Made by a program: the position numbers and the translations under genes. 64,000 nt of DNA from an uncultured Planctomycetales bacterium. GTDB taxonomy: Bacteria; Omnitrophota; Gorgyraeia; Zapsychrales; Fredricksoniimonadaceae. The stretch spans positions 1 through 64,000 of the forward strand of contig CAYTIW010000007.1 of the NCBI GenBank assembly GCA_964438075.1, written 5' to 3'. This document shows, piece after piece, positions 1 to 64,000 of the stretch. Position 1 is the first letter of the stretch. Each line of letters begins with the position of its first letter. Under the pieces are notes generated by a model. That model searched no databases. It was not told the origin of the DNA and saw only the letters and a program-made list of their open reading frames with translations.

Positions 1-3000
1 GTGAACTGGGAAGACGTGGAGGCGTTGACGAAGACGGGAGTGAATTGGACGGATATAGAGGTTATAAGCAAGACGGGTATTAACTGGACAGATCTGGAAA
101 ATATTTCCAAAACAGGAATAAATTGGGCTGATTTGAATGCTTTGACTTTGGCAGGGATAAACTGGACCGATATTGAAACAATCTCCAAGACTGGTATCAA
201 TTGGACGGACCTCGAGGTCATGACGGTCGAAGGAGTTAATTGGAGCGATATAAACAAATTAAGTGATACCGGCATAAATTGGGCTGATATCGATGTGCTG
301 AGCAGAACCGGCATTAATTGGTTGGATATTGAATCCATGAGTAATAGAGGAATTAACTGGTACGATCTAAGTGCTTTGTCTACAACAGGTATTAATTGGC
401 TGGATATTGAAGTCATATCTGATACTGGAATTAATTGGATGGATGTGGCGTCTCTATCGAGTTCCGGAATAAATTGGAATGACATGGAGATGTTTTCCAA
501 TGCCGGGATCAATTGGTCCGATCTAGAGTCAATGACCCGGACAGGTGTGAATTGGACCGATCTGCAAATTATGAGCAACTCCGGGATCAACTGGAACGAT
601 TTAGACATAATGAGTACGGTGAGTGTTAACTGGACGGACATAGCTACGTTGTCATCGAGTGGAGTGAATTGGACGGATATCGAAGCGCTTTCCACGACCG
701 GCATAAATTGGTCCGACTTGAACGCCATGACTTTGGCTGGAGTTAATTGGGCAGATATTGAGGCGTTATCCCACACAGGTATCAATTGGTTAGACCTGGG
801 AACGATGACCTTGTCAGGTGTAAACTGGGATGACATCAATTCTATGACGTTAGCCGGGGTTAATTGGAGCGACATTGAAACGATCTCCCAAGCGGGTATT
901 AACTGGACTGATATAGAAACCTGGACCAAAGCGGGCATAAATTGGACAGATTTTGAAACTATGACCGTGTCTGGAATTAATTGGGATGATCTGCAGGAAG
1001 CCACAAATTCGGCGGTAAATTGGACTGATATCCAGGCACTCTCCTTGGCTGGTATCAATTGGATAGATTTTGGTAGTCTGTCTAATGCGGCTATTAACTG
1101 GACGGATTTGGAGGCAATGACGAAAGAAGGTATTAATTGGACGGATGTGAGTGCTTTATCGAATATAGGTATGAACTGGTCTGATCTGCAATCGATGACC
1201 ATCTCCGCTATTAATTGGGCAGATATGGTGACTATGAGTAGTGCTGAAATCAATTGGGAAGACCTGGCGGTCATGAGTTCGACTGGATTGAATTGGGAAG
1301 ATATCGGCATTTTAAGCGCCGCCGGAGTTAATTGGTCGGATCTGGATATCATGAGCAGAAGCGAGATCAACTGGTCTGATCTATCGGTGCTGACTTCTTC
1401 GGCTATCAATTGGATGGACATGGAAGTTCTATCGAAGAGCGGCTTGAACTGGGCCGATCTGGAATCTATGACGGTTGCAGGTGTGAATTGGACGGATATT
1501 GAAGCATTGAGTAAGACTGGGGTTAATTGGATTGATATCGAACGGCTATCAAGCAGTGACATAAATTGGGAGGATATCGAACGCATATCAACTTCATCCA
1601 TAAACTGGACAGATATAGAACAATTATCTGTTTCGGGAATCAATTGGGCCGATATGGCCACCCTGAGCGCATCAGAGATCAACTGGGCAGATATAGCCGC
1701 CATGTCTTCGGAAGCTGTGAATTGGCTGGATTTGGAAGTATTGAGTAAGACGGGTGTAAATTGGGCCGACTGGGAGGCGATGACCGTTGCTGGTGTAAAT
1801 TGGACGGATATGGAAGCAATATCCAAAGCGGCGATCAACTGGACCGATCTGGAGACCATGACCGTCACTGGGGTAAATTGGATGGATCTGGAATCAATTT
1901 CCAAGACGGGTATCAACTGGTCAGATCTAAACGCCATGACCGTCGCTGGGGTGAATTGGACGGACATGGAAGTTTTAAGCAAGTCGGCGGTAAATTGGAT
2001 GGATATGCAGACACTTTCATCAGCAGCCATTAACTGGGTTGATATGAGTGCGATGTCGTTAGCGGGAGTCAATTGGACAGATTTGGAAATTCTGTCAGAA
2101 CAAGGTGTGAATTGGATCGACATTGAAACACTTAGTACGGCAGGTATAAATTGGGAAGATATACAGTCGCTTACAACTTCCTCTATTAACTGGGGGGATA
2201 TTGAAGTTATAAGCAAGACGGGAGTTAATTGGGAAGATATATCCGCCTTGAGTTCAACTGGAGTTAACTGGACCGATCTGCAGTCAATGACGATGGCAGG
2301 TGTAAATTGGACGGATTTGGAGACCATTTCCAAGACGGAAATAAACTGGATGGATTTGTCTGCCATGACCCTGTCCGGGGTCAATTGGAACGATATTTCC
2401 GCTATGAGTGCGAACGGAGTTAACTGGACCGACTTGCAGTCGATGAGCATGGCGGGGGTCAATTGGACAGATATGGAGTACCTTACCACTGCAGAGGTCA
2501 ATTGGTCGGATCTGGGAACTTTGAGCAACGCTGGTATTAATTGGTTGGATATAGATTCTTTAAGCAATACCGGCATTAACTGGTCAGATATCAATATCAT
2601 GTCTGATGCCGGAGTTAATTGGTCGGACATTGCTTACCTTACCTCATCGAATGTGAACTGGACCGACCTCGAATCCCTAACCAAAACCTCTGTAAATTGG
2701 GCTGACCTCGAGTCCATCACCAAGGCAGCTATCAACTGGACCGACCTGGAATCCATGACCAAGGCTTCCGTCAACTGGACCGACCTCGCAGCATTAACAG
2801 TCACGGGTGTTAATTGGGCGGACATAGAAGCCATTTCAAAATCCGCGATCAACTGGACCGATCTACAGTCAATGACGATGGCCGGTGTAAATTGGACCGA
2901 TCTCGGCGCTATGACATTGACGGGAATTAATTGGGACGATATGCAGGTTCTGCATGAAAATGGGGTTAACTGGGACGACTTGGCGTTCATGAGCCGCGCT

Positions 3001-6000
3001 GATGTTAACTGGACCGATCTGAGCGTTCTGACCGATGCCGGGGTCAACTGGACAGACATGGAGACCTTGTCCCACAGTAATCTTAATTGGTCAGATCTGG
3101 AAGTGATGACCAACGCCGCAGTTAATTGGGCCGACTGGTCCTCTATCAGCACCTCGGCTATAAATTGGGGTGATATGAACACACTGACCTCATCAGCTAT
3201 TAATTGGTCCTCTCTGGGAGATATGACCATCAGCGGAATTAACTGGTCTAGTTTCTCTGACATGACCGTGAGCGGGATAAACTGGACCGACATCGGAACC
3301 ATGACCGACTCGGGTGTGAATTGGGAAGACATCGGCATTATGAGCTCTGCCGGAGTGAACTGGACAGATATGGAGAAAATGTCCCTGACAGGGATCAACT
3401 GGAGCGATATCCAGTCCATGAGCGATACGGGTATCAATTGGACCGACCTCGGTGCCATGGCCGCGGCAGGTGTTAATTGGTACGATATGGAATATATGAG
3501 CGATGCCGGTATTAACTGGATGGACATTGAAACCTTGACGAATAGAGGGATCAATTGGGTTGATATCGAATCTTTATCACTAGCCGGTATCAACTGGTCG
3601 GATATTGGTACTATGAGCAGTTCTGGTGTCAACTGGACGGATCTGCAGACTTTAACTGAGACAGGTGTTAACTGGGATGACCTGCAGTCTCTGACTTTTG
3701 CGGGAGTGAATTGGAGCGATCTCGGCTCCTTAAGTACCTCTAGTGTAAATTGGGCTGACCTGGTTTCGATGACTCAAAATGGCGTTAACTGGACCGACTT
3801 GTCGGTGATGTCTGATGCCGGAGTCAATTGGTCCGATTTCTCTGTCTGGACGGCTGCCGGGGTCAACTGGGATGATTTCGCCGTATTGACAGATTCAGGC
3901 ATCAATTGGAACGATTTGGAAATGATGAGCGAATCATCATTGAACTGGGCCGATCTGGCGTCTATGACCCTCAATGGTGTGAATTGGGCTGATCTCTCCA
4001 CATTGAGCGAAGCGGGCGTTAATTGGACCGACCTGTCTGTAATGAACTCTATGGGTGTAAATTGGGCTGACCTGAATGCTATGACAACTGCGTCGGTAAA
4101 TTGGGAAAGTTTGGAAGTGTTGACCAAGACCGATATCAATTGGGATGACCTGCAGACTATGACTGTTTCAGGAGTTAATTGGATGGACCTTGCGACAATG
4201 TCCGATGCCGGTGTGAACTGGATCGATATAGAGTCCATGAGTAAGGCTGATGTTAATTGGACCGGCATCGAATATCTATCCCAGGCAGGCGTGAATTGGG
4301 ATGATCTCTCAGTATTGAGTGACTCAAGTGTGAACTGGATGGATATGGAATACATGAGTAAAGCTGCGGTTAACTGGACCGACCTCATGCAGATGAGCGT
4401 TTCCGGAGTCAATTGGCTGGACCTGGGCGATATGACAGGGGCAGGGGTTAACTGGAGTGATATCAACGCCATGACTTCGGCCGGTGTGAATTGGACTGAA
4501 CTCCAATCCATGTCCGAGACCGGTGTGAATTGGGATGACCTGTCGGCCCTGACTTCGGCAGGTGTTAATTGGGTTGATCTGGAGGCGATGACAGTGTCCG
4601 GGGTGAACTGGACCGACCTCATGCAGATGAGCGTTTCCGGAGTCAATTGGCTGGATCTGGGCGATATGACAGGGGCGGATGTTAACTGGAGCGATATCAG
4701 TACTCTCTCTGCCGCCGGTATTAATTGGGACGACATCACTACCCTCAGTACGGTCGGGGTCAACTGGGCGGACCTTTCGACCATGTCTTCGGCGGGAGTG
4801 AACTGGTATGATGTTGGTTCTTTGTCTTTAGCTGGTGTCAATTGGGAATATTTCGAAGAGTTCTCTACGGCAGGTGTCAATTGGGATGACTTGTCCATAT
4901 TGAGTTCTGCAGGGGTCAACTGGACCGACCTCAATTCGATGACTTCGGCTTCGGTGAATTGGGAAGGTTTGGAGATATTGACCAAGACCGATATCAATTG
5001 GGATAATTTCGGGGCGATGACAACTGCCGGTACGAATTGGGATGCGTTCTCGTTCATGACCACGGCCGGCGTCAACTGGGATGAATTAGCTTCAATAACA
5101 TATACCGGTGTCAACTGGGATGACCTGCAATCGTTGACCGATGCTGGAATTAATTGGAATGACCTGCAGTATATGACCTCTACAGCTGTCAATTGGACCG
5201 GTCTGGAGGCGATTTCAAACACTACTGTGAACTGGGAAGATCTCGCCTCTATGACCTCGGCGGGAGTGAATTGGAATAGTCTGGAATTTATGTCCAGCGC
5301 CGGGATCAACTGGTCCGATTTCGAGTCCTTGACCAATAAGGGTATAAATTGGGATGACATCAGCAAAATGGCCAGTTCGACTATCAATTGGTCAGATTTC
5401 GAGAACCTGACCGAAGCCGGAATAAATTGGGATGGATTAAGTGTCATGTCAGAAACGGCTATCAATTGGGATGACCTTATGGCTTTGAGTGTATCGGGCA
5501 TCAATTGGCTCGATTTTGCATATTTGTCTCAAGCCGGGGTCAATTGGGAAGATATCGAGAGCATGACAGTAGCTGGTGCTAACTGGGAAGACCTGACGAT
5601 GATGGGCAGTGCGGGCATCAATTGGGATGCCCTGTCCTATATGTCCGCCGCCAATGTGAACTGGGATAGTTTGCAATCATTGTCCGTGGCTCAGATGAAC
5701 TGGCAGGGACTGAGTGACATCTCTCTCGCTGGTGTAAATTGGGAGAACATCGGCGATATGTCCAGAGATGGGGTCAATTGGCTTGACGTAGGGGCATTAT
5801 CCGAAGCGGGTATCAACTGGTCGGATTTCACTCAACTGACGAACACCGGTATCAACTGGGAAGATGTAAGGACTTTGAGCGAAACCGGTATTAATTGGAA
5901 CAGCATCGGCGAAATGGCAGAGGCGGGTATCAATTGGCAGGGCATCTACACCTTGAGCTATGCGGACATTAACTGGGAGGGGATCGGTGATATGTCCACC

Positions 6001-6380
6001 AGTGGTATTAATTGGCTGGATATCGGCCTGCTTTCCCAGGCCGGGGTCAACTGGGCTGAGATCGCAACGATGTCGTATGCGGACTTGAATTGGGATGAGA
6101 TAGCGGTAATGACGGATAGCGGGATCAACTGGTATAGCATAGGCGATATGACAGCTTCGCAGATCAACTGGAACGACGTGGCGGTTATTTTTGAATCCAG
6201 TATCAATTGGGATGATCTGAGTGTGATGTCTACCCGAGAGGTGAACTGGGCTGACGTCACTGTTATGACCACTTCCGATGTTAACTGGGGTGACGTGGGT
6301 GGTTTCTCCACGACCGGTGTCAATTGGGCAGATATGGCCAGGATGACCCATTCTAATATAGACTGGAGAGAAATGAGTTA
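1..6380 (+). repeat. Coding tandem repeat array, 39-bp period (13 codons), ~160 units, degenerate at synonymous positions
   Basis: Recurrent gg[n]aa[ct]tgg[n]c[n]gat motif every 39 nt. Units differ mostly at wobble positions while the G/N/W/D codons persist. Confidence 0.85.
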
Positions 6381-7083
6381 TTTCTCTGCCAATGCCAGGA
6401 CCTTGGTTTCGAATATCCAGGATATATTCGATAATATCGGAAGCGATCCCACAACGACTGACCAAACGACCTTGTTCGGCAAGATCAACCGGATGATCAC
6501 CGCTATCAACGATGTTGATATCAATACGATCGTCAGCATATTGGGAACAGCTGCGGATACCAAAGCTTCCAATACTATCTTTGGAGATCTTAATGCGGTC
6601 CAAGCGGCTATAGGTGATCCCAGCACCAGCAGCACTGTTTTCGAGCAAATGGATGTCATTCAGGACTTTGCCAAGAAAGGCAAGGACAGCGCCGATGCCG
6701 CTTTAGGGGTCACCAAGAATATAGAAAGCGATCTGGGGGTTTTTGGCCAGACCCCGACGACATATGAGAAACTCAGGCAGCTGGAGGATTATATCAAGAA
6801 TATTCAGCAGGCTGCGCTGGAATTGGGACCAAAACAGGAAGCCACGAGCGCGGTTGCCGATCAACTGGTAGAAATGGTACGTCAGATAATCAATGAACAG
6901 GCAAAGCAGGTCGGCTTGGAGACGACCGGGATGATGATAGAGAAACTCTCCAAACAGCAGTCCGAAGATGTCGAAAAGATCAACGAGAAGCTGGAAGAGA
7001 TCGATGCCAAGATCAGGGCTTTGCAGGAAGCTATGAAAGCCGATGACGTCGTTATCAAGACCTGGTTTGAAAGTGAGGAGTAA
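1..7083 (+). CDS. Giant tandem-repeat protein, 5' end outside the window (>=2360 aa visible). About 160 copies of a 13-aa unit, then a ~235-aa non-repetitive helical/coiled-coil C-terminal domain. Probable secreted or surface fibre/adhesin.
   Basis: Continuous frame-1 ORF from base 1 to TAA at 7081-7083. Strict 13-aa periodicity with invariant G-x-N-W and D at +2, visible by eye across ~6.3 kb. A downstream gene starts 4 nt after the stop with its own RBS. Confidence 0.85.
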   Translation: MNWEDVEALTKTGVNWTDIEVISKTGINWTDLENISKTGINWADLNALTLAGINWTDIETISKTGINWTDLEVMTVEGVNWSDINKLSDTGINWADIDVLSRTGINWLDIESMSNRGINWYDLSALSTTGINWLDIEVISDTGINWMDVASLSSSGINWNDMEMFSNAGINWSDLESMTRTGVNWTDLQIMSNSGINWNDLDIMSTVSVNWTDIATLSSSGVNWTDIEALSTTGINWSDLNAMTLAGVNWADIEALSHTGINWLDLGTMTLSGVNWDDINSMTLAGVNWSDIETISQAGINWTDIETWTKAGINWTDFETMTVSGINWDDLQEATNSAVNWTDIQALSLAGINWIDFGSLSNAAINWTDLEAMTKEGINWTDVSALSNIGMNWSDLQSMTISAINWADMVTMSSAEINWEDLAVMSSTGLNWEDIGILSAAGVNWSDLDIMSRSEINWSDLSVLTSSAINWMDMEVLSKSGLNWADLESMTVAGVNWTDIEALSKTGVNWIDIERLSSSDINWEDIERISTSSINWTDIEQLSVSGINWADMATLSASEINWADIAAMSSEAVNWLDLEVLSKTGVNWADWEAMTVAGVNWTDMEAISKAAINWTDLETMTVTGVNWMDLESISKTGINWSDLNAMTVAGVNWTDMEVLSKSAVNWMDMQTLSSAAINWVDMSAMSLAGVNWTDLEILSEQGVNWIDIETLSTAGINWEDIQSLTTSSINWGDIEVISKTGVNWEDISALSSTGVNWTDLQSMTMAGVNWTDLETISKTEINWMDLSAMTLSGVNWNDISAMSANGVNWTDLQSMSMAGVNWTDMEYLTTAEVNWSDLGTLSNAGINWLDIDSLSNTGINWSDINIMSDAGVNWSDIAYLTSSNVNWTDLESLTKTSVNWADLESITKAAINWTDLESMTKASVNWTDLAALTVTGVNWADIEAISKSAINWTDLQSMTMAGVNWTDLGAMTLTGINWDDMQVLHENGVNWDDLAFMSRADVNWTDLSVLTDAGVNWTDMETLSHSNLNWSDLEVMTNAAVNWADWSSISTSAINWGDMNTLTSSAINWSSLGDMTISGINWSSFSDMTVSGINWTDIGTMTDSGVNWEDIGIMSSAGVNWTDMEKMSLTGINWSDIQSMSDTGINWTDLGAMAAAGVNWYDMEYMSDAGINWMDIETLTNRGINWVDIESLSLAGINWSDIGTMSSSGVNWTDLQTLTETGVNWDDLQSLTFAGVNWSDLGSLSTSSVNWADLVSMTQNGVNWTDLSVMSDAGVNWSDFSVWTAAGVNWDDFAVLTDSGINWNDLEMMSESSLNWADLASMTLNGVNWADLSTLSEAGVNWTDLSVMNSMGVNWADLNAMTTASVNWESLEVLTKTDINWDDLQTMTVSGVNWMDLATMSDAGVNWIDIESMSKADVNWTGIEYLSQAGVNWDDLSVLSDSSVNWMDMEYMSKAAVNWTDLMQMSVSGVNWLDLGDMTGAGVNWSDINAMTSAGVNWTELQSMSETGVNWDDLSALTSAGVNWVDLEAMTVSGVNWTDLMQMSVSGVNWLDLGDMTGADVNWSDISTLSAAGINWDDITTLSTVGVNWADLSTMSSAGVNWYDVGSLSLAGVNWEYFEEFSTAGVNWDDLSILSSAGVNWTDLNSMTSASVNWEGLEILTKTDINWDNFGAMTTAGTNWDAFSFMTTAGVNWDELASITYTGVNWDDLQSLTDAGINWNDLQYMTSTAVNWTGLEAISNTTVNWEDLASMTSAGVNWNSLEFMSSAGINWSDFESLTNKGINWDDISKMASSTINWSDFENLTEAGINWDGLSVMSETAINWDDLMALSVSGINWLDFAYLSQAGVNWEDIESMTVAGANWEDLTMMGSAGINWDALSYMSAANVNWDSLQSLSVAQMNWQGLSDISLAGVNWENIGDMSRDGVNWLDVGALSEAGINWSDFTQLTNTGINWEDVRTLSETGINWNSIGEMAEAGINWQGIYTLSYADINWEGIGDMSTSGINWLDIGLLSQAGVNWAEIATMSYADLNWDEIAVMTDSGINWYSIGDMTASQINWNDVAVIFESSINWDDLSVMSTREVNWADVTVMTTSDVNWGDVGGFSTTGVNWADMARMTHSNIDWREMSYFSANARTLVSNIQDIFDNIGSDPTTTDQTTLFGKINRMITAINDVDINTIVSILGTAADTKASNTIFGDLNAVQAAIGDPSTSSTVFEQMDVIQDFAKKGKDSADAALGVTKNIESDLGVFGQTPTTYEKLRQLEDYIKNIQQAALELGPKQEATSAVADQLVEMVRQIINEQAKQVGLETTGMMIEKLSKQQSEDVEKINEKLEEIDAKIRALQEAMKADDVVIKTWFESEE

Positions 7084-7086
7084 GCA

Positions 7087-8433
7087 ATGGTGGGACAGGG
7101 GCGTGGTTTTAAATTCCCGGTCCGGCGGATCGTTGCTCTGTGGTCTTTTGTTCTGTATCTTTTTTTATCCCTGCCTGTCTTCTCGGATGTTGTGATCAAC
7201 GTGTTGGCTGTTAACGGTTCCGACAAGACGATCGAGAAAGATATCCAGTTCAGTCTTCCAGGGGAGATCACGCCCCCTGACCTGGTAGACGCGGCAGGGC
7301 TGAATTTGGACTATAATTTTAATGATTCTGGATACTATTTGCATGGCAAAGTATCTTTGCAGGCCAAGGAAACGAAGACCCTGCGCGTAAAGATACGCGA
7401 TGTTTGGCAATTATCCGACCAGGATGTAAATGCCATCAGGACCGAGATCGAGCAAGGCTTCAAGGAGATGGGCGCCGAACGTAACAAGGATAATGGAGAG
7501 CTATTAAGGAAAAAGCTGGTTGATAAACTGGAGTATATCTTAGCCGACCAAGCCCAGAACGCGGAGAACGTTGAAACACGCATCGATACTTATCGTAATC
7601 ATATCCAGACGCTGAATGAAATAAGGTCCCAAGCCAGGGCCATTGATTATTGGCGTTCGGATGCCAAGGAACCAGAGAACAATAAGACTGTTTATTACAA
7701 AGTTTTGGTTGAGAACCCCGGCGATAAGACCAGGAAGGTGAAGCAGCATCATTATCTGCCGAAAGAGGTCCTGCCGGAATATATTATCGACCGCAAAGGG
7801 TACGAGATACGTTTTGATGACAAAAAAAATCGGCCCTTTCTCTTTAAAGAAGAGGACATAGCTTCGAAGGAAAAAAAAGAAGTAAGTTTTGCTATCAGAG
7901 ACAAATGGTATATTCCTCAGAACGAAATAAGCTATGTACGTGAAAGGGCCAAATATGTAAATGATATCCTGGCCAAGTCCAAATATGTGGAGACCTCGCG
8001 GGGGCTTTTTAATAATATCACTAATTACCTGGACTTGATCGATATGCTGCAGAAGATCGAGCAGCCGGATATTCAGCAACATATCGGGGCTTATCGGCTT
8101 AATGAGGACCGGTTCGAGAAGGCCAAATCTGATCTGGATGATATAGAAAAGCTGCTTTCGCGCCACCGGGCCGAACTGGAGAAGAGCAAGGTCAAGAATG
8201 TCTTGCAGAAGATACAGTCCATGAAATCGCTGGCGCGTGTTTCTCAGGCGATTTTTGACAAGAAACCGACCGTGAATGCCGCTTGGAAGATAATCGGCAG
8301 CGTGCTGATCTTCTTAGGTATTTTTTCTATCATACATTTTGCGACTTGGTTTGCGCGTTCCTCGCGTGAAAGAAAACAGGAGCTTTTAAAAGAGGCAGAG
8401 GCTCAAGCGCATTCGCAGACCAAATCTGGATAA
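7087..8433 (+). CDS. Hypothetical bitopic membrane protein: N-terminal signal/TM helix, long charged coiled-coil-rich ectodomain, C-terminal TM helix
   Basis: ORF with GAGGAG RBS. Hydrophobic N-terminus (IVALWSFVLYLFLSLPVF) and C-terminal hydrophobic stretch (IIGSVLIFLGIFSIIHFATWF). No family recognised. Confidence 0.6.
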   Translation: MVGQGRGFKFPVRRIVALWSFVLYLFLSLPVFSDVVINVLAVNGSDKTIEKDIQFSLPGEITPPDLVDAAGLNLDYNFNDSGYYLHGKVSLQAKETKTLRVKIRDVWQLSDQDVNAIRTEIEQGFKEMGAERNKDNGELLRKKLVDKLEYILADQAQNAENVETRIDTYRNHIQTLNEIRSQARAIDYWRSDAKEPENNKTVYYKVLVENPGDKTRKVKQHHYLPKEVLPEYIIDRKGYEIRFDDKKNRPFLFKEEDIASKEKKEVSFAIRDKWYIPQNEISYVRERAKYVNDILAKSKYVETSRGLFNNITNYLDLIDMLQKIEQPDIQQHIGAYRLNEDRFEKAKSDLDDIEKLLSRHRAELEKSKVKNVLQKIQSMKSLARVSQAIFDKKPTVNAAWKIIGSVLIFLGIFSIIHFATWFARSSRERKQELLKEAEAQAHSQTKSG

Positions 8434-8448
8434 TAACTTCGGAGATTT

Positions 8449-9915
8449 ATGAGCATAAAAGTACAGTATACGGAAGTCGGATACGTGAAAGCCATCCGCG
8501 GTTGTATCGTTATCGTGACCGGTTTTGGCAATTGCATTAACGGCCAGTTGATCCGGTTCGGATACGGCACTATCGGGATGGTTGTCGGGTTCACGGAGAC
8601 AGAGGCCCAGGTGCTGATCCTGAAAGAGACAGAAAAGATACGTACCGGCCAGGAGGCGCAAGCTTCGGTTGAACCTCTGGTCACACCCGTTGGAAAGAAT
8701 TTTATCGGCCGTATAGTTAATCCGCTAGCCGAGCCGTTGGATGGGCTGGGGCCGATCGTGCCGGATGATATTGCACCGATCTTTCCGGAATCGCCTCCCA
8801 TCCTGGACCGGCAGCCTTTGAACAAGACCTTGGAAACCGGGATCAAAGTCCTCGATGCCATGATCCCTATCGGGCGCGGTCAGCGGGAATTGATCCTCGG
8901 CGATAAAATGACCGGGAAGACCACCTTTGTTACGGATACGATCGTCAACCAGAAAGATGCCGGGGTAATATGTATTTATTGCGGTATCGGCAAGGCGCGT
9001 TCCAGCCTGGCAAAAGTGGTGCAGCTTTTCAAGGACCGCGGATGTTTCGATTACAGCATAATAGTTTCCGCCTCGGCATCCTCACCGCCTGGCCAGCAGT
9101 ATCTGGCCCCGTACGTGGCCTGTTCATTGGGGGAGTATTTCATGCGTCGCGGACAGGATGTTTTTATCGGATTCGACGATTTCACTAAGCATGCCTGGTC
9201 TTACCGGGAGATATCCTTACTATTGGGACGGCCGCCGGGGCGTGATTCTTATCCGGGAGACATATTTTATCTTCACTCCAAAATGATCGAACGCGCCTGT
9301 TTCCTTTCCAAGGAGAAAGGCGGAGGGTCCATGACTTTCTTCCCGATCGTTGAGATACTCGAAGGGGATCTTACCGCCTTCGTGCCCTCGAACCTGGTCT
9401 CCATGACAGACGGTCAGATATACCTCAGCGCCCAGCTTTTCGGTGAAGGGCAGAAACCGGCCCTGGATCTAGGCTTGTCCGTTTCCCGGGTTGGATCCAA
9501 GGTCCAATGGCCGGCTATCAAGGCGTTGTCCGGGCCTCTGCGTTTGGAGTACCTGCAGTACCGCGAATTGCTGCGGATTTCCAAGTTAAAGACCTCCGGT
9601 CAGTCTGAGGACATGAAGCAGAAATTGAAACGCGGTTCGATACTGACCGCCATCCTCCGGCAGTACAAGGATTCGCCGGTGTGCCAGGAAATGCAGGTGT
9701 TGATATTCTACGCCTTTAACAAGAAGTATCTGAACGATTTCACAATCGAGCAGGTCGACGCTTTTCAGAATAGCTGTCTGGAGTATACCAAGAACGTGAA
9801 GCCGGAATTTTTGACGCTATTGAGAGAGCGCCGCAAGTTGGACCCCGAGATCGAGAAATTGATGGATGAAGTTATAAATGGCCTGTCAGCGCAAGTAACT
9901 GGGAAGGGGCATTAA
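8449..9915 (+). CDS. atpA: F-type ATPase alpha subunit homolog
   Basis: Motifs GRGQRELILGDKMTGKTT (P-loop region), QYLAPY, SLLLGRPPGRDSYPGDIFYLHS. Collinear with bacterial AtpA over the full length. Confidence 0.85.
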   Translation: MSIKVQYTEVGYVKAIRGCIVIVTGFGNCINGQLIRFGYGTIGMVVGFTETEAQVLILKETEKIRTGQEAQASVEPLVTPVGKNFIGRIVNPLAEPLDGLGPIVPDDIAPIFPESPPILDRQPLNKTLETGIKVLDAMIPIGRGQRELILGDKMTGKTTFVTDTIVNQKDAGVICIYCGIGKARSSLAKVVQLFKDRGCFDYSIIVSASASSPPGQQYLAPYVACSLGEYFMRRGQDVFIGFDDFTKHAWSYREISLLLGRPPGRDSYPGDIFYLHSKMIERACFLSKEKGGGSMTFFPIVEILEGDLTAFVPSNLVSMTDGQIYLSAQLFGEGQKPALDLGLSVSRVGSKVQWPAIKALSGPLRLEYLQYRELLRISKLKTSGQSEDMKQKLKRGSILTAILRQYKDSPVCQEMQVLIFYAFNKKYLNDFTIEQVDAFQNSCLEYTKNVKPEFLTLLRERRKLDPEIEKLMDEVINGLSAQVTGKGH

Positions 9916-9978
9916 ATTTAGTTCTTATGCGGATGTGTTTTATCTGAGGCTGCTAGAGGTGAGGGAGAAAAGCGTTCT

Positions 9979-10248
9979 ATGCCACCATTATATAAGGGGA
10001 ATTTCCGTTGCGTGATCTTGAGCGCCAAGCGTTTGGTATTTGAGGCTGAGATAAACAGCCTTTTTATTACCGGTGATAGGGGAGAGTATGAGCTTTTGGC
10101 ATATCATTATCCTCTTATCGGTATCGTTAAAGGCGATATTGTGATCAATTGGGAAAAACGTTTGCCGGTAAGGGGCGGGGTGGTGCGGTTCTTCGCTAAT
10201 GAATGCAATGTCATGATCGAAGAAGCCCCAGCTCAGAAAACCAACTGA
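9979..10248 (+). CDS. atpC: F-type ATPase epsilon subunit homolog, beta-sandwich domain only (C-terminal helical hairpin absent)
   Basis: 89 aa. Pattern ...FITGDRGEYELLAYHYPLIGIVKGDIVIN... matches the epsilon N-terminal domain. The protein ends where the inhibitory helices would begin. Confidence 0.6.
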   Translation: MPPLYKGNFRCVILSAKRLVFEAEINSLFITGDRGEYELLAYHYPLIGIVKGDIVINWEKRLPVRGGVVRFFANECNVMIEEAPAQKTN

Positions 10249-10263
10249 GATTAGAGGGAGGCC

Positions 10264-10482
10264 ATGTTAGCTGAAACATTCATTATTATTACGGTAATGT
10301 TCATAGCTGTTATGGGGCCGAACGTCGTCATCGGTATGCTGGGCTATGCCGTGATCAAAGCGCTAAGTAGAAATCCCTCTGCCGCTTCCAAGATCTTCGG
10401 AGCGATGGTCATCATGTTGATATTCGTGGAGGCGATATCGATCGTGGCCATGATGGTGATTTTCCAACTTTTTGCGAGGTAA
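10264..10482 (+). CDS. atpE: F-type ATPase c subunit (proteolipid) homolog
   Basis: 72-aa two-helix hairpin. Polar loop RNPS (where E. coli has RQPD) and conserved carboxylate in helix 2 (LIFVEAISIV). GGGAGG RBS. Confidence 0.8.
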   Translation: MLAETFIIITVMFIAVMGPNVVIGMLGYAVIKALSRNPSAASKIFGAMVIMLIFVEAISIVAMMVIFQLFAR

Positions 10483-10485
10483 TCG

Positions 10486-10716
10486 ATGCAATTTCAGTAT
10501 TGGCCCGAAGGATTGATATTTATAGCCCTGTTCACGTTTATTATCGGGTTCCCCTGTGTCATGGTGGCTATATTGGGAACAAAACTTATTAATTATATAG
10601 GTCAGTATCCGTCCAAGTGTGCCAGGCGTCAGATGATAGCGTGTTTGCAGCTTTTTGTGATTGAGCTGATCTCGTTCGCGATCTTGGCGCTTTTTTATCA
10701 TATCTTTTCCGATTAA
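10486..10716 (+). CDS. Small 2-TM membrane protein between the c and b genes (AtpI/AtpR-like position; function unknown)
   Basis: 76 aa with two hydrophobic segments and Arg residues (ARRQMIA) next to the second helix. Starts 4 nt after the c-subunit stop. Far too short to be subunit a. Confidence 0.5.
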   Translation: MQFQYWPEGLIFIALFTFIIGFPCVMVAILGTKLINYIGQYPSKCARRQMIACLQLFVIELISFAILALFYHIFSD

Positions 10717-10730
10717 CAAAGGAGCCGGTC

Positions 10731-11486
10731 ATGACGTTCGAATTGATCGTTGGATTCTTCATACTAAATGCCCTTGTTACAGGGGCTATTATTCTGGCCC
10801 TGCACTGGGTCTTTGTTTCCAGTGTCGACGGAGCCAAACAAAGGCTGGAACGCGATGCCGAGTCTGCCCGGGCCCGCGAGGCGGAACTTAACCGCAAGAT
10901 CAGGCAGGCTGATGAAGAGCTAACGGCCCGGAAGAAAGAACTCGACCTTGTCGAACAGCGGATGAAAGGCCAGCTTGAGCAAGAGACCGAAAAACACCGG
11001 GAAGACCTGGTAAACAAGGCCCGTAGCGAGGCTGAAGAGATCATCGCCAAAGCACAGATAGCGGCTGAAGGTTTGCGCAAGGAGGCTGAGAAACAGATGG
11101 AGATAAAGATCATCGATTATTCGACCAGGATACTTAACGAGATCTTTTCTAGAAAGGCCAAAGCGGCTTTTGAAAAAGATCTGGTCGAAGAGTTCGTTTC
11201 CCAACTTAAAGAGATCGATATGTCCAAGATCAGCCTCGAGATCAAGAAGGCCGAAGTGGTTACCGCCTGCGGGATATCCGATGAGGACCTGAAACGTATT
11301 GCGGATATGGTCAGGGTAAAGACCGGCCGCGACATAGCTTTGGAGACCAAGGTGTCGGATGAGTTTGTGGCCGGGGTGGTGGTCAAGTTCGGCAGCCTGC
11401 ATTTGGACGGAAGCGTGCGGAACGCCATTCGGGAATCGGCGTTAGCCCTAAAAGGCGAAGTTGATAAGGGGAATTTACGAAAGTAA
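10731..11486 (+). CDS. atpFH: F-type ATPase b subunit fused to the delta (OSCP) C-terminal domain
   Basis: N-terminal TM helix, then an A/E/K/R-rich coiled coil (b-like), then a C-terminus ...VAGVVVKFGSLHLDGSVRNAIRESALAL matching the delta C-domain GG-I-R-GD-V-DGSV signature. 251 aa. Confidence 0.7.
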   Translation: MTFELIVGFFILNALVTGAIILALHWVFVSSVDGAKQRLERDAESARAREAELNRKIRQADEELTARKKELDLVEQRMKGQLEQETEKHREDLVNKARSEAEEIIAKAQIAAEGLRKEAEKQMEIKIIDYSTRILNEIFSRKAKAAFEKDLVEEFVSQLKEIDMSKISLEIKKAEVVTACGISDEDLKRIADMVRVKTGRDIALETKVSDEFVAGVVVKFGSLHLDGSVRNAIRESALALKGEVDKGNLRK

Positions 11487-11498
11487 AAAGAGCTCGTA

Positions 11499-13791
<2,293 letters not shown>

Positions 13792-13793
13792 AG

Positions 13794-15539
13794 ATGTTGA
13801 AGTCAGCGGTAAATAAAGCAGTATGCGAAGCGCTTCTCAAAAGTACTCTTTTGGACGAGCCTAACCTCCAGAAATATGCCGCTGAGGCCCATCGGCTGAA
13901 CCAGAAGATATCCTTTTACCTCGTCCAGCAAGGCATTTTGAAGACCCCCGCCGTTCTCCGGGCCTTGGCAGAACATTTCCACTTGGATATCGTCAATCTG
14001 AAGACGGTCAATGTCGACCGTATGGCCATCGACCGGGTCCCGGTCAAGTTCGCTTCCTATTACCGATTCATGCCCTTGGCCGTGGACGGGAACCGTTTGA
14101 CAGCTGCTGTTTCGGAACCGCTGGATATACATAATCAGGACGACATACGCGCGCATTTAGGCCTGGAACCGCGTTTTGTCCTGGCCTCGCCGTGGGATAT
14201 CGATGAAGCTCTGAAGCGTTATTACGGCCTGGCTTCCGAGACCATTGACCAGATATTGACCAAGGACCCGCAGAAACGGTCGGCCTTTTCCGAAGACCGT
14301 TCTTCCAAGATAGAGGATATCGAGAAGCAGAGCGAAGACCCGTCGGTCACTAAACTGGTCAATCAGATCATTTTGGAGGCCTACCAGAAGCGGGCTACGG
14401 ATATCCACATCGAACCCTACCGTAACCGGGTCCGTTTCCGCTATCGTATCGACGGGGTTCTGCTCGATGCCAATCTCCCTCCGGAAGCAAAGCATTTTCT
14501 CCTGGCCATAATATCGCGTATAAAGATCATGGCCAACCTGACCATCACCGAGAAGCGGCTTCCCCAGGACGGGAGCGCGGTGGTACGCGTGAAGGAACAG
14601 GCCCTGGACCTGCGCGTTTCAACCATCCCCACCCAGCACGGGGAGAGCATGGTCATACGACTTTTGCCGACCACTACCACGCTGCTGGACCTGGAGAAGC
14701 TAGGGTTTAATGCCGATAATGCCAGCAAGTTCAGGGAACTGATACGCCATCCGCATGGCGTTATTTTTGTTACGGGGCCTACCGGTAGCGGAAAGACCAC
14801 CACCTTGTACGCCTGCCTGAACGAGATCAACGACCCGACCCGCAAGATCATCACTATCGAGGACCCGATAGAGTATGAGATGGAGGGGATCACTCAGATA
14901 CAGATCAACTCCGGCATCGATTTCGGTTTCGCGACCGGCTTGCGCAGCATCCTGCGGCACGATCCGGACATCCTCATGGTGGGAGAAGTGCGGGACCGGG
15001 AGACGGCCGACATCGCTATTCGTACTGCCCTGACCGGCCATTTGGTGTTCTCCTCGCTGCACACTAATGATGCCGCAACCGGGGTGACACGCTTGGTTGA
15101 TATGGGGGTGGAACCTTATCTGGTGGCCTCGAGCGTGCAAGCTTTCATTGCCCAGCGTTTGGTGAGGGTCATATGCCCGCAGTGCAAAGAGGAGGACCGC
15201 GAGCCGCTGATGGAGATAAGGAAGGAGATAGCCAGGAGTTTAGGTTTCTCCTCGCTGGATGAAATAAAATTCTTCAAGGGCCGGGGCTGTGACCAATGCA
15301 ACAATACGGGTTATTATGGCCGTACGGCTATTTATGAAATATTGGAGATAACCGAAGCCATCCGCTCCGCGATCCTGGACAAGCCGAGGGCGGAAGAGAT
15401 AAAACGCATAGCCGTACACGGAGGGATGCGCACGCTGCGGCAGGACGGCTGGAAGAACGTTATAGCCGGTGTTACCACTCCGGCCGAGGTCTTGAACGTA
15501 ACGCTTAAGGAGACGGCTGGGGCATCCTCCGCGGTCTAG
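13794..15539 (+). CDS. gspE: Type II secretion / type IV pilus assembly ATPase (GspE/PilB family)
   Basis: N-terminal GspE_N-like region, Walker A GPTGSGKTT, Asp-box, His-box, and a C-terminal tetracysteine CPQC...CDQC. The start codon is 2 nt after the atpD-like stop. Confidence 0.9.
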   Translation: MLKSAVNKAVCEALLKSTLLDEPNLQKYAAEAHRLNQKISFYLVQQGILKTPAVLRALAEHFHLDIVNLKTVNVDRMAIDRVPVKFASYYRFMPLAVDGNRLTAAVSEPLDIHNQDDIRAHLGLEPRFVLASPWDIDEALKRYYGLASETIDQILTKDPQKRSAFSEDRSSKIEDIEKQSEDPSVTKLVNQIILEAYQKRATDIHIEPYRNRVRFRYRIDGVLLDANLPPEAKHFLLAIISRIKIMANLTITEKRLPQDGSAVVRVKEQALDLRVSTIPTQHGESMVIRLLPTTTTLLDLEKLGFNADNASKFRELIRHPHGVIFVTGPTGSGKTTTLYACLNEINDPTRKIITIEDPIEYEMEGITQIQINSGIDFGFATGLRSILRHDPDILMVGEVRDRETADIAIRTALTGHLVFSSLHTNDAATGVTRLVDMGVEPYLVASSVQAFIAQRLVRVICPQCKEEDREPLMEIRKEIARSLGFSSLDEIKFFKGRGCDQCNNTGYYGRTAIYEILEITEAIRSAILDKPRAEEIKRIAVHGGMRTLRQDGWKNVIAGVTTPAEVLNVTLKETAGASSAV

Positions 15540-15634
15540 TGCCTTTTTGCCCATTTTTACTTCAGCCCCCTGTCCTGGTGTTTTGCATCGTTGGGATCGT
15601 TCGATGACTCTAAATAATGAAAGGGGCCGGTCCC

Positions 15635-16846
15635 ATGCCGGTTTTTGCCTATAAAGCCAAAAAAGACAATGCTGAGACGGTCCTGGGCGATATCGTGGCC
15701 CGGGATGCCAACGAGGCTATCGAGATGGTCAGCCGTCGCGGTCTCTTGCCGGTCGCCGTTGAAGAGAAGGAAGGAGAGGGTGCGGCATCTGTATTGGGAT
15801 TGTCTGCCGGAAATGTCCGTCGAAAAGACATCATGGTGTTCACGGGGCAGTTGGTGAGCTTGCTGAAGGCCGGGGTCCCTCTTCTGCAATCGATAGAACT
15901 GTTGTCAAGGAAGACACGCAACGCCAAACTAGCCTATGTTCTGTCCGATATCGCGCTGAACATACGCAACGGCAAAACTTTCTCCGCAGGACTGGAGGAT
16001 CATCCGGATATCTTTGAGCCCCTGTATACGGCTATGGCCCGGGCGGGTGAGGAAGGCGGGAGCATTCGGGAAATGCTGGCTGAGATGGCTGATTATTATC
16101 GCAAGCAGGAAGATATCGCCCTAAAGGTCCGCGGCGCGCTGACTTACCCGGCGGTCATGTTGGTAGCCGGTATCGGCACGGTCATTTTTGTGCTTACTTT
16201 CGTGCTGCCTAAGATCAAGGTGCTTTTCAAGGATATGCATACGGCGCTCCCCTTGCCAACGGTGATAGTACTCAAGTTGAGCGAGATGGTGCAGAATGGG
16301 TGGCCCGTGATCCTGGCTATTGCGGTCCTGGGCGCTTTATCATGGCAATCCCTCCGTCGCATGGCAGCTTTCCGGAGGGCCGTTGGCCAGGTCATTTTTG
16401 CCTTGCCATGGGTAAGGGAGTTTGCCTTGAAAATAGAGATGCAGAGGTTCACCAGGACCATGAGCTTCCTGCTGGAAGGCGGCATCCCTATATTGCGGGC
16501 TTTGGAGCTGGCCATCCCGACACTGTCAAATGAAACTTTGAAGGATGACCTGGGCAAGTGCAAAGATATGATAGCGGACGGCGCCACCTTTGGGGACACG
16601 CTAAGACGTTCCGTTCTCATACCTGATATAGTGCCGTCATTGGTAGCGGTAGGGGAAGAGGCCGGCGCGCTCGCACAATCACTCAGGGATATAGCGGAGA
16701 CTTACGAGCAGGAGATCGGCGAAAGCACCAAGGCCATGTCGACCCTGCTGGAACCGCTCCTGATTCTCCTGGTGGGATCGGTGATAGCCTTCATTGTTTT
16801 TGCTATGTTGATGCCTATATTTCAGATGGATATTTTCGCCCAATGA
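15635..16846 (+). CDS. gspF: Type II secretion inner-membrane platform protein (GspF/PilC family)
   Basis: Start MPVFAYKAKK... is typical of GspF. Two GspF-domain repeats with three TM segments. The ORF track extends 6 codons upstream, but an RBS favours 15635. Confidence 0.85.
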   Translation: MPVFAYKAKKDNAETVLGDIVARDANEAIEMVSRRGLLPVAVEEKEGEGAASVLGLSAGNVRRKDIMVFTGQLVSLLKAGVPLLQSIELLSRKTRNAKLAYVLSDIALNIRNGKTFSAGLEDHPDIFEPLYTAMARAGEEGGSIREMLAEMADYYRKQEDIALKVRGALTYPAVMLVAGIGTVIFVLTFVLPKIKVLFKDMHTALPLPTVIVLKLSEMVQNGWPVILAIAVLGALSWQSLRRMAAFRRAVGQVIFALPWVREFALKIEMQRFTRTMSFLLEGGIPILRALELAIPTLSNETLKDDLGKCKDMIADGATFGDTLRRSVLIPDIVPSLVAVGEEAGALAQSLRDIAETYEQEIGESTKAMSTLLEPLLILLVGSVIAFIVFAMLMPIFQMDIFAQ

Positions 16847-17685
16847 CCCTGACATGGAAGTTCATAGCGCCGGTGGCCGTGTTATGGTTAGTTATGGTTA
16901 TGGGCCCCGCGCGGGCCGTTGAAGAGCCATTTCGTGAACTTAAGGGCGATCATTTTATTGTCAAATATTTGCTTGAGGATGAACGCAGCCGGGCTGTCCA
17001 GATATTAACCCGCGCGGAGTTATATTATAAGAGGGTGGCTGAAAGTATCGGTTATAACCGTTACCAGGAATACTGGACTTGGGAACGGCGCGTGACCGTA
17101 GTTCTTTATCCTGACCAACTGTCCTACGCCAAGTTCACCGGACAGCCACAGTGGTCCAAGGGGTATGCCAGCCGGGATTCCAAACTGTTCAGGACCAAGG
17201 TGATCGTTTCCTATGATGGCCAGCCTGAATTCCTGGAGGAGATATTGCCGCATGAGATCGCACATTTGATCCTGTGGGATTTTCTCGGATTTACCCGTAA
17301 GGTGCCGATATGGTTCGAGGAGGGCTTGGCCCAGCGGGAGGAGGATGGCAAGAGAGCCGTTGTGCAGCAGGCCATGAAGGAAGTTGTCATTTCCGGGAAC
17401 GATATCCCTTTTGCCACCTTCCATGGACTGGATGTGGGCAGGATCACGGACCCGGTGCAGGTTTCATTGTTCTATGCCCAAAGTCTCTCGGTGGTGGAGT
17501 TCATGATCGGTAAATACGGCCGTGATGCTTTCAGGAACTTTTGTCGTGAGATACGGGAAGGCCGGGCGTTCGAGGAGGCTTTGCCCCGCGCCTACCCGGC
17601 CATCTTTCGGACGGTGGATGATCTGGGATCGAAATGGAAGAATTATATGCAGAATGAAGTTGTTTCTTCAGGAGGCGGGCTATGA
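16843..17685 (+). CDS. Secreted gluzincin-like metallopeptidase (HExxH ... E), family uncertain (Peptidase_MA-like)
   Basis: Signal peptide. HEIAHLILWDF followed about 18 aa later by WFEEGLAQ, giving thermolysin-like zinc ligand spacing. Overlaps the gspF stop (ATGA). Confidence 0.5.
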   Translation: MTLTWKFIAPVAVLWLVMVMGPARAVEEPFRELKGDHFIVKYLLEDERSRAVQILTRAELYYKRVAESIGYNRYQEYWTWERRVTVVLYPDQLSYAKFTGQPQWSKGYASRDSKLFRTKVIVSYDGQPEFLEEILPHEIAHLILWDFLGFTRKVPIWFEEGLAQREEDGKRAVVQQAMKEVVISGNDIPFATFHGLDVGRITDPVQVSLFYAQSLSVVEFMIGKYGRDAFRNFCREIREGRAFEEALPRAYPAIFRTVDDLGSKWKNYMQNEVVSSGGGL

Positions 17686-18089
17686 ATAACAGCAGAGGGT
17701 TCACGCTGGCAGAGATAATGCTGGTGGTCATCATAATAGGGGCCTTGGCGGCCATGGTCGTCCCCCGCTTGTCCGGCCGGTCCGAACAGGCCCGTATCGC
17801 CGTAGCCAAGGCGGATATAAAGACCAACATCCCTACCGCTTTAAAAATGTACGAGTTGGACAACGGAATGTATCCAACTACAGAGCAGGGTCTCCAGGCT
17901 CTCCGGGAAAAACCATCGTCCGCCCCGGCCCCCAGGTATTGGCACGGGCCTTATTTGGAACAGGATCCGGTGGACCCTTGGGGTAATCCTTACTTTTACG
18001 AATCACCGGGGACCCATCGCTCAGATTACGACTTATATTCCAAAGGCAAGGACCAGAATTCTCCCGATGGTTACATCACCAACTGGTAA
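17682..18089 (+). CDS. gspG: Major pseudopilin GspG (T2SS)
   Basis: Prepilin leader plus GFTLAEIMLVVIIIG. Conserved GspG core LDNGMYPTTEQGLQAL...GPYL...DPWGNPY.Y.SPG...YDL.S.G.D...DI.NW. AGGAGG RBS. Confidence 0.9.
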   Translation: MNNSRGFTLAEIMLVVIIIGALAAMVVPRLSGRSEQARIAVAKADIKTNIPTALKMYELDNGMYPTTEQGLQALREKPSSAPAPRYWHGPYLEQDPVDPWGNPYFYESPGTHRSDYDLYSKGKDQNSPDGYITNW

Positions 18090-18528
18090 CAGGACCGCCC
18101 ACCGCCGAAGCTTTTTCCCGGACTCAAGGGTGGGGCTGACTTTCGTCGAGGTCATGGTCACCTCGGTAATACTATCGGCGGGGCTGGTGGCGATTTACCG
18201 GTCTTTCTTCATCGCAGCTGACGTCGTGCAGCATCTTTCCAACCGGCTTTACGCCCTGAATCTGCTGGAAAACAAGATCACAACGATAGAAAGGGATTTC
18301 CGGTCGCGGAAAGATTTCGATATCGGCCCCTTGACTGAAGACGCCGTGGTGAATAATCATCCCGTGGTTTTTCAGTATCGAGTGGAACTAAAGCCGGTGG
18401 GCAGTCTTCTGACAGTGTTCCAGCTCGACATTTCCTTGTCCTGGGAGGAAAGGGGAAGGTTTCGGAGCGTTTCCCGTTCGGCCTATTTTTCCGGTGTGAC
18501 CCCCTTGGAAAAGGGGGATGCCTCATGA
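18067..18528 (+). CDS. Minor pseudopilin (GspH/GspI-like)
   Basis: G|LTFVEVMVTSVILSAGL N-terminal methylation-type hydrophobic helix after a basic leader. Operon position. The exact start is uncertain. Confidence 0.55.
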   Translation: MVTSPTGNRTAHRRSFFPDSRVGLTFVEVMVTSVILSAGLVAIYRSFFIAADVVQHLSNRLYALNLLENKITTIERDFRSRKDFDIGPLTEDAVVNNHPVVFQYRVELKPVGSLLTVFQLDISLSWEERGRFRSVSRSAYFSGVTPLEKGDAS

Positions 18529-19148
18529 GCTTTCGACACGAAAGGGGCCTTATGAAATCCTGCCGTAACTCCGGCTTTACTCTGGCCGAGGTCCTTTTGG
18601 TAACGGTCCTTTTCGCTTCCATAGGGCTGGTAGTTTTCAACTGCCTGAACAATGGCCTCAAACTATGGATGAGGAGCCAGAGCCTGGTTGACGAGCAGGA
18701 TGCGATCGTTTTCTTTGACCGTATAGCCGGGCATTTGCGCAACGCCTTCCTTTATTCAGAGATCCAATTTGCCGGAGAGCCTGAACGGCTGGCATTCCCG
18801 ACGGTTGTTTATACCCCAGCGGACCGGGCAAGTTCGCGTGCCTGGGAAGGATACGTGGAACAGATAGGGATGGTCCGGTATTCCTTTGATGTCGCCCGAG
18901 GCAATGTCTTGCGTGAAGAGGCTGATTATTCTCTCGCCACCCGGGGCAGCTTCGGCCCGGCGAGAGTGGAAGTAAAAGGGGTCAAAGACCTCCGTTTCAG
19001 GTATTACTACTCCGGACACACAGAACCTTCCTTGACCGCTCACGATCAAAAGGCGCTGCCGGCCGGGGTGGAGGTGGAGATACGTTTGGCGGGAGACGGC
19101 GCTGAGAAGGTGTTGAAACGCTATGTGCCTATCCCGGCGGGGAGTTGA
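18525..19148 (+). CDS. Minor pseudopilin (GspJ-like)
   Basis: NSG|FTLAEVLLVTVLFASIGLVVF prepilin-type N-terminus. 207 aa. Overlaps the neighbouring genes. Confidence 0.55.
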   Translation: MSFRHERGLMKSCRNSGFTLAEVLLVTVLFASIGLVVFNCLNNGLKLWMRSQSLVDEQDAIVFFDRIAGHLRNAFLYSEIQFAGEPERLAFPTVVYTPADRASSRAWEGYVEQIGMVRYSFDVARGNVLREEADYSLATRGSFGPARVEVKGVKDLRFRYYYSGHTEPSLTAHDQKALPAGVEVEIRLAGDGAEKVLKRYVPIPAGS

Positions 19149-19149
19149 T

Positions 19150-20178
19150 ATGCGGGTATCGTCCAGCCAAGGCGGTTTTATATTGATCTTTACTCTGTGG
19201 GTGCTTGGTTTTCTTTCCGTTCTGGCTATCGCCGTCGGAATGGGTTCCCGGCAGAAGATCGCTTTTCTGGAAAGGCTGGAAGACCGCAGCCGGCAGCACC
19301 TGTCCGCAGAGGCCGGGGCCAAGAAGGCGCTCGCTTTGTTGGTCGACGATATCGAGAACAACAAGTTGGCTTTTAACGCCGAGGCCAAGTCCCGTAGGCA
19401 TAATAATCCGGCTGATTTCTCCGGCATTGTTGTCGGCGATAACGGATTCGATGTCTTACACACGGTTTATGACGAAACATCCGGCGCCATGGTGGAACGC
19501 TATGGGGTTTCCGACGAGCAGGGAAAACTCAACCTTAACAACGTCAGTGGCGAACAGCTGGCCAGGCTCTTGGCAGACGTTTTGGGCATGACGACCGAAG
19601 AGGCGCGGAAACAGTCCCAGGCTATTATAGACTGGCGCGATTATGGCAAACATGAAGCCGAAGGTTTTTTTAGCGACGATTATTATAAGAATCTCGAGCA
19701 TCCTTATGAGATGAAGGAGAAGCCCTTCGAACGCATCGATGAACTCTTGCTGGTGAAGGGGCTTGATAATAATAAGTACCATAAATTGCTGCCGTTCGTC
19801 ACGGTATGGGGAGATGGCAGGGTGAACATCAATACCGTTTCGGAGAGGGTCCTCGTTGCGCTGGGGCTGGATCCGGCAGTGGCAGAAAAGGTCCTTAAGG
19901 TCCGCCGGGGAACGGATGACCTTGAATCTACCAGCGACGACCATATATTCACCCGGGCTTTTGATGTTGCCGTTGAGGTCAAGGCGGTCTTGCCTCTGGA
20001 AGAACGCGAGATGCGGCAGATCGACGCCCTTAACACCCGCGGGCTGTTGTCGGCCAATTCTTTTTTGTATTCCATTCGAAGCCGGTCATTGCTGGCTGAC
20101 GGAAAAACAGGCGGGGCAGAAGTGAACATGGTTTTTGATGCTTTGGCCAATAAAATCGTATTCTGGTTCGAAAAATAA
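19150..20178 (+). CDS. gspK: Minor pseudopilin GspK-like
   Basis: N-terminal hydrophobic helix GGFILIFTLWVLGFLSVLAIAVG. About 340 aa with HhH-like segments (ERVLVALGLDPAVAEKVLKVRRG). ATG at 19150 has a GGGGAG RBS; the ORF track begins at 19123. Confidence 0.5.
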   Translation: MRVSSSQGGFILIFTLWVLGFLSVLAIAVGMGSRQKIAFLERLEDRSRQHLSAEAGAKKALALLVDDIENNKLAFNAEAKSRRHNNPADFSGIVVGDNGFDVLHTVYDETSGAMVERYGVSDEQGKLNLNNVSGEQLARLLADVLGMTTEEARKQSQAIIDWRDYGKHEAEGFFSDDYYKNLEHPYEMKEKPFERIDELLLVKGLDNNKYHKLLPFVTVWGDGRVNINTVSERVLVALGLDPAVAEKVLKVRRGTDDLESTSDDHIFTRAFDVAVEVKAVLPLEEREMRQIDALNTRGLLSANSFLYSIRSRSLLADGKTGGAEVNMVFDALANKIVFWFEK

Positions 20179-20244
20179 ATCAGTTTTGGGTTGATTGACG
20201 GAAAAAGCTTAGTCTATAATGTAGCCATCAAATGCGGAGAAAAC

Positions 20245-21744
20245 ATGAAGCTTAAGCGGTCGCGATTCGTCAGCATAGCCATAAGTGCGACTTCGGTAAA
20301 GGTCGCTCTGATCAAAAGTTCAGGTTCCGTCGAGAGACTGGTAATCCGTAATATCGACAAGGGCAGTCCCGACAGCGCGCTGCAATCTGCTCTCACCGGC
20401 CTGCCAGTGAAAGGCGCGGATATCCTTTGTGTGATCCCGGGTGAGGTGGCGACTACCAAGAACTTGGAGATCCCCTCAGTCGATCATGAAGAAATTGAAT
20501 CTATCCTGGCCCTGCAGGCCTCCCGGCATACTCCTTTCAACAAAGACGAGATATTGACCTCTTATATCAAACTCGGCAACCCGAGATCAAATTTTACCCG
20601 GGTATTAATGATCGTTGTCAAACGGGACACCGTGAAAGATAAACTGGCTATCATCAAGCGCGCCGGTCTCAATATCAGCACGGTCATGTTCGTGCCTGAG
20701 GGCGTTGCGCGTTTTTATGCCGCGGCTCTCAAGGTGAAGAAGAACGATCTGCCGCTTGCGATAGTCGATGTCGGACTGCAGAACACGAATTTCATGATCG
20801 AATCGCAATCCACGATCGTGATGTCACGCAATATACCCATTGGCATTCAGCAATTTGGCACCGACACTGAAGCGTCCAACTTTCTGGTCAAAGAGATCAA
20901 GGCCTCCATGGATACTTATGAACAGGAGTCCGTCGACCGCAAGCCGGGACGTTTTATCCTTACTTCTAAACATGTGGCCTTGTCCGGGTTGGAGACGCAC
21001 ATCGCGGCCATTATGCCCGGCGCCCGTTGCGAAATCGTACCCTACCAGAATTTAGTGAAGTCAGGCAAGGAGGTTAAAGAAGTACTGGCGAAGAGTTTTT
21101 CCGATGATTCCGCGCTGGACGTCATCGCTCCGGCGGTGGTGGCGGCGAAATGTCAGGCCGAACTGGTCCCGCAGGATATCAAGGACCAGCGGGCGATCGT
21201 TGAAAAGGGACGGGCGACCTATATAGCGGGTGTGCTGATCACGCTTTTGTTGCTTTCGGTAGGAGGGGCTGTGATGAGCAAACTTTATTACAAGGATACT
21301 TTCCTGAAAAGGAACCTGATCGCCAAGTACGCCTCCCAAAAGCAGGAAGTCAAGGACATCGAGACTTTGATGCGCAAGACCAAGATCCTGCGTGAATATA
21401 TGCAGACCCGCGACATAGCGCTGGAATCTATCCGTGAACTCTATCGGCTCACTCCACCGGAGATCTATTTCAATAACATCAGCCTGGATGAGGCTGACGG
21501 CAGTGTTTCGATCCAGGGGATAGCCGATGACATGTCGAACGTGTTTTCCTTCGTGCCCGCACTTGAGGCGTCCGCATTGTTCGAGGGAGTTAAGACCAAG
21601 TCCACTTCGACGAAGAAAGACCGTGAAAAGACCGTGGCGGCATTCGAGATCGTGATGCAGTTGAGCAACCCCGACGGCAGAACAAAAGCCAAGCCGGTGA
21701 GTGAGGCGTCGGCTTCACCGGCGAAAACTGAGAAGGCAAAATAA
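20245..21744 (+). CDS. GspL/PilM-PilN-like bitopic assembly protein (cytoplasmic actin-like domain, one TM helix, periplasmic domain)
   Basis: N-terminal region resembles the PilM/GspL cytoplasmic domain. Single TM helix (YIAGVLITLLLLSVGGAVM) at about residue 340. ATG at 20245 has a GGAGA RBS. Confidence 0.55.
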   Translation: MKLKRSRFVSIAISATSVKVALIKSSGSVERLVIRNIDKGSPDSALQSALTGLPVKGADILCVIPGEVATTKNLEIPSVDHEEIESILALQASRHTPFNKDEILTSYIKLGNPRSNFTRVLMIVVKRDTVKDKLAIIKRAGLNISTVMFVPEGVARFYAAALKVKKNDLPLAIVDVGLQNTNFMIESQSTIVMSRNIPIGIQQFGTDTEASNFLVKEIKASMDTYEQESVDRKPGRFILTSKHVALSGLETHIAAIMPGARCEIVPYQNLVKSGKEVKEVLAKSFSDDSALDVIAPAVVAAKCQAELVPQDIKDQRAIVEKGRATYIAGVLITLLLLSVGGAVMSKLYYKDTFLKRNLIAKYASQKQEVKDIETLMRKTKILREYMQTRDIALESIRELYRLTPPEIYFNNISLDEADGSVSIQGIADDMSNVFSFVPALEASALFEGVKTKSTSTKKDREKTVAAFEIVMQLSNPDGRTKAKPVSEASASPAKTEKAK

Positions 21745-21755
21745 GGAGTCCCGCC

Positions 21756-22391
21756 TTGATCAATAATTTTATATCCGGACTGAAACCGGGCCAAAGGAAG
21801 GTGCTGGCGGTCCTGGCCGTTGTGCTCATATTGGGCCTGTTCGGGGGCATATTCCTTTATCCGGCTTGGAAAAGTTCGAACAAGATCGACGAATTGATCG
21901 CCAAGGAAAAGGAGACCGTCCGTAAGAACGCCCTTTTCTTGGCGAAACGCGAAAAAGCCGTGAAGGAAGCCGCGGTGTTCAAGGATTATTTCACTAAAGA
22001 TGTGCGGAGTGAAGAGGAGGTGATCGCGGACCTTCTCAAGAGGCTTTTGCAGCTGGCCAATAATTCCGGGGTGCAGGTATCTAAACTTTCCACGCCTGTG
22101 CAGGAAATGCAAAAGGATTATCTATTGTATGTGGTTTCGGCAGACTGTACGGGCACATTAGAAAACCTGACCAATTTTATCTTCGCGATAAACAACTCCC
22201 CGGAATTGATCAAGGTCTCCAAGATGCACCTGGGGAGCAGTGCGAATGCCAAGAATGCCGGAACCATACAGGCCAGTCTGACCATATCCAAGATGATCAT
22301 CGGTGCCGATCCATCCGTCGAGGCAAAGAAACTTGTACGTGTCCAGGAAAAGAAAGAAGCGGCGAAGCCCGCTGCCACATCCAAGGAATAG
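21756..22391 (+). CDS. GspM/PilO-like bitopic protein
   Basis: Single N-terminal TM helix (VLAVLAVVLILGLFGGIFLY), then a ~180-aa periplasmic domain. TTG start with an AGGAG RBS directly after the GspL-like gene. Confidence 0.5.
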   Translation: MINNFISGLKPGQRKVLAVLAVVLILGLFGGIFLYPAWKSSNKIDELIAKEKETVRKNALFLAKREKAVKEAAVFKDYFTKDVRSEEEVIADLLKRLLQLANNSGVQVSKLSTPVQEMQKDYLLYVVSADCTGTLENLTNFIFAINNSPELIKVSKMHLGSSANAKNAGTIQASLTISKMIIGADPSVEAKKLVRVQEKKEAAKPAATSKE

Positions 22392-22425
22392 TCTTTTAGC
22401 CGCCGGCGTTTCGCCTGTCCCCATT

Positions 22426-23232
22426 ATGTCTCCACCATCCCGGATATTAATTAAGAAATCATTCCTTGTCCGCCTGATCTTCCTCCTGGTCTATTTCTGG
22501 TCCTTGCCTTGCCCGGCGGTGGAGGTCACGAAGGAGAATCTATTCCAGCTGGCCACTTTGGCTCTCAAGGATGGGGAATATGAGCATGCGGTGGAGTTCT
22601 TCAAAAAAGCCATCGAGTTAGATCCTAAATTCATCCCGGCCTACAACAGCCTCGGCATAATTTATGAGACCTCTGGTTTAAAGGACCTTAAAGAGGCGAT
22701 CCGTTATTTCAAACTGGCCACGGAGATATCCCCGTCGTCTCAGGAGAGCTGGAACAATCTGGGCCGCGCCTATTACAGCAAAGGCGAGTTCACCCAGGCG
22801 GAAAGGGCCCTTTTGCGTTCATTGGAGCTCGATCCGGCCCAGCCGGAGGTGGAGGTCTCGTTGGGATGGATCTATCTGCTGGGCCAGTCGCGAGGTGCCG
22901 AGGCTATCAGTCATTTTGAAAAAGGCGGGGCGTATAAGGATAACCCCATGGTCTATTACGGCATGGGGCTGTCCTACCTCATCAAGGGTGAGCGTTTCAA
23001 GGTGCTTGATTCCATTACTGAGCTGCGCAAGAGAAAGAGGGAAGACCTCGCGCTCAGGCTGGAGGATATGGTAAAGAACAAGATAAAGCTGTCCTCGCAG
23101 GAGGGTACTCCGTTGATCACGGGCCTGGGGGCTGAACACTCGGCACTGAAAGAGGAACTCAAGGCGATGGGGAGATCTGATGGAGATACCGACGGAATAA
23201 AGGTGCGGTTGCGGGGGCCGATCCGGTATTGA
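22426..23232 (+). CDS. TPR-repeat protein with N-terminal signal/anchor
   Basis: Hydrophobic N-terminus, then at least four TPR-like units (AVEFFKKAIELDPKFIPAYNSLG..., AIRYFKLATEISP..., AERALLRSLELDP...). The start codon is uncertain and the frame is open from 22303. Confidence 0.55.
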   Translation: MSPPSRILIKKSFLVRLIFLLVYFWSLPCPAVEVTKENLFQLATLALKDGEYEHAVEFFKKAIELDPKFIPAYNSLGIIYETSGLKDLKEAIRYFKLATEISPSSQESWNNLGRAYYSKGEFTQAERALLRSLELDPAQPEVEVSLGWIYLLGQSRGAEAISHFEKGGAYKDNPMVYYGMGLSYLIKGERFKVLDSITELRKRKREDLALRLEDMVKNKIKLSSQEGTPLITGLGAEHSALKEELKAMGRSDGDTDGIKVRLRGPIRY

Positions 23233-23287
23233 TCAGAAAGCAAGGGCTTTAACTCAATGGCAACTTCGGGTATCGAGAAGTAAGGGC

Positions 23288-24949
23288 ATGGGACAGCTGG
23301 TTAACAGGATCAATAAATATTTCCTTGACCGGGCAGAGTTGTGGATACTGGGCCTGGGCATTTTGCTGCGATTGAAGCATTACCTCGAGAACCGTTCTTT
23401 GTGGCTGGATGAAGCTTGCGCGGCTGTCAGCGTGGCCAGCCGCAGCTATAACGAGATATTGAGCCATTATGAGGTCATGCCGGAGTTCGCGCACCCTCCG
23501 ATGGTCTTCATGCTGATAGAGCGTTCACTGGTAGACCTCTTCGGCAATAACGAGATGTCATTGCGGTTGTTCCCGTTGCTTTGCGGGATCGCCGCCCTGT
23601 TGCTCTTTTTCCTGCTGACCCGCAGCATCCTTCCGCGGGGGGCGTTCCTGCTGGCACTGGCTCTCTTCGCCGTGATCGACCCCTTGGTCTATTATTCCGC
23701 CGAGCTTAAGCAGTATTCTACCGACCTGGCGGTCATGATAGCTCTTTTGTTCTATAGCGAGGAATTCATCAAGGAGAAATGCTGCTGGATAAAGGCCGGT
23801 GTCCTGGCATTGCTGGGAGCGGCGGTATTATGGCTTTCCAACGCCATGGTCTTTATGCTGGCATCCATGGCCGCGGTATTTCTCTGGAGGGCGGTCAGGC
23901 GCAGGGATTGGGCCGAACTTTTACGTCTGGGGAGCGCCTTTTTTGTGTGGGCGGCCAGTTTCGCGGCGGTTTATCATTTGTCCTTGGGCCATATGGTCGG
24001 GAATGATAAACTTAAGGCTACTTGGGAAGGAGCCCTTTTCAAGGGAAGTCTTTTTTCCGGCGACGCCTTGGCCTGGCTCTGGCAGGTGGTGAGCGAAAGT
24101 TTCCGCAATCCCTTGGGGCTGGCCTGGCCCTTGGCTGGGGCCGTTCTCTTTGTGGTCGGTGTGCTCAGCCTGGTCCGGAACAACTCTGCACGTGCGGCGC
24201 TGCTGGCGTTGCCTATATTTTTTGCTTTGGTGGCCGGCTGGCTAGGCAAGTATCCTTTTCGAGGCCGGGTGCTGCTTTTTTTGGTGCCCTGTTATCTGGT
24301 GCCTATCGCGGCTGGCGTTGAGGCCATAGCGGCAAAGATCGGGAATAAACGCTCCCATCGCGCCGTATGGGCGATATTGGCCATAGCGCTTCTGGCGTAT
24401 CCTCTTCAGGTCGCGGCGCGGAACTTCATTCAGGGCCGCGAATGGGTGGAGAACCGCCCGGCAATGGAGTTCTTTCGGGACCATTATGAGCCGGGGGATT
24501 TCGTGGTGATGAACACCTCGGCCCAGCCGCCGTTCTGGTATTATGTCGGCAGCCTGGGTATCGGGGTCGAACTGCGGCGTGAACCCATCGGCCGGTTGGA
24601 TGGCAAGACGGTGGAAGGGATGCGGGTCGCCAAGTTCGCCCGGGACATGGTAGCCACCAAGGACGGCCACCGTTTGGTAGCTTTCAGGTATGAGTACCAC
24701 ATTTTTAATGAGAAAGGCCTTTTCCGCCAGATGGTGCTCCGTAATGCCCGGGAGGCGTATTTCGTCCGCGACGACAGGGCAGTGGAGGGCCTTCCTGCCG
24801 GGAGGGTCTGGCTGGTGCTGTCCCAAGCCCCGGAGGATGACGACCGCGAGATCAACGGCATCATCCGGGATGCGTTTGACCGGCGGGCGAAAAGGCTGCT
24901 GAGCTGCGAACGTATGAATGCAGCTGTGTACTTATATGACATGCAATAG
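23288..24949 (+). CDS. GT-C fold membrane glycosyltransferase (ArnT/PMT-like, GT39/GT83-type)
   Basis: 553 aa, about 11 predicted TM helices. DE motif directly after TM1 (WLDEACAAV), typical of PMT/ArnT-type enzymes. Soluble C-terminal domain. Followed by a polyprenyl-phosphate sugar synthase-like GT2 gene. Confidence 0.5.
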   Translation: MGQLVNRINKYFLDRAELWILGLGILLRLKHYLENRSLWLDEACAAVSVASRSYNEILSHYEVMPEFAHPPMVFMLIERSLVDLFGNNEMSLRLFPLLCGIAALLLFFLLTRSILPRGAFLLALALFAVIDPLVYYSAELKQYSTDLAVMIALLFYSEEFIKEKCCWIKAGVLALLGAAVLWLSNAMVFMLASMAAVFLWRAVRRRDWAELLRLGSAFFVWAASFAAVYHLSLGHMVGNDKLKATWEGALFKGSLFSGDALAWLWQVVSESFRNPLGLAWPLAGAVLFVVGVLSLVRNNSARAALLALPIFFALVAGWLGKYPFRGRVLLFLVPCYLVPIAAGVEAIAAKIGNKRSHRAVWAILAIALLAYPLQVAARNFIQGREWVENRPAMEFFRDHYEPGDFVVMNTSAQPPFWYYVGSLGIGVELRREPIGRLDGKTVEGMRVAKFARDMVATKDGHRLVAFRYEYHIFNEKGLFRQMVLRNAREAYFVRDDRAVEGLPAGRVWLVLSQAPEDDDREINGIIRDAFDRRAKRLLSCERMNAAVYLYDMQ

Positions 24950-24960
24950 GAAGAAATGAT

Positions 24961-25767
24961 ATGGCTATTGAAGTAGCGGTGATCATCCCGAGCTATAATG
25001 AACGTCCCAACGTCAAACCCATGCTGGAAAAACTAAGGGTTGCGCTCAATGGTATAGAGTGGGAAGTGATATATGTTGACGATAATTCTCCCGACGGCAC
25101 AGCTGAATGCGTATGGGAAGAGTCGCGCCTCGACCCAAGGGTCCGCTGCCTCAAGCGTATCGGCCGGCGCGGCCTGTCTTCCGCCTGCATCGAGGGCATG
25201 CTGTCCACTGCGGCGCCGTTCATGGCGGTGATGGATGGCGACCTTCAGCATGATGAAACTATCCTGCCCGATATGCTGGGGGCCCTCAGGACGGGAAAAG
25301 TGGATGTCATCGTCGGGAGCCGTTATGTGGCTGGGGGGGGCATAGAGGATTGGGCATTGCATCGCCAAGCGGCCAGCCGGTGGGCCACGCGTTTCGCCCA
25401 GTCAGTGGCCGGCATCCAGCTGCAGGACCCGATGAGCGGTTTTTTCATGCTGCGGAGGGATTTCTTCCAGAAATGCGTCGGTCAAATAAGCGGCAAAGGA
25501 TTCAAGATACTGTTGGATATCCTGATGTCTTCGCGGGAAAAGGTGAATGTGATAGAGATACCTTACAAGTTCCGGATGCGCCAGCACGGTAAAAGCAAGC
25601 TGACGCCGAAGGTCATCCTGGACTATTTCTACCTGGTGTTCTACAAGATCTGCCAACGCAATCCTTGGTTGCTCTGGTTACTGGTTTCCACTGTGATATT
25701 GCTGATGCTGGCGCTAGGGGCGCGCATGCACCTTTCCACCCCGATGGTAAAGACGACCTGGTGGTAA
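24961..25767 (+). CDS. GT2 polyprenyl-phosphate glycosyltransferase (Dpm1/ArnC/GtrB-like)
   Basis: VIIPSYNE...YVDDNSPDGT...DGDLQHDE (DxD region), a GT-A fold, and C-terminal TM helices as in ArnC/GtrB. Confidence 0.75.
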   Translation: MAIEVAVIIPSYNERPNVKPMLEKLRVALNGIEWEVIYVDDNSPDGTAECVWEESRLDPRVRCLKRIGRRGLSSACIEGMLSTAAPFMAVMDGDLQHDETILPDMLGALRTGKVDVIVGSRYVAGGGIEDWALHRQAASRWATRFAQSVAGIQLQDPMSGFFMLRRDFFQKCVGQISGKGFKILLDILMSSREKVNVIEIPYKFRMRQHGKSKLTPKVILDYFYLVFYKICQRNPWLLWLLVSTVILLMLALGARMHLSTPMVKTTWW

Positions 25768-25810
25768 ATGTAGACTGATCCGAGTTGTCAGGTCTGGTTC
25801 TTATCAAAAT

Positions 25811-25850
25811 AAAAAAACCTTCTTCCGGAATGGAAGAAGGTTTTTTGTTT
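25811..25850. terminator. Bidirectional rho-independent terminator (9-bp GC-rich stem CCTTCTTCC/GGAAGAAGG, 5-nt loop, flanked by an A-run and a T-run)
   Basis: aaaaaaaCCTTCTTCCggaatGGAAGAAGGttttttgtttt, lying between the end of the + operon and the tRNA on the minus strand. Confidence 0.8.
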
Positions 25851-25894
25851 TGATGAGGCCGGACCTTTCGGCACGATGTCCGGCATATAAAAAC

Positions 25895-25971
25895 TGGTGG
25901 ACCGGATGGGGGTCGAACCCACGACCTCCTCATTGCGAACGAGGCGCTCTCCCAAACTGAGCTACCGGCCC
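25895..25971 (-). tRNA. tRNA-Ala (anticodon CGC), CCA encoded
   Basis: The reverse complement folds as a 77-nt cloverleaf: acceptor GGGCCGG/CCGGTCC with G3:U70, D-arm GCTC/GAGC, anticodon stem CCTCG/TGAGG with loop TTCGCAA, and T-arm GTGGG-TTCGACC-CCCAT. Confidence 0.85.
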
Positions 25972-26086
25972 ATATAGTGTATAAATATGTTCGAGCTGAA
26001 AATTTGCTCGAGAGGGGATATAGTAACAAAAGCATGGTAAAAAAACAAGTGTCTATCCGCGAAAACAAGAGCCCGCTCCGGCAGTC

Positions 26087-28618
26087 TTAGAGATCCTTGG
26101 GCCAGGATACTTCGTAGAGGTAGACGCGCGTCCGACCCGTGAGGTCGCGTTCGAGAGCGAAAGGATGGAAATATTTCAGCCCTTTGCCTTCGAAATAATA
26201 CATTTTGACTACCAGCGAATTGGCCAGGACCCGGTCCATCAGGACGACTTTGGGAATGCCTTCGTCCTTATAAAACACCAGGGAGTATCCCAGGTTAGCC
26301 CCGGACAATTTTTTCTCTACCACCGCTTTCTGATCATCGTCCAGGTAGACCACGCTTTGCGGTATGCCGCGGCCGAACTTTGGCGAATCTATCGTGGCGG
26401 TCATATCGGCCGTGTTTACGACAATGCCGTTCTCAAATATTATTTTAGGCCCGTCGCTGGCCATCGCCCCGATGGACTGCGATTGTTTGAAAGGCCCGCC
26501 GACCAGGCTCCAGAGGAAATCGACAAAGCCGGGAGAGGATTTTCCCGGCACTTTACTCAGCGCTTCCGGGTCCCGGTTGAGCCTTTCGATCTTGGCGAAG
26601 TCCCATTTTCCCACATATCCCAGCAGCACGTTCCCTTCGACTATTTCATGGTAGATGAGAACGTAGGAAGGAGGTGGCACGACCGCGCTGCCGTGGGTCA
26701 GGCTCAAAAGATGCGTGACATTCTGTTGGGGAAGGACCTTCAGGAGCGCTCGTTCCGCCTCGGCTTTTTTTAACCTGGTGATCTCTAAGATCAGCGGTAC
26801 CGCCTTGGATAGCGGCAGGTCCAGGCTTTGCAGGTATTCGGCGGCGCGGTTAGAACTGGTATTCAGCATGCGCAGTATACCCAGGGCATCACGTTCGTTC
26901 TGCGCCAGGTATACCTTGGTCATCCAGAATCCCTGTTCGCCGCGTATAGAGGCGCCGTCAAAGGTTACACGCCGCCGGCTGACGGCCTTGACAAAATGGC
27001 CCGGCGACCACCAGGTATTGACGATACTGTCGGGAGGGGAGTAGTCGCGCAGGCGGGTCAGCGCACGATCCCAAGTGGAATTGAAAATGGGGTTCAACAG
27101 CGAGCGTATAGTGGTATGGCTGATGATGATCGGCAAAGCCACCGATACTATTATGAGCGTCCCGAGGATCTTTTCCAGCATCACGGCGGGTTTCTCTGAC
27201 AGTCTGAACAGACCCGATAGCGCATGGCGGCCTTGCCAAATTTGATCCAACCCCAGAGCGAACAGGAGCGCGACGGGGGTGACGCTCAGCATGGCGAAAC
27301 GCTGGGCGCTCAGGCTGAGCACCAGGGTGCTGGCAAGGAAAATGGCCAGAGTGATCATTTCATCAGAAGGCGCTTTGCGTTTGAGCAGGGACATGACACC
27401 GAACCAGACCAGGGTGGCAATTGCCCCGAAGAATGGCACGGGCCCGCCGTTGAACTCCACGATCTCTTTCAGCGTGGCACGTTTCAGTTCTCCCACGACT
27501 ATGAAGAGGTCCGGCCAGTCCTTGAGCCTGGGGGCGGTGAATTTTTGCAGTTCTCCCCAGGCCGCGGTCATAGTCTCGAAGAACTGCGGCAGGCCGATCA
27601 TCATAGTGACGGCCAGCACAGGCACGGCGATGAACAGGGCCAACAAAAACCCTATACGCGGCAGGCGCTGCTCTTTCAGCAGCCAGGCCTTGCCGGCGAT
27701 GAGAACGACCGAGAAGACGGTCAGCGCCCAAAGATATCCCCAGCCCGGCCAGAAACGGGAATACAAGGCCGCTGTTAACGCCGAGAGAACGGAGAACAGG
27801 AGCAGTCGCCGCTTCTCGCTGGTGTTTTTAAGCGCCAGGAAGAAGAATGCCAGGCCAAGGAGCGGGAAAAGCACGGTATAGGTGTCGTTGTCGTACCAGG
27901 CATAGGTGCTGCGTTTAAGATATATCTGGGAAAGGACAAAAAAGACGCCAGCCGTGAAAGAGGAAAGCGGCGAACAGCCCATAGCATGGCAGGCCAGCAG
28001 GAATGCGGCTACCACCAGCGGCAAAAGGAAGATAGGGGTCCAGGCCACCCCGGACATAAGGTCGGTATCCGGAGCCAAGGCCCGTACGGTCCGGTATACC
28101 CAGGCTCCGACGTAAGGATGCCAGAGCTGGGGTTCCCAGAATCCCAGGGGAGCCAGCATCAGGTTGTTGAAATAGCGGCTGCCCTTAACCTGAGGGCTTA
28201 CGTCGCCTTCTTTCAGGATGTTCTCTGTTAAGTTCAGGAAATAATAGGAGTCTGACTCCTGCAGATAGCGTTTCTGGTTACCGGACCGCTGCGAGAGCTC
28301 ATATCCCAGCTCATCGAAAGCCTTGCGGAGTTTGGCATTATCCTTGCGTATTATCTCGTTGACCTTGGCGGATAAAAGGAGTGTCTTCTTGGCCGGAGGC
28401 AGCTCAGGGTACTGGGCATTGATTTGGGCGGCTATCTTGCTTCGCAAGTGGTTTATGACCAGGAGAGTGGCCTGTTCGTAGGCGTCCGAGGCAACATTGT
28501 GATATAGGGGATACAGGCGTACCTGTATCCCGATCATGCATATTGCCAAACCTATTAAGAGCCAGGTGATAAGTTTTCGCAGGGGATATCCGTTGGGCAT
28601 GGGGTCTGTTTGATTCAA
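26087..28618 (-). CDS. Large polytopic GT-C membrane protein, STT3/PglB/AglB-like oligosaccharyltransferase candidate (N-terminal ~13 TM helices, C-terminal ~330-aa soluble domain)
   Basis: 843 aa. Acidic motif in the first extracytoplasmic loop (ESDSYYF). A WWSPG sequence sits directly after the last TM helix, where STT3 enzymes carry WWDYG. TTG at 28618 or ATG at 28600. Confidence 0.45.
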   Translation of the reverse strand: MNQTDPMPNGYPLRKLITWLLIGLAICMIGIQVRLYPLYHNVASDAYEQATLLVINHLRSKIAAQINAQYPELPPAKKTLLLSAKVNEIIRKDNAKLRKAFDELGYELSQRSGNQKRYLQESDSYYFLNLTENILKEGDVSPQVKGSRYFNNLMLAPLGFWEPQLWHPYVGAWVYRTVRALAPDTDLMSGVAWTPIFLLPLVVAAFLLACHAMGCSPLSSFTAGVFFVLSQIYLKRSTYAWYDNDTYTVLFPLLGLAFFFLALKNTSEKRRLLLFSVLSALTAALYSRFWPGWGYLWALTVFSVVLIAGKAWLLKEQRLPRIGFLLALFIAVPVLAVTMMIGLPQFFETMTAAWGELQKFTAPRLKDWPDLFIVVGELKRATLKEIVEFNGGPVPFFGAIATLVWFGVMSLLKRKAPSDEMITLAIFLASTLVLSLSAQRFAMLSVTPVALLFALGLDQIWQGRHALSGLFRLSEKPAVMLEKILGTLIIVSVALPIIISHTTIRSLLNPIFNSTWDRALTRLRDYSPPDSIVNTWWSPGHFVKAVSRRRVTFDGASIRGEQGFWMTKVYLAQNERDALGILRMLNTSSNRAAEYLQSLDLPLSKAVPLILEITRLKKAEAERALLKVLPQQNVTHLLSLTHGSAVVPPPSYVLIYHEIVEGNVLLGYVGKWDFAKIERLNRDPEALSKVPGKSSPGFVDFLWSLVGGPFKQSQSIGAMASDGPKIIFENGIVVNTADMTATIDSPKFGRGIPQSVVYLDDDQKAVVEKKLSGANLGYSLVFYKDEGIPKVVLMDRVLANSLVVKMYYFEGKGLKYFHPFALERDLTGRTRVYLYEVSWPKDL

Positions 28619-28636
28619 TTTTTGGTTTCAGTTACT

Positions 28637-29380
28637 TTACTTTTTTTTGCCTGGCTTATCAAGGCTAATATCAGCAAAGTGGATCTTGTCGGCCGGGACC
28701 GCGAAGAGTTCCCGCTCCGCCGAAAGCCGTTTGGAACTGATGAGCCCGATGAGGCGGCCGGCACGATCGAAGACCGGTCCGCCGCTGTCACCGGAATAGT
28801 GGTTGATGTTCAGGCGCAACAGTTCGACTTTAAGGCCCCGTTCAGTCCGTCGGGTGGCAAGCCCGGATATTATACCGCCGGATATGGTGCCCCTTAAGAG
28901 GTCTGAATGACCAATAGTGGTGATCTTTTCCCCCAGAACGGTCTGGTTCGGTTCAGCGAATTCGACCGCTTTAAGCGGGCGGTCTGTTCTGATCTGGAGA
29001 ATGGAAAAATCGTCTTCTCTGGATATAAAGAGTATGCGGGCCGGGATCTCTTTACCGTCTCGGAAGGTCACTAGGATCTCCTGTGATCCGAATATGATAT
29101 GGGTGTTGGTGACGATATGGCCGTCGGAGGATATTATCACCCCGGCACCTTTTTTTTCCTGGAATTGCAGCCTCCTCGCGGTCATTGCCATCAGGCCTCC
29201 GGTCCGGGGATCTACCGTGACCCGGGCATCCGGGACAGAGGCCATCTGGTAGGTCTTGCCGGTGACGGTCACGACAGAATCGTACTTGTTCTGCAGCAGC
29301 TCAATGGCATTCATTTCGGCCGCCGGAGATGGTCCCGCAGCCAGGAATGTGAGGAGGGCCAGGAAGAAAGCGATAGGCAT
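28637..29380 (-). CDS. Secreted trypsin-like serine protease (S1C/DegP-like catalytic domain, no PDZ)
   Basis: Signal peptide. Catalytic triad context TNTHII, DFSILQI and GDSGGPVFD. Confidence 0.7.
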   Translation of the reverse strand: MPIAFFLALLTFLAAGPSPAAEMNAIELLQNKYDSVVTVTGKTYQMASVPDARVTVDPRTGGLMAMTARRLQFQEKKGAGVIISSDGHIVTNTHIIFGSQEILVTFRDGKEIPARILFISREDDFSILQIRTDRPLKAVEFAEPNQTVLGEKITTIGHSDLLRGTISGGIISGLATRRTERGLKVELLRLNINHYSGDSGGPVFDRAGRLIGLISSKRLSAERELFAVPADKIHFADISLDKPGKKK

Positions 29381-29590
29381 GAGCGTATTTTAAGCCGGAC
29401 TTTTCGGTCAGGCAAATGGTTTGGCAACTGTGTCGGTTGGAGCGCCTACAATATGTTGTACATAATTATTATTTACATCAGGCAGCAGTTAAGGTATCGT
29501 TGAAATAAAAACTTATAGGAATAAGTGGAAAAAGGGCAAGATACTGGCTGATATTGTTGGCGCTTCAACCATCAAAGGACGGAGGTTAAT

Positions 29591-30202
29591 ATGTCGGCGA
29601 ATTTCATGAACCAGATGAACGGGGTGGAGATGGTCTTCTGGGGGCTGGCCCTGGCTGGCACGCTTTTCTTTGTGGTCAGGGTCCTCTTGATGCTCATTGG
29701 TTTCGGGCATGGGGATGTTACCTCAGGCGCCGGGCATGATCTGCCTGCAGACGCTGGGTCGGCGGACGCTACCCACGCCTCGAGTGAAGCCTTGTTCCGT
29801 CTTTTTTCAGTCAATTCACTCCTGGCTTTCTTTATGATGCTGGGGTGGACCGGACTGACATGCTATAAGCAGTTCAATATGTCACCGAGCATATCCTGGC
29901 TGATCGGTACGGCAGTGGGAATATTGTGCATGTACATCACCGCGACCTTGTTCGCCATGTCCCGTAAACTGGCCAGTTCCGGGTCCGCATTCAAGGTGGC
30001 AGACACGGTGGGATTGAAGGCTCAGGTTTACCAGCAGATCCCTGCAGGCGGCAAGGGCCGGGTGCAGGTGAACGTGGCCGGAGGTTTGACGCGTGAACTG
30101 GACGCTGTCTCAGCCGGCGGCGAGGCTATTGCCTCTTTCACTACCGTGGAGATCGTAGGGGCTGTGGATGACAACACGGTCCGCGTAAAGAAGTCGGCAT
30201 GA
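29591..30202 (+). CDS. NfeD-like membrane protein (short form, OB-fold C-terminus)
   Basis: N-terminal TM helices and a C-terminal beta-rich OB-like segment. Immediately precedes the flotillin gene, the classic NfeD-SPFH pairing. GGAGGT RBS. Confidence 0.6.
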   Translation: MSANFMNQMNGVEMVFWGLALAGTLFFVVRVLLMLIGFGHGDVTSGAGHDLPADAGSADATHASSEALFRLFSVNSLLAFFMMLGWTGLTCYKQFNMSPSISWLIGTAVGILCMYITATLFAMSRKLASSGSAFKVADTVGLKAQVYQQIPAGGKGRVQVNVAGGLTRELDAVSAGGEAIASFTTVEIVGAVDDNTVRVKKSA

Positions 30203-30278
30203 TGATCGCCAGTAGCTGCATCCGTGCAGTCGTAGAGCATCGGCAGTCAGGCATAAAATAAAAAAGGAGAAGGCAACC

Positions 30279-31688
30279 ATGGACATGAGTTTTATGATTA
30301 TAGCGATCGTGATCTTTGTCACGTTTTTGTTTTCGCTCTTCATCTTTCTGGCGTCCTGTTACAAACGCTGCCCTTCGAACAAAATACTGGCTATCTACGG
30401 TAAGGTCGGCGAAGGCCAGTCGGTGCGCTGCACTCATGGCGGCGGCGCTTTTGTCTTACCTCTGATACAGGACTCCAAGTTCCTGGACCTGACCCCCATG
30501 ACGATCAATATCCCGCTTAAGGGAGCCTTGTCTTCGCAGAACATCCGCATCAACGTGCCGAGCACGTTCACTATCGCTATTGACACATCCAAGGAGGCCA
30601 TGGTCAATGCCGCAGTGCGTTTGCTGGGGTTGGTGAAGGACGACATCGAGAACATGGCCACGGAGATAATCTTCGGACAGTTGCGTCTGACCGTGGCGTC
30701 GCTCAATATCGAGGACATCAACCAGGACCGCGAGAAGTTCCTGCTGGCCATCCGCAACAATATCGAACCGGAGCTGCGCAAGATAGGGCTGACTTTGATC
30801 AACGTCAATATTACGGACATCACCGACGAGTCCGGTTACATAGAGAGCATCGGCAAGAAGGCCGCTTCCACGGCGGTCAACCAGGCCAAGATCGACGTGG
30901 CTGAGCAGACCAAGAAGGGTGAGGTGGGTTCGGCGGCGGCGGAACGCGACCGCAGGATACAGGTAGCCCAGCTCAACTCCGAGGCCGTGGAAGGTGAGAA
31001 CACAGCCAAAGCCAAGATCGCGTCCTATAACGCCGATCTGGCCGAGAAACAAGCTGCGGCCGACCAGCGCGGACAGGTCGCGCAGCAACAGGCCTTTGCC
31101 GAGATCCAGAAAGCCAAAGCCTTGGCCGAGACCAAGCGCCTGGAGGCCGAACAGGTCGTGGTCAAAGAGATCGATAAGCGCAAGATCGAGATCGATGCCG
31201 ACGCCGCGGCCGAAAAGAACCGCCGCGAAGCGCGCGGACAGGCGGACGCTATCATAGCGGTCAAGACCGCCGAGGCTACCGGTATACAAAAGGTCCTGGA
31301 TGCCAAGGCCCAGGGGTACCGCAGCCTGGTCGAATCCTGCGGGGCAAGTTCCCGCGATGCGGCTACAATGTTGATAGTCGAGAAATTGGAGGAGATCGTC
31401 AAGATGCAGGCCGAGGCCATACGTAACATCAAGATCGAGAAGGTCACGGTCTGGGACGCCGGCAATACAGAAAAGGGTAGTTCTACAGCCAATTTTCTGA
31501 GCAGCATGGTGAAATCCCTGCCGGCCCTGCACGACATAGCTTCGATGGCGGGGGTAGACCTGCCGAAGTACCTGGGCCAGGTAAAGCAGCCCAAACAGGA
31601 TGGGGCAGCGGGACCGGAGGGTGAACCTCTTCCAGAGAAGCCCAGCAAGGTCAAGATGCATCAGGAAAAGCCGGGAGATGTTAAATAG
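30279..31688 (+). CDS. Flotillin-like SPFH/band-7 protein
   Basis: N-terminal TM helix, an SPFH domain, and a long A/E/K/Q-rich coiled-coil flotillin region (AEQ.../KAKA repeats). 469 aa. Confidence 0.75.
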   Translation: MDMSFMIIAIVIFVTFLFSLFIFLASCYKRCPSNKILAIYGKVGEGQSVRCTHGGGAFVLPLIQDSKFLDLTPMTINIPLKGALSSQNIRINVPSTFTIAIDTSKEAMVNAAVRLLGLVKDDIENMATEIIFGQLRLTVASLNIEDINQDREKFLLAIRNNIEPELRKIGLTLINVNITDITDESGYIESIGKKAASTAVNQAKIDVAEQTKKGEVGSAAAERDRRIQVAQLNSEAVEGENTAKAKIASYNADLAEKQAAADQRGQVAQQQAFAEIQKAKALAETKRLEAEQVVVKEIDKRKIEIDADAAAEKNRREARGQADAIIAVKTAEATGIQKVLDAKAQGYRSLVESCGASSRDAATMLIVEKLEEIVKMQAEAIRNIKIEKVTVWDAGNTEKGSSTANFLSSMVKSLPALHDIASMAGVDLPKYLGQVKQPKQDGAAGPEGEPLPEKPSKVKMHQEKPGDVK

Positions 31689-31713
31689 TCTGGTAGCGCT
31701 TTTCAAGCTATAA

Positions 31714-31747
31714 AAGTCCCGGGCGGTCACGTCCGGGACTTTTTTTA
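31714..31747 (+). terminator. Rho-independent terminator after the flotillin gene
   Basis: AGTCCCGG-gcggtcacgt-CCGGGACT followed by TTTTTTT. Confidence 0.7.
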
Positions 31748-31951
31748 TACTGGGCAGAGGTATCTTTGGAAGATACCAGTGATTTGTCGTTCATTGAATA
31801 GCGGGGGTTAATTGAAAATCCATTCATGTTATTGACAAGTTGGGAAGAAAGATTATGCTCTTTAATACGGTACGGTATAGTATCGCGAAGTTTTTATTGA
31901 AGAAGTGTCATTTTACTTATTAAATTATTATCAGTTGAAACGGAGGTAGTT

Positions 31952-32191
31952 ATGCCCAGCACCAAGAATGAAGCTTTATTGAGCAACGCAAAGGTCCAGG
32001 AAGAGATATCCAAACACCGGTGGATAGAGAGCGAGAAGGCTGGTTCGGACATCGGTTTTGACAGAGCAGCTAAGGACTGGCTTAACCGTTTTTCAGATGA
32101 TTGGATAAAGGCCAATTTGTCGCAGCATAGCACGGTGACCCGTAGTCTTTTCAAGGCCGCTAACAACAAAACCAGGGCCAAACGGGGGTAG
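31952..32191 (+). CDS. Small conserved protein, paralog A (79 aa), family not recognised
   Basis: GGAGG RBS. Core VQEEISKHRWIESEKAG.DIGFD.A.KDWL.R.S..W.KANLS shared with the paralog at 33229. Confidence 0.6.
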   Translation: MPSTKNEALLSNAKVQEEISKHRWIESEKAGSDIGFDRAAKDWLNRFSDDWIKANLSQHSTVTRSLFKAANNKTRAKRG

Positions 32192-32397
32192 TGGCCGCCG
32201 GTGGATGGGGTTGGGTAAGTAGTTTGTTGCCTTTGCAGGTAAAGGGTAAGCTATACGTCCTGATTTAAAAGGAGGCTTATCTTAATTTTTTTGCTAACAA
32301 CGTTGCCTGGGATTGCAGGTCCGATCTGTGCAAGTTCGCGGATGAGACGTGAGTTAGGTGTGTTTATTTCTCCATATGTATTATTCAGGGGGAACCG

Positions 32398-32946
32398 ATG
32401 GGCCCGATAAGGAAAAAGTTATTTTCCATCTTGGGTGTGATCGCCTTCACAGTGGGGCTGTGTCAGGCAGATGAATTGCTCATCGACGGCGGAAGGAAAA
32501 TAACCGGCAGGATCACGAATATCGAGAACAATGAAGTGACGCTTGATACGGGCACCAATGAACTAGTGATCGATACCAAGATAATCAAGGCTATCAGCAC
32601 GGACTCTTCGGATGCCGACCTCTTGACAAAAGTGGCAGAATTGCAGAACAAAATAAATACCGCCAGTGAGATAGAGAAGGCCAAGATGGAGGCACAAAAG
32701 GAGAAGTTGACCGGCAAGAAAGTTGACCTTTATATTCGAACGAACTGCTCTTTGTGCGACGATATGGAGAATTTTCTGAACAAGAACGGCATCAAACATA
32801 TCCGATTTGATATTGAGCAGGATGTCAGGGCCAAACGCCGCATGAACGCTAAGGGATGCCAGGGGCTGCCTTGCGTTATCATCAATAACAGCCGAGTTGT
32901 TTCAGGGTATGACCCCAATTCAGTGATCGACATATTGCTGGAGTAG
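32398..32946 (+). CDS. Secreted glutaredoxin/thioredoxin-fold protein
   Basis: Signal peptide. C-terminal VDLYIRTNCSLCDDMENFLNKNGI...GLPCVII matches a Grx-like CxxC fold. Confidence 0.5.
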   Translation: MGPIRKKLFSILGVIAFTVGLCQADELLIDGGRKITGRITNIENNEVTLDTGTNELVIDTKIIKAISTDSSDADLLTKVAELQNKINTASEIEKAKMEAQKEKLTGKKVDLYIRTNCSLCDDMENFLNKNGIKHIRFDIEQDVRAKRRMNAKGCQGLPCVIINNSRVVSGYDPNSVIDILLE

Positions 32947-33228
32947 TGTCGCTGGGATCATTGGATCAGGTATCGATCCCGGACAGGGCGTTCATCCTGT
33001 CGATAACAGCAAGAGAAATATCATAGTGCTGCCGGTCTCCCCAGCCCCAGCCGTTAGGCTCGCCGTTAATTAGTACTGACTTGACCTGCACCTTTAGAGA
33101 TATTAATTTGAGCCATTGACATGCATTGAGAAGAGAGTAAGCTCTTAAATATGGAGAAATTTTAGATAGCGGAGAATCGTTCGCAATTATATTTTACCTA
33201 ATTATCAACGAACAAATACGGAGGAGTT

Positions 33229-33471
33229 ATGGGCAGCTTAAAGAATGAATTCTTATTGTCCGACAACAGGGTCCAGGAGGAGATCTCCAAGCACCGGTGG
33301 ATAGAAAGTGAGAAGGCCGGGGCCGATATCGGTTTCGATAACGCATCCAAGGATTGGCTTACTCGATATTCAGAGGGATGGATGAAGGCCAATCTTTCAC
33401 GACAAGCCACATCTGCCTGCGGTGCCCCCAAGGGTAATGGCAAAACCAGGGCCAGGCGCATCAAGTCCTGA
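33229..33471 (+). CDS. Small conserved protein, paralog B (80 aa)
   Basis: GGAGG RBS. About 60% identical to paralog A over the first 60 aa. Distinct basic C-terminal tail. Confidence 0.6.
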   Translation: MGSLKNEFLLSDNRVQEEISKHRWIESEKAGADIGFDNASKDWLTRYSEGWMKANLSRQATSACGAPKGNGKTRARRIKS

Positions 33472-33628
33472 AAGTTGCTCTCTGAGGTCATGGGCAGGAT
33501 GTTCATCTGTTCGCTGGAAAGTAAAAAGAGAGTTTAATGGCAACTGTTTAGACCTGGTCTGGCCTTTATAGTTCTGTTGAGCTCTATCTTTCCCGAGTCG
33601 GTCTTTTCGAATTTCACGGGGATCTTCC

Positions 33629-33940
33629 ATGTCTGAGAAATTCGTGAGCGCGCCGCTAAGACCGGTAACGGCGACCATGGATACGTCCGCCATGTCCATA
33701 GGAGGCCCAGGCTTGCCAAAGGAATTCGTATGGCGGGGGCAGATCATAGCCGTGGTCTCACTACTGCGCTCTTGGCGCGAGACCGGTGCCTGCCGCCATG
33801 GTAGCGGCGAGAGCTACGTTCGTAAGCATTGGTTCGAAGTCGTTACCTCCAGCCACGGTAAATTAAAGATATATTTCGAACGGCAGACACGCCGGTCAGG
33901 TCAGGCGACGTGGTGGCTGTATAGCATGTCAGACGGGTAA
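33629..33940 (+). CDS. Hypothetical protein
   Basis: ORF only. Weak RBS. Confidence 0.3.
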   Translation: MSEKFVSAPLRPVTATMDTSAMSIGGPGLPKEFVWRGQIIAVVSLLRSWRETGACRHGSGESYVRKHWFEVVTSSHGKLKIYFERQTRRSGQATWWLYSMSDG

Positions 33941-34044
33941 TGGCTGTCATTGATCAGGTGATGTCCTATTCATCAAAGGGAAGAGACTGGATATTACTAT
34001 TCAGGTCTTAAACCTTTATTCACACTTTACAAAAGGAGGTTTTA

Positions 34045-34236
34045 ATGGGGCACATCTCCAAACTTTTTATCGATAACAGTATGCGCTTTTCCAATCCCGA
34101 CGGCACCCCGGAAGACGTTGAGAAGTTCAATCTTTACACGGGATTGGCGCAGATGGCTGAGGCTATCGAAGGCCTTGAGCTCAAGCTTAAACAGATCGAA
34201 TCCAAGTTGAATTATCTGCAGGCAAGCTTAGGATAG
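34045..34236 (+). CDS. Small hypothetical protein (63 aa), helical
   Basis: Perfect AAGGAGG RBS 7 nt upstream of the ATG. Confidence 0.5.
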   Translation: MGHISKLFIDNSMRFSNPDGTPEDVEKFNLYTGLAQMAEAIEGLELKLKQIESKLNYLQASLG

Positions 34237-34388
34237 TCTCGCCTACAGGACGGTACCGATGGCCGTCTCTTATTAACATTGTTGCCCGGGGCCGGCATCG
34301 GACCTTAAGAATGGGATGATACTGGAAGAAGTGTTTAAGATTTTTATTTTGAGGTCGTGCTCATGAGGGTGGAGGCAAGAAAGTCATA

Positions 34389-35441
34389 ATGAGTGAAAGC
34401 GATTATAATCTGACCTGTCCCGTCCCCTTGAACAGGCATAAGCGTATTTTGCTAGCTCACGGCAGTGGCGGCGCCCTGACCCATGAGCTAATCGATAAAG
34501 TCTTTGCGCCTGCCTTTGACAATCCTTTTATACGCCAGCATCACGACGGGGCAGTAGCAGATCTCCCAGCCGGCAAACTGGCCATTACTACCGATTCCTA
34601 TGTGGTGCGGCCGCTTTTTTTCCCTGGGGGGGACATCGGCCGGCTGGCCGTATACGGCAGCGTGAACGATCTGGCCATGTGCGGTGCGCGACCTCTTTAC
34701 TTGAGCGTTGCCTTTATTCTCGAGGAAGGGTTCGAGATCGCACAATTGGTCCGCATTGTCGATTCCATGAAGAAAGCGGCGGATCAATGCGGAGTAAAGA
34801 TAATAACCGGTGACACCAAGGTAGTGGATAAAGGCAAAGGCGACGGGGTCTTTATTAACACTACCGGAGTGGGAGTTATCGGACACGGGTTGTCCATTAT
34901 TCCCGCGTCTATCCGCGAAGGCGATGCCATTATCTTGAGCGGGGACATCGGCCGGCACGGGGTGGCGGTCATGCTCGCGCGGGAGGGGTTATCCATGGAG
35001 AGCTCGGTCGAGAGCGACGCGGCGCCATTGGCAGACAGTGTGCTGGAACTTATCGAGCGCGGCATAAAAGTACATTGTTTGCGCGACCTGACACGGGGAG
35101 GGTTGGCCACCGCGTTGGTCGAGTTGGCCCAAGGCTCTGGATCGGAGTTGAGGGTTAGCGAACGCGATATCTCAGTATCGCCGCCGGTCCGTGGAGCATG
35201 CGAGGTCCTTGGACTGGACCCGCTTTATGTAGCTAACGAGGGCCGCTTTGTTTGTATAGCACCGGCCTCGGAGTCCGCGGCCGTGTTGGAGGTCTTGAAG
35301 AGGCGCCCCGGCGGGGATAATGCCGGCTGCATAGGGATAGTCGCCCGTGGTGACCGGCCGCAGGCCATACTGGAGAACGCCATTGGCACCTCCCGTGTCT
35401 TACATATGCTCCCGGGAGAACTGCTGCCAAGGATATGTTGA
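34389..35441 (+). CDS. hypE: [NiFe]-hydrogenase maturation factor HypE
   Basis: N-terminal ILLAHGSGG, an AIR-synthase-related fold, and the C-terminal PRIC motif diagnostic of HypE. Confidence 0.85.
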   Translation: MSESDYNLTCPVPLNRHKRILLAHGSGGALTHELIDKVFAPAFDNPFIRQHHDGAVADLPAGKLAITTDSYVVRPLFFPGGDIGRLAVYGSVNDLAMCGARPLYLSVAFILEEGFEIAQLVRIVDSMKKAADQCGVKIITGDTKVVDKGKGDGVFINTTGVGVIGHGLSIIPASIREGDAIILSGDIGRHGVAVMLAREGLSMESSVESDAAPLADSVLELIERGIKVHCLRDLTRGGLATALVELAQGSGSELRVSERDISVSPPVRGACEVLGLDPLYVANEGRFVCIAPASESAAVLEVLKRRPGGDNAGCIGIVARGDRPQAILENAIGTSRVLHMLPGELLPRIC

Positions 35442-35483
35442 CCCTGAAAGCCATAAAGGCGGGGCCCTAAAAGAGGAACTTTA

Positions 35484-36050
35484 ATGCCCAATTCTTTTTT
35501 GCGCCGGTTCCAGGTAGAACAACTTGAAGCGGACCTTGACCTGAGGCTGAGCGATGTGGTGGTCCAAGACACTTCGCTGACAGTGAGAGGCCGGGCGGGC
35601 GGGGTCAGGCTTATGTTCGCGGCTATCTTCATCCTTCCCGGTCTATGGTTGGGCTGGCAGGCGCTGTCGACACTGAATCCATTGATCTTGATAACGGCCT
35701 TGATACTTTGTCCGGTGCTTTTTGCCGTGGGGATCCTGTTTGGTTTCCTAACAGCGGGAAAATCTTTCGATATAACCCGACACGTGGCGACCAACTCGCT
35801 CAGGCTGTTCAACTTCAGGACCGAAAGAACGATAGATCTGCCGTCTAAAGGGACCGTGAAACTATGGAGTGAATGGCATATGGGCGGGGAGGGTCCCGGC
35901 TGCTGGTGGCATAACGTTGCCCTCGACGGTTGTAACGGTTTCAGTTTTACCATCTCGCGTGACTACACCCGGGCCCGGGTTTTTGCCGAACAACTAGCCC
36001 GGTCGCTGCGCTACGGGCTTACTGATGTCACTGAACCGCGCAGCCGATGA
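35484..36050 (+). CDS. Hypothetical membrane protein (2 TM)
   Basis: ORF with an AGAGGA RBS and two hydrophobic helices. Confidence 0.45.
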   Translation: MPNSFLRRFQVEQLEADLDLRLSDVVVQDTSLTVRGRAGGVRLMFAAIFILPGLWLGWQALSTLNPLILITALILCPVLFAVGILFGFLTAGKSFDITRHVATNSLRLFNFRTERTIDLPSKGTVKLWSEWHMGGEGPGCWWHNVALDGCNGFSFTISRDYTRARVFAEQLARSLRYGLTDVTEPRSR

Positions 36051-36119
36051 AAAGGTGTTTCTAGTAGTCTGTTTGCGTCTTTTTAATTGATGGATTATTC
36101 ATAGGGAAGGTTTCCCCCC

Positions 36120-36785
36120 ATGAGCGACGGCGCATTGATCGGTTTTATCCTGTTCTTGGCGTTCGGCAGCGCCATAGCCGCTTTCTTCTCAAAGATGGGA
36201 CAGAAGGTCAAACTTGGACTGCGCCTGGGCCCCACCATGACGGTCAAGGACGGTTCCGGGCGATCGTTCGCTATATCCAACGCTGCCGCCACTCTGAACA
36301 CGGCCGTGGTCAGGCGGGTCATGGAGCGCCTGAAACGTAACCCGCTGCCTGCCCATTCACTGGATCTCGGCGGGCTTAAGGAGAAGGAAAAAGGATTGTT
36401 AGACTCGGTCCCCAGTCGATCGCAGGCTCTTTTTGCCATAAATACCTTCCGGGCGCATGCCAGGGGCTATTTTGATTATCTGACCAACGATAAAGATCTC
36501 CTTGACCGTCCTGGAGAGGCCACGGCCCCGTTGGAACAATTCAGTGATTTTGTACAGGAGTTCATCAAGACCCAGGTACAGGAAAAGATCCCTAACCATG
36601 CTGCCCAGTTGGATGCTTTTTATGCTGGCTTTACACCTGACGAAGGGGAATTCATAATCGCATGGGCTGACCGTATCGTTTTGACCAGTAACCGCTTAGT
36701 ACTGCTGACTGAAGGTGGACAGCCAAAGATAATCGCTGACATACCGATCGTCCGGGTGCTTTCCTATGAAGCAAGTGACGGATAG
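36120..36785 (+). CDS. Hypothetical protein with N-terminal TM anchor
   Basis: ORF with an RBS and an N-terminal hydrophobic helix. Confidence 0.45.
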   Translation: MSDGALIGFILFLAFGSAIAAFFSKMGQKVKLGLRLGPTMTVKDGSGRSFAISNAAATLNTAVVRRVMERLKRNPLPAHSLDLGGLKEKEKGLLDSVPSRSQALFAINTFRAHARGYFDYLTNDKDLLDRPGEATAPLEQFSDFVQEFIKTQVQEKIPNHAAQLDAFYAGFTPDEGEFIIAWADRIVLTSNRLVLLTEGGQPKIIADIPIVRVLSYEASDG

Positions 36786-36940
36786 CGCCTTCCGCAACTC
36801 GCCTTAACAAAGTTCAAAAACCTCTTAATTCCGCACCGATTTGGTCTATCATATAAAATCGAAGTTTAGATATCCGGTAATGTTTTTGAGCGCGGGGCGA
36901 CCTTGGCACTGTCTGCCGCTATGGAGGGCAGAAGGGATCT

Positions 36941-38050
36941 ATGATGAAAATTTCTCGCTTTATGTTCAATGTTATCGTTTTGCTGCTCTTTTTCACCTTG
37001 CCTTCCATGGCAGGCGAGCCGCCTTCACGAGGAATGTTCGTAACTGTGATCCAGGACCCACCGGTATTATACAGCCGAGAGAACATTGACAAGCTTATAA
37101 CTTACGCGAAGGAAGCCCGCGTCAAGATACTTTTCGTGCAGGTATACCGGGCCAATATGGCCTGGTTCAAGTCTGGATTCGGGGACACGACACCTTACAG
37201 AATAGCGCTCAAGAATGTCGGGGAAGACCCCTTTGCCCTGCTTATCCGCAAAGCACATCAGGCGGGTATCGAAGTGCACGCCTGGGTCAACATGTTAAGC
37301 CTGGGGGAGAATCATAAGGCCCCCTTCATCAAGAAATATGGTCCCGGCATATTGACCCGCAACCGGCAGCCCAAGAAGAACCTGGAAGAATACAAGATCG
37401 ATAAGCAATATTTCCTGGAACCAGGCGACCCTCGCGTAAGAGATGAGCTGGTCAAGCTGGTGGAAGAGATCGTGGGCGCTTATCCGGAACTGGACGGGAT
37501 CCAGTTCGATTATATCCGGTATCCCGATACCAAGCCCAACTACGGCCATTCCGAGATCAATGTCGCCCGGTTCAGGAAAGCGACCGGTCTGGTTGGCTTT
37601 TCCGACAAGAACAAGGCCTGGCAGGATTGGAAACGCCGACAGGTCACTTACCTTCTGGGGCAATTGGTGAAAAAGGCCCGGTCCCTGCGCCCGGACATAC
37701 AGGTATCGGCCACAGGGTGCATGCCTTATCTGCGGGCTTATTATGAGGCTTACCAGGACTGGCCATCATGGGTCAATGATGGTACCGTGGACTTCGTGAC
37801 CCTGATGAATTATTCTACGGATGTCAAGGAATATGACCGGTGGATCGTTAATGCCAAGGCCAGGGTAAAGGATTTCAGTAAGATCAATATCGGCCTTGGT
37901 TCCTATAAGTCATCCGGTTCCCGGGATACCTTTGCCAAGGAATACCGGATTTGCGAGAAGTCCGGAGCCGGGTCCTGCGTAGTCTTCCATTACGGCAGCC
38001 TGCTTAAGGATCCCCTTTGCAGCGACTATCTGCTCAGCAGCAATAAATAG
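36941..38050 (+). CDS. Secreted TIM-barrel glycoside hydrolase-like protein (GHL10/DUF187, YngK-like)
   Basis: Signal peptide. Motifs KILFVQVYRANMAWFKS and HQAGIEVHAWVNML are characteristic of the GHL10 family. Confidence 0.5.
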   Translation: MMKISRFMFNVIVLLLFFTLPSMAGEPPSRGMFVTVIQDPPVLYSRENIDKLITYAKEARVKILFVQVYRANMAWFKSGFGDTTPYRIALKNVGEDPFALLIRKAHQAGIEVHAWVNMLSLGENHKAPFIKKYGPGILTRNRQPKKNLEEYKIDKQYFLEPGDPRVRDELVKLVEEIVGAYPELDGIQFDYIRYPDTKPNYGHSEINVARFRKATGLVGFSDKNKAWQDWKRRQVTYLLGQLVKKARSLRPDIQVSATGCMPYLRAYYEAYQDWPSWVNDGTVDFVTLMNYSTDVKEYDRWIVNAKARVKDFSKINIGLGSYKSSGSRDTFAKEYRICEKSGAGSCVVFHYGSLLKDPLCSDYLLSSNK

Positions 38051-38084
38051 CTACCAGTTCGATCCTATCTAGAGGAGGCGCCCC

Positions 38085-38660
38085 ATGCCGAAAAAGATAC
38101 TTCTCCTTTCAGGAAGTCCGCAAAAGAACGGCAACACAGTCACGCTCTTGAACTGGTTCATGGACGGGGCCCGGGAAAAAGGCGCCGAGATGGAGCTGGT
38201 CCATGCCGCCTTCCTGAAATATAAGACCCCTGGATGCACCTCCTGCCGTCAGTGCCAGCAGTCCAAGCTATATGAATGCGTTATCCAAGATGGGGCGCGC
38301 CCTGTGCTAGCGATGATGGCTGGTGTGGATGTGATCGTCATGGCCACGCCGCTCTACTTTTTTGGCCCCAGTGCCCAGCTCAAGGCGGTCTTTGACCGTA
38401 TGTTCTCGCTTTATAAATGGGACAATGCCGCCGGGACGATGCAGACCCCGCTCAAGGGAAAGACCCTGGTGGTTCTGGCCAGCGCTTTTGAAGATGTGGG
38501 ACTGGACGCTCTCGAGAAGCCCTTCGCCCTTACTGCCAGCTATACCGGTATGAATTTCCGTTCCCTTTTGATACCCAATGCGGGTGTATCGGGGGACATT
38601 ATTAAACAGCCCGGCATCCGCGAAAAAGCTGTCAGCCTGGGAAGGGAAGTGGCAGGTTGA
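38085..38660 (+). CDS. Flavodoxin-like NAD(P)H-dependent FMN reductase / iron-sulfur flavoprotein family
   Basis: N-terminal ILLLSGSPQKNGNT and a flavodoxin-like fold. Cys cluster CTSCRQC. GAGGAGG RBS. Confidence 0.6.
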   Translation: MPKKILLLSGSPQKNGNTVTLLNWFMDGAREKGAEMELVHAAFLKYKTPGCTSCRQCQQSKLYECVIQDGARPVLAMMAGVDVIVMATPLYFFGPSAQLKAVFDRMFSLYKWDNAAGTMQTPLKGKTLVVLASAFEDVGLDALEKPFALTASYTGMNFRSLLIPNAGVSGDIIKQPGIREKAVSLGREVAG

Positions 38661-38693
38661 GTACGTGATAGGTTGATGGACTAGCAAGCCCGG

Positions 38694-40184
38694 TCATAGG
38701 TCCGGACCCGTCAAAGAAGGCTTCGGGGCGCATTCTCGACCCTTACTACTGTGGGTGATCTTTTTCCAGAAATAATCCAGAAAAGCGCCCAGGCCGTAGA
38801 GCTTACGCAGCAGATCGCCCAGCGAGCGTATGGAGATCAGCATCCGCCACATCTGGACAGGCCGAAGGTAAAATTCTTTCAAGCCAACATCTATCAGAGC
38901 ATCGATCTCCTTATTTGAAAGCTGCGGATAGGACAGAAGCGTTTTCTGTTCACCCTCGGCCGTCAGCCAGTCGGTCCAGTCCTTGCCCAGCAGGTAGCCG
39001 TTATCCCGCGCCCATTTATAGAGCTGCGTTCCCGGATAGGTGGCAATTCCGGTTATCTGCATGGTGTCCAGAGGAAGCGACTTGGCATAATCGATAGTAG
39101 ATCGAGCGCTGGCCCGGGTTTCGCCGGGTGCTCCTATCATGAAACAGCCGTGAATGGTGAATCCCAGTTCGTGTGCCCGCTTGGTGAATCGGCGCCCCAT
39201 CTCGACGTTCACACCGCCTTTACGCACCGCCCTCAGCGCTTCGTCGGTACCGAATTCATACCCGACCATCAGCATGCGGCAGTTGGCCTCTTTCATCAAA
39301 GGTAAGAGATCGAGGTCGGTATTGATGCGCATGTTGCAGGACCAGGAGATGCGTTTGTGCAGTCCCCGCCGCATGATCTCCCGGCAGACGCCGCGGACAT
39401 GCTCGGGATCGGCCGCGAAGGTGTCGGTCTCGAACATGATCTCGCGCAGTTGGGGGAAAAGCCGGAGGTCGTATTCCATTTCGTCAGCTACCAGCTCCGG
39501 TCGCCTGATCCGCAGCCGGTAACCATACATAAGCTGGGGATCGCGGCAGAAGGTGCAGGCGTTGTTGCAGCCGCGTCCGGTGAAGAGAGTAAGGAAAGGG
39601 TATTTCTTGCCGGCATCCGGGTACCATTCCGGCTTTATCATATGCCAGGCCGGGAAGGGCAGATGGTTCACGTCCAGCGGCGGACGGTCGGGGTTGGCCC
39701 TGACCTCGCCGTCGCCATCCTGCCAGGTAAGACCGGAGATCTCGTTGAGCGGTCTGCCTGAGGCCAGGTCCCGGAGGGTGTAGTCGTACTCCCCGCGAAG
39801 GATATAGTCGACTGCGCCGTTAGCGATCTCGAAAGTGTTCAGCGGTTCGGCCGTGACATGCTGTCCCACGAAGGCCACTTTACATCCGGTCTGGCCCTTT
39901 ATCAGGCGGGACTGGTCGATATCGTTGTAGATCGAAGGGGTAGTGGCGTGGACAAGGAGCAAGTCCGGATGGAAGTCGCGGACCATCCGGGCGCTGGTCT
40001 CGGGGGAAAGATTCCTGGCAGCCGCTTCGACAAAAACCACCTCGTGGCCGGCGTCGAGCAGCACCTGGGCGGCAGTCAGCAGATAATCCGGATGGCGCTG
40101 GACGCGGCCTCGGGATTTCGCCGACCAGCGGGCCACCCTTACGAAATTCTCACCGAAAGAAGGGTTTAATATACAGATATTCAT
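38694..40184 (-). CDS. B12-binding radical SAM enzyme (class B)
   Basis: N-terminal cobalamin-binding-like domain, then the radical SAM motif GRGCNNACTFC. Overlaps the upstream GT-C-like gene (ATGA). Confidence 0.8.
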   Translation of the reverse strand: MNICILNPSFGENFVRVARWSAKSRGRVQRHPDYLLTAAQVLLDAGHEVVFVEAAARNLSPETSARMVRDFHPDLLLVHATTPSIYNDIDQSRLIKGQTGCKVAFVGQHVTAEPLNTFEIANGAVDYILRGEYDYTLRDLASGRPLNEISGLTWQDGDGEVRANPDRPPLDVNHLPFPAWHMIKPEWYPDAGKKYPFLTLFTGRGCNNACTFCRDPQLMYGYRLRIRRPELVADEMEYDLRLFPQLREIMFETDTFAADPEHVRGVCREIMRRGLHKRISWSCNMRINTDLDLLPLMKEANCRMLMVGYEFGTDEALRAVRKGGVNVEMGRRFTKRAHELGFTIHGCFMIGAPGETRASARSTIDYAKSLPLDTMQITGIATYPGTQLYKWARDNGYLLGKDWTDWLTAEGEQKTLLSYPQLSNKEIDALIDVGLKEFYLRPVQMWRMLISIRSLGDLLRKLYGLGAFLDYFWKKITHSSKGRECAPKPSLTGPDL

Positions 40185-41662
40185 TTAAGGGGTGACTTAA
40201 AATCTACTTTGTACAATTTTTGCATGTATAAATTAAGGCTTAGTTCAGGGGTATTGAAATCTTCATTCATGCGTTCACCGATCAAGGTCAGTTTATAGAA
40301 TTTATTCATGAAGCTATAGGAGAACGCTTCGTGTTCCGGGTCAAAGCCGCCGTTAGTATAATAGACCGGCACGCCCAGCAGTAGGTTTTTCTTCACTTCT
40401 TCCACAAATTTTCTGTAATTCTCCGGGGCCTCGACCGGGAACCATATCGTCCCCCGGCCAGAGTAGTAGGAAATGAAATACGATTCTTCCGCGCTCACGA
40501 CCACCGCGTTCTTTCCGGTGACCGTGCTTATATAATGTGCGAACTGTTTTTTGCCGTTATAGCGGTGCCTGAATTCCAGTATCGGGTACATGAAACAGAA
40601 CATGGTCAAGAGGCAGTAAAGGAGCAGGGCCACGGTTATCGGCCGGCTCGTCTCTGATATCAGGCGCAGCATGTAGGAAGCGGCGATGCAGAGGGGGACC
40701 GCAATGATATCCAGATGCCTGGCGGCATAACCGCTGGTGTTCCCGAAATAGAATAAAAGCATGGACCAGGTTATTATGACGCACCCTAAATAGATTCTGT
40801 GGTGGCGGAATATTTGATAAATCCCGGCGGCAGCCAGGGCGAAGAACAGAAGCGGAATCCCGTAGAAAAGGTGTTCTATGGCGATCGGCAGGACAAAAGA
40901 GTTCAGTCCCAGGAAAGAGACGACGAAGGTGCCTCGAGAGGTCAGCGTATTGAAGATCACCGGCCACAGGTATACCGCAAAAAGGATCATCGATCCGATG
41001 AGCAGGGGGGCCAGCCACGCTGCCAGCGCTTTGGGAGTGTTAAGCGGCCGGGCCTCTTTCATGCAGGGACCAACAGGGGAGGGAACAAAGAACATGGCTA
41101 TAAACAAAGGGAGGGTGACCAGGGCAGCTTCGCGCACCGATAAGGCGATCAAAAAGGCAATGCTGGACCAGCTCAGAAGTTGTGGCGAACCGGTATTCCG
41201 GCCCCGGCGCACCAGATAGAACGACAGGAGGATGAAGAACATGGCCAAGCCGTGTTCCTTGCCGAAAGTGTTGGGTATGAAATAGAACGGGATGAACGAG
41301 AACAGCAGAGCGCCGAAAAAGGCTTGGACGCTGTCCGAGAACAGTTCTTTAATCAAAAGGAACAGGGCGACCGCCGAAAGAGAATGAAAAAGCACGCCGG
41401 AAAATATGGTAACGAGTTCAGCATTGTGGCCGGAAAGATAAAAAGGGAGGTATAGCAAAGCGTTGATCAAGACCCAGCCGTAGCGGCCGTTGGCGGTCCC
41501 TGCAAGGACACCCTTCTGATACAGGTTTTCGACCGCTTGCGCCACAGCAATGCTGTCAAAATGGAATATCCCCTCATTGATCAAGCACAGTCCCGGAATG
41601 AGATTTAGCAGAAATATTACGGTGATAAAATAAAAATTCGGAGGCGTGACAATTCTGTTCAT
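40181..41662 (-). CDS. Polytopic membrane protein, GT-C-like (paralog 1)
   Basis: About 11 TM helices. Conserved block FHFDSIAVAQAVENLYQKG...FGALLFSFIPFYFIPNTFGKEHG shared with the neighbouring paralog. Soluble C-terminal ~130 aa. Confidence 0.4.
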   Translation of the reverse strand: MNRIVTPPNFYFITVIFLLNLIPGLCLINEGIFHFDSIAVAQAVENLYQKGVLAGTANGRYGWVLINALLYLPFYLSGHNAELVTIFSGVLFHSLSAVALFLLIKELFSDSVQAFFGALLFSFIPFYFIPNTFGKEHGLAMFFILLSFYLVRRGRNTGSPQLLSWSSIAFLIALSVREAALVTLPLFIAMFFVPSPVGPCMKEARPLNTPKALAAWLAPLLIGSMILFAVYLWPVIFNTLTSRGTFVVSFLGLNSFVLPIAIEHLFYGIPLLFFALAAAGIYQIFRHHRIYLGCVIITWSMLLFYFGNTSGYAARHLDIIAVPLCIAASYMLRLISETSRPITVALLLYCLLTMFCFMYPILEFRHRYNGKKQFAHYISTVTGKNAVVVSAEESYFISYYSGRGTIWFPVEAPENYRKFVEEVKKNLLLGVPVYYTNGGFDPEHEAFSYSFMNKFYKLTLIGERMNEDFNTPELSLNLYMQKLYKVDFKSPLK

Positions 41663-41759
41663 GATTGCATGTTTCTGCCTTTGGGCCTGCCAATAACCTG
41701 TCGGAGCGATCTTTGTCCGGCCTTTACCTCACGGGTCATTAAGAAATACAACACCGTCG

Positions 41760-43205
41760 CTATCGGTGGCTGACTTTATATAACTTTTGATAAGCAAAAC
41801 GGAACCGTAATTCAGGTCGAAGATAATCTTCAATCAGTATGCCGCCGATAAGTTTGATCCGGTAATACTGCTGTATCGTATAGAGAGAACTGGCTTCGTA
41901 ACCTTTAAGATAGGGCGAGTCGGTATAATAGACCGGTTTACCTTCTTTCAAGTGGCCTTCAACTTTATTAATAAAAATATTGATCGCTTCGGGGGAACCG
42001 TTTATTGGAAGCCAGGCAGTCTGCCGCTGGCCGTAATACTGGATAAAGGGGAACTGGTTCACGGTTATGATAAGTGCATCCGGTTCCGTACGAAATTTTA
42101 CATATTCCGCCAGCCGCTTTTCTCCATTGTAGCGGTGCCGGAAGGCCAGCATCGGATAGGAGTAGAGGAACATGCTGGCTACGCAGTAGATCACTAAGGA
42201 ACTGATCAATACTTTTGAACGGGGGTAAAGTTTAGCGAGAGGATAGGACGCAAACACATAAATGGGGATCAGGACCACATCCAAGAACCGGACAGCATAC
42301 CACTTGGTGCATCCATGTACCAGGATCAGCAACAGCCATAACAAGAAAAGCAGGGTCAGAAAGGGGGTCCCGCTCCTGGCCATGTTCCATATACCCAAAA
42401 GCATGAACACGAAGACCAGGAAGGGCATGCTCATTTGCAGGTCGCTTAAGGCTGGGAGGAGGGTCGGGCTGAGTATGCTGGTCAACTCTGCGCCCCGGGC
42501 TGATTGCAGTAGATAGCCCCATGCCATCACAGCCAGCGGGATCAATAGCGGGACAAAAAAGGCGATAAGCTTGACCGCTGAGAAACGTTTCAAAGGCATA
42601 ATGATCTTGAAGGGGCGCCATCCTATAGCTGGATTTAGGAACAGCAGTATGAACAACAGCAGGGTAGATAGTTGCGATTCCCGCACCGCTATAGATAAGA
42701 CATAACAAAGGCTGGCCAGTGCCAGCGTTAAAGGGCTGTCCTTTTCGACGCCGCGGTGAAGGATAATGAAAGATGTCAACAGTAAGAAGATGCCCATTCC
42801 GTGTTCTTTGCCGTATGTGTTGGGATTGAAATAGAGCGGCGTGAAGGATAGTAAAAGTGCCCCGAAAAAGGCCTGGACGCCGTCGCGGAACAGGTTTCTT
42901 ATTAAATAATAGAAAGCCACCACGGACAATGAATGGAAAAGGACGCTGGAGATGCGGGTCGCCAATTCGGCATTCTGCCCCAGAAGGTGGAACGGCCAGT
43001 AAAGAAGGGAATTGATGGCTACAGCGCCATAGCGGCCCAGTACCGCCGGCTGCAAGATCCCTGTCTGGTATGTGTGTTCGACCGCCATGGCCAGCGCCAC
43101 GCTGTCCATGTGGAAAAGACCTTCATTGATAAAAAGCAGGCCAACGATGAAATTGAGCAGGAATAATCCGGGAGGGACCAGCCGTGCTGCGCAGAACCGA
43201 CTCAT
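41760..43205 (-). CDS. Polytopic membrane protein, GT-C-like (paralog 2)
   Basis: Collinear with paralog 1 (FHMDSVALAMAVEHTYQTG...FGALLLSFTPLYFNPNTYGKEHG). Confidence 0.4.
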   Translation of the reverse strand: MSRFCAARLVPPGLFLLNFIVGLLFINEGLFHMDSVALAMAVEHTYQTGILQPAVLGRYGAVAINSLLYWPFHLLGQNAELATRISSVLFHSLSVVAFYYLIRNLFRDGVQAFFGALLLSFTPLYFNPNTYGKEHGMGIFLLLTSFIILHRGVEKDSPLTLALASLCYVLSIAVRESQLSTLLLFILLFLNPAIGWRPFKIIMPLKRFSAVKLIAFFVPLLIPLAVMAWGYLLQSARGAELTSILSPTLLPALSDLQMSMPFLVFVFMLLGIWNMARSGTPFLTLLFLLWLLLILVHGCTKWYAVRFLDVVLIPIYVFASYPLAKLYPRSKVLISSLVIYCVASMFLYSYPMLAFRHRYNGEKRLAEYVKFRTEPDALIITVNQFPFIQYYGQRQTAWLPINGSPEAINIFINKVEGHLKEGKPVYYTDSPYLKGYEASSLYTIQQYYRIKLIGGILIEDYLRPELRFRFAYQKLYKVSHR

Positions 43206-43463
43206 AATTTCCGCTCCATTTTTGTCTTCCCCTTCTGCAGGTTTGAATTATTCAATAATCCTAACGGGCAAACAGATATTTTTCAATAACAACATTACCG
43301 AATAAGAGTGACAATCGTTCTAAAGTGTATAAAGCCCATTGACGCCCTGGGACGAATTACTTATAATTCAAACTTCACTCGTGATACAGGGGACAGCAAA
43401 AATCGGCGGCACATTTACTTTTCATCTCTAAGCCGGACTGGCAAGGACTTGTCAGCATGTCCT

Positions 43464-46178
43464 GGGAGGAAATGGATGGAATTCGATAAGAACAGGTTCA
43501 TTAAGCAGATCGTCATATCGGGAAAGAAATATACTGTCTACAGCCTTCCGGCCTTGGCCAAAGCCGGTTTTGGTGATCCAGCCGTATTGCCTTTTTCTAT
43601 CCGCATATTGTTGGAGAGTGCCTTGAGGAATTTCGACAATTACCAGATCAGTATGGATGATATCAAGACATTAGCCGGCTGGAAGCCGAAGAATATGCTC
43701 GCCGAGGTCGCGTTCAAGCCGGGACGCGTGATCCTGCAGGATTTTACCGGGGTACCTTGCGTGGTCGATCTGGCGGCCATGAGATCGGCCATGAAGAAGA
43801 TGGGCGGTGATGTGAAAAGGATCAATCCCCAGGTCCCCTGCGATCTGGTGGTCGATCATTCATTGCAAGTCGACGCGTTTGGTTCAACCGATTCTTTCAG
43901 CAGGAACGTGGCTCTGGAGTTCAAACGCAACAAGGAACGCTACCAGTTCCTGAAATGGGGGCAGGCTGCCTTTGCCAATTTCCGCGTCATCCCGCCGGCC
44001 ACCGGCATAATCCATCAGGTTAACCTCGAATATCTGGCATCCGGGGTACTGCAAAAAAGGGTTCCGGGCCAGCCGACAGTATTATTTCCCGATTCACTGG
44101 TCGGGACCGACAGCCATACGACCATGATAAACGGGTTAGGCATAGTCGGTTGGGGAGTAGGGGGCATTGAGGCTGAATCGGTCATGCTAGGAGAGCCTCT
44201 TAATATGGTCATGCCTGAGGTCATCGGTGTCCGTGTCAGCGGGAAAATGAACGAGGGCGTGACCGCCTCGGACGTGGTCCTGACCGTGGTCCAGCTTTTG
44301 CGCAAGCGCGGGGTCGTGGACAAATTTGTTGAATTCTTCGGTCCCGGCATACAGAACCTCAGTCTGGCTGACCGCGCCACCATATCCAATATGTGCCCGG
44401 AATATGGGGCCACGCTCGGCATATTCCCGGTCGATAAGACCACCATCGATTATTACCGTATGACCGGACGCGCCAAGGAGGCCAAGCTGGTCGAGAGATA
44501 TTATAAAGCGCAAGGTCTTTTCGACCCGTACCGGAAAGCCGAGCCTGAATTCACTGACGTCCTGACATTGGATCTGGGAACTATTGAACCGTGCCTGGCC
44601 GGTCCGAAACGTCCCCAGGACAGGGTTAGACTGGCGGACCTGAAGGAAACTTTCACCTCCGCTTTGACTGCGCCGTTAGGGCATAACGGGTTCGGTCTGG
44701 CACCGGCTGACCTGGAAAGAACTGAACCGGTGGCTAGGACGTCTGAATCTATAACCCACGGCAGTGTTGTATTAGCGGCTATCACCAGTTGCACCAACAC
44801 CTCCAATCCATATGTTCTGATCGGGGCCGGACTGCTGGCGCAAAAAGCGGTTCAGAAAGGCCTCAAAGTGAAAAGTTTCGTGAAGACTTCGCTTACCCCC
44901 GGCTCTCAAGTGGTGGATGAATATCTCCGGCGTGCCGGGCTCATGCAAGGCCTGGAGGCGCTAGGGTTCCATAATGTAGGTTACGGCTGCGCCACTTGTA
45001 TCGGTAATAGCGGACCGTTGCCGGAACCAGTGTCAGCCGCTATCGAGAAGGGCGGATTGATCGCAGCCAGCGTCACTTCGGGGAACCGCAATTTTGAAGG
45101 ACGTATCAACCCGCACGTAAAGGCCAACTATCTGGCTTCTCCTATGCTGGTAGTGGCCTATGCCATCGCCGGAACGGTCAGGAAGAACCTTTTTGACGAG
45201 CCGATCGGGCAGGACCGGCACGGCAATGACGTCTATTTGAACGATATCTGGCCTCGGCAGAAGGAGATCGATTCGGTCATAAAGAAGTTCGTTACCGCGA
45301 AAGTATTTTCCGGCAAATACAGGAACGCGGCCAGGGGGAACCCGAACTGGCGCGCGATCAAGCCCCCGAAAAGCGAGCTTTACCGCTGGAACCCGAAGAG
45401 CACTTATATACAACATCCGCCTTATTTTGAAACTATCACCGGGAAACTGCTGGCCCTTGAAGACATCAAAGGCTCCCGGGTATTGGTCATGCTGGGCGAC
45501 TCGATAACTACCGACCATATCTCTCCGGCAGGGAACATTTCTCCCGCCAGTCCGGCCGGTGAATATCTGACCAGCCTGGGTATTGAGCGTAAGGATTTCA
45601 ACAGCTACGGTTCCCGCAGGGGGAATGACCGGGTCATGGCCCGCGGCACGTTCGCCAATATCCGTCTGCGTAACCTCCTGGCGCCCGGAACGGAAGGGTC
45701 GTTCACTACCTATTTCCCGACCGGTGAGAAATTGAGCATCTTTGAAGCCTCCTGCCGCTATAAAAGTTCAGGCATCCCGCTGATCGGGATAGCTGGCAAG
45801 GAGTACGGGACAGGATCAAGCCGGGACTGGGCAGCCAAAGGGCCGGCCCTTCTTGGTATCCGCGTGGTCATAGCGGAAACATTCGAGCGTATACACCGTA
45901 GCAACCTGGCGGGGATGGGCATATTGCCGCTGCAGTTCAGACCGGGGGAGAACGCCGGTAGCCTCGGATTGACCGGCGCCGAATTATACGATTTTATCGG
46001 GCTTTCGGAGAAACTGCGTCCGCGTCAAGAGATAAGCGTTGTAGCCTCTGCCCCGGACGGTACGCAAAGAAACTTCAGTGCCATAGTCAGGCTGGACACC
46101 CCGGTGGAGATAGATTATTACCGTAACGGCGGCATACTGCCGGCCGTCCTCCGGAAAATTGCATGTAAGCCTGATTGA
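43464..46178 (+). CDS. acnA: Aconitate hydratase A
   Basis: Full-length aconitase with the Fe-S cluster cysteines. The ORF is open from 43308, but [10 protein letters not shown] at 43464 gives the expected ~904-aa length. Confidence 0.85.
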
Positions 46179-46230
46179 CACTTCCGACGGCAGTCCCTAT
46201 AATAGGCCGCGGATGCAGATCGGAGATGTG

Positions 46231-47640
46231 ATGGGCAAAACCATGTATGAGAAAATATGGGATGCACACCTGGTCCACGAGGGGCAGGGGACCGTGTCCA
46301 TACTTTACGTTGACCGCCAGCTTGTGCATGAAGTTACCAGTCCGCAGGCGTTCGAAGGCCTGCGCCTGGCCAAACGCAAGGTACGATGCCCGCACAAGAC
46401 CTTTGCCACCATGGACCACAATGTCCCTACTCGGAGCAAGGATATCTCGCTGGCCAAGGACATATCGCGCGTCCAGATGGACCAGCTTCAAAAGAATTGC
46501 GCCGAGTTCGGTATTAGATGTTTCGACTTCATGGACGACGACCAAGGCGTTGTGCATATAATCGGGCCCGAGATGGGGATCACCCAGCCGGGCATGGTCA
46601 TAGTTTGCGGAGACTCCCACACCGCGACCCACGGCGCATTCGGTGCCATTGCCTTTGGTATCGGGACATCGGAAGTCGAGCATGTCCTGGTCACGCAGAC
46701 ACTGCAACAGCGAAGATCCAAGACCATGCTCATTACGATCGATGGCAAACTGGACAAAGAGGTCGCCCCCAAGGACGTGATCCTTTATATCATCGGCCAG
46801 ATAGGCACGGCCGGAGCGACGGGCTATGTTATCGAATACGCCGGGTCGGCCATACGCGATATGTCCATGGAAGGCCGTATGACAATATGCAATATGTCGA
46901 TAGAGGCTGGCGCCCGTGCCGGCATGATAGCCCCTGACGACACCACATTCACCTATCTTCAGGGACGCGATTATGCCCCCAAAGGCGAGCAGTGGGTCAA
47001 GGCGGTCGCTTACTGGAAGACGCTGAAAAGCGATCCTGATGCCAAATTTGATAAAGTGATCAAGATCAAGGCCAAGGATATCGAGCCTCAGGTAACTTGG
47101 GGAACCAGTCCTGGACAGGTAACCTCAGTTAACGGGGTCGTTCCTGATCCTGATAATATCAAGGACCCGGTCGCCCAGAAGGCAGCTAAAGCCGCTTTAA
47201 AATATATGGAACTGGTGCCCGGCACCAAAATAACGGATATTAAGATAGACATGGTCTTTATCGGTTCTTGTACCAACGGTCGCATTGAGGACCTGCGGGC
47301 CGCTGCCATGGTGGCAAAAGGCAAGAAGGTCGCGAAGTCGGTGCAGGCCATAGTGGTGCCAGGCTCTAACAGGGTCAAGCGCCAGGCAGAAAAGGAAGGT
47401 CTGGATAAAATATTCATTGGTGCCGGCTTTGAATGGCGGTATGCCGGTTGCTCGATGTGTCTGGCCATGAACGATGACCAGTTGAAGCCCGGCCAGCGCT
47501 GTGCTTCGACATCGAACCGTAATTTTGAGGGACGGCAAGGTCCCGGAGGCCGCACGCACTTGGTGAGCCCGGAAATTGCCGCTGCTAGCGCGATAACCGG
47601 CCGCATAACTGATATCAGGACTTTCTTGGAAAAGAAATGA
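46231..47640 (+). CDS. leuC: 3-isopropylmalate dehydratase large subunit
   Basis: [16 protein letters not shown]-terminus and aconitase-family cysteines (GSCTNGR..., CSMC). GGAG RBS before 46231. Confidence 0.85.
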
Positions 47641-47709
47641 TCGACAGGTTCTGCCATTTCCATAAAGGTCGAACCTATTTCTTGTAACCTTCGTCCCTCG
47701 GGGAAAAAT

Positions 47710-48321
47710 ATGGACCCGTTCACTACTTTAACCGGCATAGCAGTTCCGTTGGACCGCTCCAACGTAGATACCGACGCCATCATACCCAAACAATTCCTGC
47801 GCAAGATCGAGCGGACCGGTTTCGGCAAGCACCTTTTCCACGAATGGCGTTACACGGATTATGAGGGCACAAAGGAAGACCCCGAGTTCATCCTGAACAA
47901 GGAACCTTACCGCAAGGCGACTATACTGCTGGCCAGAGATAATTTCGGCTGTGGTTCATCGCGCGAACATGCGCCTTGGGCGCTCTACGATTTTGGTTTC
48001 CGTTGCATAATAGCCCCAAGTTTTGCGGATATTTTCTATAACAATTGCATTAATAACGGGATACTTCTGGTGCGTTTAAAACCCGATGAGGTCGATGAGC
48101 TTTTTGCCGTTGCCGCCTTCGGCGCTTCAGGTCGCATAGCCGTGGACCTGGACAAACAGGTCGTCGCCGCGGCAGGGAAGAAGTATGCTTTTACTATTGA
48201 CCCTTTTCACAAAGAATGCTTGTTAAAAGGATTGGACCAGATCGGTTGGACCATGCAATTCATAACTCAGATCGACGCCTTTGAAAAGAAGCTGGCGGCG
48301 GAGAAGCCCTGGCTGGCCTGA
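47710..48321 (+). CDS. leuD: 3-isopropylmalate dehydratase small subunit
   Basis: Aconitase swivel domain. Follows leuC. Confidence 0.8.
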
Positions 48322-48362
48322 ATATCGCCATATCTAGCTGGAAAAGAAAGAAGGATGTGCAG

Positions 48363-49427
48363 ATGGCCGGGAATATATTTGGCGAAATCTTTCGCGTCAT
48401 GACCTTTGGCGAAAGCCATGGTGCTGCCATCGGCTGCGTGATCGACGGGGTGCCGCCCGGTATCGAGCTCTCGCAAAGTGATATCCAAAAGGATCTGGAC
48501 CGCCGCAAGCCGGGACAGAGCGAGGTGACCACCCAGCGCAAAGAAAGCGATACTGTGGAGCTATTGTCAGGGGTGTTCGAGGGCAAGACCACCGGGGCCC
48601 CTCTTGCGCTTTTACTTCGTAACAGCGACCATAGATCAGAGGATTATACGGCCTTACAGGAAGTTTTCCGGCCTGGCCACGCGGATCAAGGATATCACCA
48701 GAAATTCGGTATCCGTGACCACCGCGGAGGCGGGCGTTCTTCGGGGAGGGAGACCGCGGCCCGTGTGGCGGCCGGAGCCGTGGCAAAAAAGATACTGGAT
48801 TCCTACGGCGTACGAATAACGGCCTATTCGCTGGCCATCGCGGATGTTCGCGCCACCACCATAGACCTGAGCGTGATCGAGAATAATATCGTCAGGGCTC
48901 CAGATATGCTGGCAGCCCAAGAAATGGTCAAGCGTGTCAATCAGGCGCAGGCGGCAGGCGATTCTGTCGGCGGGATAATCGAGACCGTTGTCAACGGCTG
49001 TCCGGCCGGCCTGGGGGATCCCGTGTTCGACAAACTTGAAGCTAAGCTGTCCCATGCCGTGATGTCGATAGGGGCAGTTAAAGGGATCGAGTTCGGGGCC
49101 GGGTTTGCCGTGGCCCAAATGAACGGGTCCCTCAACAACGATGAAATCGCGGTGGAATCCGGCAGTATAAAAACCCGCCACAATTTCGCCGGTGGGATAT
49201 CCGGCGGGATCTCCAACGGAGAGCCCATTGTATTCCGCCTGGCAGTAAAACCGCCATCTTCCATTGCCAAGAGACAAAAAGCCGCTACTAAAGATATGCA
49301 GCTGGCTGAAATAGAGATCAAAGGCCGTCACGACCCGTGCCTGTGTCCCCGCATCGTTCCTGTTGTCGAGGCCATGACAGCGCTGGTCCTGATGGACGCT
49401 ATTCTTCTGCAAAAGACCATCCACTGA
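48363..49427 (+). CDS. aroC: Chorismate synthase
   Basis: MAGNIFGEIFRVMTFGESHG N-terminus. Full-length AroC. Confidence 0.85.
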   Translation: MAGNIFGEIFRVMTFGESHGAAIGCVIDGVPPGIELSQSDIQKDLDRRKPGQSEVTTQRKESDTVELLSGVFEGKTTGAPLALLLRNSDHRSEDYTALQEVFRPGHADQGYHQKFGIRDHRGGGRSSGRETAARVAAGAVAKKILDSYGVRITAYSLAIADVRATTIDLSVIENNIVRAPDMLAAQEMVKRVNQAQAAGDSVGGIIETVVNGCPAGLGDPVFDKLEAKLSHAVMSIGAVKGIEFGAGFAVAQMNGSLNNDEIAVESGSIKTRHNFAGGISGGISNGEPIVFRLAVKPPSSIAKRQKAATKDMQLAEIEIKGRHDPCLCPRIVPVVEAMTALVLMDAILLQKTIH

Positions 49428-49436
49428 TCTAAGGCT

Positions 49437-50324
49437 ATGGGAGATAACCCCAGCCCCAAAGTGATCCTTATCACCGGTTCTTCGAGCGGTTTCGGGTATT
49501 TCTCGGCCATCCGCCTCGCAGAGGCCGGGCATATTGTTTACGCCACTATGCGCGATACCTCCCGGGGTGAATTGCTGCGTTGCGAGGCGGTCAAGATGAA
49601 CTGTGCGCCGCGCATGCATATTTTGCCTCTTGACGTTACAAAACCAGAGACTATTAGAACCACCATCAAGGATATCGTCGCAGCGGAAGGGGTCATCGAT
49701 GTGCTGGTAAATAATGCTGGTTTCGGCGTGGGAGGTTTCTTTGAAGACCTTTCACTGGATGATTTCCAGCAGCAGTTCGATGTCAATTTTTTCGGGGCCC
49801 TTAATGTTACCAGGGAGGTGGTCCCGGTCATGAGGCCGCGGCGCAAGGGGAAAATAATCAACATCTCCAGCATGGCCGCATTTGCTGGAATGCCATGTTT
49901 CAGCGCTTACTGTTCGAGCAAATGGGCCTTGGAAGGTTTTTCGGAGTGCCTGTACATGGAATTGAAGCCTTTCGGTATCCATGTGGTCCTGGTCGAGCCG
50001 GGAAGCTACCGGACGAGAATATTCGAAGAGAATGCCCGCTATGCCAAGAGATTTGCCGATCCTGGCAGCCCGTATTATGAAGCCAGTCAACATCTCAAAA
50101 AGTACGTATTGGAGAGTATAAAACAAAATAGCCGCGACCCGGACGAAGTAGCCAGGGTAGTTAAAAAGATCGTTGGCCAAAATGATCCTGCTTTCAGGAA
50201 TATAGTAGGATGGGACAATAAGCTTAAAGCCCTCGGCTTACGTATCCGACCGGTCCCGTTCAAGCTTCACGCTGACCTGGTCAATCTGGCGCTTATTCCT
50301 CCATCCGACCAAAAGCATGCTTAA
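49437..50324 (+). CDS. Short-chain dehydrogenase/reductase (SDR)
   Basis: ILITGSSSGFGY Rossmann motif. Y..K active-site region (YCSSK). Confidence 0.75.
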   Translation: MGDNPSPKVILITGSSSGFGYFSAIRLAEAGHIVYATMRDTSRGELLRCEAVKMNCAPRMHILPLDVTKPETIRTTIKDIVAAEGVIDVLVNNAGFGVGGFFEDLSLDDFQQQFDVNFFGALNVTREVVPVMRPRRKGKIINISSMAAFAGMPCFSAYCSSKWALEGFSECLYMELKPFGIHVVLVEPGSYRTRIFEENARYAKRFADPGSPYYEASQHLKKYVLESIKQNSRDPDEVARVVKKIVGQNDPAFRNIVGWDNKLKALGLRIRPVPFKLHADLVNLALIPPSDQKHA

Positions 50325-52395
50325 AGTGCCCTCTTTTCTTCAAAGATGTGCCATCGTAAAGAAAATACCGATATTCTCTGCCCTTAACTGGTTCAGGATA
50401 CAGAGCATTGCCCGGGATGGGGAGATGGTACGCTACAAAAAAGGCGACTTTGTTTCCATGAAGGGCAACCCTCCGGATTACGTCTTTTTTCTTATATCCG
50501 GCCGTTTACAGTCATATGCCTTGGATTCTGACGGTCACAAGGAAGATATAGAATTCATCCACCGGGGAATGTTCTTCGGTATCATTTCGGCTTTGACGGG
50601 CGAAGAACATTCACAGACCTTTGAGGCCATTAATGATTCCATGATATTCCGTGTCCCGGTAGGCCGTTTCCGCAAGATATTGAAACGGATCCCTGACTTG
50701 AGCGTAAAATTCAATCGTATCCTCTCTCAGCGCATCAGAAGCAAGGTCACCAAGACCAATCTTGTTTCGCAAAGCACCATCATTTCGGTTTACAGCCCTC
50801 TTTCGGGCTCAGGGGGCTCAACATATTCTCTAAATCTAGCTCTAGGTCTGCATAAAGAGAGCAAAGACCGTGTCATCTTGATCAGTATCCGTTCGATCAG
50901 GCCTCCCGAACGCAAGGATATATCGGCTTTTGACCAGGTCCGACCAAAGTGGAAAAGGGACCCCATTGATCTGTCAAGCCTGGTAGATAATTTCGATGAC
51001 ATAGCAGGTGCGGTGTCCCGCAGCGATCTGGGGATCGATCTGTTGAATGTGGTCTTTAAGCCTAATGATGTTGATCTCGTCCAGCATATAAGCGACTTCG
51101 TCAGCAGTTTCATCGATGTATACCGATATGTCATCGTTGACTTGCCGAGCGAGACTGACGACGTGGTCCTTAAAACACTTTCCCAGTCTGACTTTATCCA
51201 TCTGGTGATGGTGCGAAAGAAAGAAGCCTTGGAAATGGGCCGTATTATTCTTAACCGTCTGGAAGAAAGGCTGCAGGAATACTTTAATGAAGAGCGGGTA
51301 AGGGTCCTTATAAGCGGAGTACATGTTAAGAAAATGTCAGAAGAAGCGGTGCGCAGTATTATTGATTACGACGTACTGGCTTTTCTTCCGCATATACAGC
51401 ATAAAGACCTGGCTAACTTCATTGAAACGCCGGCCATTTCCTTCTGGGCCATTAACCAGGGAAGCGACTATTCTAAAACGCTGGCCAGAATTTCCCGCCA
51501 GATATCTGGCGTGTCCGTAGGAATAGTTTTTGGCGGGGGAGCTGCCTTTGGACTGGCGCACATTGGCGTGATCAAGGTTCTTGAGGAAGAAAGCATCCCT
51601 ATAGACATTATTATCGGCAGTTCCATGGGAGCGCTTATCGGTGGGCTGTGGGCTTTGGGCTATTCCGCTCATGAATTGGAGAAAATGGCCTATGAGTTCA
51701 GAAATAAGAAAGCGCTCGTTAGATTGCTTGATTTCGTTCTGTCAATTTCAGGTCTTATCAGTGGCAAAGCCATTATGGCTTGGCTCTACAGTAAGTTCCG
51801 AGACAGCACTTTCCATGATTTGAAAATACCATTGAAAATAGTTGCGTATGATCTTATCCATAGAAAAGATCTTATCATTGAGGACGGATTTCTGGTTGAT
51901 GCCATCAGGAAAAGCATATCAATACCAGGAGTATTCCAGCCAATAGTCACAGATGACCATTTGATCATTGATGGCGGCGTTATGAATCCGTTACCAACCA
52001 ATGTACTAAAATCGACCGATGTGAGAAAAATAATCGCCATCAATGTCCTGCAATCGCCAGATGACGTAATTAAAGGGTATCAGAAGACGCGCCAAGAGTT
52101 GAACAAGGCGCTAGACGTGCCCTTTTTAGTAGATCCCTGGAATTTTATAGATATACGCTTCAAATATTGGATTAATAAGATGTTCTATCCTAACATAACA
52201 GATATCATTGTTCGTACCTTGGAAGCATCGGAAGCGGTCATTGCCGATCAGAGCGCCAGAACGGCGGATATTTTAATACATCCGGATATGTCCGGTTTGC
52301 AGTGGTATGAGCTTTACCAGGTCGAAACGTTGATTAAAAGGGGTGAAGAGGCGGCCCGGGCTCAGATAGAGAAAATCAGGAATATAGCTCATTAA
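50317..52395 (+). CDS. Cyclic nucleotide-binding domain protein fused to a patatin-like phospholipase
   Basis: N-terminal cNMP-binding-like region. Central uncharacterised region. C-terminal patatin motifs GGGAAFGLAHIGV, GSSMGALIG (GxSxG) and DGG. Confidence 0.65.
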   Translation: MLKVPSFLQRCAIVKKIPIFSALNWFRIQSIARDGEMVRYKKGDFVSMKGNPPDYVFFLISGRLQSYALDSDGHKEDIEFIHRGMFFGIISALTGEEHSQTFEAINDSMIFRVPVGRFRKILKRIPDLSVKFNRILSQRIRSKVTKTNLVSQSTIISVYSPLSGSGGSTYSLNLALGLHKESKDRVILISIRSIRPPERKDISAFDQVRPKWKRDPIDLSSLVDNFDDIAGAVSRSDLGIDLLNVVFKPNDVDLVQHISDFVSSFIDVYRYVIVDLPSETDDVVLKTLSQSDFIHLVMVRKKEALEMGRIILNRLEERLQEYFNEERVRVLISGVHVKKMSEEAVRSIIDYDVLAFLPHIQHKDLANFIETPAISFWAINQGSDYSKTLARISRQISGVSVGIVFGGGAAFGLAHIGVIKVLEEESIPIDIIIGSSMGALIGGLWALGYSAHELEKMAYEFRNKKALVRLLDFVLSISGLISGKAIMAWLYSKFRDSTFHDLKIPLKIVAYDLIHRKDLIIEDGFLVDAIRKSISIPGVFQPIVTDDHLIIDGGVMNPLPTNVLKSTDVRKIIAINVLQSPDDVIKGYQKTRQELNKALDVPFLVDPWNFIDIRFKYWINKMFYPNITDIIVRTLEASEAVIADQSARTADILIHPDMSGLQWYELYQVETLIKRGEEAARAQIEKIRNIAH

Positions 52396-52580
52396 ACAAC
52401 ATGTAATTGGTCTAAGTCTTATGCAGTTGGTGATGCGGTAGTATCGTGCCGGAATCGGGATTATCCTTATAAAACTCCGGACATGTTTTTTACTTGTTCC
52501 TATACTTAAAGTTAACATAACATATATTATAGGAAGTTAGTAATCAAAAAAAGATGGCTCCTGCTTTTTTTGAAATGCAT

Positions 52581-53432
52581 TCATGGGCCATATATAATGC
52601 GAACAAAATTAGTCGAATTTGATATCACCGCTCTGCTGCCATATTCGAATTCATGCCATACATGGGCCCCATCAAGATAAATTCTTCCATTAGGCATTAA
52701 AGACATTATTCCTATTCTCTCGGCATCAAGTAAATCACCGGTCAATCGGTATTTTACCCCTTTCATGTGATACAATTCACGTGGTTTATATTGTATCATC
52801 CGGCTTTGTTCTGGCATTTGGGTGCCACCTGCTGATAAAATTGCACCCGTAGAGCCGGCCGCAGATGAGATCCAAATTCCTGAGTTTCGGTGCTCTTCAG
52901 CTATACCACCAATGGATATTCTGTATCGGCTCATGGCAGCTGGATTGGCATGACAGATAAGAACATCATTAAGGCATTCATAACACTTTCTTTGCGACCT
53001 ATTTGTTACGAGTATTTTAAGTTTATAAAGAGGCCTTATATCAGCTGTACTATGGATGATACTTTTTATTATTGGATTGAAGTTGCCTATATGAGCATGG
53101 CAAAATTTCCCCACGCTCCAGTTTGGATCAGAATTTACACCAAGCAATAATTGCTGCCGATCAATACCCCTTGCGACTTCCAGAAGAGTGCCATCACCCC
53201 CAACAGAGATTATTAAACCGTAACCTTTGTAATCTATATCAGGTTTGCGTGTTATTTTTTGATAAGGAAGGTCCAATGAAGCTAAAGATCTTTCAATGTA
53301 TTTTAAAGTTTCATTATGTTTTGAATGATTTCTCACGAAATTAGTAGCTTTTCTAAGCTTATCAGATAAATGTCCGGCCCCGGCAAGAAAACTCCGTTTG
53401 TAAACAACAAGTATTGGTAATTTTTTTTTCAT
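52581..53432 (-). CDS. nadK: NAD kinase
   Basis: GGDGTLL motif (ISVGGDGTLLEVARG) and a typical C-terminal domain. Confidence 0.8.
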   Translation of the reverse strand: MKKKLPILVVYKRSFLAGAGHLSDKLRKATNFVRNHSKHNETLKYIERSLASLDLPYQKITRKPDIDYKGYGLIISVGGDGTLLEVARGIDRQQLLLGVNSDPNWSVGKFCHAHIGNFNPIIKSIIHSTADIRPLYKLKILVTNRSQRKCYECLNDVLICHANPAAMSRYRISIGGIAEEHRNSGIWISSAAGSTGAILSAGGTQMPEQSRMIQYKPRELYHMKGVKYRLTGDLLDAERIGIMSLMPNGRIYLDGAHVWHEFEYGSRAVISNSTNFVRIIYGP

Positions 53433-54088
53433 ATTTTATAGCGACTTATTATAAAGTTTCTCAAGGATGCGAAGTCATGGAACACGAGGTCTGCCCTTTT
53501 AAGGTATTGTTTTGGTAATGATGTTTCAAGGGCAAAACATGTAAGCCCTGCAGCTTTGGCCGATTTAATACCCAGCGGAGCATTCTCGATGACAACAACC
53601 GTGTCCGGAGGTACTCTGATGGCTTTTATGGCTTTTTGATAGGGATACGGGTGCGGTTTCCCAAGTATAACATCATCCCCGCAAATAATTACGGAAAAAC
53701 ATTTCAGCAGTTTCTCAGACAATACGTTATTTATTTCTCGTCGGGAACTGCCTGTCACCAGCGCTAAAATAATATTTCTTCTGAATAGCATCTTTACAAA
53801 AGACCGGGCCCCAACAATAAACCGGGGTCTGAAGATTGTTTCAAATAACCGTTCTTTCTTTAAAAGCATGTTTTGGGCCATTTTTTTTGAGAATGGCCTA
53901 TCATATTGGTCAAATATTTCCCGTATACTAACTATTCCTTTCTGACCTTCTCTTTTATAGATTTCATGCGGCGTTATTTGTATGCCTTCTTCGTGAAAGA
54001 TCTTATGCCAAGCACGGCAATGAAAGGACATGGTATCGGTTATTACACCATCCATGTCGAAAATAACAGCTTTTAGCGAATCAACCAT
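53429..54088 (-). CDS. HAD-superfamily hydrolase (beta-phosphoglucomutase/phosphatase-like)
   Basis: AVIFDMDGVITDT motif I, motif II, and K...GDD motif III/IV. Confidence 0.75.
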   Translation of the reverse strand: MVDSLKAVIFDMDGVITDTMSFHCRAWHKIFHEEGIQITPHEIYKREGQKGIVSIREIFDQYDRPFSKKMAQNMLLKKERLFETIFRPRFIVGARSFVKMLFRRNIILALVTGSSRREINNVLSEKLLKCFSVIICGDDVILGKPHPYPYQKAIKAIRVPPDTVVVIENAPLGIKSAKAAGLTCFALETSLPKQYLKRADLVFHDFASLRNFIISRYKI

Positions 54089-54125
54089 GGGAAATCATTA
54101 TTCCAGGAGGGCAAATACAACTTTA

Positions 54126-54629
54126 TTATTTATTTTGGTTTCTTCTAGATTCGTTCCTCTTCCTTATAGCTTCCATTTTTTGTCTTCGTGCTTCAACAAT
54201 ATGTTGTAATTTTAGCCTACGGGCTTCTTTTTCGGTTCTTTTACGAATTTCTTTGGCTTCTTCTCTTTGGCGTTTTGTTTCTAGGTTTTGAATTCTTTGC
54301 TTCTCTTTGTTTTCGATTGTCTTCTTTTCAGCATCTTTCCTTTCAAGCCAAAGCTGTCTTTCCTGGCTGCGGATCCTTTTTTGTTCGGCTCTTTCATCGA
54401 GAAAGCTGCATTGCTCATCAAAAGTTGCGTCAGCCCAAGCTTGTCCGGTGGCAAGCATAAATTGTTGGCGAAAAGGCAAGGGGATATTAACCAGTTCAAC
54501 ACCGTATATCTTTTCCCATTTTGACAATTGATCCTCTTGTGGAGCCTCTTCAGAGGGTGATTCTTGCCCCCAAATCGGTTGACACAAAAAGACGAAGAAA
54601 ATGGCTATCAATAGACTTTTTTTCAGCAT
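54126..54629 (-). CDS. Secreted, highly charged (K/R/E-rich) coiled-coil protein
   Basis: Signal peptide MLKKSLLIAIFFVFLCQPIWGQ after an AAAGGA RBS. The C-terminal half is more than 50% K/R/E/Q. Confidence 0.45.
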   Translation of the reverse strand: MLKKSLLIAIFFVFLCQPIWGQESPSEEAPQEDQLSKWEKIYGVELVNIPLPFRQQFMLATGQAWADATFDEQCSFLDERAEQKRIRSQERQLWLERKDAEKKTIENKEKQRIQNLETKRQREEAKEIRKRTEKEARRLKLQHIVEARRQKMEAIRKRNESRRNQNK

Positions 54630-54707
54630 TTTAATTCCTTTGATCCAGATATAAGTATAACATAACTTGAAAAAAGTAAAAAATCGCAAATCAATAACGG
54701 GTGTTTT

Positions 54708-55490
54708 TTAAAACACGTCAACCGTTGTTGCATCCTTGACGTATATGACAATATTATCGGAGGATGTGATATCTTCCGTGGCTGTATTGTTTTTCCATTT
54801 AGCTATTACATTGATACTCTGTGGGCCGAGTATTGAATTTTTAGGAATATTCAGGTCATAAACGTTATCTAGAGTTGGATAGTGATCTTCATAAGTATAG
54901 TCAAAGGAATCAATGATAATGCCATCTGGCACCCTCGGGCCCGTAACAAGCACATTTAGGTGTATCAGCCTTCCTCTCTCGACCACAGCACCATTCTCCG
55001 GGACAATTATACGTATGGACGATTTAATATCATCATTCTTGGATCCCGCTAGCGGGATGCTTATCTCCCCTGCTCCCATACCCAAAGACAGGCCATCAAA
55101 ACGGAGTATGGCCTTTGGGGCTTTGGCTACCGGTAGCTCAAAAGCGAGTTTGATTGTGAATGTTTGGTTGGGATAAACACTTTGTTTTGTTGATAATTTT
55201 GAATGCTCGCTGGACGATAGGATACGGGCATATGAATTTCCGAATTCATCCCGTAAATAGAAACCAAGTTTGTCAGTGATGTCTAACTTCAGGTTGTCAG
55301 TAGAATTATAAATTATAAAATCCAAAGATAAGAAAGGAGGTTCACTGTCACCGGAGTTCTTTATAATTATATTATCAACGTGAAATTCAATGCCATTGAT
55401 TTTAATAGGAGCAGCTAGTAAGGAGCACGTGTTGAGGCAAATAATAAAAAAGACCAAAAGAAGGTTTCTGTATGTTTTTTTCATATTCAA
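54708..55490 (-). CDS. Secreted hypothetical protein (beta-rich)
   Basis: N-terminal signal peptide. No recognisable family. Confidence 0.45.
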   Translation of the reverse strand: MNMKKTYRNLLLVFFIICLNTCSLLAAPIKINGIEFHVDNIIIKNSGDSEPPFLSLDFIIYNSTDNLKLDITDKLGFYLRDEFGNSYARILSSSEHSKLSTKQSVYPNQTFTIKLAFELPVAKAPKAILRFDGLSLGMGAGEISIPLAGSKNDDIKSSIRIIVPENGAVVERGRLIHLNVLVTGPRVPDGIIIDSFDYTYEDHYPTLDNVYDLNIPKNSILGPQSINVIAKWKNNTATEDITSSDNIVIYVKDATTVDVF

Positions 55491-55541
55491 TGAATAAATT
55501 TTAGCCTATTATAGAAAATAAATAAAATATAAACACGGATT

Positions 55542-56171
55542 TTGTATCTTTGTATGATTGTCATGCCCCCCAATCCCCTGCTCCATGTTTGTTGTGCTCC
55601 GTGTAGCGGACCTGTCATAGAAAAGATGTTGATAAAAGGCGCCCGCCCCACGATTTTATTTTATAATCCCAATATCCACCCGGTAGAGGAATATGAATAT
55701 AGAAAGGTATCCGTTATCAATTACGCTAAAAAGGTCGGGCTCAACTTTATCGATCTTGATTATGATACTGAAGTATGGTTTGAACGTGTCAAGGGTTTGG
55801 AAAATGAACCAGAACGCGGACGCCGATGTTCGATTTGTTTTGATATAAGGTTGGAACGCACGGCATTATATGCTCAGGAGAATGGGTTCCAATACTTTGC
55901 TACCAGTAATGGCATTGCCAACCAGAAAGACATGGATCAGGTAAATCAAAGCGGGCTGCTTGCCGCCTCGCGGTACCCCGGGGTTTACTTTATGCCAATA
56001 GATTGGCGTGAAGAAGGCGGAATCCAAAGGATATCAGTTATAGCGAAAAAGGAACGTTTTTATAAACAAGAGTACTGCGGATGCGTTTTTTCATTAAGAT
56101 CCAGAAATGAGCAACGAAGATCAAAAGGGCTTTCAGACATTAGCCCTGGGACGAAATATTTTATGCCTTGA
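55542..56171 (+). CDS. queH: Epoxyqueuosine reductase QueH (DUF208)
   Basis: LLHVCCAPCS motif and further conserved Cys (CSIC, CGC). About 200 aa. Confidence 0.75.
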   Translation: MYLCMIVMPPNPLLHVCCAPCSGPVIEKMLIKGARPTILFYNPNIHPVEEYEYRKVSVINYAKKVGLNFIDLDYDTEVWFERVKGLENEPERGRRCSICFDIRLERTALYAQENGFQYFATSNGIANQKDMDQVNQSGLLAASRYPGVYFMPIDWREEGGIQRISVIAKKERFYKQEYCGCVFSLRSRNEQRRSKGLSDISPGTKYFMP

Positions 56172-56265
56172 ATGACCGATTCCTAGATTTGAGTTCTAAA
56201 ACAATGTAAGCGGGGTCCCTTCATTTCAGGCCAATGAAGAAATGATTTGAATCCACAGTATTATC

Positions 56266-56308
56266 AATAAAAAACCCTGTATCTAGTTGATGATACAGGG
56301 TTTTTATT
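56266..56308. terminator. Bidirectional rho-independent terminator
   Basis: aaaaaaCCCTGTATC-tagttgat-GATACAGGGtttttatt: a perfect 9-bp stem flanked by an A-run and a T-run. Confidence 0.75.
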
Positions 56309-56326
56309 CTTGAATTGATACGGATA

Positions 56327-56416
56327 TCAGATCAAAATATCAATATTATCCCAACCGAATATTTCACGCTGAGCCTGGTTGACCTTAATTGGCTTGTCTT
56401 CCTTCCATTCTCCCAT
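56327..56416 (-). CDS. Candidate micro-ORF (29 aa: MGEWKEDKPIKVNQAQREIFGWDNIDILI)
   Basis: ATG preceded by a perfect AGGAGG with 5-nt spacing, in a ~430-bp AT-rich intergenic region. Not in the supplied ORF track (too short). Confidence 0.3.
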   Translation of the reverse strand: MGEWKEDKPIKVNQAQREIFGWDNIDILI

Positions 56417-56624
56417 ATAAACCTCCTATTTCTTTAATGTAAATAGGTGTTTATCACCCGTTGTTTGTTTAAATATACACTAATTCCTAATATGTGCCAA
56501 TCTTTTTTTATCAATGATATTGTTACGCTCTGCTAAAAGAAAATAATATCAACAATTTATTTCTTAAAATTTCATATTATAATTCTACGAAATCATTTAC
56601 ATAAAGTTGGAAAGGAAATCGACA

Positions 56625-57992
56625 ATGCCAGCTGCTTTGGAGAAATACGCACATAAGCTTGTAAAAAAGATCCGTTTTCGTATACCAGATATACCAGGAG
56701 CTTTGGGACGTTTGGCATCAACTCTGGGAGCTCAGGGAGCGGTACTGGGAGACATTGTGACGGAGAATGTTACGTCCAATTACATAATCCGTGACATCAC
56801 GATATATTTTGACACCAAGGAAGAACTTGATGCCGCTCTTTCCGCAGCCCGTAAACTAAAAGGATACAAGATACTGGATGTTAAAGATGAAGTCCTGAGC
56901 ATACACCAAGGAGGGAAGATCGCGATCATACCTCGGGTCAAGGTGGAGACCCTAAGCGACCTGCGTATGATATATACTCCTGGGGTGGCTCAGGTCTGTC
57001 ATCATATTGCCAAAGTTCCTGGTGATGCCCGAAATTATACTTCCATAGGGAACACTGTTTGTATAGCTACCAATGGATCCGCTGTGCTTGGACTGGGTGA
57101 TATAGGTGTACTGGCTGCCATGCCGGTGATGGAAGGAAAATCACTTATACTTGGCCGCTTCTCCGGTGTCAGCTGCGTGCCGCTGTTGCTGGATAGTGAT
57201 GATCCTAAAACCATTGTAGATGCTTTGGCAACCTTAGCCAAGACATTCAGCGTTATTATGCTGGAAGACATTAGTGCTCCCCTTTGTTTTGAAGTAGAAA
57301 AGCAACTCCAGCAACGTGTCGATATCCCGGTCTTCCATGACGATCAGCATGGAACGGCCGTTGTGATCCTAGCCGCCCTTATCAAAAGTTTGAAGATGGT
57401 AAGAAAAAAGAAAGAGACAGTGCGCATCGTGATAAACGGTGCCGGAGCCGCTGGTATGGCTGCTTGCCTGTTGCTTTTGGAATATGGTTTTAAGAATATA
57501 ATCCTCTGCGACCGCAACGGAGCCATTTACCAAGGACGCAAAGAAGGAATGAATCCATATAAGGAAGAGATATCTCTGGTCAGCAATAACAAGAAGATAG
57601 CCGGTCCCTTGCCAGCCGTAATGGCGGGGGCTGACGTTTTCATTGGAGTATCGTCTGCCGGTCTGGTCAAGCCGGCCATGGTAAAGTCTATGGCTAATAA
57701 GGCGATAGTTTTCGGCCTGGCCAATCCTGTACCGGAAATATGGCCTAAAGACGCCCTGGCGGCAGGTGCTGCCCTAGCCATGGACGGCCGGACCATAAAT
57801 AATGCTCTTGCTTTTCCTGGGCTTATCCGGGGTGCCATTGATGCCCAGGCGAAGCGCATTACCTATTCGATGAAGTTCGCCGCTGCCGAGACGCTGGCTT
57901 CCCTGGCCGGCAAGAATGAGCTGGTCCCCAACTTCATGCATATGGCTGTTCATGAGAAAGTAGCCGAAGCGGTCAAGGCAGCCGTAAGCTAA
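56625..57992 (+). CDS. NAD(P)-dependent malic enzyme with N-terminal ACT domain
   Basis: The ACT-like N-terminus, then malic-enzyme motifs IYTPGVAQVC and VINGAGAAG in the NAD-binding domain. ATG at 56625 with an AAAGGA RBS. Confidence 0.8.
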   Translation: MPAALEKYAHKLVKKIRFRIPDIPGALGRLASTLGAQGAVLGDIVTENVTSNYIIRDITIYFDTKEELDAALSAARKLKGYKILDVKDEVLSIHQGGKIAIIPRVKVETLSDLRMIYTPGVAQVCHHIAKVPGDARNYTSIGNTVCIATNGSAVLGLGDIGVLAAMPVMEGKSLILGRFSGVSCVPLLLDSDDPKTIVDALATLAKTFSVIMLEDISAPLCFEVEKQLQQRVDIPVFHDDQHGTAVVILAALIKSLKMVRKKKETVRIVINGAGAAGMAACLLLLEYGFKNIILCDRNGAIYQGRKEGMNPYKEEISLVSNNKKIAGPLPAVMAGADVFIGVSSAGLVKPAMVKSMANKAIVFGLANPVPEIWPKDALAAGAALAMDGRTINNALAFPGLIRGAIDAQAKRITYSMKFAAAETLASLAGKNELVPNFMHMAVHEKVAEAVKAAVS

Positions 57993-58054
57993 AAAAGGTT
58001 TGCGTAACGTTTTCTTGCGAGCGCAGTTCATCCTCGTAAAACGTGCTGGTCTGT

Positions 58055-59470
58055 TCAGGCTCCTAAAAGTGCTGCTGCCTGTTTTAGAAGATCATTCAGG
58101 AATGGCGGGATATAAAGACCGAGTATCAAGACGATAAGGGCCAGCAGCAAGATCGGCATGACCATGGGCACGGTTTCCTTTCTGGAATGGGCCATGGTCT
58201 CTGGCGGCAAGCCTTGGATCATTCTCAAAATAATGTCCGCCACACCCAGGAAGATCAGCCCCAGGAAAATAACAAACAACACAGCGACCACATAATTCCC
58301 TTTGGTGATCGCTGAATATAAAATGATAAGCTCGCTCAAGAAGGTGCCGAACGGAGGCGCACCCGTAACAGCCAGGAAGCCGGCTAAAAGCAGGATGCCA
58401 GTAACCGGGTATGAACGAAGGGCTCCGCGCACGTCTTTTACCTTTTTGCTGTGATATTGTTTGTAAAGGTTCCCCGTGACGAGGAAGACAAAACCCTTGG
58501 TGAAGGCATTGTTCACCAGATGCAAGAGGCTCCCGTATATCCCTACCCCACCAAGGCCGATACCAATAGCCAGGATCCCCATGTGCTCAACGCTGGAATA
58601 GGCCAGCATCCTTTTATAATCGGTCTGCCCTAGGATAAAAACATACGCGATACCCATGGAAGTGAGCCCTAGCACTATCAGCATGGAAGAAAAGAACTGA
58701 TCCTGCCCCGCTGCGTGACAGATCTGGGCCACTCTCAGGATACTTAGGAATGCGCAGTTCAACAGACAACCTGACAGCAAGGCAGAGATAGGTGAAGGCG
58801 CCTGCGAATGGGCATCCGGCAGCCAGGAATGCATCGGGGCCAACCCCATTTTGGTCCCACAGCCGATCAAAAGAAAAATGGCGCTGATCTTAAGCCACGG
58901 TAAGGAAAGTTCTGAGGCCTGAGTTAGAAGTTTATCCAGAAGAAGTGTTTGCACATTCATGGCTGATACCGCCAGGAAATATGTACCGAGCAGGGCCAAT
59001 GCTATCCCAACCAGACAGATCATCAGGAACTTCCAGGAAGCTTCAATGCTTTGCCTCGTCTTTTCAAAATTGATCAAAGGTACGCTGGCCAAGGTAGTGG
59101 CCTCTATTCCGATCAGCAGGATCCCGAAATGCCGGCTGATAACGACCAGGGTGATAAAGGATAGGAACGATAATAAGACGCTGACGAATATCCTGTGAGG
59201 CATATCTTCGACTTCCTCGAAATAATCCAGTAGATAAAAAGCTACCATGAGGAACAGAAAGCTCACTACCGAAAGGACCAGAAGACCCAAAGCATCGACC
59301 GCCAGGAACCCGTTGAACGCCGCTGCCGGGGTCTTGCTCCAGAAAGTGATCACACTGGTAAAATGTGCCAGAGCGACCAGAAAAAGCACTCGCTGTCTTG
59401 TTGTTTTGCACGGTAGCAGCAACGTGAGTCCGCCGGCAATTAAAGGAAGGAAAAGCACGAATAACAACAT
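58055..59470 (-). CDS. Complex I / hydrogenase-4 antiporter-like subunit (NuoM/N, HyfD/F family)
   Basis: 471 aa, about 14 TM helices. Proton-pumping antiporter-like fold motifs. Confidence 0.65.
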   Translation of the reverse strand: MLLFVLFLPLIAGGLTLLLPCKTTRQRVLFLVALAHFTSVITFWSKTPAAAFNGFLAVDALGLLVLSVVSFLFLMVAFYLLDYFEEVEDMPHRIFVSVLLSFLSFITLVVISRHFGILLIGIEATTLASVPLINFEKTRQSIEASWKFLMICLVGIALALLGTYFLAVSAMNVQTLLLDKLLTQASELSLPWLKISAIFLLIGCGTKMGLAPMHSWLPDAHSQAPSPISALLSGCLLNCAFLSILRVAQICHAAGQDQFFSSMLIVLGLTSMGIAYVFILGQTDYKRMLAYSSVEHMGILAIGIGLGGVGIYGSLLHLVNNAFTKGFVFLVTGNLYKQYHSKKVKDVRGALRSYPVTGILLLAGFLAVTGAPPFGTFLSELIILYSAITKGNYVVAVLFVIFLGLIFLGVADIILRMIQGLPPETMAHSRKETVPMVMPILLLALIVLILGLYIPPFLNDLLKQAAALLGA

Positions 59471-59473
59471 ATA

Positions 59474-60118
59474 TCAATCCTTTAGAGTGGTCAGGTGGCG
59501 AGTGTCCGTGGTCTCGAACTCTTCACTTATGTGATCTACCACTATCCCCATGACCAGAACCGCGATAAAAAGGTCCAGAATGATCCCCATTTCGACCAGA
59601 AAAGGCATCTTTTTTAAAAGCAAGATGGCAAAGAGAAAGATGCCGTTCTCCAAGACCAGATAACCGACCACCTGGCTGATCGCCTTATTGCGGCCGACCA
59701 GGAGCAAAAAGCCTAAGATCACCAGCAGAAAGGAAGTCGGGATAAGCATGCCGGATATCCCGGCCACAGGAAAGACCAGCCTGGAGGCCAGCAAGAAGGA
59801 CCCGATTATAGCCAGGCCGCACAAAAAGAATACCCGGCCAAAACCTATGACCGGATTGATCTCACTGCGAACGGAAACATGCCGGATCGCCCAAAAAAGG
59901 AAATAAGGCATCAGAAAGCCTCTCAAGATAATAGTAGCCGCAGAAACTATAATGATATGGATCTCCAGGTCGTTAAAATACATAAAGAACGGAACGGTCC
60001 CCAGGACGCACGACTGGAGCCCCAGGATCTGTATCATGGTCCCTAACCGTCGGCTGCCGACTATCAGCAGCCCGAGCATGACGATCAGTATCAAGATCGC
60101 TTCCAGCCACGCATTCAT
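59474..60118 (-). CDS. Small membrane subunit (HyfE/NuoK-like)
   Basis: 214 aa with 6-7 TM helices. Lies between the antiporter-like gene and the NuoH-like gene, as in hyf/mbh operons. Confidence 0.5.
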   Translation of the reverse strand: MNAWLEAILILIVMLGLLIVGSRRLGTMIQILGLQSCVLGTVPFFMYFNDLEIHIIIVSAATIILRGFLMPYFLFWAIRHVSVRSEINPVIGFGRVFFLCGLAIIGSFLLASRLVFPVAGISGMLIPTSFLLVILGFLLLVGRNKAISQVVGYLVLENGIFLFAILLLKKMPFLVEMGIILDLFIAVLVMGIVVDHISEEFETTDTRHLTTLKD

Positions 60119-60120
60119 TG

Positions 60121-61038
60121 CTATCTCCTCACCAGCGTAACAATGAGACCGAATATTGACATGATGAACGCCAGCAGCAGTAAATAGACCACCCGGTTCA
60201 TGCGCAGGCGCGCCATTGTCGACTCAACGACCCCTATCAAGACCGCAAAGGCGGACATCCCCGCCAGGTACATGGCGGTGTCCTGCCAGATATCCTTGAT
60301 CTGGAAAGGAAAGATCATGGAAATGAAAATGCTGCCCAGCAGAAAAAGTTTTATCGCCTTGCCATAAAGGATGTAAGCCAGGTCCACTCCCCCATGGTCC
60401 AGGACCATGACTTCATGGATCATCGTTAGTTCCAGGTGCGTTTCGGGATCGTCTACCGGTATACGCGAATTCTCCGCCAGCAGGATAAGGAAGAAGCTAC
60501 CCAGCACGAGCAAGAGCTCCGGGCCGGCCACTGGCCAGGAAGAGGCCATCTGCCCCACCAGCATATCAGATAGGGAAAGACTTTTTGCCAAGAGGGCCAG
60601 GATCGTGAGATCCAAGAGTAAAGTTATCTCGGATAAACTCGCGAAGGTCGCCTCCCGGCTGGAGCCCATGCCTTCAAAACTGGAGCCGGTATCGAGGGCG
60701 GCTAGTATCGTGACGAAACGCACTACTGCGAAAAGATAGGCGAAGAGCAGCATGTCACCCCAGAATTGAATGGGGGCTTTCAAAGGCCCCAAAGGGATCA
60801 CAATAGTGGCAGCCAGCGTAGCGGCCATTGAGATCATGGGTGCCATGCGGAAGATCCAGGTGGTCGTCGAGCTATAGACGCAACCTTTGCGCATTAATTT
60901 AAAAAGATCGAAATAGGGCTGCATCAAAGGCGGTCCCCAGCGGCCGGAAAAAAAGGCCTTGGTCTTGCCAATGATCCCTAAAAGCACTGGTGAAAGGACC
61001 ACGACAAATAACATATGTGACAATATATCCACGGTCAT
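60121..61038 (-). CDS. NuoH/HycD-like membrane subunit
   Basis: 305 aa with 8 TM helices. Complex I subunit 1 family. Confidence 0.65.
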   Translation of the reverse strand: MTVDILSHMLFVVVLSPVLLGIIGKTKAFFSGRWGPPLMQPYFDLFKLMRKGCVYSSTTTWIFRMAPMISMAATLAATIVIPLGPLKAPIQFWGDMLLFAYLFAVVRFVTILAALDTGSSFEGMGSSREATFASLSEITLLLDLTILALLAKSLSLSDMLVGQMASSWPVAGPELLLVLGSFFLILLAENSRIPVDDPETHLELTMIHEVMVLDHGGVDLAYILYGKAIKLFLLGSIFISMIFPFQIKDIWQDTAMYLAGMSAFAVLIGVVESTMARLRMNRVVYLLLLAFIMSIFGLIVTLVRR

Positions 61039-61039
61039 T

Positions 61040-63022
61040 TTATCCCAATTTCCATATCAACAAGATCAGAAGGAAAGAAAGAACGTACAAAATATAACTT
61101 TGGGTATGTCCGCTCTGTATCCATTTCAACTTCCAGGAGATCTTTTTGATCCCATAGAACAGCGGCCGGAAGACCAAATATTCCGAAGCATCTTTCACTG
61201 AGGAACTCAAATGGGCCGGGGCCGGGTAATATTTCCGTGTATCGGTGAGCTCGACTTTAAAAAGCAAAATGCTTTTAAAGAAATTTATGATCGAGGCCGC
61301 GAAGGAGGAGGCGGTATATTGCATCCGGGCGGAAGGGTAGGCATAGCCGCAGGTCCACGTCTCCCCCTGTCGAACCGGATAGGCTTGCAGCGCAAGTTTT
61401 CGCAAAAGGGCCAGGATGATGAAAATAAGGGCGCTGATCATTAATATCTTGGTGACCAGAAAAAGCGGAGCAATGACCGTCGCCAGCATGTCATAAGGGA
61501 TCACCACGCCAGTGATTGCCTGTGCCGCCTCCAGAGCATAGAAGACCATTACTGCCGGAAAAAGCCCGCCCCAGAAACAAATGGCCGCCAGTGCCAGCAT
61601 AGGGCCCCGTAACAGCCAGCCCGGTTCGGCGCAATGATATTCTTTGGCCGCCCGGCTCTTGCCCAGGAAAATGGCGCCGAAAGCCTTGGTAAAGCAAAGC
61701 GCGGCCAGCCCGCCTATCAGCGCCAGGGCGACTATGGCCAGGCTGGAAAAGATCACGCCGTAAATATCCAAACGGAATACGCCTTCCAAAATGGCCCTGT
61801 AGACCAGCCATTCGCTTATAAAACCGTTGAAAAGGGGTAAGCCGCAGATCGAAAATGACCCAATGAGGAAAAGGCCCCCGGTCCAGGGCAGCGCTTTAAT
61901 CAATCCCCCCATATCATCCAGAGACCCGGTGTGGGTCGAACGGATAACGGATCCAGCGCTCAGGAACAAAAGCCCCTTGAACAAGGCGTGATTGAAAGTA
62001 TGCAACAACGCCCCCGCATAGCCGATGAACGCGACGGATTCTTGTTGGTAGATGTGGCCCGTCAATCCAACCCCGAGCCCGAGTAAAATGATACCTATAT
62101 TCTCGATACTGTGGTATGCCAAAAGTTTCTTTACTTCATGCTGTCCCAGGGCGTATAACACCCCCCCTACTCCGGAAATAACAGCCAGGGCCAGCAGAAA
62201 TATCCCGCACCACAAGGGGAGATCATGGATGATAGCGATAATACGCATCAGGCCGTAAATACCGATCTTGATCACGACCCCGGACAACAAGGCGGAAATG
62301 TGGGTCGGGGCGGCCGGATGGGCATATGGTAACCAGATATGCAAAGGGATCATGCCGGCCTTGGCGCCAAAACCGACCAGGGCCAGTAAAAAGATCAATG
62401 CCGCCGAGCCTAAAGGGAATTGCGTGGCCCGCATCACATCGAAATCCAGGGAGCCCGCCTGGGCTCCCATCAGAAGGAACATGCCCAGCAGGCAAAAAGT
62501 CGCGCTATGCGTGGCTATCAGATAAATATATCCTGCCCGCTGGACCGTTTCCTTTTCATTATAAAAAGTGACAAGAAAATAAGAAACGAACGTCATCAGT
62601 TCCCAGGCCACGAGGAATATAAAAACACCTTTGGCCACCAAAATGAGGGCGATGGCCATGATCAGCAGATGATAGAGCGCGAAATGCACTCCGATGTTCC
62701 TTTGACCGCCGTACTCCCGTAAATAACCATAGCCATATATTCCGGCAGCCAAGGCAAGGAGGAAAACCAATAAAAGGAAAAAAGCGCTTAAAACGTCCAT
62801 CCCGATATGGAAAGTCCCTAAAGGGATCTGCCAATGGGCCCTGAAATCCCACGCCAGTGCCGGTTTACACAATATCTCGAGGGCGGACAGAAGACCCAGG
62901 CCGCAGCCGATGACCAGAGAGCCCAGAAAGATATGACCTGAAATTATTTTACAGCGCGCAGACAGCAATATCGCGAGTGAGGCGAGCGTTAAAACGGCGA
63001 GGCTTGATAATAGGAGTACCAT
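61040..63022 (-). CDS. NuoL/HycC/HyfB-like antiporter subunit
   Basis: 660 aa polytopic protein of the proton-conducting membrane transporter family. Confidence 0.7.
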   Translation of the reverse strand: MVLLLSSLAVLTLASLAILLSARCKIISGHIFLGSLVIGCGLGLLSALEILCKPALAWDFRAHWQIPLGTFHIGMDVLSAFFLLLVFLLALAAGIYGYGYLREYGGQRNIGVHFALYHLLIMAIALILVAKGVFIFLVAWELMTFVSYFLVTFYNEKETVQRAGYIYLIATHSATFCLLGMFLLMGAQAGSLDFDVMRATQFPLGSAALIFLLALVGFGAKAGMIPLHIWLPYAHPAAPTHISALLSGVVIKIGIYGLMRIIAIIHDLPLWCGIFLLALAVISGVGGVLYALGQHEVKKLLAYHSIENIGIILLGLGVGLTGHIYQQESVAFIGYAGALLHTFNHALFKGLLFLSAGSVIRSTHTGSLDDMGGLIKALPWTGGLFLIGSFSICGLPLFNGFISEWLVYRAILEGVFRLDIYGVIFSSLAIVALALIGGLAALCFTKAFGAIFLGKSRAAKEYHCAEPGWLLRGPMLALAAICFWGGLFPAVMVFYALEAAQAITGVVIPYDMLATVIAPLFLVTKILMISALIFIILALLRKLALQAYPVRQGETWTCGYAYPSARMQYTASSFAASIINFFKSILLFKVELTDTRKYYPAPAHLSSSVKDASEYLVFRPLFYGIKKISWKLKWIQSGHTQSYILYVLSFLLILLIWKLG

Positions 63023-63089
63023 GTTTTTTTATTACCGTCCTGGCCTAGGCAAATCGCGCAAGTTCACGGGAGTTGCCCGGTCTATTCCC

Positions 63090-63764
63090 TTAAGTCTTTA
63101 TCCTGGCCAGCAATCGTAAAAACCCGTCCAGGATGGTCAACGGATGCGGCGGGCAGCCAGGGATAAAGAGGTCGACAGGCAGAATGCCGTCCAGCCCCTT
63201 TGATGTTTCCGGGCTGCCGGCAAATATCCCCCCGGAGACCGCGCAGGCCCCGACCGCTACCACGATCTTAGGGTCGGGCGTGGCTTCGTAAGTTTTAAGA
63301 AGCGCTTCTTTCATGTTGCGCGTTATAGGCCCGGTCACCACAATCCCGTCTGCATGTCTGGGTGAGGCCACGAACTGAATGCCGAAACGACTGAGATCGA
63401 AGACCGGGGTGTTCAGCACGTTTATGTCCGCTTCGCAGGCATTGCATCCGCCTGCTGACACTTGGCGCAGCTTGAGCGATCGGCCGAAAATACGCAGCAT
63501 CTCCTGTTTGAGGGACCGCGCTAACGCGAGCTCCTCCCCCCTGAGGACCAGGTCGCTTCGCCGGCCGACGGCCATCCGGTAGTCGTTGGAATAGTTCACC
63601 CCGCCGTCCGGGATGAAGGTCATTGTCCCCAGGTCCAGTCCTTCCGGGTTCCCGGCGATGATAGGCCGCCCGCGGTAGCGTGCGGGCAGGGCCGGTGGAG
63701 GTATTCGAGGGAATTTAAGCGTCCTGCATCCTTGCAAAAACCGCGTCTTGATGATTTTCAACAT
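63090..63764 (-). CDS. NuoB/HycG-like [4Fe-4S] small subunit
   Basis: Cys ligands GGCNAC..., GACAVSGG, IPGCPP. Confidence 0.75.
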   Translation of the reverse strand: MLKIIKTRFLQGCRTLKFPRIPPPALPARYRGRPIIAGNPEGLDLGTMTFIPDGGVNYSNDYRMAVGRRSDLVLRGEELALARSLKQEMLRIFGRSLKLRQVSAGGCNACEADINVLNTPVFDLSRFGIQFVASPRHADGIVVTGPITRNMKEALLKTYEATPDPKIVVAVGACAVSGGIFAGSPETSKGLDGILPVDLFIPGCPPHPLTILDGFLRLLARIKT

Positions 63765-63772
63765 AATGTCAC

Positions 63773-64000
63773 CTATAGGTCATGCCCACAATATGAAAGA
63801 TTGAAACTCTTGTTGCACAGAGGGAAATCCGAGATCTCCTGGTTACGGACCGCCAGGCTGAGACCGAACCAGTTGTGGAAAGAAGGGTCTTTGATCTTAT
63901 AACGTGCAAAACCGCCCTGGGCGTCCGTGATGCCGACATGAGCGATCTCTCCGCGCCATCCCTCCACTAAGGCTAAGGCCAAGGTGTCAGGCCTCATCGG
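63773..64000 (-). CDS. C-terminal end of a NuoD / [NiFe]-hydrogenase large-subunit-like protein (gene continues beyond the window)
   Basis: C-terminus ...FPLCNKSFNLSYCGHDL resembles the large-subunit C-terminal region. Only 74 aa are visible. Confidence 0.45.
   Translation of the reverse strand, partial: PMRPDTLALALVEGWRGEIAHVGITDAQGGFARYKIKDPSFHNWFGLSLAVRNQEISDFPLCNKSFNLSYCGHDL

What the first reader, a model, noticed from the sequence alone, without database searches (positions are those of the whole stretch)
13794..22391. T2SS-like gene set without secretin, GspC or prepilin peptidase, but with an embedded gluzincin-like protease
GspE, GspF, GspG, two minor pseudopilins, GspK, GspL-like and GspM-like proteins are present in canonical relative order. 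There is no GspD secretin, GspC or GspO/PilD in the 64 kb. A secreted HExxH...E protein occupies the slot between gspF and gspG. Either the outer-membrane conduit is encoded elsewhere, for example upstream of the giant gene, or this pseudopilus machine works with a different outer component.
Basis: partly seen in the sequence, partly recalled or inferred. Interest (0 to 1): 0.6.

Follow-up and report, generated by a model that had tools for sequence, protein, structure and literature searches.

The report
Split type II secretion operon, Omnitrophota
This is the inner-membrane and pseudopilus half of a type II secretion system that is conserved across the uncultured phylum Omnitrophota; its outer-membrane half sits beside it in some relatives, so probably lies elsewhere in this genome, and one lineage has added a small zinc protease inside the operon.

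Summary
Window 13794-22391 encodes GspE, GspF, a signal-peptide gluzincin (Peptidase_MA_2), GspG, GspI-like, GspJ-like, GspK, a PilM-PilN fusion (GspL analogue) and GspM. No secretin, GspC or prepilin peptidase occurs in the 64 kb or in 10 kb beyond the right end.

The organism is a Candidatus Omnitrophota bacterium, and the same gene order recurs in dozens of species. In several relatives a GspA-like ATPase, a GspC and a ~600-aa secretin are attached to this operon. One relative has the textbook order GspC-GspD-GspE-F-G. The window therefore holds one module of a split T2SS, not a secretin-less machine.

The operon follows an F-type ATPase gene set with a 2-nt gap. That linkage is published (Seymour et al. 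2023), where the cluster is labelled type-4a pilus.

The gluzincin is the new element. It sits at about half of the GspF-GspG junctions sampled independently of it, is as conserved as GspF, and keeps an intact HExxH...E site. Family members also sit in a dcw cell-wall cluster and next to peptidoglycan-binding genes. I favour a role on the cell's own envelope over secreted cargo, but only weakly.

Interest is moderate: a new variant of a known kind.

The parts
13794..15539 (+). GspE-type assembly ATPase with an N-terminal MshEN/N1E domain, a Walker A motif (GPTGSGKT) and two CxxC motifs
   Evidence: Pfam T2SSE 437 bits and MshEN 69.7 bits. NCBIfam GspE 588 bits and PilB 577 bits, both below their cutoffs. 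Motifs found. The start codon lies 2 nt after the stop of the ATPase beta gene.
15617..16846 (+). GspF inner-membrane platform protein
   Evidence: Two T2SSF domains, 199 bits. TIGR02120 GspF scores 325 bits against 267 for PilC models.
16843..17685 (+). Gluzincin metallopeptidase of 280 aa (Peptidase_MA_2) with a Sec-type signal peptide. HEIAH lies at 137-141 and the third zinc ligand is E160.
17682..18089 (+). GspG major pseudopilin, with cleavage motif G|FTLAE and the C-terminal DPWGNPY...YDL...ITNW signature
   Evidence: TIGR01710 154.6 bits, above the 88.85 cutoff. Pfam T2SSG 110.9 bits. Median 63% identity across 55 relatives. Alignment.
18067..18528 (+). GspI-like minor pseudopilin (G|LTFVE)
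   Evidence: hhalign against E. coli GspI gives 92.7% probability over 103 columns. Against GspH only the N-terminal helix aligns.
18525..19148 (+). GspJ-like minor pseudopilin (G|FTLAE)
   Evidence: hhalign against E. coli GspJ gives 90.6% probability over 164 columns. Weak T2SSJ and gspJ hits.
19123..20178 (+). GspK minor pseudopilin (G|FILIF, no Glu+5)
   Evidence: Pfam T2SSK_1st 59.4 bits against a cutoff of 26.2. NF037980 85 bits.
20191..21744 (+). PilM-PilN fusion: cytoplasmic actin-like domain, one TM segment (340-366), periplasmic PilN domain. This is the topology of GspL and MshI.
   Evidence: Pfam PilM_2 over residues 63-222 and PilN over 415-490. TM prediction.
21756..22391 (+). GspM/PilO-type bitopic assembly protein
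   Evidence: T2SSM_b 25.2 bits against a cutoff of 21.7. NF040576 GspM 39 bits.
22426..23232 (+). TPR protein with a signal peptide. The ORF is listed from 22303, but the likely start is the ATG at 22426. It resembles PilW and Tgl only weakly.
   Evidence: Several TPR families. TIGR02521 PilW 56 bits and Tgl 48 bits, both below cutoff. A TPR gene follows GspM in at least 15 relatives and follows the secretin in L117.
8449..13791 (+). F-type ATPase gene set directly upstream: alpha, epsilon, c, a 76-aa 2-TM protein, a b-delta fusion, gamma and beta. No subunit a.
   Evidence: Pfam hits. Alpha and beta pass the NCBIfam atpA and atpD cutoffs. The set is adjacent to GspE in 51 of 80 loci and in 17 of 21 informative loci. 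The linkage is reported in PMC10066038.
7087..8433 (+). Conserved 448-aa protein of unknown function with an N-terminal and a C-terminal TM segment; a low-confidence model shows long helices. It precedes the ATPase genes in relatives.
   Evidence: No family hit. TM segments. Orthologues found in 28 loci.
1..7083 (+). 3' end of a giant ORF. Roughly 160 tandem 13-residue repeats (GINWxDIxxLSxT) are followed by a C-terminal tail of about 230 aa without the repeat.
   Evidence: Translation. All recovered contigs break inside this ORF.
23288..25767 (+). PMT_2 (GT-C) and GT2 glycosyltransferase genes that close the co-directional gene string
   Evidence: Pfam hits.
25812..25846 (.). Strongest terminator-like hairpin in 6.5-26.2 kb: a 16-bp bidirectional stem
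   Evidence: It lies just after the GT2 gene. Gene gaps from 7083 to 25767 are at most 77 nt, and no terminator-like hit of comparable strength lies between them.

Best explanation
Window 13794-22391 is the inner-membrane and pseudopilus module (GspE, F, G, I, J, K, an L-analogue and M) of a type II secretion system that is conserved in Candidatus Omnitrophota.

Mechanism, inferred from established T2SS biology:
- GspE sits on the GspF / PilM-PilN / GspM platform.
- It polymerises GspG under a GspK-I-J tip into a short periplasmic pseudopilus.
- The pseudopilus pushes folded periplasmic proteins out through a secretin.

In this lineage the outer-membrane module (GspA-like AAA_22 ATPase, GspB-like protein, GspC, ~600-aa GspD secretin) and the prepilin peptidase are encoded away from the operon. 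This is inferred from relatives and is not shown for this genome.

A periplasmic gluzincin endopeptidase was inserted between gspF and gspG in one large sub-lineage and is translationally coupled to both. I commit, weakly, to it being an accessory enzyme that acts on the cell's own envelope, for example clearing or processing peptidoglycan-associated protein where the machine crosses the wall. The main alternative is that it is a secreted substrate.

The module lies in an unbroken co-directional gene string, probably co-transcribed. The string runs from the giant repeat protein, through a conserved membrane protein and an F-type ATPase set lacking subunit a, then this T2SS module, a TPR protein and two glycosyltransferases.
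For: Gene identities are established.

Taxon and conservation: 58 homologues of the protease are almost all Omnitrophota. In 80 genome loci seeded on the protease, the order ATPase - GspE - GspF - HExxH - GspG - I - J - K - PilMN - GspM recurs, and 69 of 82 protease ORFs have GspG within 700 nt downstream.

Evidence that it is a T2SS:
- GspG passes its equivalog cutoff and carries the GspG C-terminal signature.
- GspK passes the Pfam cutoff.
- No PilT or PilA-type pilin was found among the window ORFs scanned.
- A T2SSC-domain GspC lies directly upstream of the secretin in L147 (29.6 bits against a cutoff of 27). This gives the order GspC-GspD-GspE-F-G-I-J-K-L-M.

Evidence that the outer-membrane module is mobile relative to this operon:
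- It follows GspM in L164, L131 and L127. In L138 only the GspA-like gene follows GspM.
- It lies 4-5 kb downstream in L011, L017/L117 and L035.
- It is on another contig of the same MAG in L029 versus L028.
- A family of about 600-aa secretins, annotated Omnitrophota wherever a source gives a name, has 1199 hits.
- The secretin - AAA_22 - 158-aa trio is conserved.

Evidence on the protease:
- Intact active site.
- Confident model with a gluzincin fold.
- As conserved as GspF: 37.5% against 38.6% median identity.
- ATGA overlaps with both neighbours.
- Family members sit between murG and murC in a dcw cluster (L079). Others sit beside PG_binding_1 and OmpA-LysM genes in V. archaeovorus LiM and two other species, and one sits beside a secretin-GspA operon (L029).
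- These relocated members keep 20 or 21 of the 22 residues invariant in the 23-sequence alignment, including the HExxH...E site, and nest inside the T2SS-linked clade.

Operon structure: inter-gene gaps are at most 77 nt and the single strong terminator lies at 25812-25846.
Against: - The rest of this genome could not be searched, so the secretin, GspC and PilD are inferred rather than seen.
- No PilD homologue appeared in any of about 170 related loci.
- No secretin on the window's 80,129-bp contig appeared among the 120 listed secretin hits. That list is truncated, so this is inconclusive.
- The platform proteins score as PilM/PilN/PilO rather than GspL. GspE is equidistant from the GspE and PilB models. 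Seymour et al. classify the cluster as type-4a pilus.
- GspH is missing.
- For the protease, the closest solved folds are secreted proteases (M9, M30), which suits a cargo role. It is absent from about half of independently sampled operons, so the machine does not require it. I know of no peptidoglycan hydrolase with this fold (my own knowledge, not a tool result).
Confidence: 0.68

Rival explanations
1. The gluzincin is the dedicated secreted substrate of this T2SS. It would be exported to the periplasm by Sec, pushed out by the pseudopilus, and used to digest surface proteins of a prey or host cell.
For: It has a Sec-type signal peptide and is a single soluble domain. Its nearest solved folds are secreted endopeptidases: Vibrio and Clostridium M9 collagenases and M30 lugdulysin. 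It is absent from about 20 of 41 independently sampled GspF-GspG junctions, so it is dispensable for the machine. In L165 it lies nearby but outside the operon core. From established knowledge, T2SS loci often carry their substrate, for example stcE-etp, sslE-gsp(beta) and pulA-pul. Omnitrophota are proposed to be predators or parasites (PMC10066038).
Against: It is as conserved as GspF and holds a fixed slot with overlapping start and stop codons, which is unlike typical variable cargo genes. Family members with 20 or 21 of the 22 alignment-invariant residues, including the catalytic site, sit inside a dcw cell-wall operon and beside PG-binding/OmpA genes. Those are odd places for a prey-digesting enzyme.
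Confidence: 0.3
2. This is a type-4a-like adhesive or motility pilus, functionally coupled to the neighbouring F-type ATPase, and not a secretion system. This is the reading of Seymour et al. 2023.
For: The alignment proteins hit the PilM, PilN and PilO models. GspE scores almost equally as PilB. TXSScan-based annotation in PMC10066038 calls these clusters T4aP and notes the co-location with the ATPase. That co-location is reproduced here in 51 of 80 and 17 of 21 loci.
Against: The major subunit is a GspG equivalog, not a PilA-type pilin. The tip set is GspI/J/K. No PilT was found in the window. Relatives carry a T2SSC-domain GspC next to the secretin in canonical gsp order. ATPase alpha and beta pass the canonical atpA/atpD cutoffs and fail the Mycoplasma gliding and F1-like models.
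Confidence: 0.15
3. In this lineage the system is genuinely secretin-less. The pseudopilus would work only in the periplasm, or would borrow another conduit such as the RcpA/'GspD' secretin of the Tad-like locus reported upstream of Omnitrophota giant genes.
For: No secretin or GspC lies within the window, in its 10-kb right flank, or within 10 kb in the closest relatives such as L001, L002, L093, L098 and L107. West-Roberts et al. report a gspD/rcpC-containing locus preceding giant genes (10.1101/2023.11.21.568195), and a giant ORF lies directly upstream here.
Against: More distant orthologous operons keep a dedicated GspA/C/D module. A secretin module exists elsewhere in at least one MAG that has the same operon (L028/L029). 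From established knowledge, secretins are commonly unlinked, as with pilQ, and shared prepilin peptidases are commonly unlinked too.
Confidence: 0.12

Closest known systems
Classical Gsp type II secretion system (E. coli/Klebsiella gspC-O, Pul)
   Same: It has GspE, GspF, GspG, GspI, GspJ, GspK and GspM in the canonical relative order, with class III signal peptides. Relatives carry GspC-GspD immediately upstream of GspE, together with GspA- and GspB-like genes.
   Different: Here GspC, GspD and GspO are not in cis. GspH is absent. GspL is replaced by a PilM-PilN fusion. A gluzincin gene sits between gspF and gspG. The operon follows an F-type ATPase set with a 2-nt gap.
Omnitrophota 'type-4a pilus + symbiotic F-type ATPase' clusters (Seymour et al. 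2023, PMC10066038)
   Same: The ATPase-plus-filament arrangement and the taxon match, so this is most likely the same locus type. The paper reports the adjacency in 56 of 111 Velamenicoccia species. I reproduced it here.
   Different: The paper labels the cluster T4aP and the ATPase Mycoplasma type-2/3-like. My tests favour T2SS (GspG, GspK, GspC in relatives). They also show alpha and beta passing the canonical atpA/atpD cutoffs. A text search of the paper found no mention of a peptidase or of a secretin.
MSH (mannose-sensitive haemagglutinin) pilus system
   Same: An MshEN domain on the ATPase, a fused PilM-PilN-like protein (as in MshI), and in relatives an AAA_22 ATPase (as in MshM), a secretin (MshL) and a TPR protein (MshN).
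   Different: The major subunit and tip set are Gsp-type. A GspC with a T2SSC domain is present in relatives. No MshA-type pilin is present.
M9 collagenase, M30 hyicolysin and M1 aminopeptidase catalytic domains (clan MA gluzincins)
   Different: Only 10-16% identity. It is a minimal 250-aa domain with no activator, PKD, CBD or N-terminal M1 domains. The Pfam family is Peptidase_MA_2, for which I found no characterised member.
Secretion-system-embedded cell-wall enzymes (for example the T6SS TagX L,D-endopeptidase, the T3SS/T4SS lytic transglycosylases, GspA/B-ExeA/B)
   Same: The concept matches: an envelope-remodelling factor encoded inside the machine's operon. The protease family recurs next to peptidoglycan genes.
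   Different: The fold and catalytic type differ. No activity on peptidoglycan has been shown. This is an analogy drawn from my own knowledge.

Membership tests
Type II secretion system (Gsp) | GspE-family assembly ATPase | tested here: met
   Pfam T2SSE 437 bits. TIGR02533 scores 588 bits, just under its 630 cutoff, and PilB scores 577. The superfamily is certain; the GspE versus PilB subtype is ambiguous.
Type II secretion system (Gsp) | GspF platform protein | tested here: met
   Two T2SSF domains. The GspF model outscores the PilC models.
Type II secretion system (Gsp) | GspG major pseudopilin | tested here: met
   TIGR01710 scores 154.6 bits against a cutoff of 88.85. The C-terminal GspG signature is conserved.
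Type II secretion system (Gsp) | Minor pseudopilin tip complex GspI-J-K | tested here: met
   T2SSK_1st is above its cutoff. hhalign matches E. coli GspI and GspJ at 92.7% and 90.6%.
Type II secretion system (Gsp) | GspH minor pseudopilin | tested here: not met
   There is no ORF between GspG and GspI. The GspI-like profile matches GspH only over the N-terminal helix. Some relatives do have a GspH-like gene (L128, L155).
Type II secretion system (Gsp) | GspL and GspM assembly platform | tested here: met
   GspM is above the T2SSM_b cutoff. GspL is represented by a PilM-PilN fusion with the same topology, not by a GspL-family hit.
Type II secretion system (Gsp) | GspC | tested here: not met
   Absent from the window. 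Present next to the secretin in relatives L147 (T2SSC 29.6 bits against a cutoff of 27), L131, L164, L117, L011, L035 and L127.
Type II secretion system (Gsp) | GspD secretin | tested here: not met
   Absent from the window and the right flank. Attached to orthologous operons in relatives.
Type II secretion system (Gsp) | Prepilin peptidase GspO/PilD | tested here: not met
   No hit in the window or in about 170 related loci. It is required by the four class III signal peptides, so it is inferred to lie elsewhere.
Type IVa pilus | PilA-type major pilin, PilT retraction ATPase and PilP-PilQ | tested here: not met
   The major subunit is GspG-type. There is no second T2SSE-family gene, no PilP and no PilQ in the window. 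Only PilM/N/O-type domains are shared.
Clan MA(E) gluzincin metallopeptidases | HExxH plus a Glu zinc ligand about 18-30 residues downstream, on a thermolysin-like two-subdomain fold | tested here: met
M9 microbial collagenases | Activator domain plus peptidase domain, with family-level sequence similarity | tested here: not met
   There is only fold-level similarity at 12-16% identity, and the M9 targets are 360-680 aa against 280 aa here. No Peptidase_M9 Pfam hit.
Mycoplasma type 2/3 F1-like ATPases (for the neighbouring ATPase genes) | Alpha and beta subunits reaching the MMOB1660/1670 or MSC_0619/0618 models | tested here: not met
   Scores of 391, 414, 283 and 380 bits fall below the cutoffs of 600, 850, 520 and 570. 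The canonical atpA (521.6 against 484) and atpD (537.9 against 463) cutoffs are passed.

The most novel reading that the evidence does not exclude
The whole co-directional string would be one surface machine for attaching to or attacking other cells. The string comprises the giant 13-residue-repeat fibre protein, a conserved bitopic membrane protein, an F-type ATPase lacking subunit a, the T2SS pseudopilus module, the gluzincin, a TPR protein and the glycosyltransferases. In this reading the a-less F-type rotor serves the export or movement of the fibre rather than ATP synthesis, and the gluzincin opens the wall for it.
Probability: 0.12. Interest if true: 0.85.

Novelty: new variant of a known kind. 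Interest (0 to 1): 0.42.

Why it matters
Omnitrophota are uncultured nanobacteria thought to live as predators or parasites, so their surface machines are the main clue to how they interact with other cells.

This analysis makes three points:
- The published 'type-4a pilus' next to the odd F-type ATPase looks like a split type II secretion system, which changes the function to be expected from it.
- The missing secretin is probably an effect of gene arrangement, not a new biology.
- It flags an uncharacterised, phylum-restricted gluzincin family that travels with the T2SS, with peptidoglycan-binding genes and with the dcw cluster. That family is a candidate envelope-remodelling enzyme of a new catalytic type.

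None of this overturns current understanding of T2SS.

Tried and rejected
- Locating this organism's own secretin by matching the 'longest contig' length of secretin hits to the window's 80,129-bp contig or to relatives' long contigs. No match appeared among the 120 listed of 1199 hits, so the test is inconclusive.
- A first secretin search with a 157-aa C-terminal fragment returned only 14 short, mostly partial proteins.
- Structure prediction of the 448-aa upstream protein. The single-sequence model had pLDDT 40.9 and was unusable.
- The afdb50 fold library was unavailable.
- A regex for the c-di-GMP-binding MshEN motif in GspE found no clean match, so I make no claim about it.
- I looked for a pseudopilin feature that co-varies with the protease. 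GspG alignments from loci with and without the protease show no systematic difference, which argues against a pseudopilin-processing role.
- I tested whether the 159-aa gene beside the protease in V. archaeovorus matches the GspB-like 158-aa gene of the secretin operons. It does not.
- Literature searches for PF13485 and Peptidase_MA_2 found nothing useful.
- I considered the protease as a PilD replacement and rejected it. It has a cleavable signal peptide and a periplasmic soluble domain, whereas class III leaders are cut at the cytoplasmic face.

Full report
**What is there.** The stated interval matches nine tightly packed plus-strand ORFs.

HMM searches identify them as follows:
- GspE: T2SSE 437 bits plus an MshEN domain.
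- GspF: two T2SSF domains.
- A 280-aa Peptidase_MA_2 protein.
- GspG: TIGR01710 at 154.6 bits, above its 88.85 cutoff.
- Two weakly scoring pilin-like proteins.
- GspK: T2SSK_1st above its cutoff.
- A 517-aa PilM-PilN fusion.
- A GspM/PilO-type protein.

Profiles built from orthologues of the two weak pilins match E. coli GspI (92.7% probability, 103 columns) and GspJ (90.6%, 164 columns). The GspI-like profile matches GspH only over the shared N-terminal helix. The pseudopilus set is therefore G plus the I-J-K tip, without H.

All four carry readable class III signal peptides. GspK lacks Glu+5, as GspK proteins do.

The PilM-PilN fusion has a cytoplasmic actin-like domain, one TM segment and a periplasmic PilN domain. 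This is the GspL/MshI topology.

**What is absent.** No Secretin, Secretin_N, T2SSC or Peptidase_A24 hit was found in any sizeable ORF of the 64 kb. A six-frame phmmer scan with E. coli GspD, HofQ, GspC and GspO and with Omnitrophota secretin, GspC and GspA seeds also found nothing.

Identical proteins on other assemblies extend the right flank by 10 kb. It holds only Mrp/complex-I-like and metabolic genes.

To the left, every recovered contig ends inside the giant ORF. What lies upstream of that ORF is unknown.

**Where it comes from and how conserved it is.** Homologues of the protease come almost only from Candidatus Omnitrophota MAGs.

A scan of species-representative genomes seeded on the protease returned 254 relatives. 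In the 80 best loci the following order recurs: [448-aa protein] - F-type ATPase genes - (small MshEN proteins) - GspE - GspF - HExxH - GspG - GspI - GspJ - GspK - PilMN - GspM.

In those loci:
- 69 of 82 protease ORFs have GspG within 700 nt downstream.
- The median GspF-to-protease gap is 13 nt.
- The median gap from ATPase beta to GspE/MshEN is 25 nt.

In the window, the GspF stop and the protease start overlap (ATGA), as do the protease stop and the GspG start. GspE starts 2 nt after the ATPase beta stop.

From the giant ORF to the GT2 gene (1-25767), no inter-gene gap exceeds 77 nt. The only strong terminator-like hairpin lies at 25812-25846.

**Is the protease always there?** The first locus set was seeded on the protease, so I ran a second scan seeded on GspK in metagenome contigs. 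Of 41 loci that cover the GspF-GspG junction:
- About 20 carry the protease there. The script counted 17, plus three with junction gaps of 686-844 nt that hold it.
- About 20 have GspF and GspG less than 170 nt apart, with no room for it.
- One (L159) has an unexplained 1,149-nt gap.

ATPase beta lies upstream of GspE in 17 of 21 informative loci, whether or not the protease is present. The protease is therefore a lineage-specific insertion into an older ATPase-T2SS arrangement. It is not a universal component.

**The outer-membrane half.** In relatives a secretin module is physically attached to this operon:
- L147 reads GspC (Pfam T2SSC 29.6 bits, cutoff 27) - secretin (568 aa) - GspE - GspF - GspG - I - J - K - PilMN - GspM. 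That is the textbook gsp order.
- L131 reads ...GspM - GspC-like - secretin.
- L164 reads ...GspM - MerR - AAA_22 ATPase - GspC-like - secretin (626 aa).
- L127 has the AAA_22 gene and a GspC-like gene right after GspM, up to the contig end. L138 has only the AAA_22 gene there.
- L011, L017/L117 and L035 have AAA_22 - GspC-like - secretin (- TPR) 4-5 kb downstream.

In one MAG the T2SS operon (L028) and a secretin - AAA_22 - 158-aa operon (L029) lie on different contigs.

The secretin - AAA_22 - ~158-aa trio recurs on other Omnitrophota contigs. The 158-aa proteins are homologous, and their C-terminal motif resembles GspB or the GspC HR domain (the resemblance is my reading).

A profile of these secretins finds 1199 proteins of about 600 aa. 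Wherever a source gives a name, it is Omnitrophota.

I conclude that this machine family is a T2SS with a GspA/B/C/D module that moves relative to the E-M module. In the window's sub-lineage that module is more than 10 kb away.

No PilD appears in any locus. From established knowledge, an unlinked and often shared prepilin peptidase is commonplace, as in Pseudomonas PilD/XcpA and Vibrio VcpD.

**T2SS or T4aP?** Seymour et al. (PMC10066038) report 'type-4a pilus' clusters adjacent to a 'non-respiratory' F-type ATPase in 56 of 111 Velamenicoccia species. [quoted passage not shown] By gene arrangement and taxon, that is most likely this locus type.

My tests favour T2SS:
- A GspG equivalog with the DPWGNPY...YDL...ITNW signature.
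- GspI/J/K tip proteins.
- No PilT and no PilA-type pilin in the window.
- A T2SSC-domain GspC in relatives.

The PilM/N/O-type platform and the GspE/PilB ambiguity show that it is not a classical proteobacterial Gsp system. The MshEN domain, the fused PilM-PilN and the AAA_22/secretin/TPR genes in relatives also recall MSH systems.

West-Roberts et al. (10.1101/2023.11.21.568195) describe a different locus, Tad-like with gspD and rcpC, upstream of Omnitrophota giant genes. Such a locus may exist upstream of the giant ORF here, but I cannot see it.

**The protease.** The protein has a Sec-type signal peptide (…GPARA|VEEP) and no lipobox Cys. HEIAH lies at 137-141 and E160 sits in WFEEG.

H137, E138, H141, E160 and about 18 other residues are invariant in 23 homologues and nearly so in 90.

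The AlphaFold2 model is confident (pLDDT 88.7, pTM 0.84). It matches these catalytic domains:

Across 55 operons its median identity to the window protein is 37.5%. That compares with 38.6% for GspF and 24-34% for GspI, J, K, PilMN and GspM.

Family members also occur outside T2SS operons:
- Between murG and murC in a dcw cluster, with overlapping genes (L079).
- Downstream of PG_binding_1, OmpA-LysM and radical-SAM genes in Ca. Velamenicoccus archaeovorus LiM and two other species (L074, L076, L078).
- Beside a secretin-GspA operon (L029).

These members keep 20 or 21 of the 22 residues invariant in the 23-sequence alignment, including the HExxH...E site. They nest within the T2SS-linked clade in a rough NJ tree.

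Sensor histidine kinase genes are inserted between GspF and the protease in at least ten relatives.

GspG does not differ systematically between operons with and without the protease. That gives no support to a pseudopilin-processing role.

**Mechanism and how sure I am.** The following are shown: gene identities, gene order, conservation, the catalytic site, the fold, and the attachment of the C-D module in relatives.

The following are inferred:
- This organism has its GspA/B/C/D module and its PilD elsewhere.
- The module works as a piston-type T2SS.
- The gene string is co-transcribed.

For the protease I weigh two readings. The envelope contexts, the fixed slot and GspF-like conservation favour an accessory enzyme acting on the cell's own wall or on wall-associated proteins where the machine is assembled. 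The collagenase-like fold, the signal peptide, the patchy distribution and the precedents of T2SS operons that carry their substrate favour cargo. I put the accessory role at about 0.45, cargo at about 0.30, and the remainder on other roles.

**Comparison and novelty.** The T2SS parts are ordinary. The split arrangement is unusual for gsp operons but normal for the wider type IV filament superfamily. The ATPase linkage is published.

Three things appear to be new:
- The reassignment of the cluster from T4aP to T2SS.
- The recognition of the mobile GspA/B/C/D module.
- The gluzincin insertion and its association with cell-envelope genes.

Text searches of three Omnitrophota papers on this topic found no secretin or peptidase discussion for this locus, and I found no literature on the Pfam family. 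I therefore rate it a new variant of a known kind, of moderate interest.

Noticed in passing
window 8449-13791: An F-type ATPase gene set (alpha, epsilon, c, a 76-aa 2-TM protein, a b-delta fusion, gamma, beta) ends 2 nt before GspE. It has no subunit a in cis. Alpha and beta pass the canonical atpA/atpD NCBIfam cutoffs, while gamma, delta, epsilon and c are divergent. The adjacency to the T2SS operon is conserved across Omnitrophota and was reported by Seymour et al. 2023, who called the ATPase 'symbiotic'.
   Followed up: partly
window 7087-8433: A conserved 448-aa protein with N- and C-terminal TM segments and no family hit. It precedes the ATPase genes in at least 28 related loci. The single-sequence AlphaFold model failed (pLDDT 41).
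   Followed up: partly
window 1-7083: The 3' end of a giant ORF consists of roughly 160 tandem copies of a 13-residue repeat (consensus G-I-N-W-x-D-I-x-x-L-S-x-T, Trp about 7% of residues). A C-terminal tail of about 230 aa without the repeat follows. All recovered assemblies break inside it. The repeat is not among the domains I saw listed for Omnitrophota giant proteins in West-Roberts et al.
   Followed up: partly
window 23288-25767 and 26087-28618 (-); L126, L129, L142, L146: A PMT_2 (GT-C) and GT2 glycosyltransferase pair closes the operon, and an STT3-type oligosaccharyltransferase lies convergent to it. In four more distant relatives the STT3 and GT2 genes sit between GspM/TPR and a displaced GspK. 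This hints at glycosylation of pseudopilins or of cargo.
   Followed up: no
L008, L009, L013, L026, L034 and about 25 other loci, between ATPase beta and GspE: Many relatives carry one or two stand-alone 150-190-aa proteins homologous to the N-terminal region of GspE (the region with the MshEN domain). Their GspE is also longer, at about 715 aa. The window has neither.
   Followed up: no
L014, L023, L032, L033, L040, L041, L043, L064, L077, L169 and others: PAS/HisKA sensor histidine kinase genes are inserted between GspF and the protease in at least ten relatives. One also lies beside the protease paralogue in L029. This suggests two-component control of the protease-GspG part of the operon.
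   Followed up: no
L079 10001-10780; L074 9893-10831 (Ca. Velamenicoccus archaeovorus LiM, NZ_CP019384.1); L076; L078; L029 3747-4607: Members of the same gluzincin family lie between murG and murC in a dcw cluster, next to PG_binding_1/OmpA-LysM genes, and next to a secretin-GspA-GspB-like operon. In LiM the only family member among the 80 loci kept is not in a T2SS operon.
   Followed up: partly
window 52001-56000: GC content drops to about 0.40 against about 0.53 elsewhere. The stretch holds a HAD hydrolase, two ORFs with no family hit, a diacylglycerol/NAD-kinase-like ORF and the start of QueH. It may be acquired DNA.
   Followed up: no

Follow-up and report, generated by a model that had tools for sequence, protein, structure and literature searches.

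The locus described here raises the question of what an oligosaccharyltransferase (OST)-like protein of 843 aa glycosylates when its acceptor-binding motif reads WWSPG in place of WWDYG, and whether it belongs together with two further glycosyltransferases encoded nearby. Three glycosyltransferase genes and a tRNA gene were found at exactly the positions predicted originally (ORF listing, ARAGORN) in the window, i.e. the whole stretch of 64,000 nucleotides analyzed, which comes from a bacterium of the Candidatus Omnitrophota. The identification of the three as a GT-C, a Dpm1-type GT2 and an STT3-like enzyme was borne out by Pfam and PDB matches (Table 1).

Table 1. Features of the locus and of the STT3-like protein (window coordinates).
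Feature	Position	Strand	Evidence or remark
T2SS-like type IV filament operon	13794-23232	+	GspE to TPR gene
553-aa GT-C	23288-24949	+	Pfam PMT_2 2.9e-8; GT39 in database annotation
268-aa GT2	24961-25767	+	Pfam Glycos_transf_2 5.9e-29
Intrinsic-terminator hairpin, bidirectional	25812-25846	both	15-16 bp stem, T-runs on each strand
tRNA-Ala(CGC)	25895-25971	-	ARAGORN; 3' of STT3-like gene, same strand
843-aa STT3/AglB/PglB-family GT-C	26087-28618	-	Pfam STT3 9.9e-21
247-aa S1 protease, HtrA-like, no PDZ, secreted	28637-29380	-	Pfam Trypsin_2 1.7e-24
D123, first catalytic Asp, EL1	28250-28252	-	aligns with D49 of human STT3A
D243-N-D245, second DXD motif	27884-27892	-	in RSTYAWYDND; compare eukaryotic RSVAGSYDNE
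E377 in VGELK	27488-27490	-	read as EL5 TIXE/SVSE-type catalytic Glu
R440 (QRF)	27299-27301	-	position expected for donor-phosphate-binding Arg
WWSPG, residues 536-540	26999-27013	-	replaces WWDYG, sequon (+2 Ser/Thr) binding motif
W672-D-F-A-K676, DK-like (DxxK), C-terminal domain	26591-26605	-	putative; manual alignment to yeast DDINKFLWM

The GT-C/GT2 pair lies 3' of the TPR gene of the T2SS-like operon, the gaps here being 55 and 11 nt, and just 3' of the pair the strong terminator hairpin separates the two convergent units. The operon encodes GspE, GspF, Peptidase_MA_2, GspG, two minor pseudopilins, GspK, a PilM-PilN fusion, a GspM/PilO-like protein and the TPR (PilW/Tgl-like) protein; no secretin was found in it. 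The STT3-like gene starts at TTG 28618 or at ATG 28600, the latter possibly being the true start, at a distance of 18-36 nt from the stop of the S1 protease gene. No genes for lipid-linked-oligosaccharide assembly were found within the window.

Fold and relatives of the 843-aa protein

A profile search of the 843-aa family against the PDB matched human STT3A (4e-25), AfAglB (5e-18) and PglB (5e-12). The AF2 model (pLDDT 90.3, pTM 0.87) consists of approximately 13 TM helices, with a long helical EL1 insert at residues ~40-115, and a mixed alpha/beta periplasmic C-terminal domain that occupies residues ~510-843. Foldseek against the PDB returned PglB as the best match (E 6e-19, TM 0.66-0.68) together with yeast and human STT3 and AfAglB. 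The protein is a homologue of STT3, PglB and AglB with an OST-type GT-C fold. The architecture proposed originally, namely an acidic EL1 Asp, about 13 TM helices, WW-x-x-G after the last of these and a periplasmic domain of ~330 aa, was recovered by AF2, Foldseek and alignment, and the structural comparison with PglB and AglB suggested there as a check did not yield a non-GT-C fold.

PglB of Campylobacter lari and C. jejuni resembles the 843-aa protein in being a single subunit acting in the periplasm of a diderm bacterium with homologous catalytic motifs, although the identity between them is only 13-14%. PglB has WWDYG, the MI motif and a pgl cluster, whereas the 843-aa protein has WWSPG, a DK-like motif and the long EL1 insert, and its gene has no adjoining glycan-assembly cluster. 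Eukaryotic STT3 (human STT3A, yeast Stt3) gives the best profile-to-sequence match; its EL1 Asp aligns and its DXD segment resembles RSTxxWYDND of the 843-aa protein. It works in a multisubunit complex, and its WWDYG and DNNTWNN correspond to WWxPG and FDGAS.

The closest sequence relatives are AglB proteins of Woesearchaeota (DPANN archaea) with 23-27% identity and profile scores of 640-740 bits. They have in common with the 843-aa protein the long helical EL1 insert, the D/DXD/E/R residues, WW..GH, the FDG block and the DK-like motif. These canonical relatives are longer, with a median of 1009 aa compared to 841 aa in the variant clade, and the two canonical contigs that were examined contain GT2s and, in one, a flippase, but neither the S1 protease nor T2SS-like genes. 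The 843-aa protein itself falls in a monophyletic clade of 213 sequences with no canonical sequence nested inside, and at least 551 genome matches were found, nearly all of them in Omnitrophota. The gene is a single-copy-like core gene across this diderm phylum. The clade probably arose once, from an AglB of the type now present in DPANN archaea.

Motifs and the acceptor site

Motif states were counted in 212 variant sequences of the clade and in the 58 closest canonical relatives, which carry WWD[F/Y]GH. The stretch NTWWSPGHF (26993-27019, minus strand) aligns with WWDYG of C. jejuni PglB, P. furiosus AglB and human STT3A in phmmer and profile searches. Both tryptophans are invariant in the clade (212/212). 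The third position is proline in 123 members, serine in 64, alanine in 15, threonine in 5, cysteine in 5 and Asp in none, while proline replaces the aromatic fourth residue in 210/212, so that WWD[Y/F]G becomes WW[P/S/A/T/C]PG[H/Y]. WWSPG in place of WWDYG, as read originally, is true of this protein but represents a subclade form only, the clade consensus being WWPPGH. In contrast, the WWD Asp and the aromatic residue are present in 58/58 canonical relatives, and the WWDFGH sequences with a named source come from Woesearchaeota throughout. As the Asp is replaced across the whole clade, the acceptor of this phylum-wide group of proteins, which lack the sequon-reading residue, is probably not the classical N-x-S/T site.

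WWDYG and the DK/MI motif make up the Ser/Thr pocket (PMC8342417; the definition of the DK motif is from the same source). The DK-like motif of the clade shows W in 209/212, D/N in 207/212 and K/R in 178/212 sequences. An ordinary OST for general periplasmic N-glycosylation at N-x-S/T would have to manage with the two Trp and the DK-like Lys/Arg, the Asp being dispensable, and we regard this as unlikely. Such an enzyme would explain why all the catalytic motifs, the invariant WW, most of the DK-like [DN]xx[KR] and the fold of PglB and AglB are kept, and the Ser at the third WW position here could still donate a hydrogen bond and allow some N-x-S/T activity. It fits poorly with the loss of an Asp that is invariant in the closest canonical relatives from every clade member, with proline, which cannot hydrogen-bond, as the commonest replacement, with the change of the next aromatic to proline, and with the absence of a classical pgl/agl-type cluster beside the gene, in which it differs from the two contigs of canonical relatives that were examined.

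D123, E377 and R440 are each shared by all 212 variant sequences and all 58 canonical ones. E377 is located in the TM9-TM10 loop of the AF2 model and its reading as the TIXE equivalent is based on this position, HMMER having left it unaligned, and R440 is taken by us to be equivalent to R375 of PglB, the donor-phosphate-binding Arg. D245 is kept in 210/212 members and D243 in 186/212, with Lys or Arg in the remaining 26, a few of which additionally lack the second Asp of the motif. Judged from these substitutions, canonical metal coordination is not universal in the clade. The WWxPGHF...FDG block ranks first in conservation among the 20-aa windows of the clade, at 3.55 bits where the mean is 2.06; among the top eight windows the second DXD block comes next, the EL1 Asp block fourth and EL5 seventh. 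The three invariant residues and the conservation of the WW block point to a working enzyme with an altered acceptor pocket, in which the active site would be remodelled and under selection and not decayed. They also make a catalytically dead protein retained as a membrane scaffold very improbable, even with the hallmark motif residue lost and K/R at the second DXD in 12% of members, since conservation peaks in the windows that hold the classical motifs for catalysis and substrate.

A non-protein acceptor would be a further way to account for the lost +2 pocket Asp, the protein acting like an O-antigen ligase on an STT3 scaffold that moves a glycan from Und-PP onto a lipid or glycan, for instance lipid A-core, a glycolipid or a polymer of the cell envelope. 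The canonical metal ligand missing in 12% of members, a core and single-copy-like gene in a diderm phylum, and neighbouring exported proteins in which conserved sequons were not found are all consistent with it. However, conservation in the protein is highest in the WW block and DK-like motif, which contribute to peptide binding in known OSTs, the EL5 Glu is kept, the protease with which it is paired suggests that the substrate is a protein, and we know of no STT3-family member with a non-protein acceptor; we therefore consider it improbable, somewhat more so than an ordinary OST.

The explanation that we prefer, at about an even chance of being right as a whole, is a functional STT3-family transferase of single origin with altered acceptor reading and an S1 protease partner, the GT2 and GT-C being a separate addition. 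On the periplasmic side of the inner membrane, a polyprenyl-(di)phosphate carrier would supply the glycan, and the protein would use the conserved acidic and Arg residues D123, D243xD245, E377 and R440 to take it over. The acceptor would not be read via the classical +2 Ser/Thr hydroxyl, and the fixed WW-x-P-G-[H/Y] pocket would stand in for the WWD Asp and the next aromatic. The likeliest acceptor would be a single exported protein, or a small number of them, with a non-classical recognition element.

The S1 protease and the T2SS-like operon

The 247-aa S1 protease matches the DegP/HtrA family (9e-28), and 64-67 of 67 orthologues retain its triad H94/D124/S199. In 59/70 loci its gene is the next one 5' of the STT3-like gene, in the same orientation, and it keeps this place where other neighbours differ, including 7/9 informative loci in which the T2SS operon is not adjacent. 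Co-transcription of the two genes, as proposed originally, is likely. The two genes are a conserved unit of the locus, and the STT3-like protein may act as a unit with the periplasmic protease, either as a processing partner or as a substrate.

A link of the STT3-like protein to the T2SS-like machine is possible. As a special case of the preferred explanation, it could be a dedicated modifier of this machine that attaches glycans to a pseudopilin, to an assembly component or to secreted cargo, which we consider rather doubtful. Across 33-97% protein identity, 56/67 loci have the gene facing the end of the operon in convergent orientation while its other flank differs between loci, one subclade has the extra GT-C/GT2 pair inserted exactly at the junction, and the relatives are archaeal AglBs. 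Possible analogies are AglB, which modifies pilins and archaellins in archaea, and TfpW/TfpO, which act on Pseudomonas pilins. On the other hand, the genes are convergent and not co-oriented, and the S1-STT3 pair is kept where the T2SS operon is elsewhere. Moreover, a functionally unrelated ATP-synthase operon adjoins the T2SS-like operon equally strictly (7/7 loci with sufficient flank), so that the block may be frozen synteny and adjacency is weak evidence of function.

Pilins and the giant repeat protein had also been put forward as targets, and neither found support. No conserved N-x-S/T was found in the pseudopilins. In the giant protein, NW[ST] sites arise incidentally from a 15-aa repeat in which the third position varies freely (T/S/A/L/Y/M/N/D/E/G), and the ATP-synthase operon stands between its gene and the secretion operon. 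Because the WWD Asp is lost, a count of N-x-S/T sequons may not be the right way to look for targets of the STT3-like protein.

The GT-C/GT2 pair

The 268-aa GT2 has one C-terminal TM helix and matches the Pyrococcus furiosus Dol-P-Man synthase 5mlz in the PDB (E 4.8e-45), which identifies it by homology as a Dpm1/DPMS-type polyprenyl-phosphate-hexose synthase. The 553-aa GT-C (AF2 pLDDT 96) has a loop-1 D41-E42 with at least 90% conservation and a C-terminal periplasmic beta-rich domain of ~150 aa. Foldseek gave generic GT-C matches only, with OST, ALG9/12, ArnT and Pmt4 about equally weak; a restriction to ArnT-type lipid A transferases, which would have told against the original prediction, was not seen.

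TfpW, the pilin arabinosyltransferase of P. aeruginosa encoded at a type IV filament locus, and the actinobacterial Ppm1/Pmt, a polyprenyl-P-mannose synthase with a protein O-mannosyltransferase, offer a functional analogy. In both, a polyprenyl-P-monosaccharide donor from a GT2 or equivalent enzyme is used by a GT-C at the periplasmic face. No specific sequence or structural tie of the pair to either system was found, the Foldseek matches being generic. The GT2 of the pair would make polyprenyl-P-hexose in the cytoplasm and the GT-C would use it in the periplasm.

The three glycosyltransferases do not form one module as had been suggested, since it is the S1 protease and the STT3-like protein that are conserved together. 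The GT-C/GT2 pair is present in just 9/67 loci, all except one (L032) in the closest subclade, and is a separate lineage-specific add-on.

Layout of the locus and fold of the STT3-like protein

The glycosylation-type genes lie at and beyond the end of a type II secretion system-like (T2SS-like) operon, and the original prediction had placed and called the genes correctly. The features are collected in the table below.

Annotated features of the window
Feature	Position	Strand	Remarks
Giant repeat protein, >2360 aa	1-7083	+	truncated at window start
F-type ATP-synthase operon	8449-13791	+	
T2SS-like operon	13794-23232	+	GspE through TPR gene
GspE, 581 aa	13794-15539	+	without PilZ domain
Peptidase_MA_2 (zinc metallopeptidase-like)	16843-17685	+	between GspF and GspG
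GT-C ORF, 553 aa	23288-24949	+	3' of the TPR gene of the secretion-type operon; Pfam PMT_2 2.9e-8
GT2 ORF, 268 aa	24961-25767	+	Pfam Glycos_transf_2 5.9e-29
Bidirectional hairpin terminator, 15-16 bp	25812-25846		between the convergent units
tRNA-Ala(CGC)	25895-25971	-	
STT3-like ORF, 843 aa	26087-28618	-	Pfam STT3 (PF02516) 9.9e-21
Segment with the WWSPG motif	26993-27019	-	translates as NTWWSPGHF
S1 protease ORF, 247 aa	28637-29380	-	Pfam Trypsin_2 1.7e-24
B12-binding radical SAM enzyme	38694-40184	-	
Second PMT_2 GT-C, 481 aa	41760-43205	-	
Low-GC stretch	52000-56000		four ORFs, all on the - strand
Low-GC ORF	52581-53432	-	no Pfam match
Low-GC ORF	54126-54689	-	no Pfam match
Low-GC ORF	54708-55490	-	no Pfam match

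The STT3-like protein had been proposed to have the architecture of an oligosaccharyltransferase (OST), and structure prediction upheld this. In its AlphaFold2 model (pLDDT 90.3, pTM 0.87; 46-sequence alignment as input) the TM helices number approximately 13, EL1 carries an insert of three helices, and a C-terminal domain of mixed alpha/beta structure begins at about residue 510. This arrangement corresponds to the GT-C fold with a C-terminal periplasmic or luminal globular domain expected for the catalytic subunit of an OST. C. lari PglB was the top match of this model in a Foldseek search of the PDB (E 6e-19, TM 0.66-0.68); behind it came STT3 of yeast and human and then AglB of A. fulgidus. 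The top 19 matches were without exception PglB, STT3 or AglB, and DPY19, AftA and ArnT scored many orders of magnitude below these OSTs. The family profile matched human STT3A (4e-25), AfAglB (5e-18) and PglB (5e-12), with RSTxxWYDND paired with RSVAGSYDNE and WWSPGHF with WWDYGYQ. A fold other than GT-C can be set aside on these Foldseek and profile matches, and homology and modelled fold together put the protein in the STT3 superfamily. The reported replacement of WWDYG by WWSPG was also confirmed, as the translated segment aligns with the WWDYG of PglB, AglB and STT3A.

Motif states and extent of the variant clade

A word-indexed search found 41 close homologues with 33-97% identity, the named ones being nearly all MAGs of Candidatus Omnitrophota. 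A scan of GTDB with one genome per species gave at least 551 relatives; the best 80 of these are nearly all from Omnitrophota, the others being MAGs whose labels are placeholders or open to doubt. An exhaustive profile search covered 1.8 billion cluster representatives, and two groups stood out among the best 150 matches, namely proteins of about 840 aa carrying WW[P/S/A/T/C]PG[H/Y] (the variant clade) and proteins of about 900-1200 aa carrying WWD[F/Y]GH (the canonical relatives).

A total of 271 sequences were aligned jointly, of which 212 variant and 58 canonical members were scored. The position of the WWD aspartate is occupied by Pro (123), Ser (64), Ala (15), Thr (5) or Cys (5) in the variant members and by Asp in none of them, and the residue that follows is Pro in 210 of the 212. 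This Asp is kept in 58/58 of the nearest canonical relatives. The variant clade was found to be monophyletic by neighbour-joining (213 sequences, with no canonical one nested), therefore the motif change arose once. The WWDFGH sequences are from Woesearchaeota wherever the source gives a name, and this sister group suggests a transfer of the STT3-like gene from archaea to bacteria.

The first DXD-type aspartate in EL1, D123, aligns with D49 of STT3A and does not vary across 270 sequences, and among the 212 variant members the same holds for E377, R440 and the two Trp residues. The second DXD is D243-N-D245 in the window protein. Across the variant clade D245 is found in 210 of 212 members, D243 is replaced by Lys or Arg in 26 of 212, and the second Asp is also missing in a few of these. 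Canonical metal binding is therefore not universal in the clade, and the Lys or Arg may represent a charge substitution for the metal ligand. These replacements occur in several sequence contexts, such as FKDD, YKND, FRTD and YKNS (for example at loci L008 and L016, and in protein P0005).

E377 (VGELK) lies in the loop between TM9 and TM10, its equivalence to TIXE/SVSE being by position only as it was unaligned by HMMER, and W672-D-F-A-K676 fits the DxxK (DK) motif by manual alignment only, with [DN]xx[KR] mostly kept. The region corresponding to DGGK/DNXTZNX[T/S] reads F-D554-G555-A-S, in which the Asp and Gly are invariant and the Lys is absent. In the variant clade both Trp and a DK-like W-[DN]-F-x-[KR] remain, but other residues have taken the place of the Asp that would form the hydrogen bond and of the aromatic that follows it. 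The Asp of WWDYG/WWDXG helps to bind the Ser/Thr at position +2 of the sequon (PMC8342417). The window protein, with WWSPG, is not classed as a canonical OST because this Asp, one of the defining features, is missing. In our view it is unlikely that the protein still acts as a classical N-x-S/T OST.

The most conserved 20-residue window in the variant clade is WWxPGHF...FDG (3.55 bits against a mean of 2.06), and among the top eight windows the second DXD block ranks second, the EL1 Asp block fourth and EL5 seventh. A pseudo-enzyme, for which the altered motif could be taken as a sign, is very improbable, as D123, E377 and R440 are invariant and the motif blocks are the most conserved windows of the clade. 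The simplest reading of these sequences is that the protein was remodelled and not decayed, and would be an active enzyme with changed acceptor recognition; most likely its donor side is like that of a canonical OST and its acceptor side is different. Such a change could also be accommodated by a non-protein acceptor, which we consider quite improbable.

Conserved neighbourhood and proposed glycosylation targets

The S1 protease gene followed by the STT3-like gene, convergent with the T2SS-like operon, was observed in four of the five contigs with precomputed annotation, the far flank being variable. The operon in the annotated contigs has the order GspE-GspF-Peptidase_MA_2-GspG-minor pseudopilins-GspK-PilMN-PilO-TPR. 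Synteny was counted by tblastn of the window's proteins against 80 genome loci. Of 70 informative loci, 59 have the protease gene immediately upstream of the STT3-like gene in the same orientation, and in 56 of 67 the T2SS-like operon runs towards the STT3-like gene and ends no more than 5.5 kb from it. The protease carries a signal peptide, and its H94/D124/S199 triad is conserved. The operon is non-adjacent in nine informative loci, in seven of which the S1-STT3 pair is intact, and loci with the pair but no adjacent operon have unrelated downstream genes (sensor kinases, diguanylate cyclases and others). As it persists without the adjacent operon, the co-oriented protease-STT3 pair is a robust unit. 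In L018, a locus of the non-adjacent type, a diguanylate-cyclase-like ORF downstream of the STT3-like gene is followed by a 570-aa polytopic membrane protein (7403-9115 of that locus) with a GT-C/YfhO-type likeness seen by eye only.

Only 3 nt separate the end of the ATP-synthase operon from GspE in the window, and the ATP-synthase beta gene was found immediately upstream of GspE in 7/7 loci where over 600 bp of flank is available and in 13/14 where over 130 bp is. The ATP synthase, T2SS-like and STT3-S1 genes therefore form a block of frozen Omnitrophota gene order. Conserved synteny was rejected as decisive proof of an STT3-T2SS link since the ATP-synthase operon is equally fixed beside the T2SS-like operon, and the link is weaker than its appearance. 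We regard a dedicated modifier of the T2SS-like machine, which would be a sub-case of the altered acceptor recognition, as rather doubtful.

The beta-GspE junction is kept in the Omnitrophota loci with enough flank (L023, L059, L061, L066, L075, L076 and L083). The ATP-synthase genes have an unusual order, namely alpha, epsilon-like, c, a small TM protein, b/delta (OSCP), gamma and beta. Peptidase_MA_2 is no usual T2SS component, and its position between GspF and GspG is kept in most Omnitrophota loci. Neither a secretin nor a prepilin peptidase was found in the window's T2SS-like operon. GspE of the more distant Omnitrophota loci L003 and L005 has approximately 740-747 aa and a C-terminal PilZ (c-di-GMP-binding) domain.

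The pilins and the giant repeat protein had been suggested as targets, and neither proposal was borne out. Across the 80 loci, no conserved N-x-S/T was found in GspG (the major pseudopilin, which is a typical GspG), the two minor pseudopilins, GspK, the PilO-like and TPR proteins, Peptidase_MA_2 or the S1 orthologues. The sole frequent sequon in the operon proteins is PilMN N134 (49/58), which lies inside the cytoplasmic PilM domain. The giant protein contains 67 sequons against 45 ± 6 expected, of which 64 are NW[TS] inside the 15-aa repeat; these sites trace to a repeat position that is freely variable (the third), therefore the excess is no evidence of selection for sequons. ATP-synthase genes also intervene between this gene and the secretion operon. 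The protein consists of approximately 150 tandem repeats of G-[IV]-N-W-x-D-[IL]-x-x-[LM]-[ST]-x-x-x with a coiled-coil-like C-terminus, is composed of 7% Trp and 9% Asn, and gave Pfam matches that are low-complexity artefacts with no significant stretch.

The GT-C/GT2 pair was found in only 9/67 loci, all but L032 being in the subclade nearest the window; it was inserted at the end of the operon in a lineage-specific manner. The GT2 matches the dolichol-phosphate-mannose synthase of Pyrococcus furiosus (PDB 5mlz, 4.8e-45, residues 3-227) and has a C-terminal hydrophobic helix visible in the sequence, and is classed as a membrane-anchored polyprenyl-phosphate hexose synthase of the Dpm1/DPMS type with a GT-A domain. 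The 553-aa protein is a PMT_2-type GT-C in which D41/E42 of the first periplasmic loop show conservation of 90% or more across 50 homologues. Its AlphaFold2 model (pLDDT 96) matched Pmt4, ArnT, OST and ALG9/12 alike and weakly in Foldseek (E 1e-4 to 1e-6, TM 0.4-0.6), and a sequence search of the PDB gave no match. With the MIR domain absent by Pfam and generic GT-C matches only, it was assigned neither to the protein O-mannosyltransferases nor to ArnT. By the classical logic, the GT2 would make a polyprenyl-P-hexose that the GT-C would use in the periplasm. No initiating phosphoglycosyltransferase, flippase or cytoplasmic GTs were found in the rest of the window, where the only further glycosylation-type gene is the second PMT_2 GT-C.

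Acceptor recognition and further observations

With about even confidence, we favour the reading that the protein is an active STT3-type transferase whose acceptor recognition is altered and probably directed at proteins, and that it works with the S1 protease. A more tentative extension would make it a phylum-wide core OST of Omnitrophota, acquired once from DPANN-type archaea, which has abandoned N-x-S/T and forms a two-gene unit with the protease. Such an enzyme would recognise either a novel determinant in its acceptor or some residue that is not Asn, and the two-gene unit would possibly act in the maturation of the neighbouring type II secretion-like machine, on its components or its cargo.

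To our knowledge, WWD(Y/F/W)G is regarded as the hallmark that N-oligosaccharyltransferases share throughout the three domains of life, and it accounts for the N-x-S/T sequon. If the altered recognition is true, the enzyme would be the first of the STT3 family to follow another acceptor code. A large clade with catalytic residues under strong selection and a fixed Pro-containing motif would provide a natural experiment on what determines the choice of acceptor, and is a candidate source of OSTs with new site preference for glycoengineering. Many Omnitrophota have been proposed as predatory or host-dependent nanobacteria, and the STT3-like protein would give the first indication that proteins (or the envelope) are glycosylated in this uncultured phylum. 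Literature searches on Omnitrophota or Omnitrophica with oligosaccharyltransferase or STT3 found no paper linking them in the library covered, and STT3 is unmentioned in two Omnitrophota genomics papers that treat T2SS-like loci near giant genes.

The contigs of two canonical (WWD) relatives carry GT2s, with a flippase in one, and have neither protease nor T2SS genes. At L087 (3601-7099), the canonical relative P0043 is followed by two GT2s with a B12 radical SAM enzyme between them. The window's second GT-C is followed on the same strand by a 493-aa protein without Pfam match and the B12-binding radical SAM enzyme, thus the association of radical SAM enzymes with glycosyltransferases recurs. 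P0043 and P0044 (L087 and L088, both canonical) have weak to faint precomputed matches to Pfam PF27869 'HaoB_nitrify', a hint at a region possibly common to these long-EL1 STT3 proteins and the HaoB of ammonia oxidisers. Finally, the low-GC stretch of the window (GC 0.395 against approximately 0.53 elsewhere), in which three of the four ORFs are without Pfam match, may have been horizontally acquired.
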